This document shows positions 1 through 64,000 of a stretch of DNA of 64,000 bases, piece after piece (within the stretch, counting starts at the first letter, position 1; each line of letters opens with the position of its first letter). The position numbers and the translations under genes were made by a program. The notes below the pieces were generated by a model that saw only the letters and a program-made list of their open reading frames with translations, did no database searches and was not told the origin of the DNA. Source of the DNA: Cyanophora paradoxa CCMP329 (lineage: Eukaryota > Plantae > Glaucophyta); NCBI GenBank assembly GCA_004431415.1, contig QPMI01000278.1, forward strand, positions 1 through 64,000, written 5' to 3'.

Positions 1-1031
1 CAGTGTCAGGCCACCTGCAGCTACTACTTTGCCGTTGCACTGTATGACTGTGCACGTATGTATACGTGTACATGTATGCATGCAGCGCAGCAGTGGTACT
101 GCGGCATGCCTTCGAATTCCCGGAGTCTCCCGAGTCCTGACCGCGGAGTTCGAATTCGATCGCGATCGCCAGCGCTAGCGCAAGCGCTGGCGCCGGCGGC
201 GCCGGCGATCGCGATCGAAGGCTGCAGGCTGCACGGGTGACGGGGCCCTGCATCCTGAACATTCGTCTTACATGCGTGTCTCGTCGATTGCCGTTATCCA
301 ATCAATTTTCCACGTGCACGGTGATTCGGTAAGTCTGCCGTTACTACGGTTACGTACTGCGGCAGTGCCGCAGACTCCGCAGTGCAGCGGCGCCGGCGCC
401 GGCGCCGGCGCAGCACTGCGGCAGCCTGGCAGTACGGTACTATAGCTAGTACATGTACAGTAGTAGTACTAGTTCTAGCCTAGTACTAGACTACTACTAG
501 TAGGCTTCTAGCCTAGTTGTGCGCCGCTGCGCGCGCACCTCTGAATCGAAGTTCCCCCCTTCCAACTGGCAACTTCGCCGAGTGCGATCGCGACGGTCGG
601 GACTCGGGAAATCGACTCGCCAGTCCGTCCGACGGTCCGAGTCCGAGCACCAGCTGCCGCAGTGCAGGCCCGTACGCGTGCAGGGTGCGCGCCGCTGCGC
701 AGCACTGCGCGCGCGCACGGGGGCGCCTGCACCGTGGCACCTGGCATCGGCGCCATTGTTGCGGCGTGGCGGATCTCACCCTAGGCCTGCGCGCAGACAC
801 GGGCAAGTGACAGGCGACCCGGGCCGAGCGAATGCGGGCACCCGGCACTGCGGGCGAGGCCCGTCTGCCCTCCGGTGCCGCGGTGAGCCTTGCGGAGTTG
901 CAGCGCGCAGCGCGCAGCGCGCCGCGGCCCCGGGCGCGCGCGCCCCCGGCCCGCAATGACTCGTCTTTCAAAAATGTAATTTGGTCCGCGCGCGGCTAAT
1001 CTTGACGGTCGTGCGCGCGCAGGGCAGCGCG

Positions 1032-4000
1032 ATGCCCCCGACGCTGAGCCACTCGATGGTGTCAGAGAAGTGGCAGAGCGGCACCGTCGTCGTGGAGATC
1101 GACGACATCGGGCCCTTCGAGACGGCCGCGGCGGCTGGCCGAGACAAGCTGATCATGAAGGGGGCGAACCACCCTGCCCCGCAAGTCGTGCGGCCGCGCG
1201 CGGCGCGCGCGCGCACCGATATTGCGACTTCAAACCGTCTGATCATGACGCGCACGGCTGCGCGCGCAGAGCTCCAAGCTCAACGTGACCGCGTCGGCGA
1301 CCCGCCAGCGGGACTACGCGTCGGCGCCGCTGCCCGACCCGCGGCCCGAGGAGCACGTGCTCTACCTGGACGCGTGAGCTCAAGCTCGGCGCTGCGCGCC
1401 ATCGAATGCCCCCCAAACGAGCCTCGGAGCGCCGACGCCGCGCGCGCAGTTTTCTCAGCTTCGCCCGGGGGGCAGACGCCGCATCCGCCGCGAACCTCGC
1501 GGCCGCCCTCCAGCGCTACGGGCTGAAGGTCCGCTCCCCCGATCGCGGGAGCACAAGCGCTGGCAGGAGGCCTAAGGGGGCACCGCGGCAGTGCTGGTAC
1601 GACGGGGAGCTGCCCGAGGCGGGGGGCGACATCGCGAACCTGCAGCACCGCAAGCGCCTCTCCGCCGCCATCGAGGGCTGCGCCTGCCTCGTCGTCCTCG
1701 CCACCAAGGGTGCCGCCCCGGCCCAGCACCGGCCGCGGGTCCCCTCGTCATCGTCTCTGGCTGACCCCTGCGGCGCCGATCGCGATCGCGACTGCTCGCT
1801 CACAATCAGAGTGGTTCTCGTCGCCGTGCGTTGCCCCATGCATATGTTCGCCAATCTCAGACGCGCCAGCTCGCTCACCGTCCCAGCGCAGGGCCTGCGC
1901 GACGGAGCTGCGGCACGCCGCGTGGCTGGGGCGCAAGATCGTGACCCTCAGCCTGGGGGGGCCCTCCCTCGCGGAGCACGCGGCGACCGCCGGCACGAAG
2001 CAGGCGCTCGAGGCGGCGGCGCAGCTGCAGCAGTGCGAGGAGATCCGCCTCAAGGCGCTGCAGGGGGACGAGTTCCTGAGGGCCCTCGAGCGCCTCGCCT
2101 CCGAGATCCGCGTGCGCCCGCCCCGCCCCGTCCCTAGATATAAGCTCGCGATCGCGGCCCATGGCCATCACAACGGACGCTCGCGATCGAGCACTGTACA
2201 TGTCTGACTTCCATATGCGCATGCGTTGCACGCAGCCGCAAGGGACCTCTGTCGTCGAACCGGGTCCGCACCTTCAGCTTGCGTTACTTCTGATCATGAA
2301 GTTCAAGCGCTCATGCTCATGATCACTTCGGGAATTCCGCAGACGCGAACGTACCGATCAAGCCGTACGACGTGATGGTGAGCTACCGGCGCAAGCAGAC
2401 CGACGAGATGCGGGTCGTCTGCGAGCTCCTCAAGGAGAAGGGCATCAGCCACTGGGTGCGGGATATCGCTACATGTTTCTTTTGGCTGCGCTTGCAATTG
2501 ACTGCGCGCCGCGGCGCCAGGTCGATGTCAACACGGAGAACGGCATTCTGAAGGGCGTCCAGTGGTGCCTGCATACAGTCCACTCACCTCTCCTCTCAAT
2601 CTCACGCGCACGCGGCGCGCGCGCAGGGGCAAGGCGATCGCGGCGGCGATCAAGGGCTCCGGCGTCATGCTCGTCCTCCTCACGCGGGACTGGCTCCAGT
2701 CCCAGTACTGCATCGACGGTGCCCCCCACTGTCCGGAAGCCTACCCCCCTCCCGCCCCCCCTCTCCCCGCCCCTACGTGTACGAATGCCTAGAAGCCTGT
2801 AGCGTCTCCCTCCCCCCTCCCTTCCTTAAAAGCTTCCCCCCCCCTCCCAACTCCCCCCCCACCCCTTCGCCGCCGCCCCGGCCCCTCTTCCGCCTCTCTC
2901 TTCCCGTTAACGTTAACGTTCCTGCCCTCAACCCCTGCCTCCCGCAATCCCGTCCCTCATGGCCAGGCCCGTCCCTAGGCCAACTCATGGCCAGGCTCGT
3001 CCTAGGCCTGCCTCCCCCACGTCTCCTCCGGGATCCTCCCGCCCCCCCCCCTCCCCCCCTCCCCCCCCCCCCCGCATCCCCCTCACCCACTCCCCCTTCC
3101 CCTTCCCCCCCGCCCCCATCCCTCTCCCACACACACCCCCTCCCACCCCCGGCCCTCCTGCCTTCCCCGCCCCCCGCGTCCCGCCTCATCGATCCGCCCC
3201 CGCCCTCCCCCCCCCCCCCCCCTTCCCGGCCCACCGGCCCACCGGCCCTTCCTGCCTACCCCGACTCCCGCCCCCGCCCTCTTTCCCTTTCCCTCCTGCA
3301 GCTGAATCCATATCCCGTATTTCTGAGAGTCTGAGAGTCTGACCGTATTTAATTTGCGCAGAGTTCGAGTACGCGCTGGCGCAGAGCAAGCGGGTCGTGT
3401 GCGTGTTTACGCGCGCACGTGGCCTCAGTCTTAAGCTTGCAGTCGACCGTACCCGCGCGCAGGGTGCTGGAGCTGGAGGAGATCCCGCCGCTGCCCGACG
3501 ACGCCGCGGACGGCGCTTCCGACGCCGAGCGCAGCTTCTTCCGGTGCAACGCTGCCCCCCCCCCCCCCCCCCCCCCCCCTCGCCTTCGCCCGTTCGCTTT
3601 AATAACGTTCTTATTGTCTCGGAGGCAGGCGCCAGAAGATGTGCCTCGAGGTATGCCGCCAGAGCCAGCAACTTGGCAACTGAATCTTTTAACGACCTGA
3701 TCATGATCATGACGCGTACGGCGCGCGCAGGCGGTGAACACGTGGCAGAAGGTCTCCTTCCCCGGCCTCCTCGGCGCCGGCCCCGAGAAGCTCGCCGCGG
3801 CGCGGGGGAGCCCCGCCTTCGAGAAGGCCGTCCAGGAGATGGAGGAGGCCATCACGGTCCGCCCTTTAAATTGCCTCTCTACCTGGTCGACTGCTTTTGC
3901 TAAAGCTTTCCATGCTTTCGCGTATACGTAGTTTGACGCCGAGGCGGCAAGGCTTCACACTCAGGTGCGGTCGAGATTTGTCAGACTAATTATATTCATG

Positions 4001-7000
4001 AGGCCGAAGCATGCCTCTCGCCCTTGCGATCGCAGCTCACGCTTCGCGCGGACAAGTACAAAGAAGGTTCGCTCAAAAGATGGAAGCTTGCACTTGATTT
4101 TTCAAGTTTGAAATTGCGCTTATTCAATGCGCAGCGCTCGGGTTCAGCCCCGCCGTCCGCTGGACGGGCCTTGACAGCGTCAAACTCAGTAAAGTCCCCA
4201 AGGAAAACAGAAACAAGGCGGAAGGTCAGGCAGTCGATCTGGGTATAGGTTCCATGATTAATGAGACGGTATCATCTTCTTGCAGCCTTCCTGCTTCGAG
4301 GCTTCGCTTTGCAGGAGGCCCTCGATGTGCGCTGCTGAATTCTCGATTCATCTTTCGCTTAATTTTCGCTACATCGATCGACTTGGGTCTGACTTTTTCC
4401 GACAATCCTCAGTGGATCTCCAAGACCGATCCTTCTTTCTCATCGAGCACGAGTGTGCTTCCCAGTTTCATAACAAGCATGGTCCGTTAACTCTCTCGCT
4501 CTTGGTGCAGATCCAATATTGATTATACGTTACACATGTCTTCAGTTTAAGAAAATTGGGTCCTCGAGCTCGCCATCTGCGAAACACGACGACGGACAAA
4601 CCAAAGGCGACGGAAATGCTGCCAATAAGCGCAGCAAGCAACTGCGCCCCACTCCAGAGCACTTGGTGAGAAAAAACGTTTTTTAATCACTAGTTACAAA
4701 TGATCTTAATCTCGAGCTTCTTTTTAAATTTCCATAAGTATTGCTAACGCGAACGCTGTGATCAGATTCTGGCGCACCACAGTGTCCGGTCTTCCGTCCG
4801 CGCCAAGAAAATCAAGGCTGGCGTTGGATCAGTGATCGCTGCGGGTTCGTTACGAGCGCTTTAATGTTCAATTATGTCTTTGCTAAGCGAGCGCTCGCGC
4901 TTCGTGCGTGCCGCGCCGCAGTTATCATCGGAGCGCTCATTGCTGCTATCGTCTTCCTGAGTACGTTTTATCTGATCGCGATTATAATGGAATTCTGCGC
5001 AGCTGATCTGACATTAATAATCCCTTCAATGACAGTCATTTCGGAGGCGTCGAAGAAGGAGGCTGAGAACCAGAAGCGCGAGGCGGAGCTGCAAAGCAAG
5101 ATGGCGATCGAGAACGCCGAGCTGGCCCGCCAGAAGGAGGAAGAGGCCCAACGGCAGAGCAAGATCGCAACAGAGAACGCCGACCTCGCTCGACAAAAGG
5201 AGGCCGAAGCTCAGCAGCAGAGCAAGATTGCCACAGAAAACGCCGAGCTCGCCAAACGAAACGAGGCCGTGCGCTTAAAATATTTTGAGAATGTCCTATT
5301 TTCGAATGTTTCTGATCATGAACAAAGAGATTAATAAACTTCTATTTTTTTGACGTAGAACGCGACTTCATTTGCGAACCTGGCCAGCCAAAGACTGCTG
5401 GTTTGAATTCAGATTTATATTTTAATATTTATTGCATTTGCTTCTGGCTGACGCCATGCGCAGGAAGTGCAACTTGCCAATCAAAACCTATCTGCTGCTC
5501 TGAATGAGACCGAGACACAAAGAAATGTACGCACTGAAGTTGGCCCCGCAATCGAAATTGATGCTGTCAATTATAAGCTTACAAGTGCTCTTCGGTTCAG
5601 ATTGCGATCCAGCAGCGCATTCGCGCCGACGAGCAGACCGACATTGCGAATTTGCAGACGGACCTTGCTGTCACGCGGCTTAAGGTCCCCATATATATAA
5701 TTTAAAGAATACTTTTGAACTTTTTGTATCGGAGCGACGTCGACGCGCGTCGCAGCAAGTCGGCGAGCTCGCCGCCAGCCTGAACGTCTCTCTCGTGGAG
5801 GCGGAGATACAGCGGCGCGCCGCACAGACGCAAGCTGCTATCGCCACCGAGCGCTCCAGGTAACAGACAGGATAAATTTCATCTAGAAGCAACGAATGAG
5901 ACGTGTACTGAGGGATGGCGCAGTGTCTCAGCCGCCGTGTCGTCCAGCTCGACGGACCCCGAGCTTGCCCTTCTGTTTGCTCTCGATGCGCTGGGGAGCA
6001 CCCAGAGCTCCGGGTCTCCGGTGGCCACCAGTGCCGAGAACACGCTGCGCTCCATCCTCGAGAAGCAGGCGGCGGAGCAGTACACGTCCACCGGCGGTGC
6101 GACGTCGGCGGCCACCGCGCGGCGGCTCCGGCGGCTGCAGGAGGAGCCGGCCGCTCGGGCCGTGCCCATCAAGGACTTCGTGGCTGCAAACGACTTCTTC
6201 GACTTTCAAATCTTCTCCGCCACGTCGCCCAACGAGGCCTACTCGGTTCTCGCGGCGGTCGGCATTATTGCGCCCTCGCGAACCCGGACCGCGTTCATCG
6301 ACGACTCGGCGGTCTCCGATCCCAGCGGGACCTTCCAGGTGCGGTGGACGTATATATTGAAACATGAAGTTGAGCATAGTTTTATATACATGCTTACTTG
6401 AATGTGCAATGCGTGCCGCAGCTGAAGTTGATGGCGCACGTGCGGGAGAAGGGCGGGAAGCTCGCGTACGTGATCGAGGACCGCCTCATCGGCGGGCCAC
6501 ACCGCACGAGTTTCTGGGTGGGGTTTGGATTATCGATCATTGTTTATAATTAGTGTGGTGTGCTCGCACGATCGCGAATGAACGCAACCACAGGCGCATT
6601 ACCTGGGCGCGATGCGCGTCATGATCGACAATTTCGGCGACGTTGTAATCCATGTCAGGTAAAGCTTTCTCAATTGGATATTAATCGTGGCGCGTGACCG
6701 CATATGCAGACGCCTCGGGTTCGAGAAACCGGTGAGTCATGTGAACCTTGTTATTCTCTATAAGCTTGCAATTGTGCTCGCGGAGCGCGCAAAATTATGA
6801 ACAAGGGTGCCTGTTTATGTGCCAATTCGATCAATGACTACGCAGGTCTGCCAAGGTGTCCGGCTAGGCTGTCTGCCTCGCGTTACGGGCATTGCTCTCG
6901 TGTACACTCCCGAGGTCAGAAAACAGTCATTAGAACTAGCTTATATGCAAATTGGCTTTTATGGTTGCTCGTTCCTCGCGATCGCAATCGTCGTGATACA

Positions 7001-10000
7001 ATTGCGCAGAAAGCAGGCCAGCGGGGCTGCCTGAAGCGCGAGGGTGACGACGGGTACCTCTTGGACATCCACGACGTCTTTGTCGGTGTGCCGCATGCGC
7101 ATGAATTCGTTCGAGCGTTCTGAACTCATTTGCAATTCAGGGGACGGTTACGTCGCGTTTCTCACGGCCTCGTCCCCGTTCTACTCGTACACGACGACGA
7201 GGCACAAGTACCGCGACCCGAACAACATCTACGTTGGAAGGGATACTGCGAGGTTCTTCGCGCAGCTCGAAGTCGAGCAAGGCTACAAACTCGAAGGCGT
7301 CTGGAAAGGTCAGCTTGACGTTCTGGCTTGTGTGCTCGGTTTAATTCGCGATCGGTTAATCGAGCGCAGGATGGGAAAGCACGCGCCTTTACGAGTGGTG
7401 GCGCGCCGTGCCGTCCACGCTCAACTTTGAAACAAACTACTGCATGGCAAACAACCCCGACTTGTTCCACGTTCCCAGAAAAGCGTCCCAGGTCGCCCTC
7501 CGCATCCACGTCGGTCGCATGTCCTTCCTCGACCGCTCCGACTCGCCGTTCGCCGGTGCGCGTGCTCGCTGGCCATGGCCGCAGCACCAGCGCCTGTTTG
7601 TATTTTAGACCTGAGCGCTGAACGCTGTGCGCGCGGGCAGGCCTGCTTCCCTCAAGGTAGAACGGCGTATAATTATATAATTTACCTTCAATTCGACATT
7701 CAATTATCCGATGCGACTTTCGTGCAGCCCCGATCTCTGTCAATTCTCGCCGGGCGGCTGGAAGACAGTACTGATTGCCAAAGACTCCTTCTCTGGAAAC
7801 GAGCTGCTCAACAGCAAGTGCAACACACCGGATGAGATTGCTGGGGGAGCCAGCCCCTACTGCACTTTAGGGGGGATGACGTTCAAAGGCGATTTGAAGT
7901 TCCAAGCGCGTCCCAACGCCTACCGCGTCCAGCCGCTGCACATGGCAAACGATATCGAGGTAATCATGTTCGAATTCATCGGATGTTATAGCTGCGGTTG
8001 TGGCCAATGTAACTTCAATTGCGGATCATGATCAGGCGTCATACCCGTACCCCGCCGGATTCGGTTTCGCTCCCAGCACTTGCACTTTCGGGGGAAATAC
8101 GTACATTCTTGTGGGAGGCCAGGTTCGTGCCTGTACCGGTCAGAGCCGGAAGCGTTTGCGCACGAGGCTGTTGTACTCACGCGCGCGCTCTCCTTCTGCA
8201 GGGCCGATTCTTCTTTATCAAAAGCGACGACTTGAAGGCGGATACGGGCGACCCTTCTCAGTACTCCTTTCATCTCGATTTCCCACCGCTATACGAACAT
8301 TCGACTGAATGGACTTGGGGGGACACCTCGCTGGGGGGGGGCTCGACGATGGACGAATGGCCTGGTATGCGGTACCAGTCTTTCCGTCGCCTTAACAGCA
8401 AGAAGGCCTTCGGCATCAGCGACCTCCACGTGGCTTCCGACTGCAGCTTGGTCACGGCTGTCTTGCGGATAGAGGCCGGTTTGTACCACACAATATTTGA
8501 CAGAATGGAGTACAATCTGATCAGCACCGCGGTGCCGGAGCTTCTCCTCCCACGTCCGGGAGGAGTTGGTGGCAATCTGCAGAATCCTAACAGCTCGTTA
8601 GGACTGCACACTGTCTTCTCGGACTGGACTGACCCACACTGGAAATCAAACCCCGAAGCTTACTGGGACTCTCCTTTCACCAAAACCTCCAACCGAGCCT
8701 TTCGCGATTCGCTCGCAATCTCGAACACGCGATCGCAAGACCCTGGTGTGCACGTGCCTGCATGAATAACCTCATATACAAACACATATATATTTTATTT
8801 AATTAAATATATATATGAAGTGCTAGGTCGTTTTATACTTCGACGCAGATCTTGTTCTGATCGGCCTTCTCAAACTCACCGGGCTATTTTTGGATTATGA
8901 TCTGAATTTAAACTATCCCGATTTGGAAGTTCCCTGTGCTCTGCTTCTTCGAAAGGCGAATGGTGCGAGGTGGTGGCGGTGGTGGCTGGAGTCGATTGCA
9001 AGCATTTTCTCAATCCTGCTGCTCGCAGGGAAAAGCTCTGAATGCATTCGCCAGCAGCTAGTTGTTGTGCCGATGACCAACTATGTCAAGTGGCCGCGAT
9101 TTAAAGAGCCACGACTTTCCGGCTTCACTTTTTGGTGCGCACGTTAAGAATAATACTAGCGCTTTTCTTGCCTTCGGCTCTAGCTATAGAGCTTAAATCA
9201 TCGTTTTGCAGGATTGCAGGGGAGCTGGGTTGTGGATTTGACTACACAGGCTCGCCGCTCGACTCAAAGCGACGCTCCATTGCGGTATCGATGTCTGCCG
9301 TCTTTTATGAAAGGGGCACTCTCATTCGTAAGATCAGATCCAGGTAATTGGCGACGGCCCATTTATTGCTGTCGGCAGTCAAGACGGGAAGGTGATCATT
9401 TACGATGCGCGCCCTCCCATCAACGCCAAGCAGCAGCCGCCGGTGCATATTATCGAGCATATATACGGCGTGTTATATACGGCATATATATAGCTAGTTA
9501 TACCTCATCAATATTGCTGATCATTTATTCTTATTTGAATCGAATATATATCTACGGTTGAGCAAATTTTTAACTGATCCAATTCTCAAACAGGTCGAGT
9601 TCAAGGTGCTCATAGGAGACACCAGGTTGATCAAACTGTCGAGGGACCGGAAAACCCTTGCTGTATTTGACGCAATCGGAAATGCCGCAACGATGTCAGT
9701 CGACCTGACGCATCCGTTCGCTCCAATTGCGAAAAAGGCGAGCGCCCATGGCAATGATCATGATTGTCAAAGCCACTCATCGAAGTCGTGCACGTGTGCA
9801 TGCAGTCTACGGCAGTTTTCGATGGCACGTCTGCATCGCTTCAGTCTGTACAGGCAGGCCATTGAATCTTCCTGGCGACGGATGTCTTTAAGGCAGAGAA
9901 GGTGTTCGCGGAAGTGCTAGGTCCAAACACAGGACTTTTTTTGAAGAACGACATGCTCTGTCACTTCTTTCTACCCGGACGCGTCACAGTGCGCTATATA

Positions 10001-13000
10001 TTGCTACTATTTTGTTTCGGTCAGCCACATCTTAGGCACTTACGCATATACAGGGTCCTCTTCACGACATTGACGGACCATCAAGAATTAAACGCCTTCA
10101 ACCAATACAAGTCCGCCCCCTTTCCCTTCCACGCCCCCCCCCCCCCCCCCCCCCCCTTCCTCCCTCTCACTTTTCATCTGATCCCTACCTATTCAATATC
10201 CGTCAGATCGTGCGAGGAACACAGATGTTTCTGCACGCAACAGCCTTGACATCAGCGCAAACGTTAACGTGAGCCTTTTTAGAAATCAGTTGAAATGCCA
10301 GTCAGATGTCAGTTACGATTTTTGATTGGTTTCCCTTCGGAAACGTTCAGAGGTTGCGATGCCTGCGACCGCAATGTCAACGATACTCGCTGTGCGCTTT
10401 CGATTCAACTTTTCGATCCGCTAGACACTTTTACAACCCAAACTAAATTGCATTCGCATTAAATATTCAGTCTTTGCGGAGCACTCGCCGTCCGGCCTCC
10501 TAATGGCTCTCGACGCGACGGGAGGTACATTGTTTGCGAGCTCGTCTCCCGGTTGCAGTACATCACCTTCTAATTATAATCTGTCGCCGGCACACACGTG
10601 GTGCGAATTCGCTCCACTTTCTTGACGTTGACATAAAGAGACAGCTCACTATCGTCTTCACTCGAGCTTGACTACGAGCCGACATCTGATATCGATGCTT
10701 CGGATATGCATGCGCAGGAAGTGGAAGGCGGACGCGGCGGGCCCGTGGTCGGCGCCCTTCAGCTTCACGCAGCGGCTCGACGACGCGACCGCGTACACCG
10801 TCGAGGTCCCCGCCGCCTCCGCCTTCCGGCCCTTCGCTCTGGATGTCGAGCGGCTTGGACCGACAAACTTCAACAAGTACTTCCCGAAGACATACATGGC
10901 TATTCAAGGAAGATCGACACGAAGGCCGAATATGGGTATCGCGACGGATGAGTACAAATGCACGGGCGTTAATGAATTCACTGGAAGTTGCTGGTCATAC
11001 GAAATGACGAAGAAAGCGACCCTGCCAAAGCTCGCCGAGTACGATCCGAACATGTTCCCGTCACCTTCGGAGCCGTACCGCCCGCTCGCCTTCCACTCGA
11101 GTGGCTGGGCCGCCATCGCCGGCGTGATCTACCGGACGGACGCGAATGCGCGCCCCGGCCCTCGTTCGCTTCTGCAGTGAAAGTTAGCGTTCGTGTTTCA
11201 TGGCTGATCATGTTTTGGGTTGGTTCATCGTAGGGGCTGCCGGATGCGTCGACAGCTCTCTCTGTCTTTGAGCGGCGCCCGGAGCTTAAAGAGCCGTTCA
11301 ACGATCTCTTCGCCCCCTCCGCCGAGCTCATGCGCTGGAAGCGCGACATGGAGCGCTACAAGGCGGAGCAGAACTTGAAGCTCCCAGACAAAATGCCAGA
11401 GACAGACATACCCCTTCGTTTTGCTCTGAACAAGCCCATAAGAGCTTCGATAACAGGTCTGCGTGCTTGTATGCAGCCGGCTCATCTTTCCTGATCGGTC
11501 TGTCCCTCTCAATATATTAATTGAACGCTTAAATTCCTCAGACGCTCAGCACTCAGCTGCGTTCAGCGATGACGGCCGCTCTGTCGCCTTCTGTTTCAGC
11601 GCATCTTCGACCATCCTGGACGAGGGGCTCTCGTGGAACAACTTTTTGGGGTTGGGACCCAGCACCGTAGCATATGCGATCGGTGGCTCGTCAGACTGCC
11701 CTGAAGGGACCATATTCTGCCCCACGCCATACGAGGTGGACTTTCCTGGGTTCAAAGGCTACTCGCCTTCGTCCGTGCGCGGAGGAAGTCGTTCGGGATT
11801 TTCCGAGAGCCGCGAGCGTATCGTGATCATCCGCGGGACGTACGACGAGAGCGCGTGGAGCGTCCAACCGCCGGTTGTGCCGGAGTGGAGCGGCGACAGT
11901 GTCCGGACGTGCAGGCAGATGGCGTTCTGGAACGACGTCCTCCTCGTCGACCTGAAGCAGGCAATCCTTGTTGTGAACAGCGACGGCGGCTACGCACACG
12001 TAGCGCAGCAGTCAGGTGCCAGCTTCAAGATATCGATTCGTTTGGTAGGACTTGCGCAAATTAAAGTTTCTAATTTCCCACCATGGCCAGAATTGCCGAC
12101 GCTTGACCTGGCCATGCCAAGCGGGATTGATTTTAGAGAAGGCGAGATCGACCCTGGTGAATTCATTTCTAAATATTAATATTTCCCAGAAACCTTTGTT
12201 TCACTGACTCAGACACGCGCGCGTACGTGTCGTGACAGACTATCAATTCAATTTCCGAAACGGCAAAGATCGACTGCGGAAGAACGCTAGAGTTGGGTAT
12301 TTGGTCACTAATTATATAGAGCTCGCTGAATCGTTATCGCTCACCATGCTCGCAATTCGAATTCGGGCATTGGCCTTGTATGCTTACGATCATGATCAGA
12401 CCCTCCTACGGTAATGTGCTTTGCATGGCGATAATGTGCTTAATTCCAATTGACTGCTCGAATACTGTTCGATCGCGAATTCGCAGTGGACTGCAACATG
12501 TACATTTCCGAGGACCGCTCGATGCTCTGGCTCGTGGACTACACTGGCGCACGCGGATTCAACGGCACGGATGCGCTGCGAAAGATGGATTTCAGCGGGC
12601 TGGGCGAGCCGCCGTCGCCTTCGGGGGCCGCCTTCGTCGTTCTCCCCTTTGGAAAGTACGGACCTCGCTTCTCACGCAACGGTGCGCGTGCGCGTGTGCG
12701 ATCGCACGAAGCGGCAGACACGCTCTCCGGGGTAATGATCATGATGAGGGAGTGCTGCGATTGCATCCGCAGGTCGCTTCGTTGCACTCTGGAAGTCGCT
12801 GGTGGAGCTGCAGATTTTGGACCTCGAGGACGGCGCCAATGCATTCGACAACGCTCGCACCGTCCCCGTTGACTTGCAGTACGTGAATAGCGACGGCCTG
12901 CTGCCAGCACAGCCCACCGTGAGCGACGACGGCATGTACCTGGCGCTGCGCTACGTAAACGCCGGGGGCAACTTTGCAGTTAGGGTCATCGACCTCAAGG

Positions 13001-13895
13001 CAGAGGCTCTGATCAGCTCGGCGTGCTCACGTATCTCCCGCTCGTTTGAAGACTCCGAGCTCAAGAGTGTGTACGGCTCCGCCAACCGCACCAGCCGCTG
13101 GCAGGAGCGCGTCTGCGCTGCGGCTTCGAGCTCGAAAGGGGGGGCTAGCGCTGCTGGCGCTGACGCCGCGCTGGCGTTGCGAGCACCGGCAGCGCCCATC
13201 GTGCGGGTGGCATCCAGTGTCACAGCTGCGACCACGAGCGGAGCGCGGCAGTACAACCTTCACGTCTTCGTCTTCAACACCGTGGGCGGCTCTGAAGTTC
13301 CCACGACCGCCAGTGTCACCTGCCAGCCCAAGAACGGAGGCGAGCCGGTGCTGACAGCGCAGCTGGTCTCGCTGGTGCGTCGACGTCTGCATTTGATCTT
13401 GATCATGAACAATCGATATCTATGCACGGTTGTCTAACTTAGTGATATCGATGATATTGATGTCTGGGTCGCGCTGCGCAGAATTATTCGAGCCGGCCGT
13501 ACATGTTCCAGTCGAGCAGCCCGTCAGGGGAGGCGCTGCTGGTGGACTGCTCGACGCCGCAGCAGCGCAGTGTTCGTCACTGGCCCAACGTGATGCCGCA
13601 GCTGCTTGCGGCCGAGGCGAGTTTCGCTCTCGCTCAGCCTGACTCCCCCTTCGTCTGCTCCGCCACGGTGACAAGCGCGGCCGGCACGTCGCCAGCCGGC
13701 ACTGCGGAGGGCGCGACAGCCTCAGCCAGCGCGCCGATGGCAGTGGAACCTATACCTTTCCGTCTTGTCAGCAATTTCGGCGGAATATTCCTTGAGCCTT
13801 TATGCGACGCTACTTTATCGTTTCCGGGCCTGCTGGACTGGCTGGGGCCTCCAAATTCCGGCGTCATGGCGAACCCATGGCCAGATTGCACATAA
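1032..13895 (+). CDS. Multi-exon tandem-TIR transmembrane protein: TIR-TIR-helical linker-TM-coiled coil-beta-propeller-like region-FN3-like C-terminus
   Basis: Manual splicing gives TIR1 (LDAFLSFARG..CWYD..AIEGCACLVVLATKEWFSSPACATEL) and TIR2 (YDVMVSYRRK..HWVD..AIKGSGVMLVLLTRDWLQSQYCIDEFEYAL). These are followed by a hydrophobic segment VIIGALIAAIVF (~4921-4957), coiled-coil repeats (IATENAELARQKE, 5040-5270), DPELALLFALDAL (~5955), beta-rich exons, and a stop at 13893-13895. The start codon and middle exons are uncertain. Confidence 0.8.
2719..3361 (+). other. 643-nt C-rich intron interrupting TIR2
   Basis: GT donor at 2719 and GCGCAG acceptor at 3361. Removal joins YCID-E-FEYAL in frame. 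The interior is dominated by poly-C runs. Confidence 0.8.
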
Positions 13896-14674
13896 CGCTT
13901 TCTTGCAATTAAGAGGAATAGAATTCAAATAGACTAAAATCGATCATGATGTATATTATGAATCATGATCATACGCATGCGCATGCAGCCCGCGGCCCAT
14001 GTAGTTATAGGCTGCAGCTGAAGTCGTGCATGTATATGCATGTGCATGCATATTCACTTAAAAAAGCTTGACGTCGACGTCGACGGCGACAAAAGTTGTG
14101 CCATGACCGCAAGTACTAGCAGTGCTGGTCTTCGCGATCGCTTTGCCCCCCATTCTTTGCTGCATCCATCGGCTTTAATTTGGGGGGAATTTCTGGAGGA
14201 AGACTCTTCGAAATCGGTCGGATGGCCATGGTGACTCTCTGTCACAAATTAAAAAACAAAATGCGAAATTCGCATTTGTGAACAGATCTAGTACCTGCAC
14301 ATGTACATGTACTAAGTTATAACTTATTACTTATGACGCATGCGGACACCCGTAAAAAAACTCAGTTCTCACGGAACGGCCGAGCCAAAAATCTTCGGTA
14401 ACTTGATTGAGGTCAGAAAACTTACCTTAGGGTTGTGTCAACGCATATGAGAACACAGTGTGGTATACGGTATATAACACCAGATTAAGGAACTGAAATT
14501 TTGACTTTCCGCGTTAATATTAGGTACCGCGCTTATTCTCGAAATCCACTGCGAGAACGCCAGATACATTACCCCCAAGTGAAACTAAATTCAAAATGTC
14601 AGCGCGTTAATTTAATAAAAAACGGCAATTTTAATTTTGCCCCCCCCCCCCCCCCCCCGCGGATCGATATCGAT

Positions 14675-14781
14675 CGATCGAAGATCAGTTTAGGTTTTAA
14701 AGAAATTTTCATGCATGAAGTTCGATCGAAGATCAGTTTAGGTTTTAAAGAAATTAAAAAAAAATTCATGCATGAAGTTCG
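14675..14781. repeat. 48-bp tandem duplication
   Basis: cgatcgaagatcagtttaggttttaaagaaatt..ttcatgcatgaagtt occurs twice. The second copy has an extra A run. Confidence 0.9.
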
Positions 14782-15255
14782 CAGTCGCAGTGCCTACGCG
14801 CGTTCCACGCGCGTACCGCGCGCGCGCGCGCGTCACGGCGTACGTACCGGTACGGACCGGGTCGGACCCGTACGGTTACTACGGTACGTGCCACGGTGCG
14901 CCGCCACGGACCACGGTGCGCGTCGTGACCGTCGGACCGTGCACGTGTGACCGTCGGACGCGGGGCGACGCGAGCCGCCGGCCAGCCGCTCGCGACGACG
15001 ACTCGTCCACTTGAGTCAACGCGTACGTCATGACTGTGACTCTGTGAGCTGCCAGGCTGTCGGGCAACTTCTAAAAAAAATAAAAAACCCTTCACCCCTT
15101 CACCGGTACCAGTATACGTACGTATATATACGATCCGACTCGGCGTCGAGTTGGCGTCGTAACTTGGCGATCGGTTGACGTGTGTCACCACTGTCACGGT
15201 CCCGCGCGAGTCGAGTTTTCCCCAGCAGTTTAAGCTGGCCAGTGGCGTGCATGGA

Positions 15256-15382
15256 AAGTGGTAGATAACGGAAGTAACGGAAAACTGAAGTGGCGGATAA
15301 CGGACGTTTCCAGAAAGTAACGGACAGCTTAAGTGGCGGATAGCGAAAAGTAACGGAAACGTCGTCGGAAAGTAACGGAAAC
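15256..15382. repeat. Cluster of short degenerate repeats AAGTAACGGA / AAGTGGCGGATA
   Basis: About 7 related 10-12-mers occur at irregular spacing. Confidence 0.75.
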
Positions 15383-16224
15383 ACGTGCCACGGTGTGCAC
15401 TGTACTACGGTAATCTGCCGCTGTTAACGTTCTACTGCTATAGCTACTGTAGGCTTAAGCTTTAAACGTAGCTACAGGCTACAGCCTGCAGCAGCAGCCG
15501 CTGAGCTGTCGTTACCCGGCCGCGGTTGCGCTTATTTAGCAACCGTGTACATACCGTAGTACGTATATACTAGTGCTACTGCGCATGCAGCTAGCCGTTG
15601 AGCGCTGCTGCGCATCCTTGCAATTGTGCAGACGGAGCACATCATGACCAGCAGGTAAATTCGAAGTCAACGCGTACGTGTACGCAGCGCTAGCGAAAAC
15701 AGTGATTATTTCGAAGCCGCTGAGCACCGGTACCCGTTCCTTAAGTAGCGCGACTGTATATTCGAATACGTATACGAAGCCGAGGAAGATTATTCTTTTG
15801 TCCTGAAAACGTCTGCATGTAAATTGCTTTCTTCCTGCATGTCCGACAGTCATGGTCATCAGTAAATGGGGGGGTGCGGGGGGCTTGCCCCCCTGCTTGT
15901 ACACGTACGTCTAACTAGCTATAGTAAAGCTTTAATCTGCCGGCGGCTGCTGCTGCTTGCACAATGGCGCTTAGCTGCAGCCGCCATCGCCAGGCGCGTG
16001 CTCATCGTATGCCGCCTGCACGCCGGCTAGCTATATAATGCGCATGCGTCTGCCGCGCAGTGCGTCGATGTCAGCTGATGCCTAACTTCGCGAACCTTCG
16101 ACGTTGCAAACGAAGGCAGATCTAGACTGTACTCGGCAGGATATGTCAGGGGATACCATGAAAAACTCCGGCCCCAAACGAAAGAGAAACACGCAGTGGG
16201 GGGGGGGGGGGGGGGGGGGGGTAG

Positions 16225-17965
16225 TTACGTTGACACGCTCCGCACACGCTCCGCCTGACGCGCGGGGAGGGGCGGCAAGCTGAAGGGCGGGGAACGCGGG
16301 GTGTGGCAGGGCGGACTGCGTTGGCGGCGGCGACAGCGAGGTCCTCGTCGAAGCGCGCCCCGGCCCCGGGCGTCGCCGCCAGCTGCGCCCGCGCAGGCGC
16401 CTCGGCGGGGCGCGGGGCGCGTGGCGGGGCGGACGTGGGTGTGGGAAAGGAGGGCGAGGAGGCCGTGCCGCTCCTCGACCAGGGGCCGGTACTTGGGGTT
16501 GGCAGCGAGGGCGGGGAGGCAGAGGACGGCGGCGCGCTCGGCCTGCGGGCTGCGCCGCAGCTCGAGGAGGGCGAGCAGCGCGTGCACCGCCTCCCCGCTC
16601 CCCAGCAGCTCCTGCACCCGCCCCGACTCCCCGGCCAGCGCCCCCAGCACCGATGCCGCCAGCGCCCGCACGCGCTCCGCCTGCCCGCCCCTCAGCGGCT
16701 GGGCGGGGCGGCGGGGCCGGGGGCGGGGGCGGCGGGCCTGGTTGGGGGCGATGAGGGGCACGAGGGCCTCGAGGGCGCGGTCCCCCTCCAGCCGCTTCCC
16801 GTACCCCGCTGCGCCGCGTCGGGGGGGGGGGGGGCGGGGCGGGCGGGGCGGGCGGGGCGGACGGCGGGCGGCGAGGAGGCGAGGCCGAGCAGCCCCGCGT
16901 ACTGCACCTCCGGGTACTGCCCCCGCGTCGGGGGGGGGGGGGGAGGGGGGCGGGGGCGGACGGGGTAGGAGAGCATGTGGCGGAGCTCGGCGACGCCGTC
17001 GACGTCCAGCAGCGCCTCTACCCCCTCCTCTGCGGGGGCCTCGGGCCGGGCCGGGGCGGGCTGGCGGGGGCGGGGGCGGGGCGGGGCGGACCGACGGTGG
17101 CGAGCATGGCGAAGCAGGTGGCGACGGGCGCCTTGTACTGGTTCGACACGAACTGCCGCCCCGCCCCGCCCCGTGAGGCGGCGCGGGGCGGGCCGGGGGC
17201 GGCGGGGCGGGCGGACGGGGTTGGTGAGGTCGTCGTGGACCTCCGGGACCATCCCCTCCGCCACCAGCCGCCGCGCCCCCTCCTCTGCCCCCCGCGCCCC
17301 GCCCCGCCTCAGCCCCGCCCCGCCGCCCCGCAGAGCACCCCGCACCGATCTTCACCAGGTTCGCCAGCAGCACTGCCGCAGGCCGCGTTAGATCTAGAGG
17401 GGGCGGGACGGGGGCGGGGGCAGGGCGGGGCGGGATGTCTCACTGTAGCTCTGGTACTCCTGCGGTGCGGGGGCGGGCGGGGGGGCGGGCGGGGCGGGGT
17501 CGGCGGGGGCGGAGCTGCGGGGGGCGGGGGCGGGGGCACCTCCTCGGCGCTGTCGTCGTTGTCGCGGGAGAGGAGGAGGACGTCCTTGAGGGAGCGCAGG
17601 CTCCGCAGCACCCGCCGTGACTCCGTCCCTGCCGCAGTGCCGCCCCGCCCCGTCGCGCCCCCGCCCGCGCGCCCGGCGGGGCGGGGCGGGGCGGGGCGGG
17701 GCGGACCGTCGGCGGTGACGGCCTGGAGGGCCTTGATTGCGGCCAGGCGCTCGGCCTTGGACATGCGCGGCCCGCTCGCCGCCGCCCGCACCAGCGCCTC
17801 CACCCCGCCCCGCTCCACGAACTGCCCCCGCAGCGACTCTGGCCCCGCCCCCGTCAGCTCGAAGAAGCGCGCTGGAGCAAAGGCCCGAGGCGCGGGCGCA
17901 CCGATCTCCCATATGGAGACGACGTGGCCGAAGAGCGCCTGGAGCGCGCTGTCGTGGAAGAGCAT
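16225..17965 (-). CDS. Armadillo/ARM-repeat protein, multi-exon
   Basis: Exons encode FVERGGVEALVRAA, EEGVEALLDVDGVAELRHML, YPEVQYAGLLGLAS, RVRALAASVLGALAGESGRVQELLGSGEAVHALLALL and ERAAVLCLPALAANPKYRPLVEERHGLLALL. The 3' end is approximate. Confidence 0.75.
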
Positions 17966-18416
17966 CGCGCCGCGCCGCGAGCGGCCTCACTCAAGCTCGG
18001 GCCTCAGGTGCTTGAAGATAAGCTAAGCTGCAGCTGGGCTGATGGCGAGCCTCGAAGCGGCGACACGGTTCCTGTCCTCATAGCGGAGCGGCGTGAAGAC
18101 GGATTCGCAAGAGGCCTGTCCCGCAGCTCGGGGTTGCGCCGCAGAGGGACTACTCCATACCAGGCGCTTAAAGCCACTGCTCAACGAACTGGGCCCGCCG
18201 AGCTCGAGCCTGTGCCGGCCGAACGGCGGGCTGGGATCGAACACAGCGAGGAGGCGTATCTGGAGGGCAGGGGCCCGGAATGACGACCGGGCGCTGCGCC
18301 GTAAGCGAACAGGCCGCAAGGGGGGTTGGAGTCCGAGGGGAGGGGGAGTCAGGGCTACCGGTTATTCAGCAAAGGTCGCGCGCCGCCCTGCGGCTCCAGC
18401 TGCTGACTCCAGCAGC

Positions 18417-20928
18417 ATGGCCGATGCAAACGGGTCCGCCGGACTCGAAACATCGCCAAGCAACGCACCGCGCTCGCAGAGGTCGATGTCGATGCGGCGG
18501 CCCGTTATCATATCGCAGTCCGAGAAGTATGTAACGCTGAAGACACAGTACAACTACAGGCCAGGTGCGCGCGCCCTGCCCGCGCTCGCCGCCTGATCGA
18601 GCGCCGCCTCTTAGAGCCCTTCACGCTTTCCGCCCGGCAGGCATATTGTTCAACGTCTGCAATGCGATGTTGAGGAGGGATTTGGCCATATTGACCGCTG
18701 ATCTGCGCATCGATGGTACTTTCTGCAGCACCACATACCATGTCCGGTGCGGCCGCGTCCCGGCCGTGCGACGATGCTGCGCGCGATCAGGGACCGACGC
18801 GCGGACCGCAGGCCAAAGGACGCAGCGGCCGCGGGCCCCGTGTCCGATGCAACCCTGAACGCTCTTCAGGTCCGCGCCCCCGGCCACAGAGGCGCAGCGG
18901 GCGGGCTGACGCGTGCCCCGCTCTGCGCCGCAGGACGAGCTTGTGGAGATTGTCGAAGGGCGGGTGCGCGGGGCGCCCCTGCGCGGGGCGGAGGGGCGCG
19001 TCGCGAGCGGACGCGCGCGCAGGTGAACGGGCTCGACCACCTGCCCGACAACAAGACGCACGTCGTCATCGACGTCTCCTGCAAGGACCGAGACGGTCCG
19101 CCCCGCCCCCGCGCCCCGGCGGCCCCGCGCCGAGCTCGGGGCGGCAGGCCTCCTGAGCGAGCTCGCCGGGGCGATCACGGGGCTCGGCCTCGACATCGAG
19201 TCCGCGAAGGTCCCCTTCCTTCGCCCCCCCGCCCGCCCGCGCGGCGCGGTCCAACGCCGGCGCCGCAGATCTTCACGCACAAAGGGATGGTCCTCGGTGC
19301 GCATCCGGCCGCTCGCCACGCCCCGCGGCCCCGCGCGTCGCTCACGGGGCCCCGCGCAGACACGTTCTTCGTGCGCGGCGGCGGCGGCGGTGGCGGCTGC
19401 GGCGGGGCGGCGGCTGACGGGGCGGGGGCAGGTGACGGAGGGGGGCCAGCGCGTGGCCGAGGACAAGGTGCGCGTCCCGCGGGGCGGGCGCGGTGGGCGG
19501 GGAGGGCGCGGGCGCCGGAGCGAGCGTGCCTTGCGGGGCGCAGGAGCGGTTCACGCGGATCAAGGAGCGGCTGGCGGCGGCCTCGGGGGACCCCGAGGCC
19601 CGTGTCAACATCTCCTCCCACGTCCTCGAGGCCCGCCCGCCCACCCGCACCGCCCCGCCACGTCCGCCCCGTCTGAGGCAGCGCAGGCGGTCATGTCGCG
19701 CCGCGAGGAGGTCGAGCTCGCCCGCCGACGCAGCGTCCGCCCCGCCCCGCCTCGCCCCGCCCCGGCCCGGGCTGAGGGTGTCCGGGCAGGGGCAGCCGTC
19801 GCCGCGGGGGCGGGAGCGGGAGACGGACGACCGCTTCCCCGCCCGCGACTTCGTCTTCGCGCAGCAGGAGGCCAACGAGGCGCGCCCGACCTCGCCCCGC
19901 CCCGCCCCGCCAGCCGCCGGTGCGATGGGGGGCGGCAGATCAACGTGATGATCGACGACGCGAGCATCGCCGACTTCATCCTCGTCAAGATCCACTGCGA
20001 GACCCACGAGGAGAAGGCACGCCCCCCGCCCCGCGGCGCCGCCCCGCCTCTCCTCGCCTCGCCGGCGCTGCCTGAGCGGCGCGGGGCGTCCCGCAGCTGC
20101 TGGCGGAGATGGCGCGCCTCATGGCCGAGCTCGGCCTCCAGGCCCGCCCCGCCCCGCCCCGCCAGCGCCTGCCCCGCACGCTCTTCCCTGAGGCGCTGCG
20201 CTGCGGGGCCTCCAACAGATCCACAAGCTGAAGTACTCGTGGAAGGAGGGGGGGCGGCCGCAGACGGCCCTCGACATGTACATCACCGACGCCACCCACG
20301 TCTCCGGTCCCCGCCCCCGCCCTCTCCGCCCCCCGCCCCGCCCCACCCAGCGCGCCCTGACACCGGCGGGGGCAGAGCTGGACGTGGACATGCGGGCCCG
20401 CCTCCGCCGCCTCATCATCTCGTCCGCCCGCCCCGCCCCGCCAGCGAGGTCGTCGGGCAGCGCCTGAGGCGGGGCGGGGCCGGGGCAGGGCGATCCTGTC
20501 GCCGGAGGGGCAGGCGGAGCTGCACCACACGGCGACGATCGAGGCGGCGGGGGAGGACCGGCCGGGCCTCCTCAAGGACATGACCACCGCCCTCAAGCGC
20601 ATGGGCGTCTCCATCACCCACGCGCGCCCCGCCCCGCCCCGCCCCGCGTGCCCCTTCCTGACAGGGCGCAGGCGACGTGCACGACGACGGGGGCGGGGCG
20701 GGTGCGGAACACGCTCTGCGTGGCGGACGCCGAGGGGCAGCCCATCCTCGACACCGAGACCCTCTCCCGCATCCAGGCACGCCCCGCCCCACCGCGCCCG
20801 GCGCCCCGCGCCCCCCGCCCGCCGTCTTCTGAGGGGCGCGCCGTGCACGTGCGCAGGAGTCTGTGAACGCCGCGTGCGAGGGCTCCGACTCCTCCCCCGT
20901 CCCCCGCGTCCCCAGCGACACCTACTAG
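18417..20928 (+). CDS. ACT-domain repeat protein (ACR/GlnD C-terminus-like), multi-exon
   Basis: Exons encode VIDVSCKDRD-GLLSELAGAITGLGLDIESAKIFT and TIEAAGEDRPGLLKDMTTALKRMGVSITHA, plus two more divergent ACT-like units. TAG stop at 20926-20928. Divergent from the ARM gene. Confidence 0.85.
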
Positions 20929-21090
20929 CCCCGCCCCCGCCCGGGCCCCGGCCCCGCCCCCGCCCCCTGCCCGCCCCCGCCCCGCCCCGTTCTAGATCTC
21001 GCGCCCCGCCCGCAGCTGCAGCCCGCCTTTTTTGGCTGCCCGGCCCCCAGGCCCGTAAATTCGATGCACCATCTCGCCGCCGCGGCCGCG

Positions 21091-21763
21091 CCGCTCGACC
21101 TCTGGGGGCGTGTGTTGCGGCGGCGAGGAAAGAAAGAGGGCGGGCTCAGCGGGCGGGGGAGGCGGGGGAGGAGGTGGGCGGGGACGGGGGCAGGGCGGCG
21201 GCGGCGGAGCGGAGGGCGGCCCACGGCTCGTAGCGGTCGTCGAGGGCGCCCCCGGGGCCCACCGCTCGACCTCTGGGGGCGTGTGTTGCGGCGGCGAGGA
21301 AAGAGGGCGGGCTCAGCGGGCGGGGGAGGCGGGGGAGGAGGTGGGCGGGGACGGGGGCAGGGGGGCGGCGGCGGAGCGGAGGGCGGCCCACGGCTCGTAG
21401 CGGTCGTCGAGGGCGCCCCCGGGGCCCACCGCTCGACCTCTGGGGGCGTGTGTTGCGGCGGCGAGGAAAGAGGGCGGGCTCAGCGGGCGGGGGAGGCGGG
21501 GGAGGAGGTGGGCGGGGACGGGGGCAGGGGGGCGGCGGCGGAGCGGAGGGCGGCCCACGGCTCGTAGCGGTCGTCGAGGGCGCCCCCGGGGCCCACCGCT
21601 CGACCTCTGGGGGCGTGTGTTGCGGCGGCGAGGAAAGAGGGCGGGCTCAGCGGGCGGGGAGGCGGGGAGGAGGTGGGCGGGGACGGGGGCAGGGCGGCGG
21701 CGGCGGAGCGGAGGGCGGCCCACGGCTCGTAGCGGTCGTCGAGGGCGCCCCGGGGCCCACCGC
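21091..21763. repeat. 167-bp tandem repeat, about 4 copies
   Basis: Unit starts (ccgctcgacctctgggggcgtgtgttg) at 21091, 21262, 21429 and 21596. The unit spans the last codons, stop and 3' flank of the minus-strand EF-hand gene. Confidence 0.95.
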
Positions 21764-24700
21764 CCGCGCCAGCGCCCGCGACGCCCGCTCCAGCGCACCG
21801 CGCCTGCCCGCCCTCAGCCGGGGGCGCGGGCGGGCGGGCGGGCGGGCGGGCGGGCGGGGCACTCGAGGAGAAAGAGGACGGCGGCGGCGAGGGCCGCCGA
21901 CTTGGTCGCCGCCCGCCCCGCCCCGCCCCGGCCCGGCGAGGCCGGGCCCGCGCCCCCGCCGCCGCCGCCGCCAGCGCCGCCGCCCACTCCGACCCGGGGT
22001 TCGCTGCGCGGCGGGCTCAGCTACATGAAAGCGGGGGCGGGGCGAGGGTGGGCGGACGGGCGGGCCGCGTGCGAAGGCGCGGACGGGGGAGAGGGGTGGC
22101 GGGGCCGCGGGGCGAGGAGGCCGAGGGCGCGGCGGCGGGGCCGGAGGCCGTGTGCGAAGACGCGCTGGGCGAGCTGCAGGGCGTCGGGCAGCGGCAGGGG
22201 CGGGCGCGGGTGGAGCGCGAGCAGCGCGGCCGCCGCCGAGAGGGCCGCCTCGCGCTCGAAGAAGAAGTGCAGCGAGCGCGGCACGCCCGGCCCCTCCGGC
22301 GCCGGTCCCGGGCCCGCCGCCGCCGCCGCCGCCTCCTCGGCGGGGCCGGCCCCGCGGGGCGCCGTGGCGACGGAGGTGGAGAGCGATGTGGCCGGGGAGA
22401 GGTCGAGCGAGGCCGCCGACTGCCCGCCCCAGCCCGTCGAGAGCGACGCCCGGTCCACCGACGGGTACGGCATCGTCCGGTACACGATCTGCGCGGCCTT
22501 CAGGCGAGGCACAATGGAAAGGCGAGTGTGCGGGTACGGCGTGCCTCGGGGCGCCCGGCGGCGGCCTGCCCGCCGGCCTGCGGCGGGAAGGAGGGCGGCT
22601 TGCGGGGTGCGTTGACCTGCGGCAGCCGCTCTGTACCCGCGGCGCGCAGCGGGGCGGCGGGGCGGCGGTGCGGGGGCGGGCCTTGACGGGGGTGGTCCCC
22701 TCGCTGGGAGTGCTCCCGAAGGGCCCCGCGGAGGAGGCCGGCGAGTGGCGCCCCGCCCGCCGCGGGCTCGACGGCATGCTCGGGCCCGCCTCCGTCCAGA
22801 AGCTCACCTGCGCCACGCCACGCGACGTGGGCGGGGCGGGCCTGGCCGCTAGCGCTCGAGGGCGGGGCGGGGCGGGGCGCGCACGGTGCGCTCCACCCCG
22901 AGGGCTCCACCACCGACGAGGCCCGCGCCACCGCCGCCGGGCCCGTCGTCGTCGCCGGCGGCTCCAGCCGCCCCGGGGGCGGGGCGGCGGCGTCGACCAC
23001 GGCGCGTGCAGCGGCGTCGCCACCGGCGGCGGGGCGGCCGGCGGGGCCGGGCCGGGGCGGGGCGGCGTGGCGGGCGGCGCGGCCTCCGCCTCGTCGGGAG
23101 GGGCGCGCCAGCCCTCGCGCGGCTGCCCCGCGTCGTTTACACGGGGCTCCGGACGGGCGGAGGCGGCGGGCGCACGGGGGAGGGAAGACGTCGGGCGGGG
23201 AGGGCCCGGGGCCTCGGGCAGCCCCTCCACGCTCTCCCGCACCTGCGCAGCGCGCCCCGCCGGCTCAGCCGGGGAAGGCGCCGGGCGAGGGGCCAGCAAA
23301 GCGCACGAGGGGCATGACGGGGCGGGCCGGAGAGCCCGGGCGTGCGGGGCGCGGTGCGGGCGGGGCGGGGGCGGGCGGGGCGTGCGGCGAGGAGGGCGGC
23401 GAGGCGGGCGACCTCGCGCTCGAGCAGCGGCACCTGTGGAGCCGCTCGCGTACGGCGCGCAGCGCAGGCGGGCCGGCGGCGGGCGGGCGGCGCACGCGGT
23501 GGACGAGGGCGCGGGCGTCGGGGGCCGGCCCCGCCGCGGCGGCCGCCCGGCGGTCGGCGGCGGCCTGGCGGGCGAGCTGCGGGGCCGTCAGGGCGGCGGG
23601 CGGGGGGCGGGGCGGGCGGGCGGCGTCGAGGTCGCGGCGAATGTCGCAGGCTTGCTCGTGGAGCGCCTGCACCAGGTCTGCGCCCCGCCCCGCCCCGCCC
23701 CCTCGGCCCGCACGGCGGGCGGGGCGGCGGGGGCGGACCGCCGAGGTTGGCGTAGCCGGCGTTGAGCTCGAGCACCTCGCGTTGCGTCGACTGCCCCGCC
23801 AGCCGCGCATCCCGCGCCTCCCGCCCGCCCACGCCACCTCCCACGACAGCGTCTCCCGCACCGCCTCCGCCTCCCGCCCCGCCGCCTCCGCCGCCCGCTC
23901 CGCCCGCGCCGCCGCCTCCGCCGCCCCGCGCGCCTCCGCCGCGACCTGCCGCAGGGCCTCCCGCAGCGCCGCCGCCCGCTCCGCCTCGTCCGCCGCCTGG
24001 CCCGCCCCGACGGCCACCGCCGCCTGCTCGCCCGGCGCATGCGGCGGCCTCGCGCTGGGCGGGCGCGGCGCCGGCGGCATGGAGGCGCGCCGCTCGGGGC
24101 GGTTGGCCGCCGGGTTCCACGGCGCGCGCCCGGCCGCCGCGTCCCGCAGGTGGAGCCGCGGGGCGGTCGCCGCGATGGAGCGCGCCGAGGCCGCCGGCGT
24201 CGCCCCGCCCTCGAACGCGTGGCCCGCAAGCGAGCGAGCCCCGGCCAGCGGCGCGGGAGAGGCTCCCGGTGTCTGGCATGCGTGCGTGGGACGAAAAGAA
24301 AATCACGAGCCGGGATCGCAGCGGGCGCACGGAGGGGCCCGGCGAGGGCGCGAAGGAGGCGGGGGTGGCGGGCCCGGTGCGGGGCTTGAGCGGCGACGGC
24401 GAGATGTTGAACGCCCGCACCTGCGCAAAGATGAGCTGACGGGCGGGCAAGTGCTCGCAGGGCGCGGCGCGGGGGCGCACGAAGTCGCGGCGCTCGACGA
24501 GGCCGTCGCGGTTCGAGTCAAGGGAGCGCAGCAGCTCCTCCAGCTGCTCCGGCGCCGCCGACGGGAACATCGAGCTGCATATATCGCGAAGGAGAGCAAC
24601 GGGGACGTGCCGCTGCGTCCCCGCCTCCTGAAACAGCCTCCTGCAGGCCAGTCGCCCCGGAAAGCTCGAGGAGTGCAACAGAAACCTCGTCGCCCTCACG

Positions 24701-24972
24701 CACCTCACGAACGGAGGCAGCTCGTCGATCTCGACGTCGTCGTCTGAATCCTCCAGCTCCTGCGCGCCGCCGCGTGAAGAAAGCCGATAGTCGGAGCGCC
24801 TAGGCATCGACGGCGACATTTCGCGGTTTTCGAAACGCGAGCGGGATAATGCGTGAACCTGCGCCTTCAACCGAGCAAAGTCTTCGTCGCCCAGCGAGCC
24901 CCGCGCGCGCTCAATCGACGGCGCCGGCGAGCCGCGCGCGCGCTCAGCCGGCGTCGACGGCATTGACGGCAT
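21647..24972 (-). CDS. EF-hand and coiled-coil protein, multi-exon (full copy)
   Basis: MPSMPSTP start, EF-hand loop EQLEELLRSLDSNRDGLVERRDF, Ala/Glu/Arg coiled-coil exons and a low-complexity tail. Confidence 0.65.
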
Positions 24973-25437
24973 CGAACGCAGGCGGTGGTGCTGGAAGACA
25001 GACGCGATGATGAGCTGCGCACATCGGGAGTGAGGAATTCGAAGAACAAGCGCGGGATGCGTACGCGGCCAGCATACGCGCACGTAACCCGCTCCAGACT
25101 TCTCACGCACCCTTTCCGAGGTGCCCGAAGCGCCGTACGGCGGCGCGGGATGGCCCGCTTCCATCACTTCCCTATCGCTTCCTGTTTTTGCGGCACCCCC
25201 CCGGCCCCCCAGGCCCCAGGGCCCAGGAGAGCACCGAGAGCAGGCCAGGTCAGGCCTGCCAGGCCGGGCAGGCCCTGCCAGGCCAGGCCAGGCCGCCGTG
25301 AGGCATTGGAGGGCAGAACCGGCGCCAAGATGTCAGCGCGCCTGCAATGCTGGTGGGTCCGGCTCTGCGGTCGCTTGGCCCGCCTCCGCGCCTCGGAGGG
25401 TCCCGATCTGAGGCCGTGTTATCGCCACAGCACGGCA

Positions 25438-27304
25438 ATGCCGGATACTCTGTCATCCAACCGGGGATGGCGGGGCCGCCGGGGTGAGCCGAGACCCAGC
25501 GCCGCGTCTTCGAACGCGGTATCCGACGAAGTCAACGCCGCGCCGCGCAGGCGAAGTCACAGGCGAAGACTTCGCCCGGCAGGTTCGACGCCGCGCAGGC
25601 GAAGTCACTGTACATCGGCAACCTCTACCCCAATGTCAGCGAGGCTCTGCTCTATGACCTTTGCGCGACCTTCGGATCAGTTGAGAATGTCAAGCCGATA
25701 AAAGACAAAGCGGTTTGCACGCCCGCTGCGCTAAGAAGGCGGCGATGGAGATGCAGCGTCGCTGACGTGCGCCGCGCCGCGCGAGGAAGACCGGCAACAG
25801 TTCCGGCTACGGGTTCGTGGACTTCTACGATAATACCACAGCGGGGCTCGCCTTGCAGGCGCTGAACGGGCGATACGTCTACGGATATGTGCGTTCTGCA
25901 GTTTCGCGTCGCGCCGGCCGCCTCCCGCCCGCGTTATGACCGCCGCGGGTCGCAGGACCTGAAAGTGAACTGGGCCTTCGCCGGCGGGCAGCGGGAGGAC
26001 ACCTCGGGTGCGTCGCCGGCCTCCCACTCGCTCCGCGGCGGGGAAGGAACGGGCGGGGGCGGGGCAGGCCACTTCCACATCTTCGTGGGGGATCTGAGCT
26101 CGGACGTGGACGACCGGGCGCTCTTCGGCTCCTTCCAGCAGTTCGGCTCCATATCGTGCGCGCCCCGCCGCCTCTCTCCGCCTGCGCGGGGCCGCCCGTT
26201 CTGAGGCGCGGGGCCGGCGGCACAGAGACGCGCGGGTGATGTGGGACCAGGCGACGGGCCGCTCCCGGGGCTACGGCTTCGTCGCCTTCCGGCTGAAGGA
26301 GGTGCCTCGTACCCCGGCGACGACCGCGGGGCGCGGCGGCGCTGAGGCGCCCGGCAGGACGCGGAGCGGGCGATCGAGAAGATGAACGGGGAGTGGGTGG
26401 GGACGCGGCGCATCCGCGTGAACTGGGGCAACAACAAGGCGGGGGACGGGCGGCAGACGGGGGACACGCAGGACTACGCGAGCGTGGTGGCGGCGGCGCC
26501 GTCGACGAACGCCACGGTGTACGTGGGGAATCTGCCCCCCGAGGTCTCCGAGCAGAACATCCGCTCCGTCTTCTCCGGCGCGCCCGCCCGCACGCCCGCC
26601 CGCCGCCAGACGCTTTGCGGGGCGGGGGGTGACGGTGCGCGGCGGGGCGGGGCGCAGAGAACGGGTTCAACGACATCCAGGACATCCGCATCCAGGCCGA
26701 CAAGGGCTTTGCCTTCGTCAAGGCCCGCCCCGCCCCCCTCTGGCCCCGCGCTCCTTTTCCTTCCTTTCTCCCCTCTCTGAGGGGCGGGGCAGATGAGGGA
26801 CCACGAGCGCGCCGCCCGCGCCATCGTCGCCATCCACGGCCGCACCATCGCCGGCCGCTCCGCCCGCGTCCGCCCCGCCCCGCTCCGCACCGCGTTGCCC
26901 TGCCCCCCGGCCGCTTAGTCTCTCGCCCGGCGGCGCAGTGCTCGTGGGGCAAGGAGAAGCTCGGGCCGGCGACCTTCCCCAGCGGCCCGCCGCTGCCGGG
27001 CGCCTACACCACCACCGTCGCATTTCCGGGCGTTGCATTGTACCCCTCGCCCTCGGGGGGCTACTCGGCGCCGCCGGGGGCGTACGACGCGCAGGCGGCG
27101 GGGGCGTACGACCCGCAGACGGCCGCCGCCTACGCCGCGTACTACGCGCAGGTGCGCCCCGGCCCGCCCCGCCCGCCCCCGGCGCCCCCGCTGAGCCGCG
27201 CGTGCAGTACTACCCCCAGTACGCGCAGTACGCCGCCTACTACGCGGCGGCCGGTGCGGGGACCCCGCGCAGAGCCAGGGCCCGCCGCCGCCCCGAGCAA
27301 GTAG
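25438..27304 (+). CDS. UBP1: Three-RRM oligouridylate-binding protein (UBP1/TIA-1/PUB1 family), copy A
   Basis: [86 protein letters not shown], followed by a Y/Q/A-rich tail. Two 1-bp homopolymer differences from copy B lie in the last exon. Confidence 0.92.
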
Positions 27305-27809
27305 CCCCCGCGGCCCGCGCCACGCCCTCCACTTCCCGAGGCCCCCGCCCCGCACCTCCCCAGCTCCGCCTTTCGGCGCCCGCCCGAGCCTCTCTCCCCC
27401 GGCTCCCTTCCCCAGGTCCCGACCCGCCAAAGACCTCCTATGCCCTCCCCGCCGCGCACCCTCCGCCTCCGCATCTCCACTGCGCCCGCCCCGGCCCTGC
27501 CGTCGCCGTGGCACCACCCCGCCCCTCCGCCCTACGCGCCTCACGCCCCGTCCTCCAGCCCTTGATTGACAGCATCCTACATCGATTGTCACAAAGCCAT
27601 CATATTAACTTGCAGTGCGATGTTCCGACGTTCCATGCATTCATCAACCCACTACCGTGCATTCAGCCCGCCGGCGCCATGCATCCCATGCTCTCAGTTC
27701 CAGTGCACGGGGTCCACCTGGCTTGGCATCACTGAGTCATGATCATCAGGAGTCGGTGACTCCGAGGGGGCCCGGGGGATGAAGCCGAGGTCGGGGGTGT
27801 ATTGGGACG

Positions 27810-29510
27810 TTACCAGCAATCTAAATCTACTAGTACTTCCATAGCACACATGTACATATCTTCCGAAGTTCTCAGAGCAAGGACTAGCCTCGTGCGTCGT
27901 GTCTGCACACTGGCACCACGATAGCTCTCGTTCACTACTTTGGTCCTCTGCATCATTGCATGCTCTGCAAATGGATCCTCTGGGCGTCTTCCAAAATCTG
28001 GCTTCCGAAGTTCAGCCAGTGCCGACGCTAGCGCTGTGGTATTGGCAGAAACGTGAAGGAAACGATGGTCCAGACTATGACTCAGTGAACGGAACAGGGG
28101 CACTGTGACACTGCTGTCGCAGCGGCCCTGTTGGAGGGGAACTTCGGAAGGACCCGTGACCTCTAAGTTCTGAGCAGGAAAGGGCAGGTTTAGCTATAGC
28201 CTAGTAGGTTACAATTACGTACTACGGTACACACAGTAGAATTTGAACAGGCCTAGGCACGCAATGCTTCCTCTGATATCGATCATGAGACTTGGAAGGG
28301 GGGCGACATGCTAAAGACGATATCGATGCTCTGCCCTATTCTATCCAATACGATGGGGGGGCGGGGGGGGGGGCGGGAGGGGGAGGGAGGGGGCCGGGAG
28401 GAGGGCTCTTGTGGGCTGGGTGAAGCCTCTTGAAGAGAAAGGAACGAAGAGAGGGGTGGAAAAGGGTCTCAGAGGCCAATGAATTGAAGCTAGCTGTCTC
28501 GGCCCGAGTGCCCACCGCTAGACCACCACCACCGCCGCCTGGAGCGCGGGGAAGCGTGCGATGAAGATACATCCGAGCTCTGCCTGGTCCGATTTCCGAA
28601 AGGCTTAGTCCACGTAGGCTTATCTCTCGACTTGACACAGATGGACACCTTAGTTATATCTCTAGCCATTTGTCTCGGTGTGTGCGAATTCATTTATAAA
28701 GGGCCTCTTCCAAAATCTTGCTTCAGCCAGTGCCGCTGTGGTATTGGCAGAAACGTGAAGGAAACGATGGTCCAGAATATGAGACAAAGTAAAAATACTG
28801 TCAGCACCTAAAACGAGAATATCTATCTCACGAGATGCGAAGTCCACGTGACAAGCGAATGACGGCGGGGGTCGCAAGGGCTACCCCCAAACCACGGAGG
28901 TATTTGTTGTCCAAGAATTCGCCTGCAGTACAGAACAAACCTGACAAGTTGAGGAGAAATTCACCCCGAAGGTCGGCGTTTGACTGCCATGAAGCGCTCC
29001 AGTTTATCGGGCAAGTCCATGATGAAGTCCACGGTTCTATCAAGAGCATTGTCGAACCACCCCCAACGTGCCTAAACACAGCAAGACAGCGCTGGTTGGA
29101 TACTAGAAGGAGAGAAAAAGAACAGGCTGGGGAGGGTGGCAAGCACCTGTTCAAGTTTGACGCCTTGCTTCACGCCTTGCTCCATACCTTGCTTGAAGAG
29201 AGCGGCCTCGCGGGGCGTGCGGGGCTGCAGGCTCTCGGTTTTCCCTTCGTCCTAGTAACTGTGTTAATGCGAGCGCGCACTGGCGCGCGATGCAAGGACA
29301 GCTGGAAGCGCCGCGGACGACGCGGACCTGGTGCTGTGCACGTGCATTTCCAGCTGGCTTGCCAGAAAAGTTGCGGGCCGTGACTCTGCGAGGCTGCAGA
29401 AGATCTTACGCTTAATTAACCGTATCCTCGATCTCCCAGGGAAGGCTCGCAAGCGCACAGATACCTGCTGCAGTCTGCTGGCGCGCTGCTTGACCGCGCG
29501 CGCGTCCATG
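27810..29510 (-). pseudogene. Putative spliced gene of unknown function, copy A, lacking the ~310 bp 5' segment present in copy B
   Basis: Exon-like stretches (WFDNALDRTVDFIMDLPDKLERF; KQGMEQGVKQGVKLEQ) and an internal repeat at 27985-28080 / 28705-28785. The model is not resolved. Confidence 0.3.
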
Positions 29511-29766
29511 TGCTTCTGCAGAAGGCTTGCCTCTGACAACCGGAACGCACCGTCTACGGAGATGCAAGGACAGCCCGAGCGCCCTGAAAGAAGAACACGC
29601 TAGATGGAATGTCTCGGCGCTCAAGGCGCTTTTGGTTGAGGAAGCTGCGCTCAACTACGCTCAGCAGCACCGCCGGACTCCGAATGCCGACTCGGTCGGT
29701 ACCCCCCGGGGGCAGAGCACTGAGAGCAGTGGGCCCAGGGCCCAGACTTCGCTCAAGTTCGCTGAG

Positions 29767-30307
29767 ATGAGGAGACCGGCGCTGGCGTTCGCGCTGTTGA
29801 TAGTAGCGGTAGCGCTGGTGTACAGGGCGGAAGCGGCGGTGCAGCGGACTCCGGCAAGCCCGGAGGCGAAGGAAGTCGTCGAGGCGCGAGAGTTCGCGGT
29901 GCGTCCGACGTCCCAGCCGCGTGAGATCGACGTGCGGGGCGTCTGCTGGGTCTCTGATGGCTCGCGGCGTTGCGCAGCTGGCGGAGATCCGCAAGCTTTG
30001 CGCCTATTGCAGCGAGGCGTGGGACCAGTCGTACAGGAACCTCGCCATCACGCAGATCCACTCTGTAGAGACTGCGCCATCGGCGTTCCGCGACGGGCAG
30101 AACTACTTCTTCAAGCTGGACCTCGAGACGAAAGAGCCTGGGACGTACAAGGGGACGCACAGCGTGATCGTCTTCTCGAAGGAGGACGGCGGCTACAAGG
30201 GCATCAGCATCGACGAGTTCCCCAGATCAACTACGAGGAGGTGCCCGCGGCGCGCCTGTGCTCTCCTCCCGCTGCTCACTGCGCCCGCGCAGGTTTACCC
30301 ACTATGA
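29767..30307 (+). CDS. Small secreted cystatin-fold-like protein, copy A (1-bp deletion near 3' end)
   Basis: Signal peptide MRRPALAFALLIVAVALVYRAEA; helix EVVEAREFA-LAEIRK; GQNYFFKLDL; SVIVF. One C is missing at ~30220 relative to copy B. Confidence 0.6.
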
Positions 30308-30709
30308 TCCTGCTTTGCTTGTGGGTGCTTCTGTGTACATAGTGTATCGTTCCGCTCTTTCGGTGTCCTGCGGGCGAGCATGGCTCAAGAGCAGGGCGGG
30401 TAGGCCAAGTGGTTCCGGTGCACATCATGGCATCTGCGCCGCGGCCGGCACCGGTACCGGCCTCTGCAGTCGCTCATTCGCTTGCACGGCTATTCGAGCT
30501 GCCGGTGTCGTGCCAGTTTGGCTTGAACTCGAGGAACGAGCGCAGATTGAGCGATGCTCCCGCAGCCGGTCGTGCCGCCTTCCGTGTGCGCCCCAACACA
30601 TCATGGAACGAGAGGCGCCGGCTATGCATATATCTATGGGTGGATAAACCTTGGTGAAACGAGCTAAAGGGGTGGGTGCCCCTGGGGGGAGGGGGCGGGG
30701 GGGCCGTCC

Positions 30710-31265
30710 TCAGCCGGAGGACTCGTCCATCTTGCCCTCCTCCTTCTCCTCCTTTTCCTCCTTTGCCTTCCCCTCGTCCGGGTTGTAGCGCTCCGACGTC
30801 TTCACGCCCGGCGCCTGCGCGGCCGCCGTTCAGAGAAAAAGAGGGGCAGGCGCGGGGCGAGGGTGGCCGGGGGCGCGCCGAGGGCCGCGGCGTCATCTCC
30901 TTGCCCTCATCGTCACTCTCCTCGTCCTTCTTCTCCTCGCCCTCGCCCTGCGCCGCCGGCCGTCAGCCGCCGCCGCGGGGGGCGGGCGCGGGCGCCGCGC
31001 CCCTGCGGCGATGTCCTCCTTAGAAAGCTGCGGACCGCGCGGCCGAAGAAGGATGTAGTGAGAGGACTCGGTCAGCGGTCGGGCGGCGACTCGGCGCTCG
31101 GGCGCGGCGCGTCCGCGGGAGAGGCCCGCCCGCAACGAGATCGACCGGAGAGATGTTGTAGAGCGCTCCGCGTGCGCGCTGCCGCCGGGCGCTCTCGAAG
31201 GTGCAAGGAATCCGCACGCCGCCGGCCGGCCAGCGCGGAGCCGAGTCAGAACGAGCCCTAAGCAT
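30710..31265 (-). CDS. Small spliced gene with acidic/lysine-rich tail, copy A, unknown function
   Basis: Exon-like pieces LSKEDIAA, EGEEKKDEESDDEGKEMTP and VKTSERYNPDEGKAKEEKEEKEEGKMDESSG* are bounded by typical acceptors. The start is uncertain. Confidence 0.35.
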
Positions 31266-32644
31266 GCGCTACCCTTTCAACTTCCTTTTCTGCGCGAGGA
31301 ACGACGCGCGGCGCCGCACCTGGGCGCCCGGCTGTCGCTTGTCCGAGGTGCGCCGACGCAGGAGGAGCCCAAGACGCTGAATCCGATGGTTGTGAGCTAT
31401 CCACGTCGGAAAAGGTCGCCGGTGCAAGTTTGGTTGAGGACTCCGGCGTCCGCTCGGCTGCTGCTGGCCGCTCGGACGTGCGGACCGCAAACCTGCATGT
31501 TGGGACGGCCGAAACGCTCCCTGTGGTAGCGATCGGCGATAGTCAGCGGCTATCGGCCTGCGATCGGCGATCGGCGATAGTCAGCGGCACTGTTGATTAT
31601 GCGCATCACGAGCGCACCGAGAGTATCTCCGCTCCTTACGGAGGTCGGCTGAGCAACTGTGCCTGCGAGCAGACGGGCCCAGGCCGGCCGCGTGGCGCGT
31701 CCAGCATGCTGAGCAACTGTGTGCCTGCGAGCAGAGATCTCCGGGAGCAGACGGGCCTGCGAGCAGCTGTGCCGGCCGCATCGGTCGCCGGGGAGCTAGC
31801 TATCGCGTCCAGCTACCCCCCTGGTGCTTCTCATACGTATACGTGTTCTGTGCTCTCCCGGTCATCCGCCCGAATCGCATGGGCCAGGCTCATCCGTATA
31901 TACGTCGCGAACGCAGAGAAGCCGCGAAGCGGCGAACGAAGTGAGCTCTACCTGTGTGGTTCTTCAGAAGGGGTCGATTTTTTTCGCTAACAAAAACGGG
32001 TACAAGATTCACAAAAACTCAATCGAAAGATACGTCTAATCCCTGTTGCCGTCACGGTAGTGTTTTGTGACGCCGTCACGCCCAGGTAATCATTATTAAA
32101 TTAGAAGAATAATAATGGGTTAGGGCATTGAATGCAGCTCAGTGAAAATTCAGTAGAGTCACATGCGCAGCGATGATGCCCTAATTATATAACGCGCTAG
32201 GGATCCGGGATCCGGAGTCGAGGGAACGCAAATTTGGTGTATCCCCAGCCGACTTGTCTAAGTACCCTGGTCGCAGTGCCGCGCCGTCGGTGGTCGTTGC
32301 TGTGTAAAGGCCGGGCTGTTGTTTCGGAGGTCGTATGCGTGATCAGGTACGTCCGGCTTGTGAGCTTAGCGCAGCTTGTCGGAAAGGTCGAGCTGATTAG
32401 CGTGCCGTCTTGTCGCAGGTCTCCGGTTCCGGGGAACCATGTCCAAGGAAGTCGCATCTGCTGCGAAAGGCGTGAAACGAATGGTAGGCACGCTTGCGAT
32501 GTGATCGTGCTGACTACGCTCGGCTATCAGCGTTATCATCCCTCGCGGCTTCGCTCTTTCAGGAGAGCTGCCCCGCAGATCGAAACCATTAGCATCTCCT
32601 CGTTAAGCACTAAAACGCTATAGCCGCGAACGCGCGCGCGTACG

Positions 32645-33240
32645 TGGGCGGAGGCGCGGCGGGCGGCAGCACGGCTCGCCGGGCGGGGCGGAGGCGCGGC
32701 GGGCGGCGGAGCGGCGCGCCGGGCGGGGCGGAGGCGCGGCGGGCGGCGGCGTGGCTCGCCGGGCGGGGCGGAGGCGCGGCGGGCGGCGGCGCGGCTCTCC
32801 GGGCGGGGCGGAGGCGCGGCGGGCGGCGGAGCGGCGCGCCGGGCGGGCGGAGGCGCGGCGGGCGGCGGCGTGGCTCGCCGGGCGGGGCGGAGGCGCGGCG
32901 GGCGGCGGGCTCTCCGGGCGGGCGGAGGCGCGGCGGGCGGCGGCGTGGCTCGCCGGGCGGGGCGCATGTGCAGCGGGCGGCGGCGTGGCGCGCCGGGCGG
33001 GCGCAGGCGGGGCGGTCGGCGGCGCTGCTCACCGGCGAGGCGAAGGCGCGACGGGCGGCGGAGCGGCTCTTCGCGCGGGGCGGAGGCGCGGCGGGCGGCG
33101 AAGCGGCTCTCGGCGCGGGGCGGAGGCGCGGCGGGCGGCGAAGCGGCTCTCGGCGCGGGGCGGAGGTGCGGCGGGCGGCGGCACGGCTCGCCGGGCGGGG
33201 CGGAGGCGCGGCAAGCGGCGGCACGGCTCGCCGGGCGAGG
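32645..33240. repeat. GC-rich ~36-bp minisatellite inside element 1
   Basis: The unit cgggcggggcggaggcgcggcgggcggcggcgtggctcgc and variants repeat in tandem. Confidence 0.9.
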
Positions 33241-34055
33241 CCTAGGGCGCGGCTAGAATTCGAACGCGGCAGGGCGGCGCGGGGCGAGGCGCGGTGGGCG
33301 CTTTTAGAGTCAGGCGCCGGCGGCCTAGAAGCTGTCTTAAGCTTCACGTGTTGCAATTCAGAACGTTTAACCCCCCTTGCGCGCATATCCTGATCATGAG
33401 ACGAGCAGGGGCGGGCGGGGGCGAGTCGAAGCCTTGAAGACCTAGTATATGCATGCTGCAATCACATAACTTAAGTAACAATTAGTAAAGGACTTGGTCG
33501 CCGATCTGGGCCGACCCCGAGGGGAGGTCAATCAACGTTAACGTTGATCATGAAGGCATCAAGGCATCTTCGAATTCAAGCTCGCGATGGGCGGCGCGCG
33601 GTGCGGCTCGCCGGGCGGGGCGGAGGCGCGGCAAGCGGCGGCACGGCTCGCCGGGCGAGGCCTAGGGCGCGGCTAGAATTCGAACGCGGCAGGGCGGCGC
33701 GGGGCGAGGCGCGGTGGGCGCTTTTAGAGTCAGGCGCCGGCGGCCTAGAAGCTGTCTTAAGCTTCACGTGTTTCAATTCAGAACGTTTAACCCCCCTTGC
33801 GCGCACATCCTGATCATGCATATGAGACGAGCAGGGGCGGGCGGGGGCGAGTCGAAGCCTTGAAGACCTAGTATATGCATGCTGCAATCACATAACTTAT
33901 AAATTAATTAAGTAACAATTAGTAAAGGACTTGGTCGCCGATCCGGGCCGAGCCGAGGGGTCACCGGGTCGCGCGCGGAGCGCGCGACCCCGAGGGGAGG
34001 TCAATCAACGTTAACGTTGAAGGCATCAAGGCATCTTCGAATTCAAGCTCGCGAT
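33184..34055. repeat. ~410-450 bp tandem duplication inside element 1
   Basis: 33184-33588 matches 33604-34055. The second copy adds the hairpin gggtcgcgcgc-gga-gcgcgcgaccc. Confidence 0.9.
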
Positions 34056-34230
34056 CGCCGATCGCGAGTCGCGTATACGTACTAGTACTATATATAGCTA
34101 GCTTTCACTGCGTTCGCCCCCACTTGCCACCGGCAAGAGGGCACTTGTACCCCGATCTTCTTGTGATCAATGTGATGATGCGGTCATCGGGTCGCTCCGA
34201 TTCAGCAGGCTGGGAGCGGCGTACGCGTAC

Positions 34231-35076
34231 TATATTGGAAACGGGGTAGGGCCCCCGTTTTCGGTAACTTGCAAAATGACGAGTCTGCTCATCTTCCGAT
34301 CCAGCTCTGAGCTCTTAACCCAGTGTTAGTGCATGCATGAGAGCCCGGAATTCGTTGTCAGAACCCGGATCCCGGAAAAAGCCGAATGCTGCGCGGAAAA
34401 AAGGACCGGACCCTTTCCTGGACTATCCCTTGCAGCGCCTGATCCTGTGGTCGTATAGGGACCGGACCAAGTGCATAAGAAAGCTCTTGCAATGCTCGGC
34501 AGAGCTTGTCATACATGCCAGCGCTCGGGAAGCAGCGCGTGGCGCGCTAGGCCGCATCAAGTACCTGTTGTACCGGATGCCAAAAAAAAGAGCTCCTGCG
34601 AGTTTCGGCCGCATCGAGACACGAGCAGGGGGGAATGGAGCCGAAACCGTGTTGCAGTACCCGTGCTTCAAGCCTGCAAGCTAGCCGACAGGCTCGCTAG
34701 CTGGCCAGCGTAGCTAGGTGAGCTCCGGCGCGGCTAGTGGCTTGCTGGACTTGGGCGCGCGCGCGCCGGCGCCCACGTGCACTGCGGCACGGCCGCGCCG
34801 GCGACGGCGCGGGCCGCGCCGGCCGCGGCGCCGGTGCCGGCGGTCGCAGCTCAGCGGCTTGCTGGACTTGGGCGCGTGGCCATGCATATGGCGGCGCCAG
34901 CTGCGCATGCTGCCTGCAGCTGCAGCTGCAGCTGCGTGAACGTGCATGCGCAGCGCTAGCACCCGACGCGCGCTGCGCGCGGGCCCCCGCGCGCCCCTCG
35001 CACTTCCTACCCCGTTTCCATCCGGCGGCCGACCCAGTCAGAGCCCGATCGAGAGCACAGGCCGCCGGCGCGCTAG
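34231..35076 (+). mobile_element. Non-autonomous Helitron-like element 2 (846 bp)
   Basis: Absent from unit B (empty site cgtac|tatatagctac at ~54736). Perfect 15-bp subterminal inverted repeat tggaaacggggtagg (34236-34250) / cctaccccgtttcca (35006-35020). 3' stem ccggcggcc/ggccgccgg. Ends CTAG before T. Confidence 0.78.
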
Positions 35077-35217
35077 TATATAGCTACGGCGATCGGCCTG
35101 GCGGGGTTCATCATGATCAGGCTGCAGCGCTAGTTATAGCCGATCATCGCAATCCGGAGGGCCGCGCACTGCAGCCGCGGCCGCACTTCAGAGGCCCAGT
35201 CTCTCGCGGACTACTAG

Positions 35218-35432
35218 GCCGAGTCGAATCAGCTGTCGGACGGTCTCTTGCGAATCAGCTGCAGTCGGTGATCAGCTGCAGCCGAGTCGAACCAGCTGTC
35301 GATCACTGAGTCAGCCGAGTCGAACCAGCTGTCGATCAGCCGAGTCGAACAGCTGTCGATCAGCCGATCGCGAGTCAAGCAGCTGTCGCGCGATCGATCA
35401 GCCGAGCCGAACCAGCTGTAGCTGTCGGACGG
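35218..35432. repeat. ~25-bp degenerate tandem repeat (cagccgagtcgaaccagctgtcgat) upstream of the NLR-like ATG, copy A
   Basis: About 6 copies. The counterpart at 54878-55060 has one fewer. Confidence 0.8.
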
Positions 35433-35552
35433 TCTCGAGCTCTCGCAAATTCTTCAGCCTAGGCCTACTGGTACCGGTACCGGCCGCGGGCCTGCAGCTG
35501 GCCCTAGGCCTGCAGCTGGCAGCTGTGCTGTAACGCGGCGATCGCGACATAA

Positions 35553-36770
35553 ATGGGCTCCGGCGCCAGCAAAAGCAAATCCGCGGCCGCCGAGGAGCTC
35601 GAGCTTCCGGTCGGTCACGAGACAGCGGCAGCTTCAGCTGCAGCCGAAGATGCTGCGCCCAGCTCGGCGCCTGCAGCAATCGCAAGCGTTCGCGCATCCG
35701 ATCCTCGATCGGATAGCGACAGTACGTATACAGCCGAGTCGAACCAGCAACGCGTACGCGTACGGCTCAGCGGCTCTGCGGCATATGCGGGCCGGACGAG
35801 CTGCGAGGAATCGACCGGGTGGAAAAGGTGCAATCCGTGGCGCAGCTTGCGTGCCTGCTTCGGTCGGAGCGCGAGCGCGAGCAAATCAAAGGCGCGGGCA
35901 AGGACCCAGTCCCGGAGATGCTGCCGGCGGTCGCCGAGATGGAGCGCAGAGAGAAGCCTGTAGTAGGAGGGCTGAAGAAAATCTGCGAGGCTGGTGTGTG
36001 TGCGCGCGCAGCGCGCGGCGGCGTGACTGACCGCTTCCCTCGCGCGGCGCGCGATGTCGACAGTGGTGAACGCCTTCTCTAACGAGCAGACACTGTGCGA
36101 TGAGGGCGAGCTGACGGAGGTCGGCGCGCTGGTCCTCACGGGCGACCCTGACCTCTGCCGCATGGTCCGCATCCCCGGCCCGCGCCGCGCGCCCCGCCGC
36201 CGGCGCGCCGACGCGCGCGCGCTGCCTCAGCTCGTGGATGCGATCGTCAGACGGGCGGAAAGGGCGCACCTGAAGGACCGGGCAGCACTCTCCGTGCTGG
36301 CGGCCCTCGTGGGGCACCTCCCCCCGGCCACCCTCTTTCCCGAAGACTGGAATAGACTCCTCGCCTTCAGCGCAAAGCAGGCGAGCGCGCCGCGCCGCGC
36401 CGCCGCGGGCGGGCGCGGGCGATGACGGCGGGCGCAGGTGACGGGATTGGACGCGAGCAGCGTCGACGCCCAAGTCTTCCTCGCGCTCACCGCCGCCGTC
36501 CTCGCCGCCGTCGAGTCCATCAAGGACCCCGACGCCTCCTCCGCCGGCCCCTCCGCCGGCCCCTCCGCCGGCCCCTCCGCCGCCCACTCCGGCGGCCCCT
36601 CCGGCGCTGCCGTCGCGTACGAGGCCCCCGCCGCGGCCGCTGCAGCTCGGCACGGGCGCCCCTCTCGCAGTGCCGCCCGATCCCCGACCCGCCTGAGCGC
36701 AGGGGATCGCGATCAGCTGCTGCTGGGCTCGAAGGATGCGACGTCGCTGAGAGAAAAGCTCGAGCATCTC
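35553..36770 (+). pseudogene. Truncated 5' duplicate of the NLR-like gene
   Basis: Matches 55181-56396. It carries an 8-bp frameshifting insertion at ~35769 and is cut at the duplication junction. Confidence 0.85.
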
Positions 36771-37029
36771 TCTCTCGTCGCTGAGGACGGGGCGGGGCGG
36801 GGCGCGCACGGTGCGCTCCACCCCCGAGGGCTCGAGCACCGACGAGGCCCGCGCCACCGCCGCCGGGCCCGTCGTCGTCGGATTCCGGTACCCCGGAAAA
36901 TTTGTACAGCGCGCCCGAAACAGCAAATCCAGGCCTCTCCGGCCTGCGAAAGACGCTAGAACACCAAACCAAAGCATATAGAAGCGATCAGCCGCTTCTC
37001 CGCGCAACGCGCACCCAAACCTTGTCAAC

Positions 37030-40000
37030 ATGTACTTCATCGTCACCGCACAACAGCGGCCAGCGCGAGAACGCCCACAGGACCACAGCATAAGATGCGA
37101 GCAAGCGTCGGGACACCCTGCCCGAGCGCCCAGACAAGCCGCCGAGACGCACGGAGCTGCGAGCGAAGACGGCCGCCAGCGAACGACACGCCAGCGGCCA
37201 GGCCCCGGATCAAAACACGCATCCGGGGACCCCAGCAGCCAGCCGAGCGAGCGCGCCTGCCCCCCGCACCGGGGCAGGCCGCGGCAGCGGGAAGCCTCGC
37301 GGCTTCCCGCTACGGACGCAGCACCGGGAGCCCGACTTCGCTCGACAAGGACACTACGAAGGACGATTTGTATACGCATCGCAATGGGAATCGTAATGCT
37401 GACCCTGCTGACCGCAGTTCTCGTTCAAACAGCTCTCGGCAACGGAACGGGATTGAAGACTGCGACAGGCGGCCGCGAACGCCACTCAACAGCCACGAAA
37501 CCGTACGAGACAATGATGCCCGAAGCGCTAGACCCCCGCGCGCGCCCGCTAGCCGCGAAAGCGCTGCTGTGCTCCAGTACCGCAGATTTGATCCGAATCG
37601 TTATGCTGCTCCCGGCCTCAACGAACGCCAGCGCCAACACAACAGAGACGCTGTGCGCCCCGCCCTGCCTCCCTGCGCTCACCGCCAGCCCGCCCGCCGC
37701 AGAATGCGCAGATCTGATCATGGGCCCTCGAGCTCACTTCATGATCAACATGACCATGTGCGACATCATCCCGCCCCCACCCGTCCCGCCCGCCTCGCCC
37801 CACCTCGCTATCACGATCGAGAAGGAAGGCCCGAGCTGCTCGGCAGCTGCGGAGTCAGGCACGAGCTGCTCGGCAGCTGCGTGGCCAGTACAAGAAGCCC
37901 CAGAGCCGCTCGGCGGCGAAAGGGAAGGCCCGAGCTGCTCGGCAGCTGCGGAGTCAGGCACGAGCTGCTTGGCAGCTGCGTGGCCAGCACAAGACGTCCC
38001 AGAGCCGCTCGGCGGCGAAAGGGAAGGCCCGAGCTGCTCGGCAGCTGCGGAGTCAGGCACGAGCTGTTCGGCAGCTGCGTGGCCAACACAAGATCCGGAT
38101 CCAGATTCGCTCGTCCGCAAATCCCGCCCTCGAGCTCTCTCTGACGAATACACTGCCCCGACCGGCCCATCGCCCCCCCCCCCCGCCCGCAGACAAACAA
38201 GCTCAAGCGCAATGGTGAACTCGAACCCGGAGCCAGTGAACCTCTGGCGCTGGACAGCGGCGGGAACGGCTCTCAAGGCGCTCCAACAAGCAGCCCCCGC
38301 GCCCCGCCCCTGCCGCGCATAATAAATCTGCTCGGAATAATCCTAATAATGTACATAGCCGAACTCCAAGGTCTCTCTAGCATGACTGTAAATACGATAA
38401 CAGCTATCATTGCCGCCTGCAGCGCTGCAAATGGAGAGGACACTAAGAACAGGGGCGAGAATCACGACGGGGAGAGGGATAAAACAAGAAGACAGATAGC
38501 AAAGAGAAAGGGACAGGAAACCCGACAGGCCCGGCGAGCCAGCAGTGCCCTCCGACTCGCCCTCCTGCTCCTGACAGGGGGAACGCAAGGGAACAGCGCC
38601 CTTGCGGCGGACAGAGTGACAAGCGGAACGTGCAAGAACACGAGCAAGCCCCGAGAATTAGCTAGCCAGACGACACCACAGAGGGCGATGCATGTAAAAC
38701 CGCTGAACTTAACTGAACTAGCGCTAGTACTAGCGATCCTACTGGCAATGGTGCAGGGAACCGCAGCAGCGCAGGGACTAGCCAAAGGTACGGTCTTCCC
38801 GAGCCTCGCGACGGGACTGGTGGCATCTTTCCTGGGCGGGGCAGCAAGGATCAAGGTACAGCTCAACGGTCAGGAGGCGGCGAAAGCGCTACAGGGACGC
38901 CTCCGGCTGCTCACCAGGAACGTCTGCTCGTTCACGGACGCGAAGCGCAGCGCCCTCCCCCGCATGGCCGAGGCGTACGGACTCGACGCAGTAGCCCTCC
39001 AGGAGATCAACCTACCCTGCCTGCGCGGGGGCAGGCCAAATCAGTGGGAAAAGATGCTGAACGCGGGGGACGAGAAGGGGATCGGGCCCTACTTCACGTC
39101 CGGCCCCCCGGCGGACAAGGAAGGCGCGCGACACAAGAAAGGAGCCCTGCTATGGATCTCGAGGCGCTGGCGCCCCTACGCGAAGGTCACGCACCGAATC
39201 CCGGGTCGCCTGGTAGCCGTCAAGCTTGAGCTCCCGAACTTCAGACAAGTGCATCTGGTCTCGGTGTACGTGCCGCCGGATAAGAACGAGAACGCGCAAA
39301 CGAAAGCAGATTACGAACAGATCATGAAGACGCTGCAGGAGCTGCACGAGCAGGTCGATCTTGACCCCTACCCCCAGCCGCTCATCGTGATGGGCGACCT
39401 GAACTCGGTCGCGGAAAGGACGAAAGACAGGATCAGCGCGGGAAGGTGGGCGACGCCGGCGGGAGCTGATCACTACGCAGAAGACCTATGGGCCAGAGTC
39501 GAGGAATGGGGGTGGAAAGACGCCTACCGGGTCGCGCAGCCGAACGCGAAGGAAGTGACGTACATCCGGGGCTCGACGGAGGGCGTGCCGGACGAGATCG
39601 AAACGGGGAGCAGAATTGACGTGATCCTGCTGAACGGGCCGGCGGCCGCAGACGGGCTGCGGGCGGGCATCGAAGTCGAGCGAGCCAACGAGTACATGGA
39701 ATCGGATCACCTGCCGATGATGGCGGACATCGACCTGACCGCCAACCTGCGCATGTTCGGGCCGGGCGCGATCAAACACAAAGACCGGCCACCCAGGTAC
39801 AACTTCAAATCGCTGTACGGACCAGGGGAAGCGAAGAAGGAGGCGAGGGCGGAGTACTACGGGATCCTAGAGGAGTACCTGAAGCCCGTATTAGACAAAT
39901 ACAAAAAGATTGAGAGGCCGAAGAGCGAAGAGGAGTGGAGGGCCTTACCGGAAGCCGCGAAACAGAAGCTAATCAAAGCGGCGGACGAAGCGTACAAAGA

Positions 40001-43000
40001 ACTGGCCGAGGAGACGGGCCGGGTGGCGGTGGAAGTAGGCTGCGCGGAAATCTTCAGCGCGCGCGACCCGGACAAGCCCCCCACGATCGCGCGACGGCAC
40101 AACATGAGCCTAAAGATGCGAAAGCTGAGACGGGCCTGGCACCGGCTGCAGCCAGAGGTCCGACTCGCGCGCCTGCAAGCGGTCAGCACAAGCCTCCCGG
40201 CCGGCCCCCTCCCCCAACCCCGCGCACCGACGGCAGAATGGCAGTACTGGCACGAAGCGCTCGGGGCGGCCATCAACCGACTGCGCCGGGAAATCCCGAA
40301 GGAGTACAAAAAGCTGAAGACGAAGAAGCGCGCGGAGTACCGGGACAAGACGAGGGAGTGGTTCAAGACGGACCCTGGCAGGTACTGGCAGGCGACGATG
40401 GGCAAAAGCACGGGGATCGTGCCCTTCGAAACGCTTGTCGAAGAAGTACCCGACCATAAAAGGCCACAAGTCCTAGCAGATGCCCCGTCAGTGCGCGGAC
40501 GCCTAAAAGAGTACTTCGAAGAGTACTGGGGAAAGCGGGATCCGAAGATCGACCAAACCCTCAAAGAGAAGCGACTATGGAAGCACATGTACAAGACCAA
40601 GACCCACCTGAAATACGAGGGAGCGATGGACGCGCCGCGATGGGCAGAGTACAACGAGAAAAGGCGAACGCTGAAGCCGACGGCCCCCGGAGACTCGAAC
40701 CTGCAGAACTCGCAGATCAAGAGCTGGCCGGAGGAGAGCGCCCCTAACGAGCTGCTCTACCTCATCATCTGCGACGCAGTCCGCCTGAGAAGGACGCCCG
40801 ACTCGTGGAACAAGGCGACAACGGTCGGAATCAGCAAGATCCCAACGTGGGACGGAAAACTGACGAACGTACGGCCCATCACGTTGCTTGAGGTGGGGGA
40901 CAAGCTCATGAAGGGGATACTGGCGGACCGCCTCCAGGACATGCTCGTGAAGCAAGGCGCGCTCAAGGGCCAGAACTCGGGCTTCCTGAAAGGAAAAACG
41001 ACGGAGGACCCCCTCTTTATCCTGCAGGGAATCCTAGAGGACGCGCACCAGTACGACAAGGAACTGTACGTCATCCTCCAGGACATCCGTCGGGCCTACG
41101 ACACGGTCAGCTGGGAGAGCATGGAGCTCGCATTCCGCAGGCTGAACATACCCGAGGAATATATAGAGCTGCACCGGTTCTCGCACATGAACAACCGCAC
41201 GAAGATACGAACGGTGCACGGAACGACGGAGGAATTCAGGAGGGAAGTGGGGCTCGCCCAGGGTGCAGTTGAGGCGCCACTTCACTGGCTCATCTTCTAC
41301 GACCCCTGCTGCACGCTCAGGACTTCGTGGCGAACAAGATGGGGGGAACGCTCGGGCCGTACGAGATGAACCGAGGAATCGCGAAGGTGACGCACACGGC
41401 CTTCGCGGACGACACGCACTGGATTGCCAAGAGCCGCGAGGGAATCGCGGAGAGGGCCCGCCTCGCCAGCGATTTCTGCGATATGCACGATATCGAGATC
41501 AGCGCCGAGAAAACGCGATACGTGACACGCAACTCGAAGTCGAGCCCGAAATACGGGCCCACGATGAACGCACCGGAGATCGGCAAGGAAGGGAAGCAGA
41601 TCAAACGAACAATGAGCGAGAACGACCCGCTCAAGGTTCTCGGCGTGTTCATGACAGTCGACCTCGACAGCCGACCCCAGATCGACTACATGAAGGAGAA
41701 GCTGCGAGCGACCGCGGCCGTGCTCAGAACAAAGACAGTGTTCGAGGAGGAGAGCGTGTACCTGGTGAACACGCTGGTGCAGGGATTCCTACGCTACGCG
41801 GTGAAGATGGCGAAGCTCAGCGATGCAGACGTCGACGAGCTGGAGCGCACCTGGCGGTCGGTAGTTAAACACCACGCGGAGCTGAGCAAAAGCGTAACAA
41901 ACGATATGATGACGTCGCCGGCGCCCTACGGCCTGTTCAACCTTCGCGCGCTGCAGCTCGAAGAACAGCTGACGACGCTGCTGGCGCAGCTGCGCGACAC
42001 GAACAGCTTAGTGGGGAAGGTACGCATGGAGCGGCTACTGGCCCTCAAAGAGGCAATGGGAACCAACCTGAATCCGCTGGAGCAGACGGAGCTGGCCCGG
42101 TACCTTCAGAAAGAGCACCTGATGGCGCACACGATACACGTGGCGGGGCGCGCGGGGTACACGATCAAGACCACCCACCCGGACCTCGCCCCGGCCGCAC
42201 CGGCGGACACGATTCAGAGCCACGTCCCGTCGCGCGACTACGCGAAGATGGCTCCCCACTTAATGGAGCGGGGACTCCTCCACGTAGCGCAGGTGAGGGC
42301 GCCGAATGGGACCCACCTCCTGCCCTGGAAGACCTGGGAAAAGGCAAGATCACGAGCGTGGAGCGAACCAGAATGGTACAGGCTCCTCCGAACGAACCTC
42401 TGCAAGGAGGGGGGCACGGAACTCAAACAAAGCCTGCGAGCGGCCGCTACGCAGTCAGTCTTCGCCAAGGGACACGACATCCGACCTGGCACCTTCGCCC
42501 TGGTAGCCAACGACACACCAGGAAACGAAGAACTCGCGCTAGTAATGAGCACGAGGACGGACTCGAACGGAACGCAAGTTGCGCGCATCGCGCACTACGT
42601 ACCCCGTGACAAGAACATTCAGGCAAACACGATCTGGGAAAAGTGCGACGGAACGTGCTGCTGGGCGAGGGAAGCGGACCCGGCGGACCCCGAAGTACGC
42701 AGCATGAACTTTGACCCCGAGACCTGCGAGTACGATGAGAGAGTAAAGGCGCTCTTCCCACTGTGGGGCGTCCGGTACGAACGTCAGACGGAAACCGACA
42801 GAGACGAGGAGCGGCCGCCGCGGGTGCGCCTGCCCCCCGAGACCGAGGAGCTGAACGCCTGGAGGACGGGCGGGATGGAGGCGATAGAATCAGATCGCGA
42901 ATCGGACATGAGCGAGGATCCCGGAGGCCCACCAAGGCCCGACGACGTAGACCCGCCGCAGGCGCAGGCTGCAGGGAGAAGCCGGTACCAACTGCGAGCC

Positions 43001-45211
43001 CGCGCAGCCCCAGTCAAGGAAGGGAAACGGGTGCAGAAGCAAAGCAAACGGAGACGGGTACAGCCGACCGCCAAGCGAGAGAGAGGGACGGAAGAGAACG
43101 ACACTCGGGAGCAGACAGCGGCCGCCCCCGAGCCGGAGGATCCCGCCGAGACCGGAGACGAAGAGGAGGAAGCGGGCCCCGAAGCGCTGCTGGGAGCGAC
43201 GATATGGCAGATCTACGAGATGCGTAAGGAAGCCATCCTGGAAGCGGGTACAGAAGGGATGCAGACCCGGATCGCCGAACGCGAAGGACAGGAGGAGTAC
43301 CGGATCGACTCCGACGGATCAACCTTCGACCTGGGCAAGGCCGGTAAGGCGAGAGCGGGGTACGCCGTATACGACCCTCAGGAACCGCACATGCAGTACG
43401 GTGGGAGGCTGCGAGGGCAGCTGTCCAATTATAAAGCCGAGCTACACGGGGCCATACTCGCGACGCTGATCGCACCGCTCAACAAGACGGTGAGGGTACA
43501 CTGCGACAACCTCTCCGTCGTACGGAACTTCGCCACCCGGGTGCGATACTACAGGCGGAAGTCAGCGCGCAAAGACACACGGGATAGCTACGAAGCAGAG
43601 TACCGGCTGTGGCGCGCGGTGATGGAGCTCCGCGGGGCAGGAAGGCGGGAGGACGCAGGAGTGGAAGTAGTGTGGGTGCCGGGCCACGACCCCAACGACG
43701 AGATCCACAAGGAAGTCGACCTGCGCGCGAAGGCAGCAGCGAACATGCCCCTCATCAACCCCACCACCGGCGAGCACATGACGTACCGGGCCGACGTACT
43801 CGTACCCCCCGAGTCCACGGGCTTCGAGCTCATCCACCAGGGCGAGCGGGTTGAGATCGACCCCTGCAGATACATCAGAATGCAACACGCGGTGCGGAGC
43901 TTCGTCAAGTGGACTCAACTGAGACGGACGGGCGAAGCCCTGCGGGACGCGCTCGGAAGCCCCAAGCAAGCGCTCGAGCTGCTGAGCGTCAAGTACTGGC
44001 ACCGCAAGATAAGCGGTTACAGGCACAAGTGGCGGGCGCACGGCGTGAAGGCGCTGATCGACGGGCTGCCACTGATGCCCGAACGCCTGCGCGACCGCCC
44101 GGACCTATACGAGGGGAAGTCAGAAGGGGAGTGCCTGCGGTGCGCCGCGAGCGAGGCCAAACCCAAGGAGACGCTGCGCCACTACCTGATCGAATGCCCC
44201 AGCCTGCCCACCGCTCACGCCCGCATCCAGAAAGCAGTTGACGAGGAGTTCCTGAAACTGTACGACAAGAAGGTCGTGGGGGCGGCGCGCAGAGCGCTCG
44301 ACGCAGCTGAGGAGGCGAAGGAGCGGGCAGAACGGTCAGAGGGCTCCGAGCAGGCCCCGAACGCCCAGGCCCGAAAGCGCAAGGCGGCGCACCTCGAGCA
44401 GCCAACCAAATCGGTGGAACAGGCGAGCCTCGACCTAGAACGCGTCTACAAGGCGCGCCCGGTAGCCGAGAAGAGCCTGTCGGCGAGAATGCGGTGCTAC
44501 GACTTCAGCCGGAGGTACGCGCACGCGCCGGAGGCGGGCAATAGCTATCCGGGCGCATGGCACGACATGCAAGGCGAGCACAAGGGTTGGCGCAGCGCGC
44601 ACGACCTGGATCACATGCGAGTACTCCAGGGCCTGCTGCCGAACGACATGGACAGAGTCTTAGTCGACCTGGGATTCGCCGAAGCAGAGACCATACCGGT
44701 CTGCCGGCAGCTGGCGGAGACGGTGCTCACGGAAGTACACAGCGAGATCTGGAAGCCGAGAAGCAAAACAACGAGCAAGCATGAGTCCCGAGTGTGGGGG
44801 ATCACGCAGGGAAGCAAGCGCGCACCGAAGGGGAACCGAGCACCGACGGTTGGCAGCGAGGCCGACCCAGATGCTGCAGGAGGACATCCCGAGGACGCTG
44901 CTGGAACGCCGAGCGCGGCAGAGGTCGGGGGAGCGACAGCGATGCAAGAAGCGGAGAATGAGAACCGGCCGGATTCGAACCCGCCCGACCAGACTCGAAT
45001 TCGAAAGCGAAAACGCGAACTCGAATCGCACCGTATCGCGGCGCGGGAACTCGATCGGATACGCGGGGAGGGCCACTGCGACCACTGCCACGAATACCAC
45101 GCCCCGGGGACAGCGTGCCACGAGACAGCAGTAGTGGAAACGCTCGCGGCGCGAGCTTTCAAGAACTACCTGAGGTACGGAGACATGGGGCGACTGCCTA
45201 AGGTATCGTAA
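37030..45211 (+). CDS. LINE polyprotein, split by two -1 shifts at C runs
   Basis: APE (LTRNV, ALQE, VYVPP, MGDLN, SRIDVIL, SDHLP); RT (RPITLLE, QDIRRAYDTV, LAQG, AFADD, LGV); RNase H (DSDGS, SNYKAELHG, HCDN, WVPGH, EVD); CLRC..ETLRHYLIEC. Frame changes fall near 38173-38184 and 41303-41306. Confidence 0.9.
37825..38093 (+). repeat. 99-bp (33-aa) tandem repeat, ~2.7 copies, in the LINE 5' coding region
   Basis: Unit starts at 37825, 37924 and 38023. It encodes EGPSCSAAAESGTSCSAAAWP. Confidence 0.95.
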
Positions 45212-45221
45212 ACAAAGCGAC

Positions 45222-45296
45222 TAGGGTCCGGCCGAGCCGCTGGAAACAGCGGCGCGTGGGGAGGGGGGCAACCCCCTCCCTGCCTGGCCGGACCTA
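45222..45296 (+). other. Predicted three-way-junction RNA structure in the LINE 3' UTR
   Basis: Closing stem ggtccggcc/ggccggacc encloses gccgctg-GAAA-cagcggc and gggaggggg-GCAA-ccccctccc. Confidence 0.8.
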
Positions 45297-45317
45297 TCCG
45301 AGCAAATTTTTTTTTTT

Positions 45318-47374
45318 GCCGGGCCCGTCGTCGTCGCCGGCGGCTCCAGCCGCCCCGGGGGCGGGGGCGGCGGCGTCGACCACGGCGCGTGCAGCGGCGT
45401 CGCCACCGGCGGCGGGGCGGCCGGCGGGGCCGGGCCGGGGCGGGGCGGCGTGGCGGGCGGCGCGGCCTCCGCCTCGTCGGGAGGGGCGCGCCAGCCCTCG
45501 TGCGGCTGCCCCGCGTCGTTTACACGGGGCTCCGGACGGGCGGAGGCGGCGGGGCGCACGGGGAGGGGAAGACGTCGGGCGGGGAGGGGCGCGGGGCCTC
45601 GGGCAGCCCCTCCACGCTCTCCCGCACCTGCGCGGCGCGCCCCGCCGGCTCAGCCGGGGAAGGCGCCGGGCGAGGGGCCAGCAAAGCGCACGAGGGGCAT
45701 GACGGGGCGGGCCGGAGAGCCCGGGCGTGCGGGGCGCGGTGCGGGCGGGGCGGGGGCGGGGCGGGCGGGCGGCGAGGAGGGCGGCGAGGCGGGCGACCTC
45801 GCGCTCGAGCAGCGGCACCTGTGGAGCCGCTCGCGCACGGCGAGCGAAGCCGGCGAGCGGGCGGGCGGGCGGCGCACGCGGTGGACGAGGGCGCGGGCGT
45901 CGGGGGCCGGCCCCGCCGCGGCGGCCGTCCGGCGGTCGGCGGCGGCCTGGCGGGCGAGCTGCGGGGCCGTCAGGGGCGTGCGGGGGGCGTGCGGGGGACG
46001 GGGCGGGGCGGGCGGCGTCGAGGTCGCGGCGGATGTCGCAGGCCTGCTCGTGGAGCGCCTGCACCAGGTCTGCGCCCCGCCCCGCCCCCTCGGCCCCGCA
46101 CGGCGGCCACGGGCGGGCCCCGGGGGCGGCGGGGCGGACCGCCGAGGTTGGCGTAGCCGGCGTTGAGCTCGAGGACCTCGCGCTGCGTCGACTGCACCGC
46201 CAGCCGCGCGTCCCGCGCCTCCCGCACCGCCCACGCCACCTCCCACGACAGCGTCTCCCGCACCGCCTCCGCCTCCCGCCCCGCCGCCTCCGCCGCCCGC
46301 TCCGCCCGCGCCGCCGCCTCCGCCGCCCCGCGCGCCTCCGCCGCGACCTGCCGCAGCGCCTCCCGCAGCGCCGCCGCCCGCTCGGCCTCGTCCGCCGCAT
46401 GGCCCGCCCCGACGGCCACCGCCGCCTGCTCGCCCGGCGGCGGCGCATGCGGCGGCTTCGCGCTGGGCGGCCGCGGCGCCGGCGGCATGGAGGCGCGCCG
46501 CTCGGGGCGGTTGGCCGCCGGGTCCCACGGCGCGCGCCCGGCCGCCGCGTCCCGCAGGTGCAGCCGCGGGGCGGTCGCCGCGATGGAGCGCGCCGAGGCC
46601 GCCGGCGTCGCCCCGCCCTCGTACGCGTGGCCCGCCAGCAAGCGAGCCCCGGCCAGCGGCGCAGGAGAGGCTCCCGGTGTCTGGCACGCGCGTGGAACGA
46701 AAAGAAGATCACGGGATCGCGGCGGGGCGCACGGAGGGGCCTGGCGAGGGCGCGAAGGAGGCGGGGGTGGCGGGCCCGGTGCGGGGCTTGAGCGGCGACG
46801 GCGAGATGTTGAACGCCCGCACCTGCGCGAGGATGAGCGGGCGAGCGGGCGAGTGGTCGCGGGGCGCGGCGCGGCGGCGCACGAAGTCGCGGCGCTCGAC
46901 GAGGCCGTCGCGGTTCGAGTCCAAGGAGCGCAGCAGCTCCTCCAGCTGCTCCGGCGCCGCCGACGGGAACATCGAGCTGCATATATCGCGGAGGAGGGCA
47001 ACGGGGACGTGGCGCTGCGTCCCCGCCTCCTGAAACAGCCTCCTGCCGGCCAGTCGCCCCCGAAAGCTCGACGAGTGCAACAGAAACCTCGTCACCCTCA
47101 CGCACCTCACGAACGGAGGCAGCTCGTCGATCTCGACGTCGTCGTCTGAATCCTCCAGCTCCTGCGCGCCGCCGCGTGAAGAAAGCCAATATTCGGAGCG
47201 CCGAGGCATCGACAGCGACATTTCGCGGTTTTCAAAACGCGAGCGGGATAATGCGGGAACCTGCGCCTTCAACCGAGCAAAGTCTTCGTCGCCCAGCGAG
47301 CCCCGCGCGCGCTCAATCGACGGCGCCGGCGACCCGCGCGCGCGCTCAGCCGGCGTCGACGGCATTGAAGGCAT
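45318..47374 (-). pseudogene. EF-hand/coiled-coil gene copy B, 3'-truncated and LINE-disrupted
   Basis: Homologous to 22936-24972. A 93-bp remnant lies at 36788-36880. It lacks the equivalent of 21647-22862. Confidence 0.8.
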
Positions 47375-47848
47375 CGAACGCAGGCGGTGGTGCTGGAAGA
47401 CAGATGTGATGATGAGCTGCGCGGCGCAACGGGGGTGAGGAATTCGAAGAGCAAGCGCGAGATGCGTTCACGGCCACATAAGCGCATGCAACCCGCTCCA
47501 GACATCTCGCGCACCCTTTCCGAGGTGCCCGAAGCGCCGTACGGCGGCGCGGGATGGCCCGCCTCCATCGCTTCCTTTTAATGCGGCACCCCCCCGGCCC
47601 CCCAGGCCCCAGGGCCCAGGAGAGCACCGAGAGCAGGCCAGGTCAGGCCTGCCAGGCAGGTCAGGCCTGCCAGGCCGGGCAGGCCCTGCCAGGCCAGGCC
47701 AGGCCGCCGTGAGGCATTGGAGGGCAGAACCGGCGCCAAGATGTCAGCGCGCCTGCAATGCTGGTGGGTCCGGCTCTGCGGTCGCTTGGCCCGCCTCCGC
47801 GCCTCGGAGGGTCCCGATCTGAGGCCGTGTTATCGCCACAGCACGGCA

Positions 47849-49679
47849 ATGCCGGATACTCTGTCATCCAACCGGGGATGGCGGGGCCGCCGGGGTGAGC
47901 CGCGGGATTCGAGACCCAGCGCCGCGTCTTCGAACGCGGTATCCGACCCGCCCGGCAGGTTCGACGCCGCGCAGGCGAAGTCGCTGTACATCGGCAACCT
48001 CTACCCCAATGTCAGCGAGGCTCTGCTCTATGACCTTTGCGCGACCTTCGGATCAGTTGAGAATGTCAAGCCGATAAAAGACAAAGCGGTTTGCACGCCC
48101 GCTGCGCTAAGAAGGCGGCGATGGAGATGCAGCGTCGCTGACGTGCGCCGCGCCGCGCGAGGAAGACCGGCAACAGTTCCGGCTACGGGTTCGTGGACTT
48201 CTACGATAATACCACAGCGGGGCTCGCCTTGCAGGCGCTGAACGGGCGATACGTCTACGGATATGTGCGTTCTGCAGTTTCGCGTCGCGCCGGCCGCCTC
48301 CCGCCCGCGTTATGACCGCCGCGGGTCGCAGGACCTGAAAGTGAACTGGGCCTTCGCCGGCGGGCAGCGGGAGGACACCTCGGGTGCGTCGCCGGCCTCC
48401 CACTCGCTCCGCGGCGGGGAAGGAACGGGCGGGGGCGGGGCAGGCCACTTCCACATCTTCGTGGGGGATCTGAGCTCGGACGTGGACGACCGGGCGCTCT
48501 TCGGCTCCTTCCAGCAGTTCGGCTCCATATCGTGCGCGCCCCGCCGCCTCTCTCCGCCTGCGCGGGGCCGCCCGCTCTGAGGCGCGGGGCCGGCGGCACA
48601 GAGACACGCGGGTGATGTGGGACCAGGCGACGGGCCGCTCCCGGGGCTACGGCTTCGTCGCCTTCCGGCTGAAGGAGGTGCCTCGTACCCCGGCGACGAC
48701 CGCGGGGCGCGGCGGCGCTGAGGCGCCCGGCAGGACGCGGAGCGGGCGATCGAGAAGATGAACGGGGAGTGGGTGGGGACGCGGCGCATCCGCGTGAACT
48801 GGGGCAACAACAAAGCGGGGGACGGGCGGCAGACGGGGGACACGCAGGACTACGCGAGCGTGGTGGCGGCGGCGCCGTCGACGAACGCCACGGTGTACGT
48901 GGGGAATCTGCCCCCCGAGGTCTCCGAGCAGAACATCCGCTCCGTCTTCTCCGGCGCGCCCGCTCGCACGCCTGCCCGCCGCGAGACGTTTTTGCGGGGC
49001 GGGGGGTGACGGTGCGCGGCGGGGCGGGGCGCAGAGAACGGGTTCAACGACATCCAGGACATCCGCATCCAGGCCGACAAGGGCTTCGCATTCGTCAAGG
49101 CCCGCCCCGCCCCCGGCCCCAGCCCCGCGCTCCTTTTCCTTCCTTTCTCTCCTCTCTGAGGGGCGCGGCAGATGGGGGACCACGAGCGCGCCGCCCGCGC
49201 CATCGTCGCCATCCACGGCCGCACCATCGCCGGCCGCTCCGCCCGCGTCCGCCCCGCCCCGCTCCGCACCGCCTTGCCCTGCCCCCCGGCCGCTTAGTCT
49301 CTCGCCCGGCGGCGCAGTGCTCGTGGGGCAAGGAGAAGCTCGGGCCGGCGACCTTCCCCAGCGGCCCGCCGCCGCCGGGCGCCTACACAACCACCGTCGC
49401 ATCCCCCGGCGTGGCCTCGTACCCCTCGGGGGGCTACTCGGTGCCGCCGGGGGCGTACGACGCGCAGGCGGCGGGGGCGTACGACCCGCAGACGGCCGCC
49501 GCCTACGCCGCGTACTACGCGCAGGTGCGCCCCGGCCCGCCCCGCCCGCCCCCGGCGCCCCCGCTGAGCCGCGCGTGCAGTACTACCCCCAGTACGCGCA
49601 GTACGCCGCCTACTACGCGGCGGCCGGTGCGGGGGACCCCGCGCAGAGCCAGGGCCCGCCGCCGCCCCCGAGCAAGTAG
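47849..49679 (+). CDS. UBP1: Three-RRM oligouridylate-binding protein (UBP1/TIA-1/PUB1 family), copy B
   Basis: Same exons and RNP motifs as copy A. The last exon reads [32 protein letters not shown]. Confidence 0.92.
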
Positions 49680-50184
49680 CCCCCGCGGCCCGTGCCACGC
49701 CCTCCACTTCCCGAGGCCCCCGCCCCCGCACCCTCCCCAGCTCCGCCTTTCGGCGCCCGCCCGAGCCTCTCTCCCCCGGCTCCCTTCCCCAGGGCCCGAC
49801 CTGCCAAAGACCTCCTATGCCCTCCCCGCCGCGCACCCTCCGCCTCCGCATCTCCACCGCGCCCGCCCCGGCCCTGCCGTCGCCGTGGCACCACCCCGCC
49901 CCTCCGCCCTACGGGCCTCACGCCCCGTCTTCCAGCCCTTGAGAGACAGCATCCGACATCGATTGTCACAAAGCCATCATATTAACTTGCAGTGCGATGT
50001 TCCGAAGTTCCATGTATTCATCAACCCACTACCGTGCATTCAGCCCGCCGGCGCCATGCATCCCATGCTCTCAGTTCCAGTGCACGGGGTCCACCTGGCT
50101 TGGCATCACTGAGTCATCAGGACTCAGTGACTCCGAGGGGGGATGAAGCCGAGGTCGGGGGTACATTGGAGCCTCGGAGGCATT

Positions 50185-52234
50185 ACCAGCGATCAACTTC
50201 CATAGCATGCGCACACATATCTTCTGAAGTTCTCAGAGCAAGGACTAGCCTCGTGCGTCGTGTCTGCACACTGGCACCACGATAGCGCTCTCGTTCACTA
50301 CTTTGGTCCTCTGCATCATTGCATGCTCTGCAAATGGATCCTCTGGGCGTCTTCCAAAATCTGGCTTCCGAAGTTCAGCCAGTGCCGACGCTAGCGCTGT
50401 GGTATTGGCAGAAACGTGAAGGAAACGATGGTCCAGACTATGACTCAGTGAACGGAACAGGGGCACTGTGACACTGCTGTCGCAGCGGCCCTGCTGGAGG
50501 GGAAGGACCCGTGACCTCTAAGTTCTGAGCAGGAAAGGGCAGGTTTAGCTGTAGCCTAGTAGGTTACAATTACGTACTACCGTAGTACGGTACACACAGT
50601 AGAATTTGAGCAGGCCTAGGCACGCAATGCTTCCTCTGATATCGATCATGAGACTTGGAAGCCTTGAAGGGGGGCGACATGCTGAAGACGATATCGATGC
50701 TCTGCCCTATTCTATCCTATACGATGGGGGGGGCGGGGGGGGGGGGGGGGGGAGGGGGAGGGAGGGGCCGGGAGGAGGGCTCTTGTGGGCTGGGTGAAGC
50801 CTCTTGAAGAGAAAGGAAAGAAGAGAGGGGTGGAAAAGGGTCTCGGAGGCCAATGAATTGAAGCTAGCTGTCTCGGCCCGAGTGCCCGCCGCTAGACCAC
50901 CACCACCGCCGCCTGGAGCGCGAGGAAGCGTGCGATGAAGATACATCCGAGCTCTGCCCGGTCCGATTTCCGAAAGGCTTAGTCCCCGTAGGCTTATCTC
51001 TCGACTTGACACAGATGGACACCTTAGTTATATCTCTAGCCATTTGTCTCGGTGTGTGCGAATTCATTTATAAAGGGCCTCTTCCAAAATCTTGCTTCAG
51101 CCAGTGCCGCTGTGGTATTGGCAGAAACGTGAAGGAAACGATGGTCCAGAATATGAGACAAAGTAAAAATACTGTCAGCACCTAAAACGAGAATATCTAT
51201 CTCACGAGATGCGAAGTCCACGTGACAAGCGAATGACGGCGGGGGTCGCAAGGGCTACCCCCAAACCACGGAGGTATTTGTTGTCCAAGAATTCGCCTGC
51301 AGTACAGAACAAACCTGACAAGTTGAGGAGAAATTCACCCCGAAGGTCGGCGTTTGACTGCCATGAAGCGCTTCAGTTTATCGGGCAAGTCCATGATGAA
51401 GTCCACGGTTCTATCAAGAGCATTGTCGAACCACCCCCAACGTGCCTAAACATAGCAAGACAGCGCTGGTTGGATACTAGAAGGAGAGAAAAAGAACAGG
51501 CTGGGGAGGGTGGCAAGCACCTGTTCAAGTTTGACGCCTTGCTTCACGCCTTGCTTCACGCCTTGCTTCACGCCTTGCTTCACGCCTTGCTTCACGCCTT
51601 GCTTCACGCCTTGCTTCACGCCTTGCTCCATACCTTGCTTGAAGAGAGCGGCCTCGCGGGGCGTGCGGGGCTGCAGGCTCTCGGTTTTCCCTTCGTCCTA
51701 GTAACTGTGTTAATGCGAGCGCGCACTGGCGCGCAATGCAAGGACAGCTGGAAGCGCCGCGGACGACGCGGACCTGGTGCTGTGCATTTTCAGCTGGCTT
51801 GCCAGATGAGTTGCGGGCCGTGACTCTGCGAGGCTGCAGAAGATCTTACGCTTAATTAACCGTATCCTCGATCTCCCAGGGAAGGCTCGCAAGCGCACAG
51901 ATACCTGCTGCAGTCTGCTGGCGCGCTGCTTGACCGGAGGGCTGTCGCCGTGGAACCACTGCTGACCTGTGATTCAAATATCCCGCATTGGCGCACGCGG
52001 GTGAACGTGCCAAACTTCCATGCGCCGCCGGCGGTTCCAGGCACCTTCACCACCTCCGCGAAGCAGAGGAGGGCGCGGAACTTTCTCCATGAAGAAAACT
52101 TCTGATTGCAGACATTTAACAACTAAATCGAAGCGTTTAAAGCGCTGGTCCCGCTGGAAGCTCACACCTGCGGGTCCATCGAATATCCGATTGCAAGGAG
52201 GCGGCGAATACGAAAAACCGCGGGCGACGTCCAT
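50185..52234 (-). CDS. Putative spliced gene of unknown function, copy B, with (KQGV)n tract
   Basis: Candidate start MDVARGFSYSPP at 52234. A 12-bp in-frame repeat occurs 8 times at 51534-51629. The model is not resolved. Confidence 0.3.
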
Positions 52235-52524
52235 GTGATTATATCTGCGCGCTTCCATGTGCTTCTGCAGAAGGCTTGCCTCTGACAACCGGAACGCACC
52301 GTCTACGGAGATGCAAGGACAGCCCGAGCGCCCTGAAAGAAGAACACGCTAGATGGAATGTCTCGGCGCTCAAGGCGCTTTTGGTTGAGGAAGCTGCGCT
52401 CAACTACGCTCAGCAGCACCGCCGGACTCCGAATGCCGACTCGGTCGGTACCCCCCGGGGGCAGAGCAGTGAGAGCACTGAGAGCAGTGGGCCCAGGGCC
52501 CAGACTTCGCTCAAGTTCGCTGAG

Positions 52525-53066
52525 ATGAGGAGACCGGCGCTGGCGTTCGCGCTGTTGATAGTAGCGGTAGCGCTGGTGTACAGGGCGGAAGCGGCGGTGC
52601 AGCGGACTCCGGCAAGCCCGGAGGCGAAGGAAGTCGTCGAGGCGCGAGAGTTCGCGGTGCGTCCGACGTCCCAGCCGCGTGAGATCGACGTGCGGGGCGT
52701 CTGCTGGGTCTCTGATGGCTCGCGGCGTTGCGCAGCTGGCGGAGATCCGCAAGCTTTGCGCCTATTGCAGCGAGGCGTGGGACCAGTCGTACAGGAACCT
52801 CGCCATCACGCAGATCCACTCTGTAGAGACTGCGCCATCGGCGTTCCGCGACGGGCAGAACTACTTCTTCAAGCTGGACCTCGAGACGAAAGAGCCTGGG
52901 ACGTACAAGGGGACGCACAGCGTGATCGTCTTCTCGAAGGAGGACGGCGGCTACAAGGGCATCAGCATCGACGAGTTCCCCCAGATCAACTACGAGGAGG
53001 TGCCCGCGGCGCGCCTGTGCTCTCCTCCCGCTGCTCACTGCGCCCGCGCAGGTTTACCCACTATGA
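52525..53066 (+). CDS. Small secreted cystatin-fold-like protein, copy B (intact, 3 exons)
   Basis: Signal peptide; EVVEAREFA|LAEIRKLCAYC..GQNYFFKLDLE..SVIVFSKEDGGYKGISIDEFPQINYEE|VYPL*. Confidence 0.65.
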
Positions 53067-53468
53067 TCCTGCTTTGCTTGTGGGTGCTTCTGTGTACATA
53101 GTGTATCGTTCCGCTCTTTCGGTGTCCTGCGGGCGAGCATGGCTCAAGAGCAGGGCGGGTAGGCCAAGTGGTTCCGGTGCACATCATGGCATCTGCGCCG
53201 CGGCCGGCACCGGTACCGGCCTCTGCAGTCGCTCATTCGCTTGCACGGCTATTCGAGCTGCCGGTGTCGTGCCAGTTTGGCTTGAACTCGAGGAACGAGC
53301 GCAGATTGAGCGATGCTCCCGCAGCCGGTCGTGCCGCCTTCCGTGTGCGCCCCAACACATCATGGCACGAGAGGCGCCGGCTATGCATATATCTATGGGT
53401 GGATAAACCTTGGTGAAACGAGCTAAAGGGGTGGGTGCCCCTGGGGGGAGGGGGCGGGGGGGCCGTCC

Positions 53469-54023
53469 TCAGCCGGAGGACTCGTCCATCTTGCCCTCCT
53501 CCTTCTCCTCCTTTTCCTCCTTGCCTTCCCCTCGTCCGGGTTGTAGCGCTCCGACGTCTTCACGCCCGGCGCCTGCGCGGCCGCCGTTCAGAGAAAAAGA
53601 GGGGCAGGCGCGGGGCGAGGGTGGCCGGGGGCGCGCCGAGGGCCGCGGCGTCATCTCCTTGCCCTCATCGTCGCTCTCCTCGTCCTTCTTCTCCTCGCCC
53701 TCGCCCTGCGCCGCCGGCCGTCAGCCGCCGCCGCGGGGGGCGGGCGCGGGCGCCGCGCCCCTGCGGCGATGTCCTCCTTAGAAAGCTGCGGACCGCGCGG
53801 CCGAAGAAGGATGTAGTGAGAGGACTCGGTCAGCGGTCGGGCGGCGACTCGGCGCTCGGGCGCGGCGCGTCCGCGGGAGAGGCCCGCCCGCAACGAGATC
53901 GACCGGAGAGATGTTGTAGAGCGCTCCGCGTGCGCGCTGCCGCCGGGCGCTCTCGAAGGTGCAAGGAATCCGCACGCCGCCGGCCGGCCAGCGCGGAGCC
54001 GAGTCAGAACGAGCCCTAAGCAT
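53469..54023 (-). CDS. Small spliced gene with acidic/lysine-rich tail, copy B
   Basis: Duplicate of 30710-31265. Confidence 0.35.
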
Positions 54024-55180
54024 GCGCGACCCTTTCAACTTCCTTTTCTGCGCGAGGAACGACGCGCGGCGCCGCACCTGGGCGCCCGGCTGTCGCTTGT
54101 CCGAGGTGCGCCGACGCAGGAGGAGCCCAAGACGCTGAATCCGATGGTTGTGAGCTATCCACGTCGGAAAAGGTCGCCGGTGCAAGTTTGGTTGAGGACT
54201 CCGGCGTCCGCTCGGCTGCTGCTGGCCGCTCGGACGTGCGGACCGCAAACCTGCATGTTGGGACGGCCGAAACGCTCCCTGTGGTAGCGATCGGCGATAG
54301 TCAGCGGCTATCGGCCTGCGATCGGCGATCGGCGATAGTCAGCGGCACTGTTGATTATGCGCATCACGAGCGCACCGAGAGTATCTCCGCTCCTTACGGA
54401 GGTCGGCTGAGCAACTGTGCCTGCGAGCAGACGGGCCCAGGCCGGCCGCGTGGCGCGTCCAGCATGCTGAGCGACTGTGTGCCTGCGAGCAGAGATCTCC
54501 GGGAGCAGACGGGCCTGCGAGCAGCTGTGCCGGCCGCATCGGTCGCCGGGGAGCTAGCTAGCGCGTCCAGCTACCCCCCTGGTGCTTCTCATACGTATAC
54601 GTGTTCTGTGCTCTCCCGGTCATCCGCCCGAATCGCATGGGCCAGGCTCATCCGTATATACGTACCCCGATCTTCTTGTGATGATGCGGTCATCGGGTCG
54701 CTCCGATTCAGCAGGCTGGGAGCGGCGTACGCGTACTATATAGCTACGGCGATCGGCCTGGCGGGGTTCATCATGATCAGGCTGCAGCGCTAGTTATAGC
54801 CGATCATCGCAATCCGGAGGGCCGCGCACTGCAGCCGCGGCCGCACTTCAGAGGCCCAGTCTCTCGCGGACTACTAGGCCGAGTCGAATCAGCTGTCGGA
54901 CGGTCTCTTGCGAATCAGCTACAGTCGGTGATCAGCTGCAGCCGAGTCGAACCAGCTGTCGATCAGCCGAGTCGAACCAGCTGTCGATCAGCCGATCGCG
55001 AGTCAAGCAGCTGTCGCGCGATCGATCAGCCGAGCCGAACCAGCTGTAGCTGTCGGACGGTCTCGAGCTCTCGCAAATTCTTCAGCCTAGGCCTACTGGT
55101 ACCGGTACCGGCCGCGGGCCTGCAGCTGGCCCTAGGCCTGCAGCTGGCAGCTGTGCTGTAACGCGGCGATCGCGACATAA

Positions 55181-58100
55181 ATGGGCTCCGGCGCCAGCAA
55201 AAGCAAATCCGCGGCCGCCGAGGAGCTCGAGCTTCCGGTCGGTCACGAGACAGCGGCAGCTTCAGCTGCATGCGCAGCCGAAGATGCTGCGCCTGGCTCG
55301 GCGCCTGCAGCAATCGCAAGCGTTCGCGCATCCGATCCTCGATCGGATAGCGACAGTACGTATACAGCCGAGTCGAACCAGCAACGCGTACGCGTACGGC
55401 TCTACGGCATATGCGGGCCGGACGAGCTGCGAGGAATCGACCGGGTGGAAAAGGTGCAATCCGTGGCGCAGCTTGCGTGCCTGCTTCGGTCGGAGCGCGA
55501 GCGCGAGCAAATCAAAGGCGCGGGCAAGGACCCAGTCCCGGAGATGCTGCCGGCGGTCGCCGAGATGGAGCGCAGAGAGAAGCCTGTAGTAGGAGGGCTG
55601 AAGAAAATCTGCGAGGCTGGTGTGTGTGCGCGCGCAGCGCGCGGCGGCGTGACTGACCGCTTCCCTCGCGCGGCGCGCGATGTCGACAGTGGTGAACGCC
55701 TTCTCTAACGAGCAGACACTGTGCGATGAGGGCGAGCTGACGGAGGTCGGCGCGCTGGTCCTCACGGGCGACCCTGACCTCTGCCGCATGGTCCGCATCC
55801 CCGGCCCGCGCCGCGCGCCCCGCCGCCGGCGCGCCGACGCGCGCGCGCTGCCTCAGCTCGTGGATGCGATCGTCAGACGGGCGGAAAGGGCGCACCTGAA
55901 GGACCGGGCAGCACTCTCCGTGCTGGCGGCCCTCGTGGGGCACCTCCCCCCGGCCACCCTCTTTCCCGAAGACTGGAATAGACTCCTCGCCTTCAGCGCA
56001 AAGCAGGCGAGCGCGCCGCGCCGCGCCGCCGCGGGCGGGCGCGGGCGATGACGGCGGGCGCAGGTGACGGGATTGGACGCGAGCAGCGTCGACGCCCAAG
56101 TCTCCCTCGCGCTCACCGCCGCCGTCCTCGCCGCCGTCGAGTCCATCAAGGACCCCGACGCCTCCTCCGCCGGCCCCTCCGCCGGCCCCTCCGCCGGCCC
56201 CTCCGCCGCCCACTCCGGCGGCCCCTCCGGCGCTGCCGTCGCGTACGAGGCCCCCGCCGCGGCCGCTGCAGGTCGGCACGGGCGCCCCTCTCGCAGTGCC
56301 GCCCGACCCCCGACCCGCCTGAGCGCAGGGGATCGCGATCAGCTGCTGCTGGGCTCGAAGGATGCGACGTCGCTGAGAGAAAAGCTCGAGCATCTCGTGC
56401 AACAGACGCGGGAGAAGAAGCTTTGGCGGGCGGAGGCGGCGGCGGTGCTCGCCAGGCAGGCGCTCGTGGGCGTCGCTGAGCGAGGCGAGAGCTTGGGGGA
56501 CTGGGTTCGCAGGGGCAAGGCCGCCGGTTCGAGCCCCGACTCGCCGGCCGCGCGCGCACCGCCAGGCCTGGCCACGGGGCCTCCGATGGCGCAGGGGACT
56601 TAGAGCTTGCCGCGCAGGGCGGATCCTGAAGAAGCTCTACTCGGTCGGGAAGGTCATCGCGGGGGGCATCTCCTCGATGGGCGCGACAACCGTCATCGAC
56701 CTCCTCCTGTGGTTCAAGGTCCGCCGGCCGCGGGCTCGAGCTCCCGTCTGTGACAGCTTCGGCGTTGACGGCCGGGCAGGATCTAGCGACTGAAGACGAG
56801 AAGGGGGGCGCCCTGGAGGCCGTACGAGAGCTGTGGAAAGACGTCCGCACCGTCGTCGGCAGGGATCCGCAGGGCGAAGCGCGGCAGGACTGGTCCGCCG
56901 CGGAGCTCGTGGGGACGTGCGGGGCGTACGCACGCGCTCACGCCAGGGGTGCAGGTACGGGCCGGCGCGGCTGCTGGGCCTGGTGGCGGCGAGCGGCCGG
57001 ATCGCAGATCTGCAGGACCTGTTGACCAGCCGCGAGGGCGAGGACCGCAAGGCACGCCTCGACGCCTGCGCGACCTGCCGCCCTCTCGCCCTCGCCCTGG
57101 CGTCCGCCCTCGTCAACGTGCGTGCCCGTCCTGCACGCTCCTGGAGCAGCGCTAGCGCGGCACGGCTGCGGACGTCCGCGGGGGGGCGGGCAGGTCGCGG
57201 AGGGTCGAGACGACGAGCAGGCGGCGGCGGCGGTGGATCTGCTCAACCAGCTCGCGCTGCGGGCGGAGCAGCTCGGCGGTGCAGACGGAGTGGAGGTAGC
57301 GGCCGGGGCCCTTGCGCACGTGGCGAGGATGCAGGGCGGAGGAGGCGTGGTGCAGGAGGCGAGGGCGGCGCTGCAGAAGCTGGCGGAGCGCGTGGCGGCG
57401 ATGCAGCTGCAGACGACGGCAGTCAACGTTGGCTGCCTCATGTCGTTCGCAAGGCAGTCGAAGGCGGCCGCGAAGCGCGCCGCGGGGGTGCTTAGCTGCG
57501 CTGGCGACGCCATGGCAGCGGTTGGCATCGACGGAGGAGCGCAAGTGGCAAAGTTTGGGGAGACCGTTCAATGCGCCCTGGACAACGAGCATGTGAAGAA
57601 CGTGCTGGCGGCTGTCAACGCCATCCACGGGTCCGCACTGCAGCTGTCCAGAGGCTCGTCCTCTCGACCGCAGGTCCCAGAGCTGCCGCCCAACCTCCCT
57701 CGGGCTCTGCAACTCGTCGCGGCCCCGCGTGCACTGGCGGTCGCAGGTCGGGCCGTGGGGGGCGAGGAGCAGGGAGCTCGAGGGGGCGACGGGGACACGG
57801 CCACGGGGGCGCGAGCCGCGGCGAAGTTCAGGCTCAACACGTACCTTGCACGAGCGCTGAAGGAGTACGAGGACGCGGTGCGGCCCGCCGACGTCGCGAT
57901 CGCCGCTGCGATGCATCGTCTCTGACGGGCGCTCGCGGCGTCGGCTCCGGAGCAGTTGGCCGCCTGGATGCGGTCCGCGTCGGCAAAGAGCGTTCACATC
58001 CACGGGCACGAGGACGACATCAACAAGGCCGAATGGATCATCAACAGCCTCTCCGACAATCTCTGGTGAGACGCCCGCCGCCGCCGCCGCTTCTTCACGA

Positions 58101-61100
58101 TCACGAGCCATCGCAGCGGATCGACTCGGCACTCGCGTCTTCGCGGCTGCAATAGCAGCTGCATGGGGACGGTCTTTGTGCTCGTTGCGGGCTCCGCGAC
58201 GGTCCGAGATGCCACCTGCGTAAAGGCTGTCGATGAGGGTGCGGCGGGTCGCCCGACTCGCGCCCGGCTGGCCCATGCCACCTTCTCACAGCGCCTGCAG
58301 CGATTGAGGCCGGGCACGATGTCTTCCAGCTGTACCCAGAAGGGGCGCAAACGGCGCTGCAGCTGTTTCCGGATGGCATTGAAATGCGCCTCAGTCGCTT
58401 TGTACACGTCCGCCAATTTGCTGTTAATATTGCAGGCGCCGCTCTTGATACAGTTCGCGCTTTAATTTTTCTTCCCTGCAGCTGGATACGGATGCGGATG
58501 GATCTCCGGAACCCGTGGAGGCTTTTCTGAGCGCCGTGCAGAGGGCCTACTCCACACCCCGGCCAACGCCCTCGCTGGCCACCAAACCGCTGTACCAGTG
58601 GCAGCCGGCCAGCAGCGGTGGAGTGCAGCCGCAGCCGCCCACGGGGGCACCTGAGTGGGTCCTCGCGGAGCCTGCAGCTGCTGCCCGCCTGAAGGGCACG
58701 CGAGTCTTCTTTTGCCACACAACGGCGCCCGAGGATGTGGTGGCCGTTCAACGGCACATGATCTCTCTGGACGCACATGCCAACATGGCCTGCTGGTGCC
58801 CCCGCCCCCGCCGTCGCGCGCAACGCTCGCCCATGCAACCGTCCTGTCCTGCAGGTCCTACGTGGAGCACTGGCTGAAGGGCGAGCGCTGGGTCGATGTC
58901 GGTGCGTGCGGGCGACTGCGCTCACTATGCCGCTCATTTCTTCGTATGCACCGCTTGCGTCGTGCAGTGGCCCGGGCTATCCGCAACTGCACACACTTTG
59001 TCCTCGCCGTCCCCCCCAAGCTTCAGAACCGCCAGCTGCGGGTGCATCCCCCCTTTCTGAGCGATTTCACCAATCGCCCAACGCCACAGCAGCACTGCGA
59101 GGAGGAGTTCTCGTACGCGTGCAGCCAGAACTGCTGGCTCGTCGTGCTGCACCTGAAGCAGCAGGGGCCCGGGGGCGGTACGACACGCAAGGACGTCTCG
59201 TGGATCAGCAAGCACCTCGAGCGCGTGCCGCCCGAGCGCGTGCTCACGATTCCGGCCTCGTCGGACCCGACCGCGCTCGCCCGCGCCCTGGGCGCCGAGC
59301 CGCAAGCCGCCGGAGGCCACGCGGCCGCCTTCGAGCGGCGGGTGGAGCTGGGCGCCCCTCCCTCGGAGGTGCGCGCACCCTCGGCCCTTCAGTTGCCCGG
59401 AAGGCCAACGTGTCATGCAGGCAGATGCACTGCGGTGGACCGAAGCAGACGTCTTCAACTGGGCCCGCTTGCAAGAGCCCCTCGCACCGTGCGTCTCGCA
59501 GGGGCGCCGGCGGCACTGCACTTCTTGACCATAGCCGGTAGTTTTGCGGGGAAGCTTTCCCTTCTGAACGGGAGGAAGCTTCTTTCACTCTCCGACTCCG
59601 CTCTGGAACAGCTCGGCTTCGATCAGGTCGCAGCGCGCTGGTATCTCCTATCGAAGATTGCCGCTCTGTCCAAGCTCGCGCTGGCCGGCTGTGACAGAAA
59701 GGTGCAGCGAAGCTATAGAGTAGCTATAGTGATGGTCGACGTGAATATTAATGCTGCAGCTGACTCCGCAGTGCAGAAAGAGGTGCTCTGCTGGACTGAG
59801 GAGGAAGTGGTGGAGTGGGTGAAATCGATCGGAAGTCTCGCGCAGTGAGCGCCAGCGTTGCCAGCGACATCCCAATCTCTCTCGCGAGGCTCGATGCCAA
59901 GCGCTCGCGATCGCAGGTTTGCGGGGCTCTTCTCCATGGTGTCGGGATCGATGCTGCTCTCCCTCTCCAATGCGGACCTTGGGCACCTGGGCGTGGCGAG
60001 CTTCGCGGCTCGGCAGCACCTGCTCCAGAAGATTGCCGGGCTCGACCCCGGGCCCCTTCCCCTTCCCTCTTCGTCAGAGCCCGCGGAGGCGACGCCGGCC
60101 AGTGAAGGCAGCACGGGCGGCGCCGCGGGCGTTGTGGAGCTCGACGAGCACAGGGCGCTGGTTCAAAATGCCCGCACCCCGCGCTGCCGTCTGCCCTTCT
60201 AGATCTGCACCCCCAGACTCACATGCGCGCGCCGCAGTACGCGAAGGCGGTCTCCGCGGAGCTCTCGCGCGACCAGGACCTGGCGCTCTACGTCCCGCCC
60301 CTCGCCACGCCGGACCCCAAGCTGCGCACGCCGCCCGAGGTGCCCCCCATCAAATCCGAATCCGTTGCCACCGTGTTCGCAAGGCGAGCGCTCTGACCAC
60401 GAGCTCGGACCGCAGGACCTGCACGAGGCGGTCGAGCGGTTCCTCGCGGCGCTGCTGCCCGGCCAGCCCCGCGGCCCCGAGACGAAGCGCGTGCTCCTGC
60501 TCCTCGGCGGGGCCGGCACCTCCAAGAGCACCTTCCTCCGCTTCCTGCACCGCGACGCCTGCGAGCGCTGGGCGAGAAGCGAGCACCAAGGCGCCAGCGG
60601 CAGGCGCCTGCCGCTCGTCTTGCACGTCTCGCTGCCGCAGCTCGCCGGCGTGACTGGCGGCGTACAGACAGGGCTTCGCAAGCACGTCGAGACCAAGCTC
60701 GGAATCGCCACAGACAACCTGCAGCTGCCAGCGCTTCGAAAAAAGTGCTCGCCAGCGCGCGCCAAATTTTAGACGAGCTCCGCTCTTTTGAGCTGTAAAG
60801 GGGGCGTCAGGTTCGGGCTCGTCCTCCTGCTCGACGGGTACGACGAAATGGGCACGATCGCGACGAATGGCATCAATCTGTGGCAAACAAACGGCCTGTC
60901 GGGGTGGGCAGACGGCGCCATCCTGGCGTGTAGAACGGAATTTCTTGCGTCTCTGCCCAAGAACAAATCGCCCGAGGTGACAGACTCTGAAAGCGCTAGC
61001 CGCGGTCTCTCGAACTCGCGCACTCATAAATTAATGAACAATAGGATTGCTTTGCGCCTACGGGGGAGGACAGCAAGCCCGCCGGCGCCGTGAGAGGGCT

Positions 61101-64000
61101 GGCGCAGCTGCACACTGTTCTTTTCGACGGGCGGCAAGTGCGCGGCATTCCTCCGATGCCTCGAATGGCGATCGCGAGCTCGCTCCTCGTGATCAGCGAC
61201 ACGCGAGCGCTCATCGAGATCGGGCGCGCAGCGGGAAGCATACCTGCGGCGGTACGCGCAGCGCCACGCGGGCGAGGAGCGCGCCTGGGGCTTCGAGGAG
61301 TACGCGGACGTCTTTGGGAGCAGTCCGCATCTCGCCGACCTGGCCGAGAACCCATTTGCCCTCTCCATGCTCGCCCGCGTCCTCCCCTCCATGTCCGCGC
61401 CCCGACTCGAGGCTGGGGCGCCTTGCGAAGAAGTCCGTCGAAGGGCTCCGCGCGCAGGGCGCGGACCGGCGAGCGGCTCCGGCTGCGCGACCTGTACAGG
61501 CTCTTCCTGCGGGACTGGCTGCTGCGGGAGCTGCACCGCGGGGGCGTCGACAGACAGCGGGATGAGCAAGGTGCGCGCGCGCGCGCCAAGGACGCTCAAA
61601 ACGGCGGCCTGACGTCCCGCGAGGCTGGGAGGCGGCGGAAAGCGCCTTCGTCGACGACGGAACCGAATATTGCAAGCGCTTCGCCTCCCACCTCTTCCGC
61701 GTGAGCTCCGTCCCCGACTCCCAGACAATTGCAACTTGCATTGAACTAGTACTTTACGTGTCCGCGCACGTGCAGATGTCGGCCAGCCAAGCGACGATTC
61801 AGGACGTGGACTTGAGAAAGCGAGAAAGCGAAAGAGGAAGGACTGACGCTTCAAATTCGAATTCCGCGCTTGAGCAGCCTGCTCTTTTGAGATTGCTGGC
61901 CGACTACAAAAGGGTTTTCGTGCGGAACAGCTGCCCGCTGCGGCGGTGGCGGCTGGGCGACAGGCTCGGCTTCGCGTTCGTCCACAAGACGCTGCAGGAG
62001 TTCCTCTCCGCAGAGGCCCTCCTCGATTCCGTGCGCCAAAGCCGCCGGCCCAGTACTAGTCGCCTCACCTGCCCTGAAAAATACGTTGCGTGTATGCGCA
62101 GCTTAAGCTTCGAGCTTCGGCATCAAGCTTAAGCAGCAATGATTCGAATGATGGTATTGCTTTTCACACGCGGTGCGCTTTTCACACCAGCTAAAGATTC
62201 GTTTTTGGAGCGCGACTGACTGCGGGTCAGTTCAATTGCCGGAGACACAACGCTGGTGCGCTTTCTGGTGGACGCTGTGCATGCTCATGATCCCAGCTGC
62301 AAAATAGACATTGCCGAGGTGCAAAGATGCGCACCGCGGCAACTTATATAATTAGCAAGTCTCTGTGACGATTTGACACGCGGCCGTGCTGTAGGCCCTC
62401 TTTGCAATGATCTCCGGGAGTCGGGGCGTGGCTGAGGATTCAGCGGAGGCGATGGCATCCTCAAATGCGGCCACTGTCCTCGTCGCTGGTCTGTGCATGC
62501 CCCGGGCCCCTCTGTGGAAGCGTGCAGCCTTTGATGACGCCTACCCATATGCATGGTCGTGAGCAGCCCACTGGTCCTTTGCGCGGAAAGACCTGCGCGG
62601 AGTCCGAATGCGTGGGGCAAACTTGTGGAGATTGGAGGCCGGGGGAGCGGATTTGCGAGGGGCCGACCTCCGAGGCAGCGCCCTGCACGAGGCCTGCTTC
62701 GAGTATGCAGACCTGCGGGGGGCGCGCTTGGAGGACTGCCAGGTTCGGACGCAGCCGGCAATTGTGTTGCGCAGTCCAGTCATGTCTGTCGCTTTGAGTA
62801 AGGTGCGCCGCGACTTCTCCGGACTCACCGCATCTATTGATCCTATTCCGATCATGAATTGAATTCACCGCCTCTATTGGATTAGTGACAATAAATTTCA
62901 ACGAATAGTGATTAACAATCTACGGAAACTAGCCGCTGACTCATGATCAGTGAGCGGGGCTGATAAGTGGGGCTGGACGGTGCAGGATGGGCGGCGGATT
63001 GTCTCGTGTGGCGAAGACGAGAAGCTTCGTGTGTGGGACGCGGAGACGGGCGTGGAGCTCACAACGGTGCCGGAGGAAGGCATTGATATCGGCGCCGTAA
63101 ACTCTGTGGTGATGTCGGCGGTGCGTGGTGGATGGCATGCGCAGTGGTCCGCAAAGGCGCGATGCGTGATGTAACTGGCAAATCGGGCAGTTTAGGCTTT
63201 TAATTTGTTGGGTCCCGAGAAGCTTCAGAGTGCCCGAGCGAGACGGGGCTGCTCACGGCGTTCGGGGCGGGGCGGCGCAGGACGGGCAGCGCATCGTGTC
63301 GGGCAGCGGTGACAAATCGGTACGGGTATGGGACGCGGAGACGGGCGAGCAGCTGCTGCTGTTGGAGGGGCACGAGAAGGCTGTGCGTTCCGTGGCGATT
63401 TCGTCGGTGCGCCGTCAGGGTGGGGTATATTTGCATGGAATCGACGTCGGGTTCATGGTGCTGGATCATGGAATAGGGATGGTATTTGCAAAGATCTAGA
63501 AATGCGGGCTGTCGGGGCCTTGACCAAGCTTGAGACTGCCGTGCAGACGTGCGCGGGGCAGGAAAAGCGCAGGCTGACAGCCGCCGCCGGGCTGCGCAGG
63601 ACGGGCGGCGCATCGTGTCCGGCAGCAGTGACAAGTCAATCCGGATCTGGGACGCGGAGACGGGCAAGGAGCTGCGGAAGCTGGAGACCGAGGGGCACTG
63701 CCGCCCGGTGACCTCCGTGGCAATATCTGCGGTGCGCGGTGGGATAATGTGTGCAGAGGAAGCCGTGTGGCCATGGTCTTGAGAAGAAACGTTAACAGGA
63801 CTGTGCTGATGGCGAGTACAGAAGTGTTTGACTGACAGCCGGGCCGGGTTGGGCGGCGCAGGATGCGCGGTTTATCGTCTCTGCCAGTGACGAGGACGAG
63901 TTCGCGCTTGTATGGAACACGGAGACAGGCGAGCAGCTGCAGAAGCTGCAGGACCACAGCGAACGAGTCAACTCCGTGGCGATATCCGTGGTGCGGTGGG
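55181..64000 (+). CDS. NLR-like STAND protein: myristoylation motif-ARM-like-TIR-SAM-SAM-NACHT-pentapeptide-WD40 (runs off the window)
   Basis: [10 protein letters not shown]. Helical N-terminus. TIR ([33 protein letters not shown], ~58700-59250). SAM1 ([27 protein letters not shown]) and SAM2 ([29 protein letters not shown]). Walker [10 protein letters not shown] at 60506, Walker B LLLDGYDE at ~60825, and [15 protein letters not shown] pentapeptides at ~62590-62740. WD40 exons from 62986. Confidence 0.9.

Follow-up and report, generated by a model that had tools for sequence, protein, structure and literature searches.

The window analysed here, a stretch of 64,000 nucleotides from Cyanophora paradoxa CCMP329, carries an intron-rich gene. 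On balance, the best explanation is that C. paradoxa has a family of type II receptors whose ancestor was a bacterial TIR-linker-TM-WD40 protein and that this gene belongs to it, the present copy probably bearing a recent nonsense change. Judged from sequence comparison, homology to the bacterial proteins almost certainly extends beyond the TIR domain alone, because the linker, the DPE helix pair and the terminal cap each match bacterial-only profiles and the motifs are colinear with those of bacterial members.

Gene structure and published annotation

The locus on tig00001181 was modelled by hand as one gene (Table 1). Its 57 introns, with a median length of about 76 nt, have GT (55) or GC (2) donors and exclusively YAG acceptors, and the phases are compatible at all junctions. 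After splicing, the motifs follow each other in the order TIR1, TIR2, helical linker, basic patch, TM, coiled-coil stalk, DPE helix, beta-rich ectodomain, Cys cap and FN3. A sequence-only reading had listed these motifs in this order within an intron-rich gene; all were recovered in the hand-built model, and the cap coordinates proved exact. Pfam and NCBIfam scans exon by exon gave sub-threshold matches only.

Table 1. Features of the C. paradoxa gene (window positions)
Feature	Position	Strand	Remarks
Whole gene	1032-13895	+	58 exons, 2574 codons including one internal TGA; hand-built model
N-terminal extension	1032-1362	+	no signal peptide (max hydropathy 1.08, first 45 aa)
TIR1 (aa 83-232)	1363-2241	+	catalytic Glu162 at 1905-1907
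TIR2 (aa 247-411)	2363-3856	+	50.1 bits, bacterial-only TIR HMM
Helical linker	3932-4786	+	RLHTQLTLRA, FLLRG..W, PTPEH; typical of bacterial family, with Cyanophora-specific insertions
Basic patch before TM	4787-4819	+	positive-inside; from sequence
Single transmembrane helix (aa ~558-581, exons 21-23)	4820-5043	+	hydropathy; absent from published g7418
Predicted coiled-coil stalk	5047-5927	+	inferred from composition
DPE helix pair opening the ectodomain (DPELALL..AENT)	5955-6059	+	6.4 bits
Beta-rich ectodomain, ~1500 aa	6069-12990	+	WD40-like blades
In-frame TGA, codon 1613, exon 45	9863-9865	+	opposite Trp in paralogue
Terminal cap with Cys pair C2321, C2351	12991-13116	+	corresponds to end of bacterial members
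Fibronectin type III domain	13189-13706	+	outside bacterial layout

The published annotation divides the locus, EukProt g7418 and g7420 being pieces of the one gene. The Augustus model g7418 has 25 junctions in common with the hand-built model; the TM helix and the catalytic Glu of TIR2 are missing from the published models, and the receptor therefore remained hidden in them. The genome paper itself cautions that its gene models require curation (PMC6704402). That the locus instead comprises two or three separate genes (g7418 to g7420) would agree with the division made by Augustus, with the internal stop and with the lack of reads joining the halves; none of the locus was contained in the RNA runs. 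Separate genes are, however, very improbable, as g14611, a paralogue annotated as one model, stays colinear with the locus at both break points, all junctions are compatible in phase, and the 3' piece has neither signal peptide nor TM.

The gene model is colinear from end to end with a paralogue of 2350 aa, P0003; at 37 of the 57 junctions there are at least two of eight identities to g14611 on both sides. The earlier claim that the 5' and 3' halves belong to one reading unit is supported, judged from the full-length paralogue. Conservation against the paralogue is highest in TIR2 (66% identity) and the linker (55%), followed by FN3 (44%) and the ectodomain (34%, on either side of the stop).

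Domain architecture and topology

The N-terminal extension closes with a Pro-rich motif that is retained by each of the three paralogues compared. TIR1 scored 20.8 bits with a bacterial-only TIR HMM (maximum of shuffles -0.5), and its exon 3 matched Pfam TIR_2 with an E of 0.1; it is bare, with no linker after it. In TIR2 the codon for the catalytic Glu323 is interrupted by intron 10 (2718 / 3362-3363). The paralogue matched Pfam TIR_2 with an E of 1e-23, and TIR2 of the paralogue model has a TIR fold (Z 16.5). The helix C catalytic Glu (E162, E323), which is nearly invariant in the family alignments, is retained in both TIRs, also across paralogues.

Within the linker, RLHTQ/LTLRA lies at 3950-4050, interrupted by intron 15, and is followed by FLLRGFALQEA (4288-4320), WI (4413) and RPTPEH (4645-4662). 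The bacterial linker pattern H.RL..RA, LL.G..L..A..W, PT..H is present according to both HHalign and alignment, and the match to the bacterial profile reached an HHalign value of 96% and a pairwise E of 3e-9 with the TIR core excluded (90.5% without the TM).

The TM stands out with a Kyte-Doolittle value of 3.32, the next best window of the protein reaching 1.44. In the stalk behind it lie a tandem repeat of 63 bp (5091-5253) and four sequons for N-glycosylation. Because a signal peptide is lacking, a basic patch precedes the TM, and 10 of 11 sequons as well as the conserved Cys lie on its far side, the protein is predicted to be very probably a type II (N-in), single-pass protein with cytosolic TIRs and the ectodomain outside, as had been proposed.

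The DPE motif at the start of the ectodomain exceeds the maximum of 300 shuffles (4.5 bits), and in the paralogue it reaches 16.5 bits. About six blade-like segments (near aa 1513, 1553, 1969, 2175, 2230 and 2281) gave HHalign values of 25-91%, exon 43 matched Pfam WD40 with an E of 0.005, and 19 of 30 ectodomain Cys are retained in the paralogue. An AF2 model of the paralogue ectodomain, computed from five sequences, had a mean pLDDT of 40, with only FN3 modelled reliably. Of the external propeller envisaged earlier, the blade-like segments are thus found, but the poor model lends no support to a folded propeller. The cap gave the weakest of the matches to the bacterial profiles (HHalign 78.6%, pairwise E 1.7e-5), with the best HMM match at the right place; it was not found by a second, Actinomycetota-rich bacterial cap profile. 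Both cap Cys are invariant in four aligned paralogous loci. For the bacterial motif series claimed by the sequence-only reading, homology is supported in the TIR2-linker-TM-DPE frame, and more weakly in the cap. The proposed FN3-like tail was borne out by the paralogue model, which matched PDB FN3 with a Z of 10.6 and an rmsd of 2.2 over 98 aa. The far end varies among paralogues, g8297 carrying a CUB domain.

Bacterial relatives and origin

Among the 78 best GTDB loci, nearly all carry the linker and most have a TM directly after it, and the structure search matched TIR plus linker only in bacterial clusters, with PDB rows covering the TIR alone; family members had gone in part into the pattern used for the GTDB scan and into the AF2 alignment, which biases both results toward agreement. 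Eukaryotic matches in the protein searches were confined to C. paradoxa, and exon 57 had no eukaryotic homologue among 1.84 billion representatives, although length filters and word indexes restricted the sampling of eukaryotes. Red algae, green algae and the remaining glaucophytes yielded no homologue, scans of viral and metagenome contigs returned no relative, and no usable match came from tblastn searches of plasmids with single exons. P0005-P0007 were rejected as relatives, since their matches were chance ones driven by repeats. A literature search found no paper describing the family, and the text of a TIR atlas preprint, with the supplements covered, does not name Cyanophora. None of the results named beforehand as contrary to the sequence-only reading occurred: the searches found no homologues spread broadly across eukaryotes, the TM is predicted, and the unity of the halves is favoured by colinearity with the paralogue.

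Transfer from a bacterium to the alga is likely, going by these comparisons. Three quick trees, none with a eukaryotic outgroup, gave Cyanophora three different sisters, one cyanobacterial and the others Actinomycetota and Chloroflexota; the second alignment omitted two long rows (L002_u1 and L026_u1). The AU test accepted a clade with membrane-proximal cyanobacterial/Bacteroidota units (p 0.60) and equally one with Actinomycetota (p 0.57). As the trees have neither a stable sister nor a eukaryotic outgroup, they give neither direction nor donor of the transfer, and of the horizontal or endosymbiotic origin suggested earlier, nesting in one bacterial clade proved unstable.

These results neither establish nor refute a cyanobacterial origin. 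Endosymbiotic gene transfer from the cyanobacterial ancestor of the plastid would fit the numerous multi-TIR members in cyanobacteria, the one tree in which Cyanophora adjoins them and the AU result, but it appears doubtful given the Actinomycetota or Chloroflexota sisters in the other trees, the equal acceptance of Actinomycetota and the lack of homologues found among red algae, green algae and the remaining glaucophytes; moreover, cyanobacterial TIRs are each followed by a linker, which TIR1 of Cyanophora lacks. Vertical descent from an ancient ancestor combined with losses in other lineages, or the separate joining of a bacterial TIR-linker to host domains, could account for the great length of the stem branch (about 2.5 changes per site) and the weak cap match, and the limited eukaryote sampling leaves some room for it. 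Both are nevertheless distinctly improbable, as the bacterial order is retained for five elements on both sides of the membrane and exon 57 had no eukaryotic homologue among the 1.84 billion representatives searched.

Fate of this copy and proposed function

The in-frame TGA was seen in two DNA read sets. A sequencing error was rejected, as the two runs showed no difference over 7900-13899 save for an uncovered poly-C gap in intron 46, and selenocysteine is unlikely since the paralogue has Trp. The context of the stop is not one known to be leaky. The 18 codons downstream look exonic, and the 961 codons downstream contain no further stop or frameshift. The gene might still be intact and yield a full-length receptor if exon 45 were skipped or if the TGA were spliced out with an intron that the model does not recognise, the best candidate being 9825-9896 (72 nt, GC donor). 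The single stop without frameshift or extra decay past it, the GC donors at two other introns, the well-scoring acceptor at 9897 (6.5) and the only intermediate coding likeness of the 19 codons upstream would be in line with this, as would a 45-nt GT-AAG intron, with a paralogue similarity of 80.5 versus 79.5 for the unspliced reading. However, any in-frame option requires either a donor that is weak or of the GC type or an acceptor other than YAG, which is used in 0 of 57 introns; the 72-nt intron cuts the similarity to 64.5, exon 45 skipping reduces the score to 3, the unspliced length agrees with the paralogue (117 vs 118 aa), and the codons past the TGA score as exon-like. An intact gene therefore seems improbable. 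The TGA is probably retained in the mRNA, and strain CCMP329 probably carries this copy as a null or truncated allele of recent origin. The nonsense change would result either in no protein, through mRNA decay, or in a receptor of 1612 aa without the second half of the ectodomain. The copy is thus doubtful as a working receptor, a point overlooked when it was read as a working sensor.

As a mechanism, a ligand, probably microbial, may cluster the ectodomains at the cell exterior or within the lumen of a compartment, and the stalk and TM would relay clustering to the juxtamembrane linker. The TIRs would then assemble and cleave NAD+, producing an ADPR-type signal or NAD+ depletion; such a clustering-activated NADase appears somewhat favoured, and the chances of a role in defence may be about even. 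A non-immune sensor or surface protein, with the TIRs as scaffolds or sources of a low-level physiological signal, seems less probable. Bacterial members also join the same inner module to different outer parts, CHASE2 for example, matches to known defence systems do not extend past the TIR, and the TIRs of animal TLRs have been described as chiefly adaptors (PMC11249213), all of which would suit such a role; against it stand the catalytic Glu, which both TIRs have retained across paralogues, and the expanded family, variable outer ends and probable recent loss, which would fit the turnover of immune receptors.

The uncharacterised bacterial TIR_2-linker-TM-WD40 proteins of Chloroflexota, Actinomycetota, Cyanobacteriota and Bacteroidota have TIR, helical linker, basic patch, single TM and DPE helix in the same order, then the putative counterparts of the blade-like segments and of the Cys cap, and likewise the N-in layout and catalytic Glu. 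However, regular WD40 propellers of 10-14 repeats are expected of that family, and its ectodomains measure about 600 aa, against about 1500 aa with degenerate blades in the Cyanophora protein. Only the Cyanophora protein has 57 introns, an additional bare TIR, insertions in TIR2 and linker, a longer stalk, an FN3 tail and an internal stop; the introns, second TIR, longer stalk, large propeller-region insertions and FN3 tail would be gains after transfer. Animal Toll-like/IL-1 receptors likewise join an outer sensor to a cytosolic TIR in a single pass, but the polarity in Cyanophora is opposite, with N-terminal TIRs of the bacterial, linker-bearing type, no signal peptide and no LRR/Ig sensor (exons of the gene and the full paralogue gave no LRR match), so that the likeness to Toll-like receptors is analogy and not membership. 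Plant TNP and red-algal TIR-NBARC-WD40 proteins share the N-terminal TIR, the C-terminal repeat sensor and the archaeplastid setting, but are cytosolic STAND NTPases (PMC9806590), whereas the Cyanophora protein has a TM. Its linker and TM follow directly after TIR2, no NTPase family matched the paralogue or g7418, and with no P-loop STAND NTPase detected between TIR and repeats it does not belong to the TIR-STAND-WD40 proteins (TNP, nSTAND, NLR). The TIR NADases SARM1 and Dictyostelium TirBCD, which eukaryotes derived from bacteria, also combine bacterial affinity and the catalytic Glu in a eukaryotic TIR; in TirBCD, however, the TIR domain was transferred alone, without regulatory domains (PMC13142454).

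Cyanophora thus appears to keep the whole membrane-spanning layout of sensor, membrane segment and effector, in a polarity reverse to that of Toll receptors, whereas known bacteria-derived eukaryotic TIRs such as TirBCD were acquired as isolated domains (PMC13142454). Tentatively, C. paradoxa may have domesticated a bacterial transmembrane TIR sensor in its entirety, perhaps that of the plastid ancestor, and expanded it into a family of fast-turning-over surface pattern receptors in which the binding of microbial ligands leads directly to NAD+ cleavage, this locus being a recently lost allele. If this holds, the family would be an independently derived, reverse-polarity counterpart of Toll in a single-celled archaeplastid; if it works as proposed, the plant supergroup would have reached a TIR surface receptor by a route of its own. 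The family also makes a very common but unstudied group of bacterial receptors accessible in a eukaryote that can be cultured, for which an intact paralogue such as g14611 would be a better bench target than this copy.

Gene model and genomic context

The gene model was assembled by hand on splice signals, the junctions of the exon 45-48 region being the least certain. Its introns measure 51-151 nt, apart from a single one of 643 nt, and their sizes fit the mean of 86 bp reported for the C. paradoxa genome (PMC6704402). The long intron is a C-rich low-complexity stretch and interrupts the codon of the catalytic Glu of TIR2. At third codon positions the cytosolic part of the gene has a GC share of 0.88, and the ectodomain a lower one of about 0.67.

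Positions of the gene's exons and of other features in the window
Feature	Position	Strand	Basis or remark
Gene	1032-13895	+	58 exons
Exons 1-8	1032-1184, 1270-1373, 1450-1528, 1592-1709, 1810-1825, 1892-2111, 2236-2263, 2343-2455	+	hand model
Exons 9-16	2521-2564, 2627-2718, 3362-3398, 3463-3543, 3629-3650, 3731-3856, 3932-3964, 4036-4066	+	hand model
Exons 17-24	4135-4224, 4286-4326, 4413-4481, 4546-4665, 4766-4844, 4922-4960, 5036-5268, 5359-5400	+	hand model
Exons 25-32	5464-5526, 5601-5684, 5756-5859, 5924-6338, 6422-6517, 6594-6658, 6710-6731, 6846-6914	+	hand model
Exons 33-40	7010-7085, 7141-7308, 7370-7555, 7641-7656, 7728-7959, 8036-8122, 8202-8745, 8849-8962	+	hand model
Exons 41-48	9029-9134, 9212-9284, 9338-9442, 9594-9737, 9806-9988, 10054-10110, 10207-10268, 10351-10391	+	hand model
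Exons 49-58	10471-10600, 10718-11147, 11234-11456, 11542-12015, 12091-12156, 12239-12296, 12400-12410, 12487-12681, 12773-13374, 13482-13895	+	hand model
Intron 10	2719-3361	+	643 nt
In-frame TGA, codon 1613	9863-9865	+	exon 45
Tandem array	21075-21763		units about 170-bp, 94-98% identity
Segmental duplication, first pair	22936-31905 and 45318-54663		94-99% identity
Segmental duplication, second pair	35069-36770 and 54730-56396		94-99% identity
Non-LTR retroelement	38349-45211	+	between the duplication copies

Database searches were run per exon, and the joined model was compared locally with proteins already retrieved. Among 1.84 billion representatives, exon 57 best matched EukProt Cyanophora paradoxa tig00001181_g7420 (100% identity), and the 5' part of the locus is g7418 from the same contig (tig00001181). 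As both derive from one locus, the published annotation fragments the gene. The hand model and g7418 have 25 junctions in common; g7418 lacks exons 11-12, and thereby the catalytic Glu323, as well as exons 18-22, and thereby the transmembrane (TM) helix. That both halves form one gene is supported by the paralogue P0003 (tig00020848_g14611, 2350 aa), an independently predicted single model which aligns from the N-terminal motif to FN3 and served as proxy for full-length queries and both structure predictions. Identity to P0003 is 38% in TIR1, 66% in TIR2 and 55% in the post-TIR helical linker, and 49% in the DPE region (the helix pair opening the ectodomain), 34% in the ectodomain, 42% in the terminal Cys-pair cap and 44% in FN3. 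Additional paralogues are g5807, g2734 and g8297, the latter bearing a CUB extension.

Elsewhere in the window, the endonuclease and reverse transcriptase of the retroelement share one ORF; the element probably encodes one frameshifted polyprotein, as the RNase H occupies an overlapping second ORF in a different frame.

Relationship to a bacterial membrane protein family

Searched with its TIR2-to-DPE region, the paralogue matched two Cyanophora proteins and, among bacteria, a single TIR-TM-WD40 protein. The latter was used as seed to gather 120 relatives and the 78 best GTDB loci (Actinomycetota, Chloroflexota, Cyanobacteriota, Bacteroidota and others). In nearly all of these bacterial members the TIR is followed by the linker, and in most by a TM next, shares that are biased upward because the scan pattern was partly built on family members. 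The bacterial-type motif series noted in the sequence-only reading aligned in register with these proteins, spaced by Cyanophora insertions, and the linker profiles matched at 96% with the TIR core left out. The DPE region scored above all of 300 local shuffles; the last blade plus cap matched the bacterial profile at 78.6%, the cap being missed by one of three cap profiles. Cyanophora shares TIR, linker, TM and DPE with the family, and the gene is best regarded as its heavily remodelled eukaryotic offshoot. No publication describing the Cyanophora receptor or its family was found.

C. paradoxa was the only eukaryote among the matches, and no eukaryotic homologue outside it was found in searches, some of which were constrained by length windows and word indexes; the broad eukaryotic distribution that would have spoken against a bacterial source did not appear. 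In trees of TIR-plus-linker units, three Cyanophora sequences formed one clade on a very long stem, whose sister varied with alignment and model between Actinomycetota, cyanobacterial/Bacteroidota units and Chloroflexota. AU tests rejected neither the cyanobacterial/Bacteroidota nor the Actinomycetota sister. As the sister changes between these trees, which have no eukaryotic outgroup, and the AU tests leave two candidates, we infer transfer from bacteria on the grounds of distribution and architecture rather than of nesting within a bacterial clade. Tandem TIRs are in themselves no evidence of plastid origin, because cyanobacterial multi-TIR members repeat TIR and linker together and Cyanophora TIR1 has no linker.

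Two observations concern members outside Cyanophora. The bacterial triple TIR-plus-linker module (L005, L021, L068; P0060, P0066, P0077) also occurs as a fusion with multi-TM domains in Bacteroidota and with CHASE2 in cyanobacteria, which makes it a portable signalling head. A locus on a contig labelled Micrarchaeota (L029) groups with actinobacterial sequence (support 97-98%), reflecting either transfer or mis-binning.

Topology and predicted structure

The gene product contains a single strongly hydrophobic segment (Kyte-Doolittle 3.32, against 1.44 for the next best window), immediately preceded by five basic residues, and a search for a signal peptide found none. Ten of the 11 N-glycosylation sequons lie C-terminal to the TM helix, and 19 of 30 ectodomain Cys are retained in the paralogue. 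These sequence features support the N-in orientation proposed earlier, with the TIRs probably cytosolic and the C-terminal 2000 residues extracellular or luminal.

The AF2 model of paralogue TIR2 plus linker (pLDDT 87.9, from a mostly bacterial alignment) matched PDB TIRs within the TIR only (Z 16.5); in a structure atlas about 208 residues superposed at rmsd 2-3 A, with bacterial clusters only. For the ectodomain, the FN3 fold is confirmed by a structural match of the paralogue model, whereas AF2 lent the propeller no structural support; about six WD40-like blades are detectable, making it a candidate propeller.

In-frame stop and possible function

Contigs from the 2024 and 2012 runs, compared over 7900-13899, were identical to the window at the TGA; as the runs are probably of one strain, the match speaks for that strain rather than for fixation in the species. 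The paralogue has Trp at this position, and the paralogue similarity of the host exon exceeds 2000 shuffles, a score that by itself cannot tell a 45-nt intron from unspliced reading. In-frame introns removing the TGA would depend on a weak or GC donor, or on a type of acceptor absent elsewhere in the gene, and the codons past it look exonic, their score of 0.46 matching the exon mean and exceeding the best frame of every intron. The TGA is likely a true premature stop. Conservation is equal on both sides of it and a second lesion is lacking, which indicates a recent change. No RNA was seen on 7900-13899 in two RNA runs, and sampled words of 1000-7000 were almost absent from four; this fits decay or silence of the transcript and proves neither.

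NAD+ cleavage is the activity of enzymatic TIRs from bacteria and plants (PMC11249213, PMC9806590). Given established TIR biology and the protein's anatomy, in intact family members a ligand would most likely drive receptor clustering; stalk, TM and linker would relay this to the TIRs, which would then assemble and cleave NAD+. Such a working mode would resemble that of a Toll receptor with reversed polarity, although the gene product belongs neither to the Toll receptors nor to the STAND-type NLRs. The contribution of this locus is a probable nonsense allele, and the conserved inner end, the variable outer end and the probable loss of this copy would fit a defence-type receptor family.
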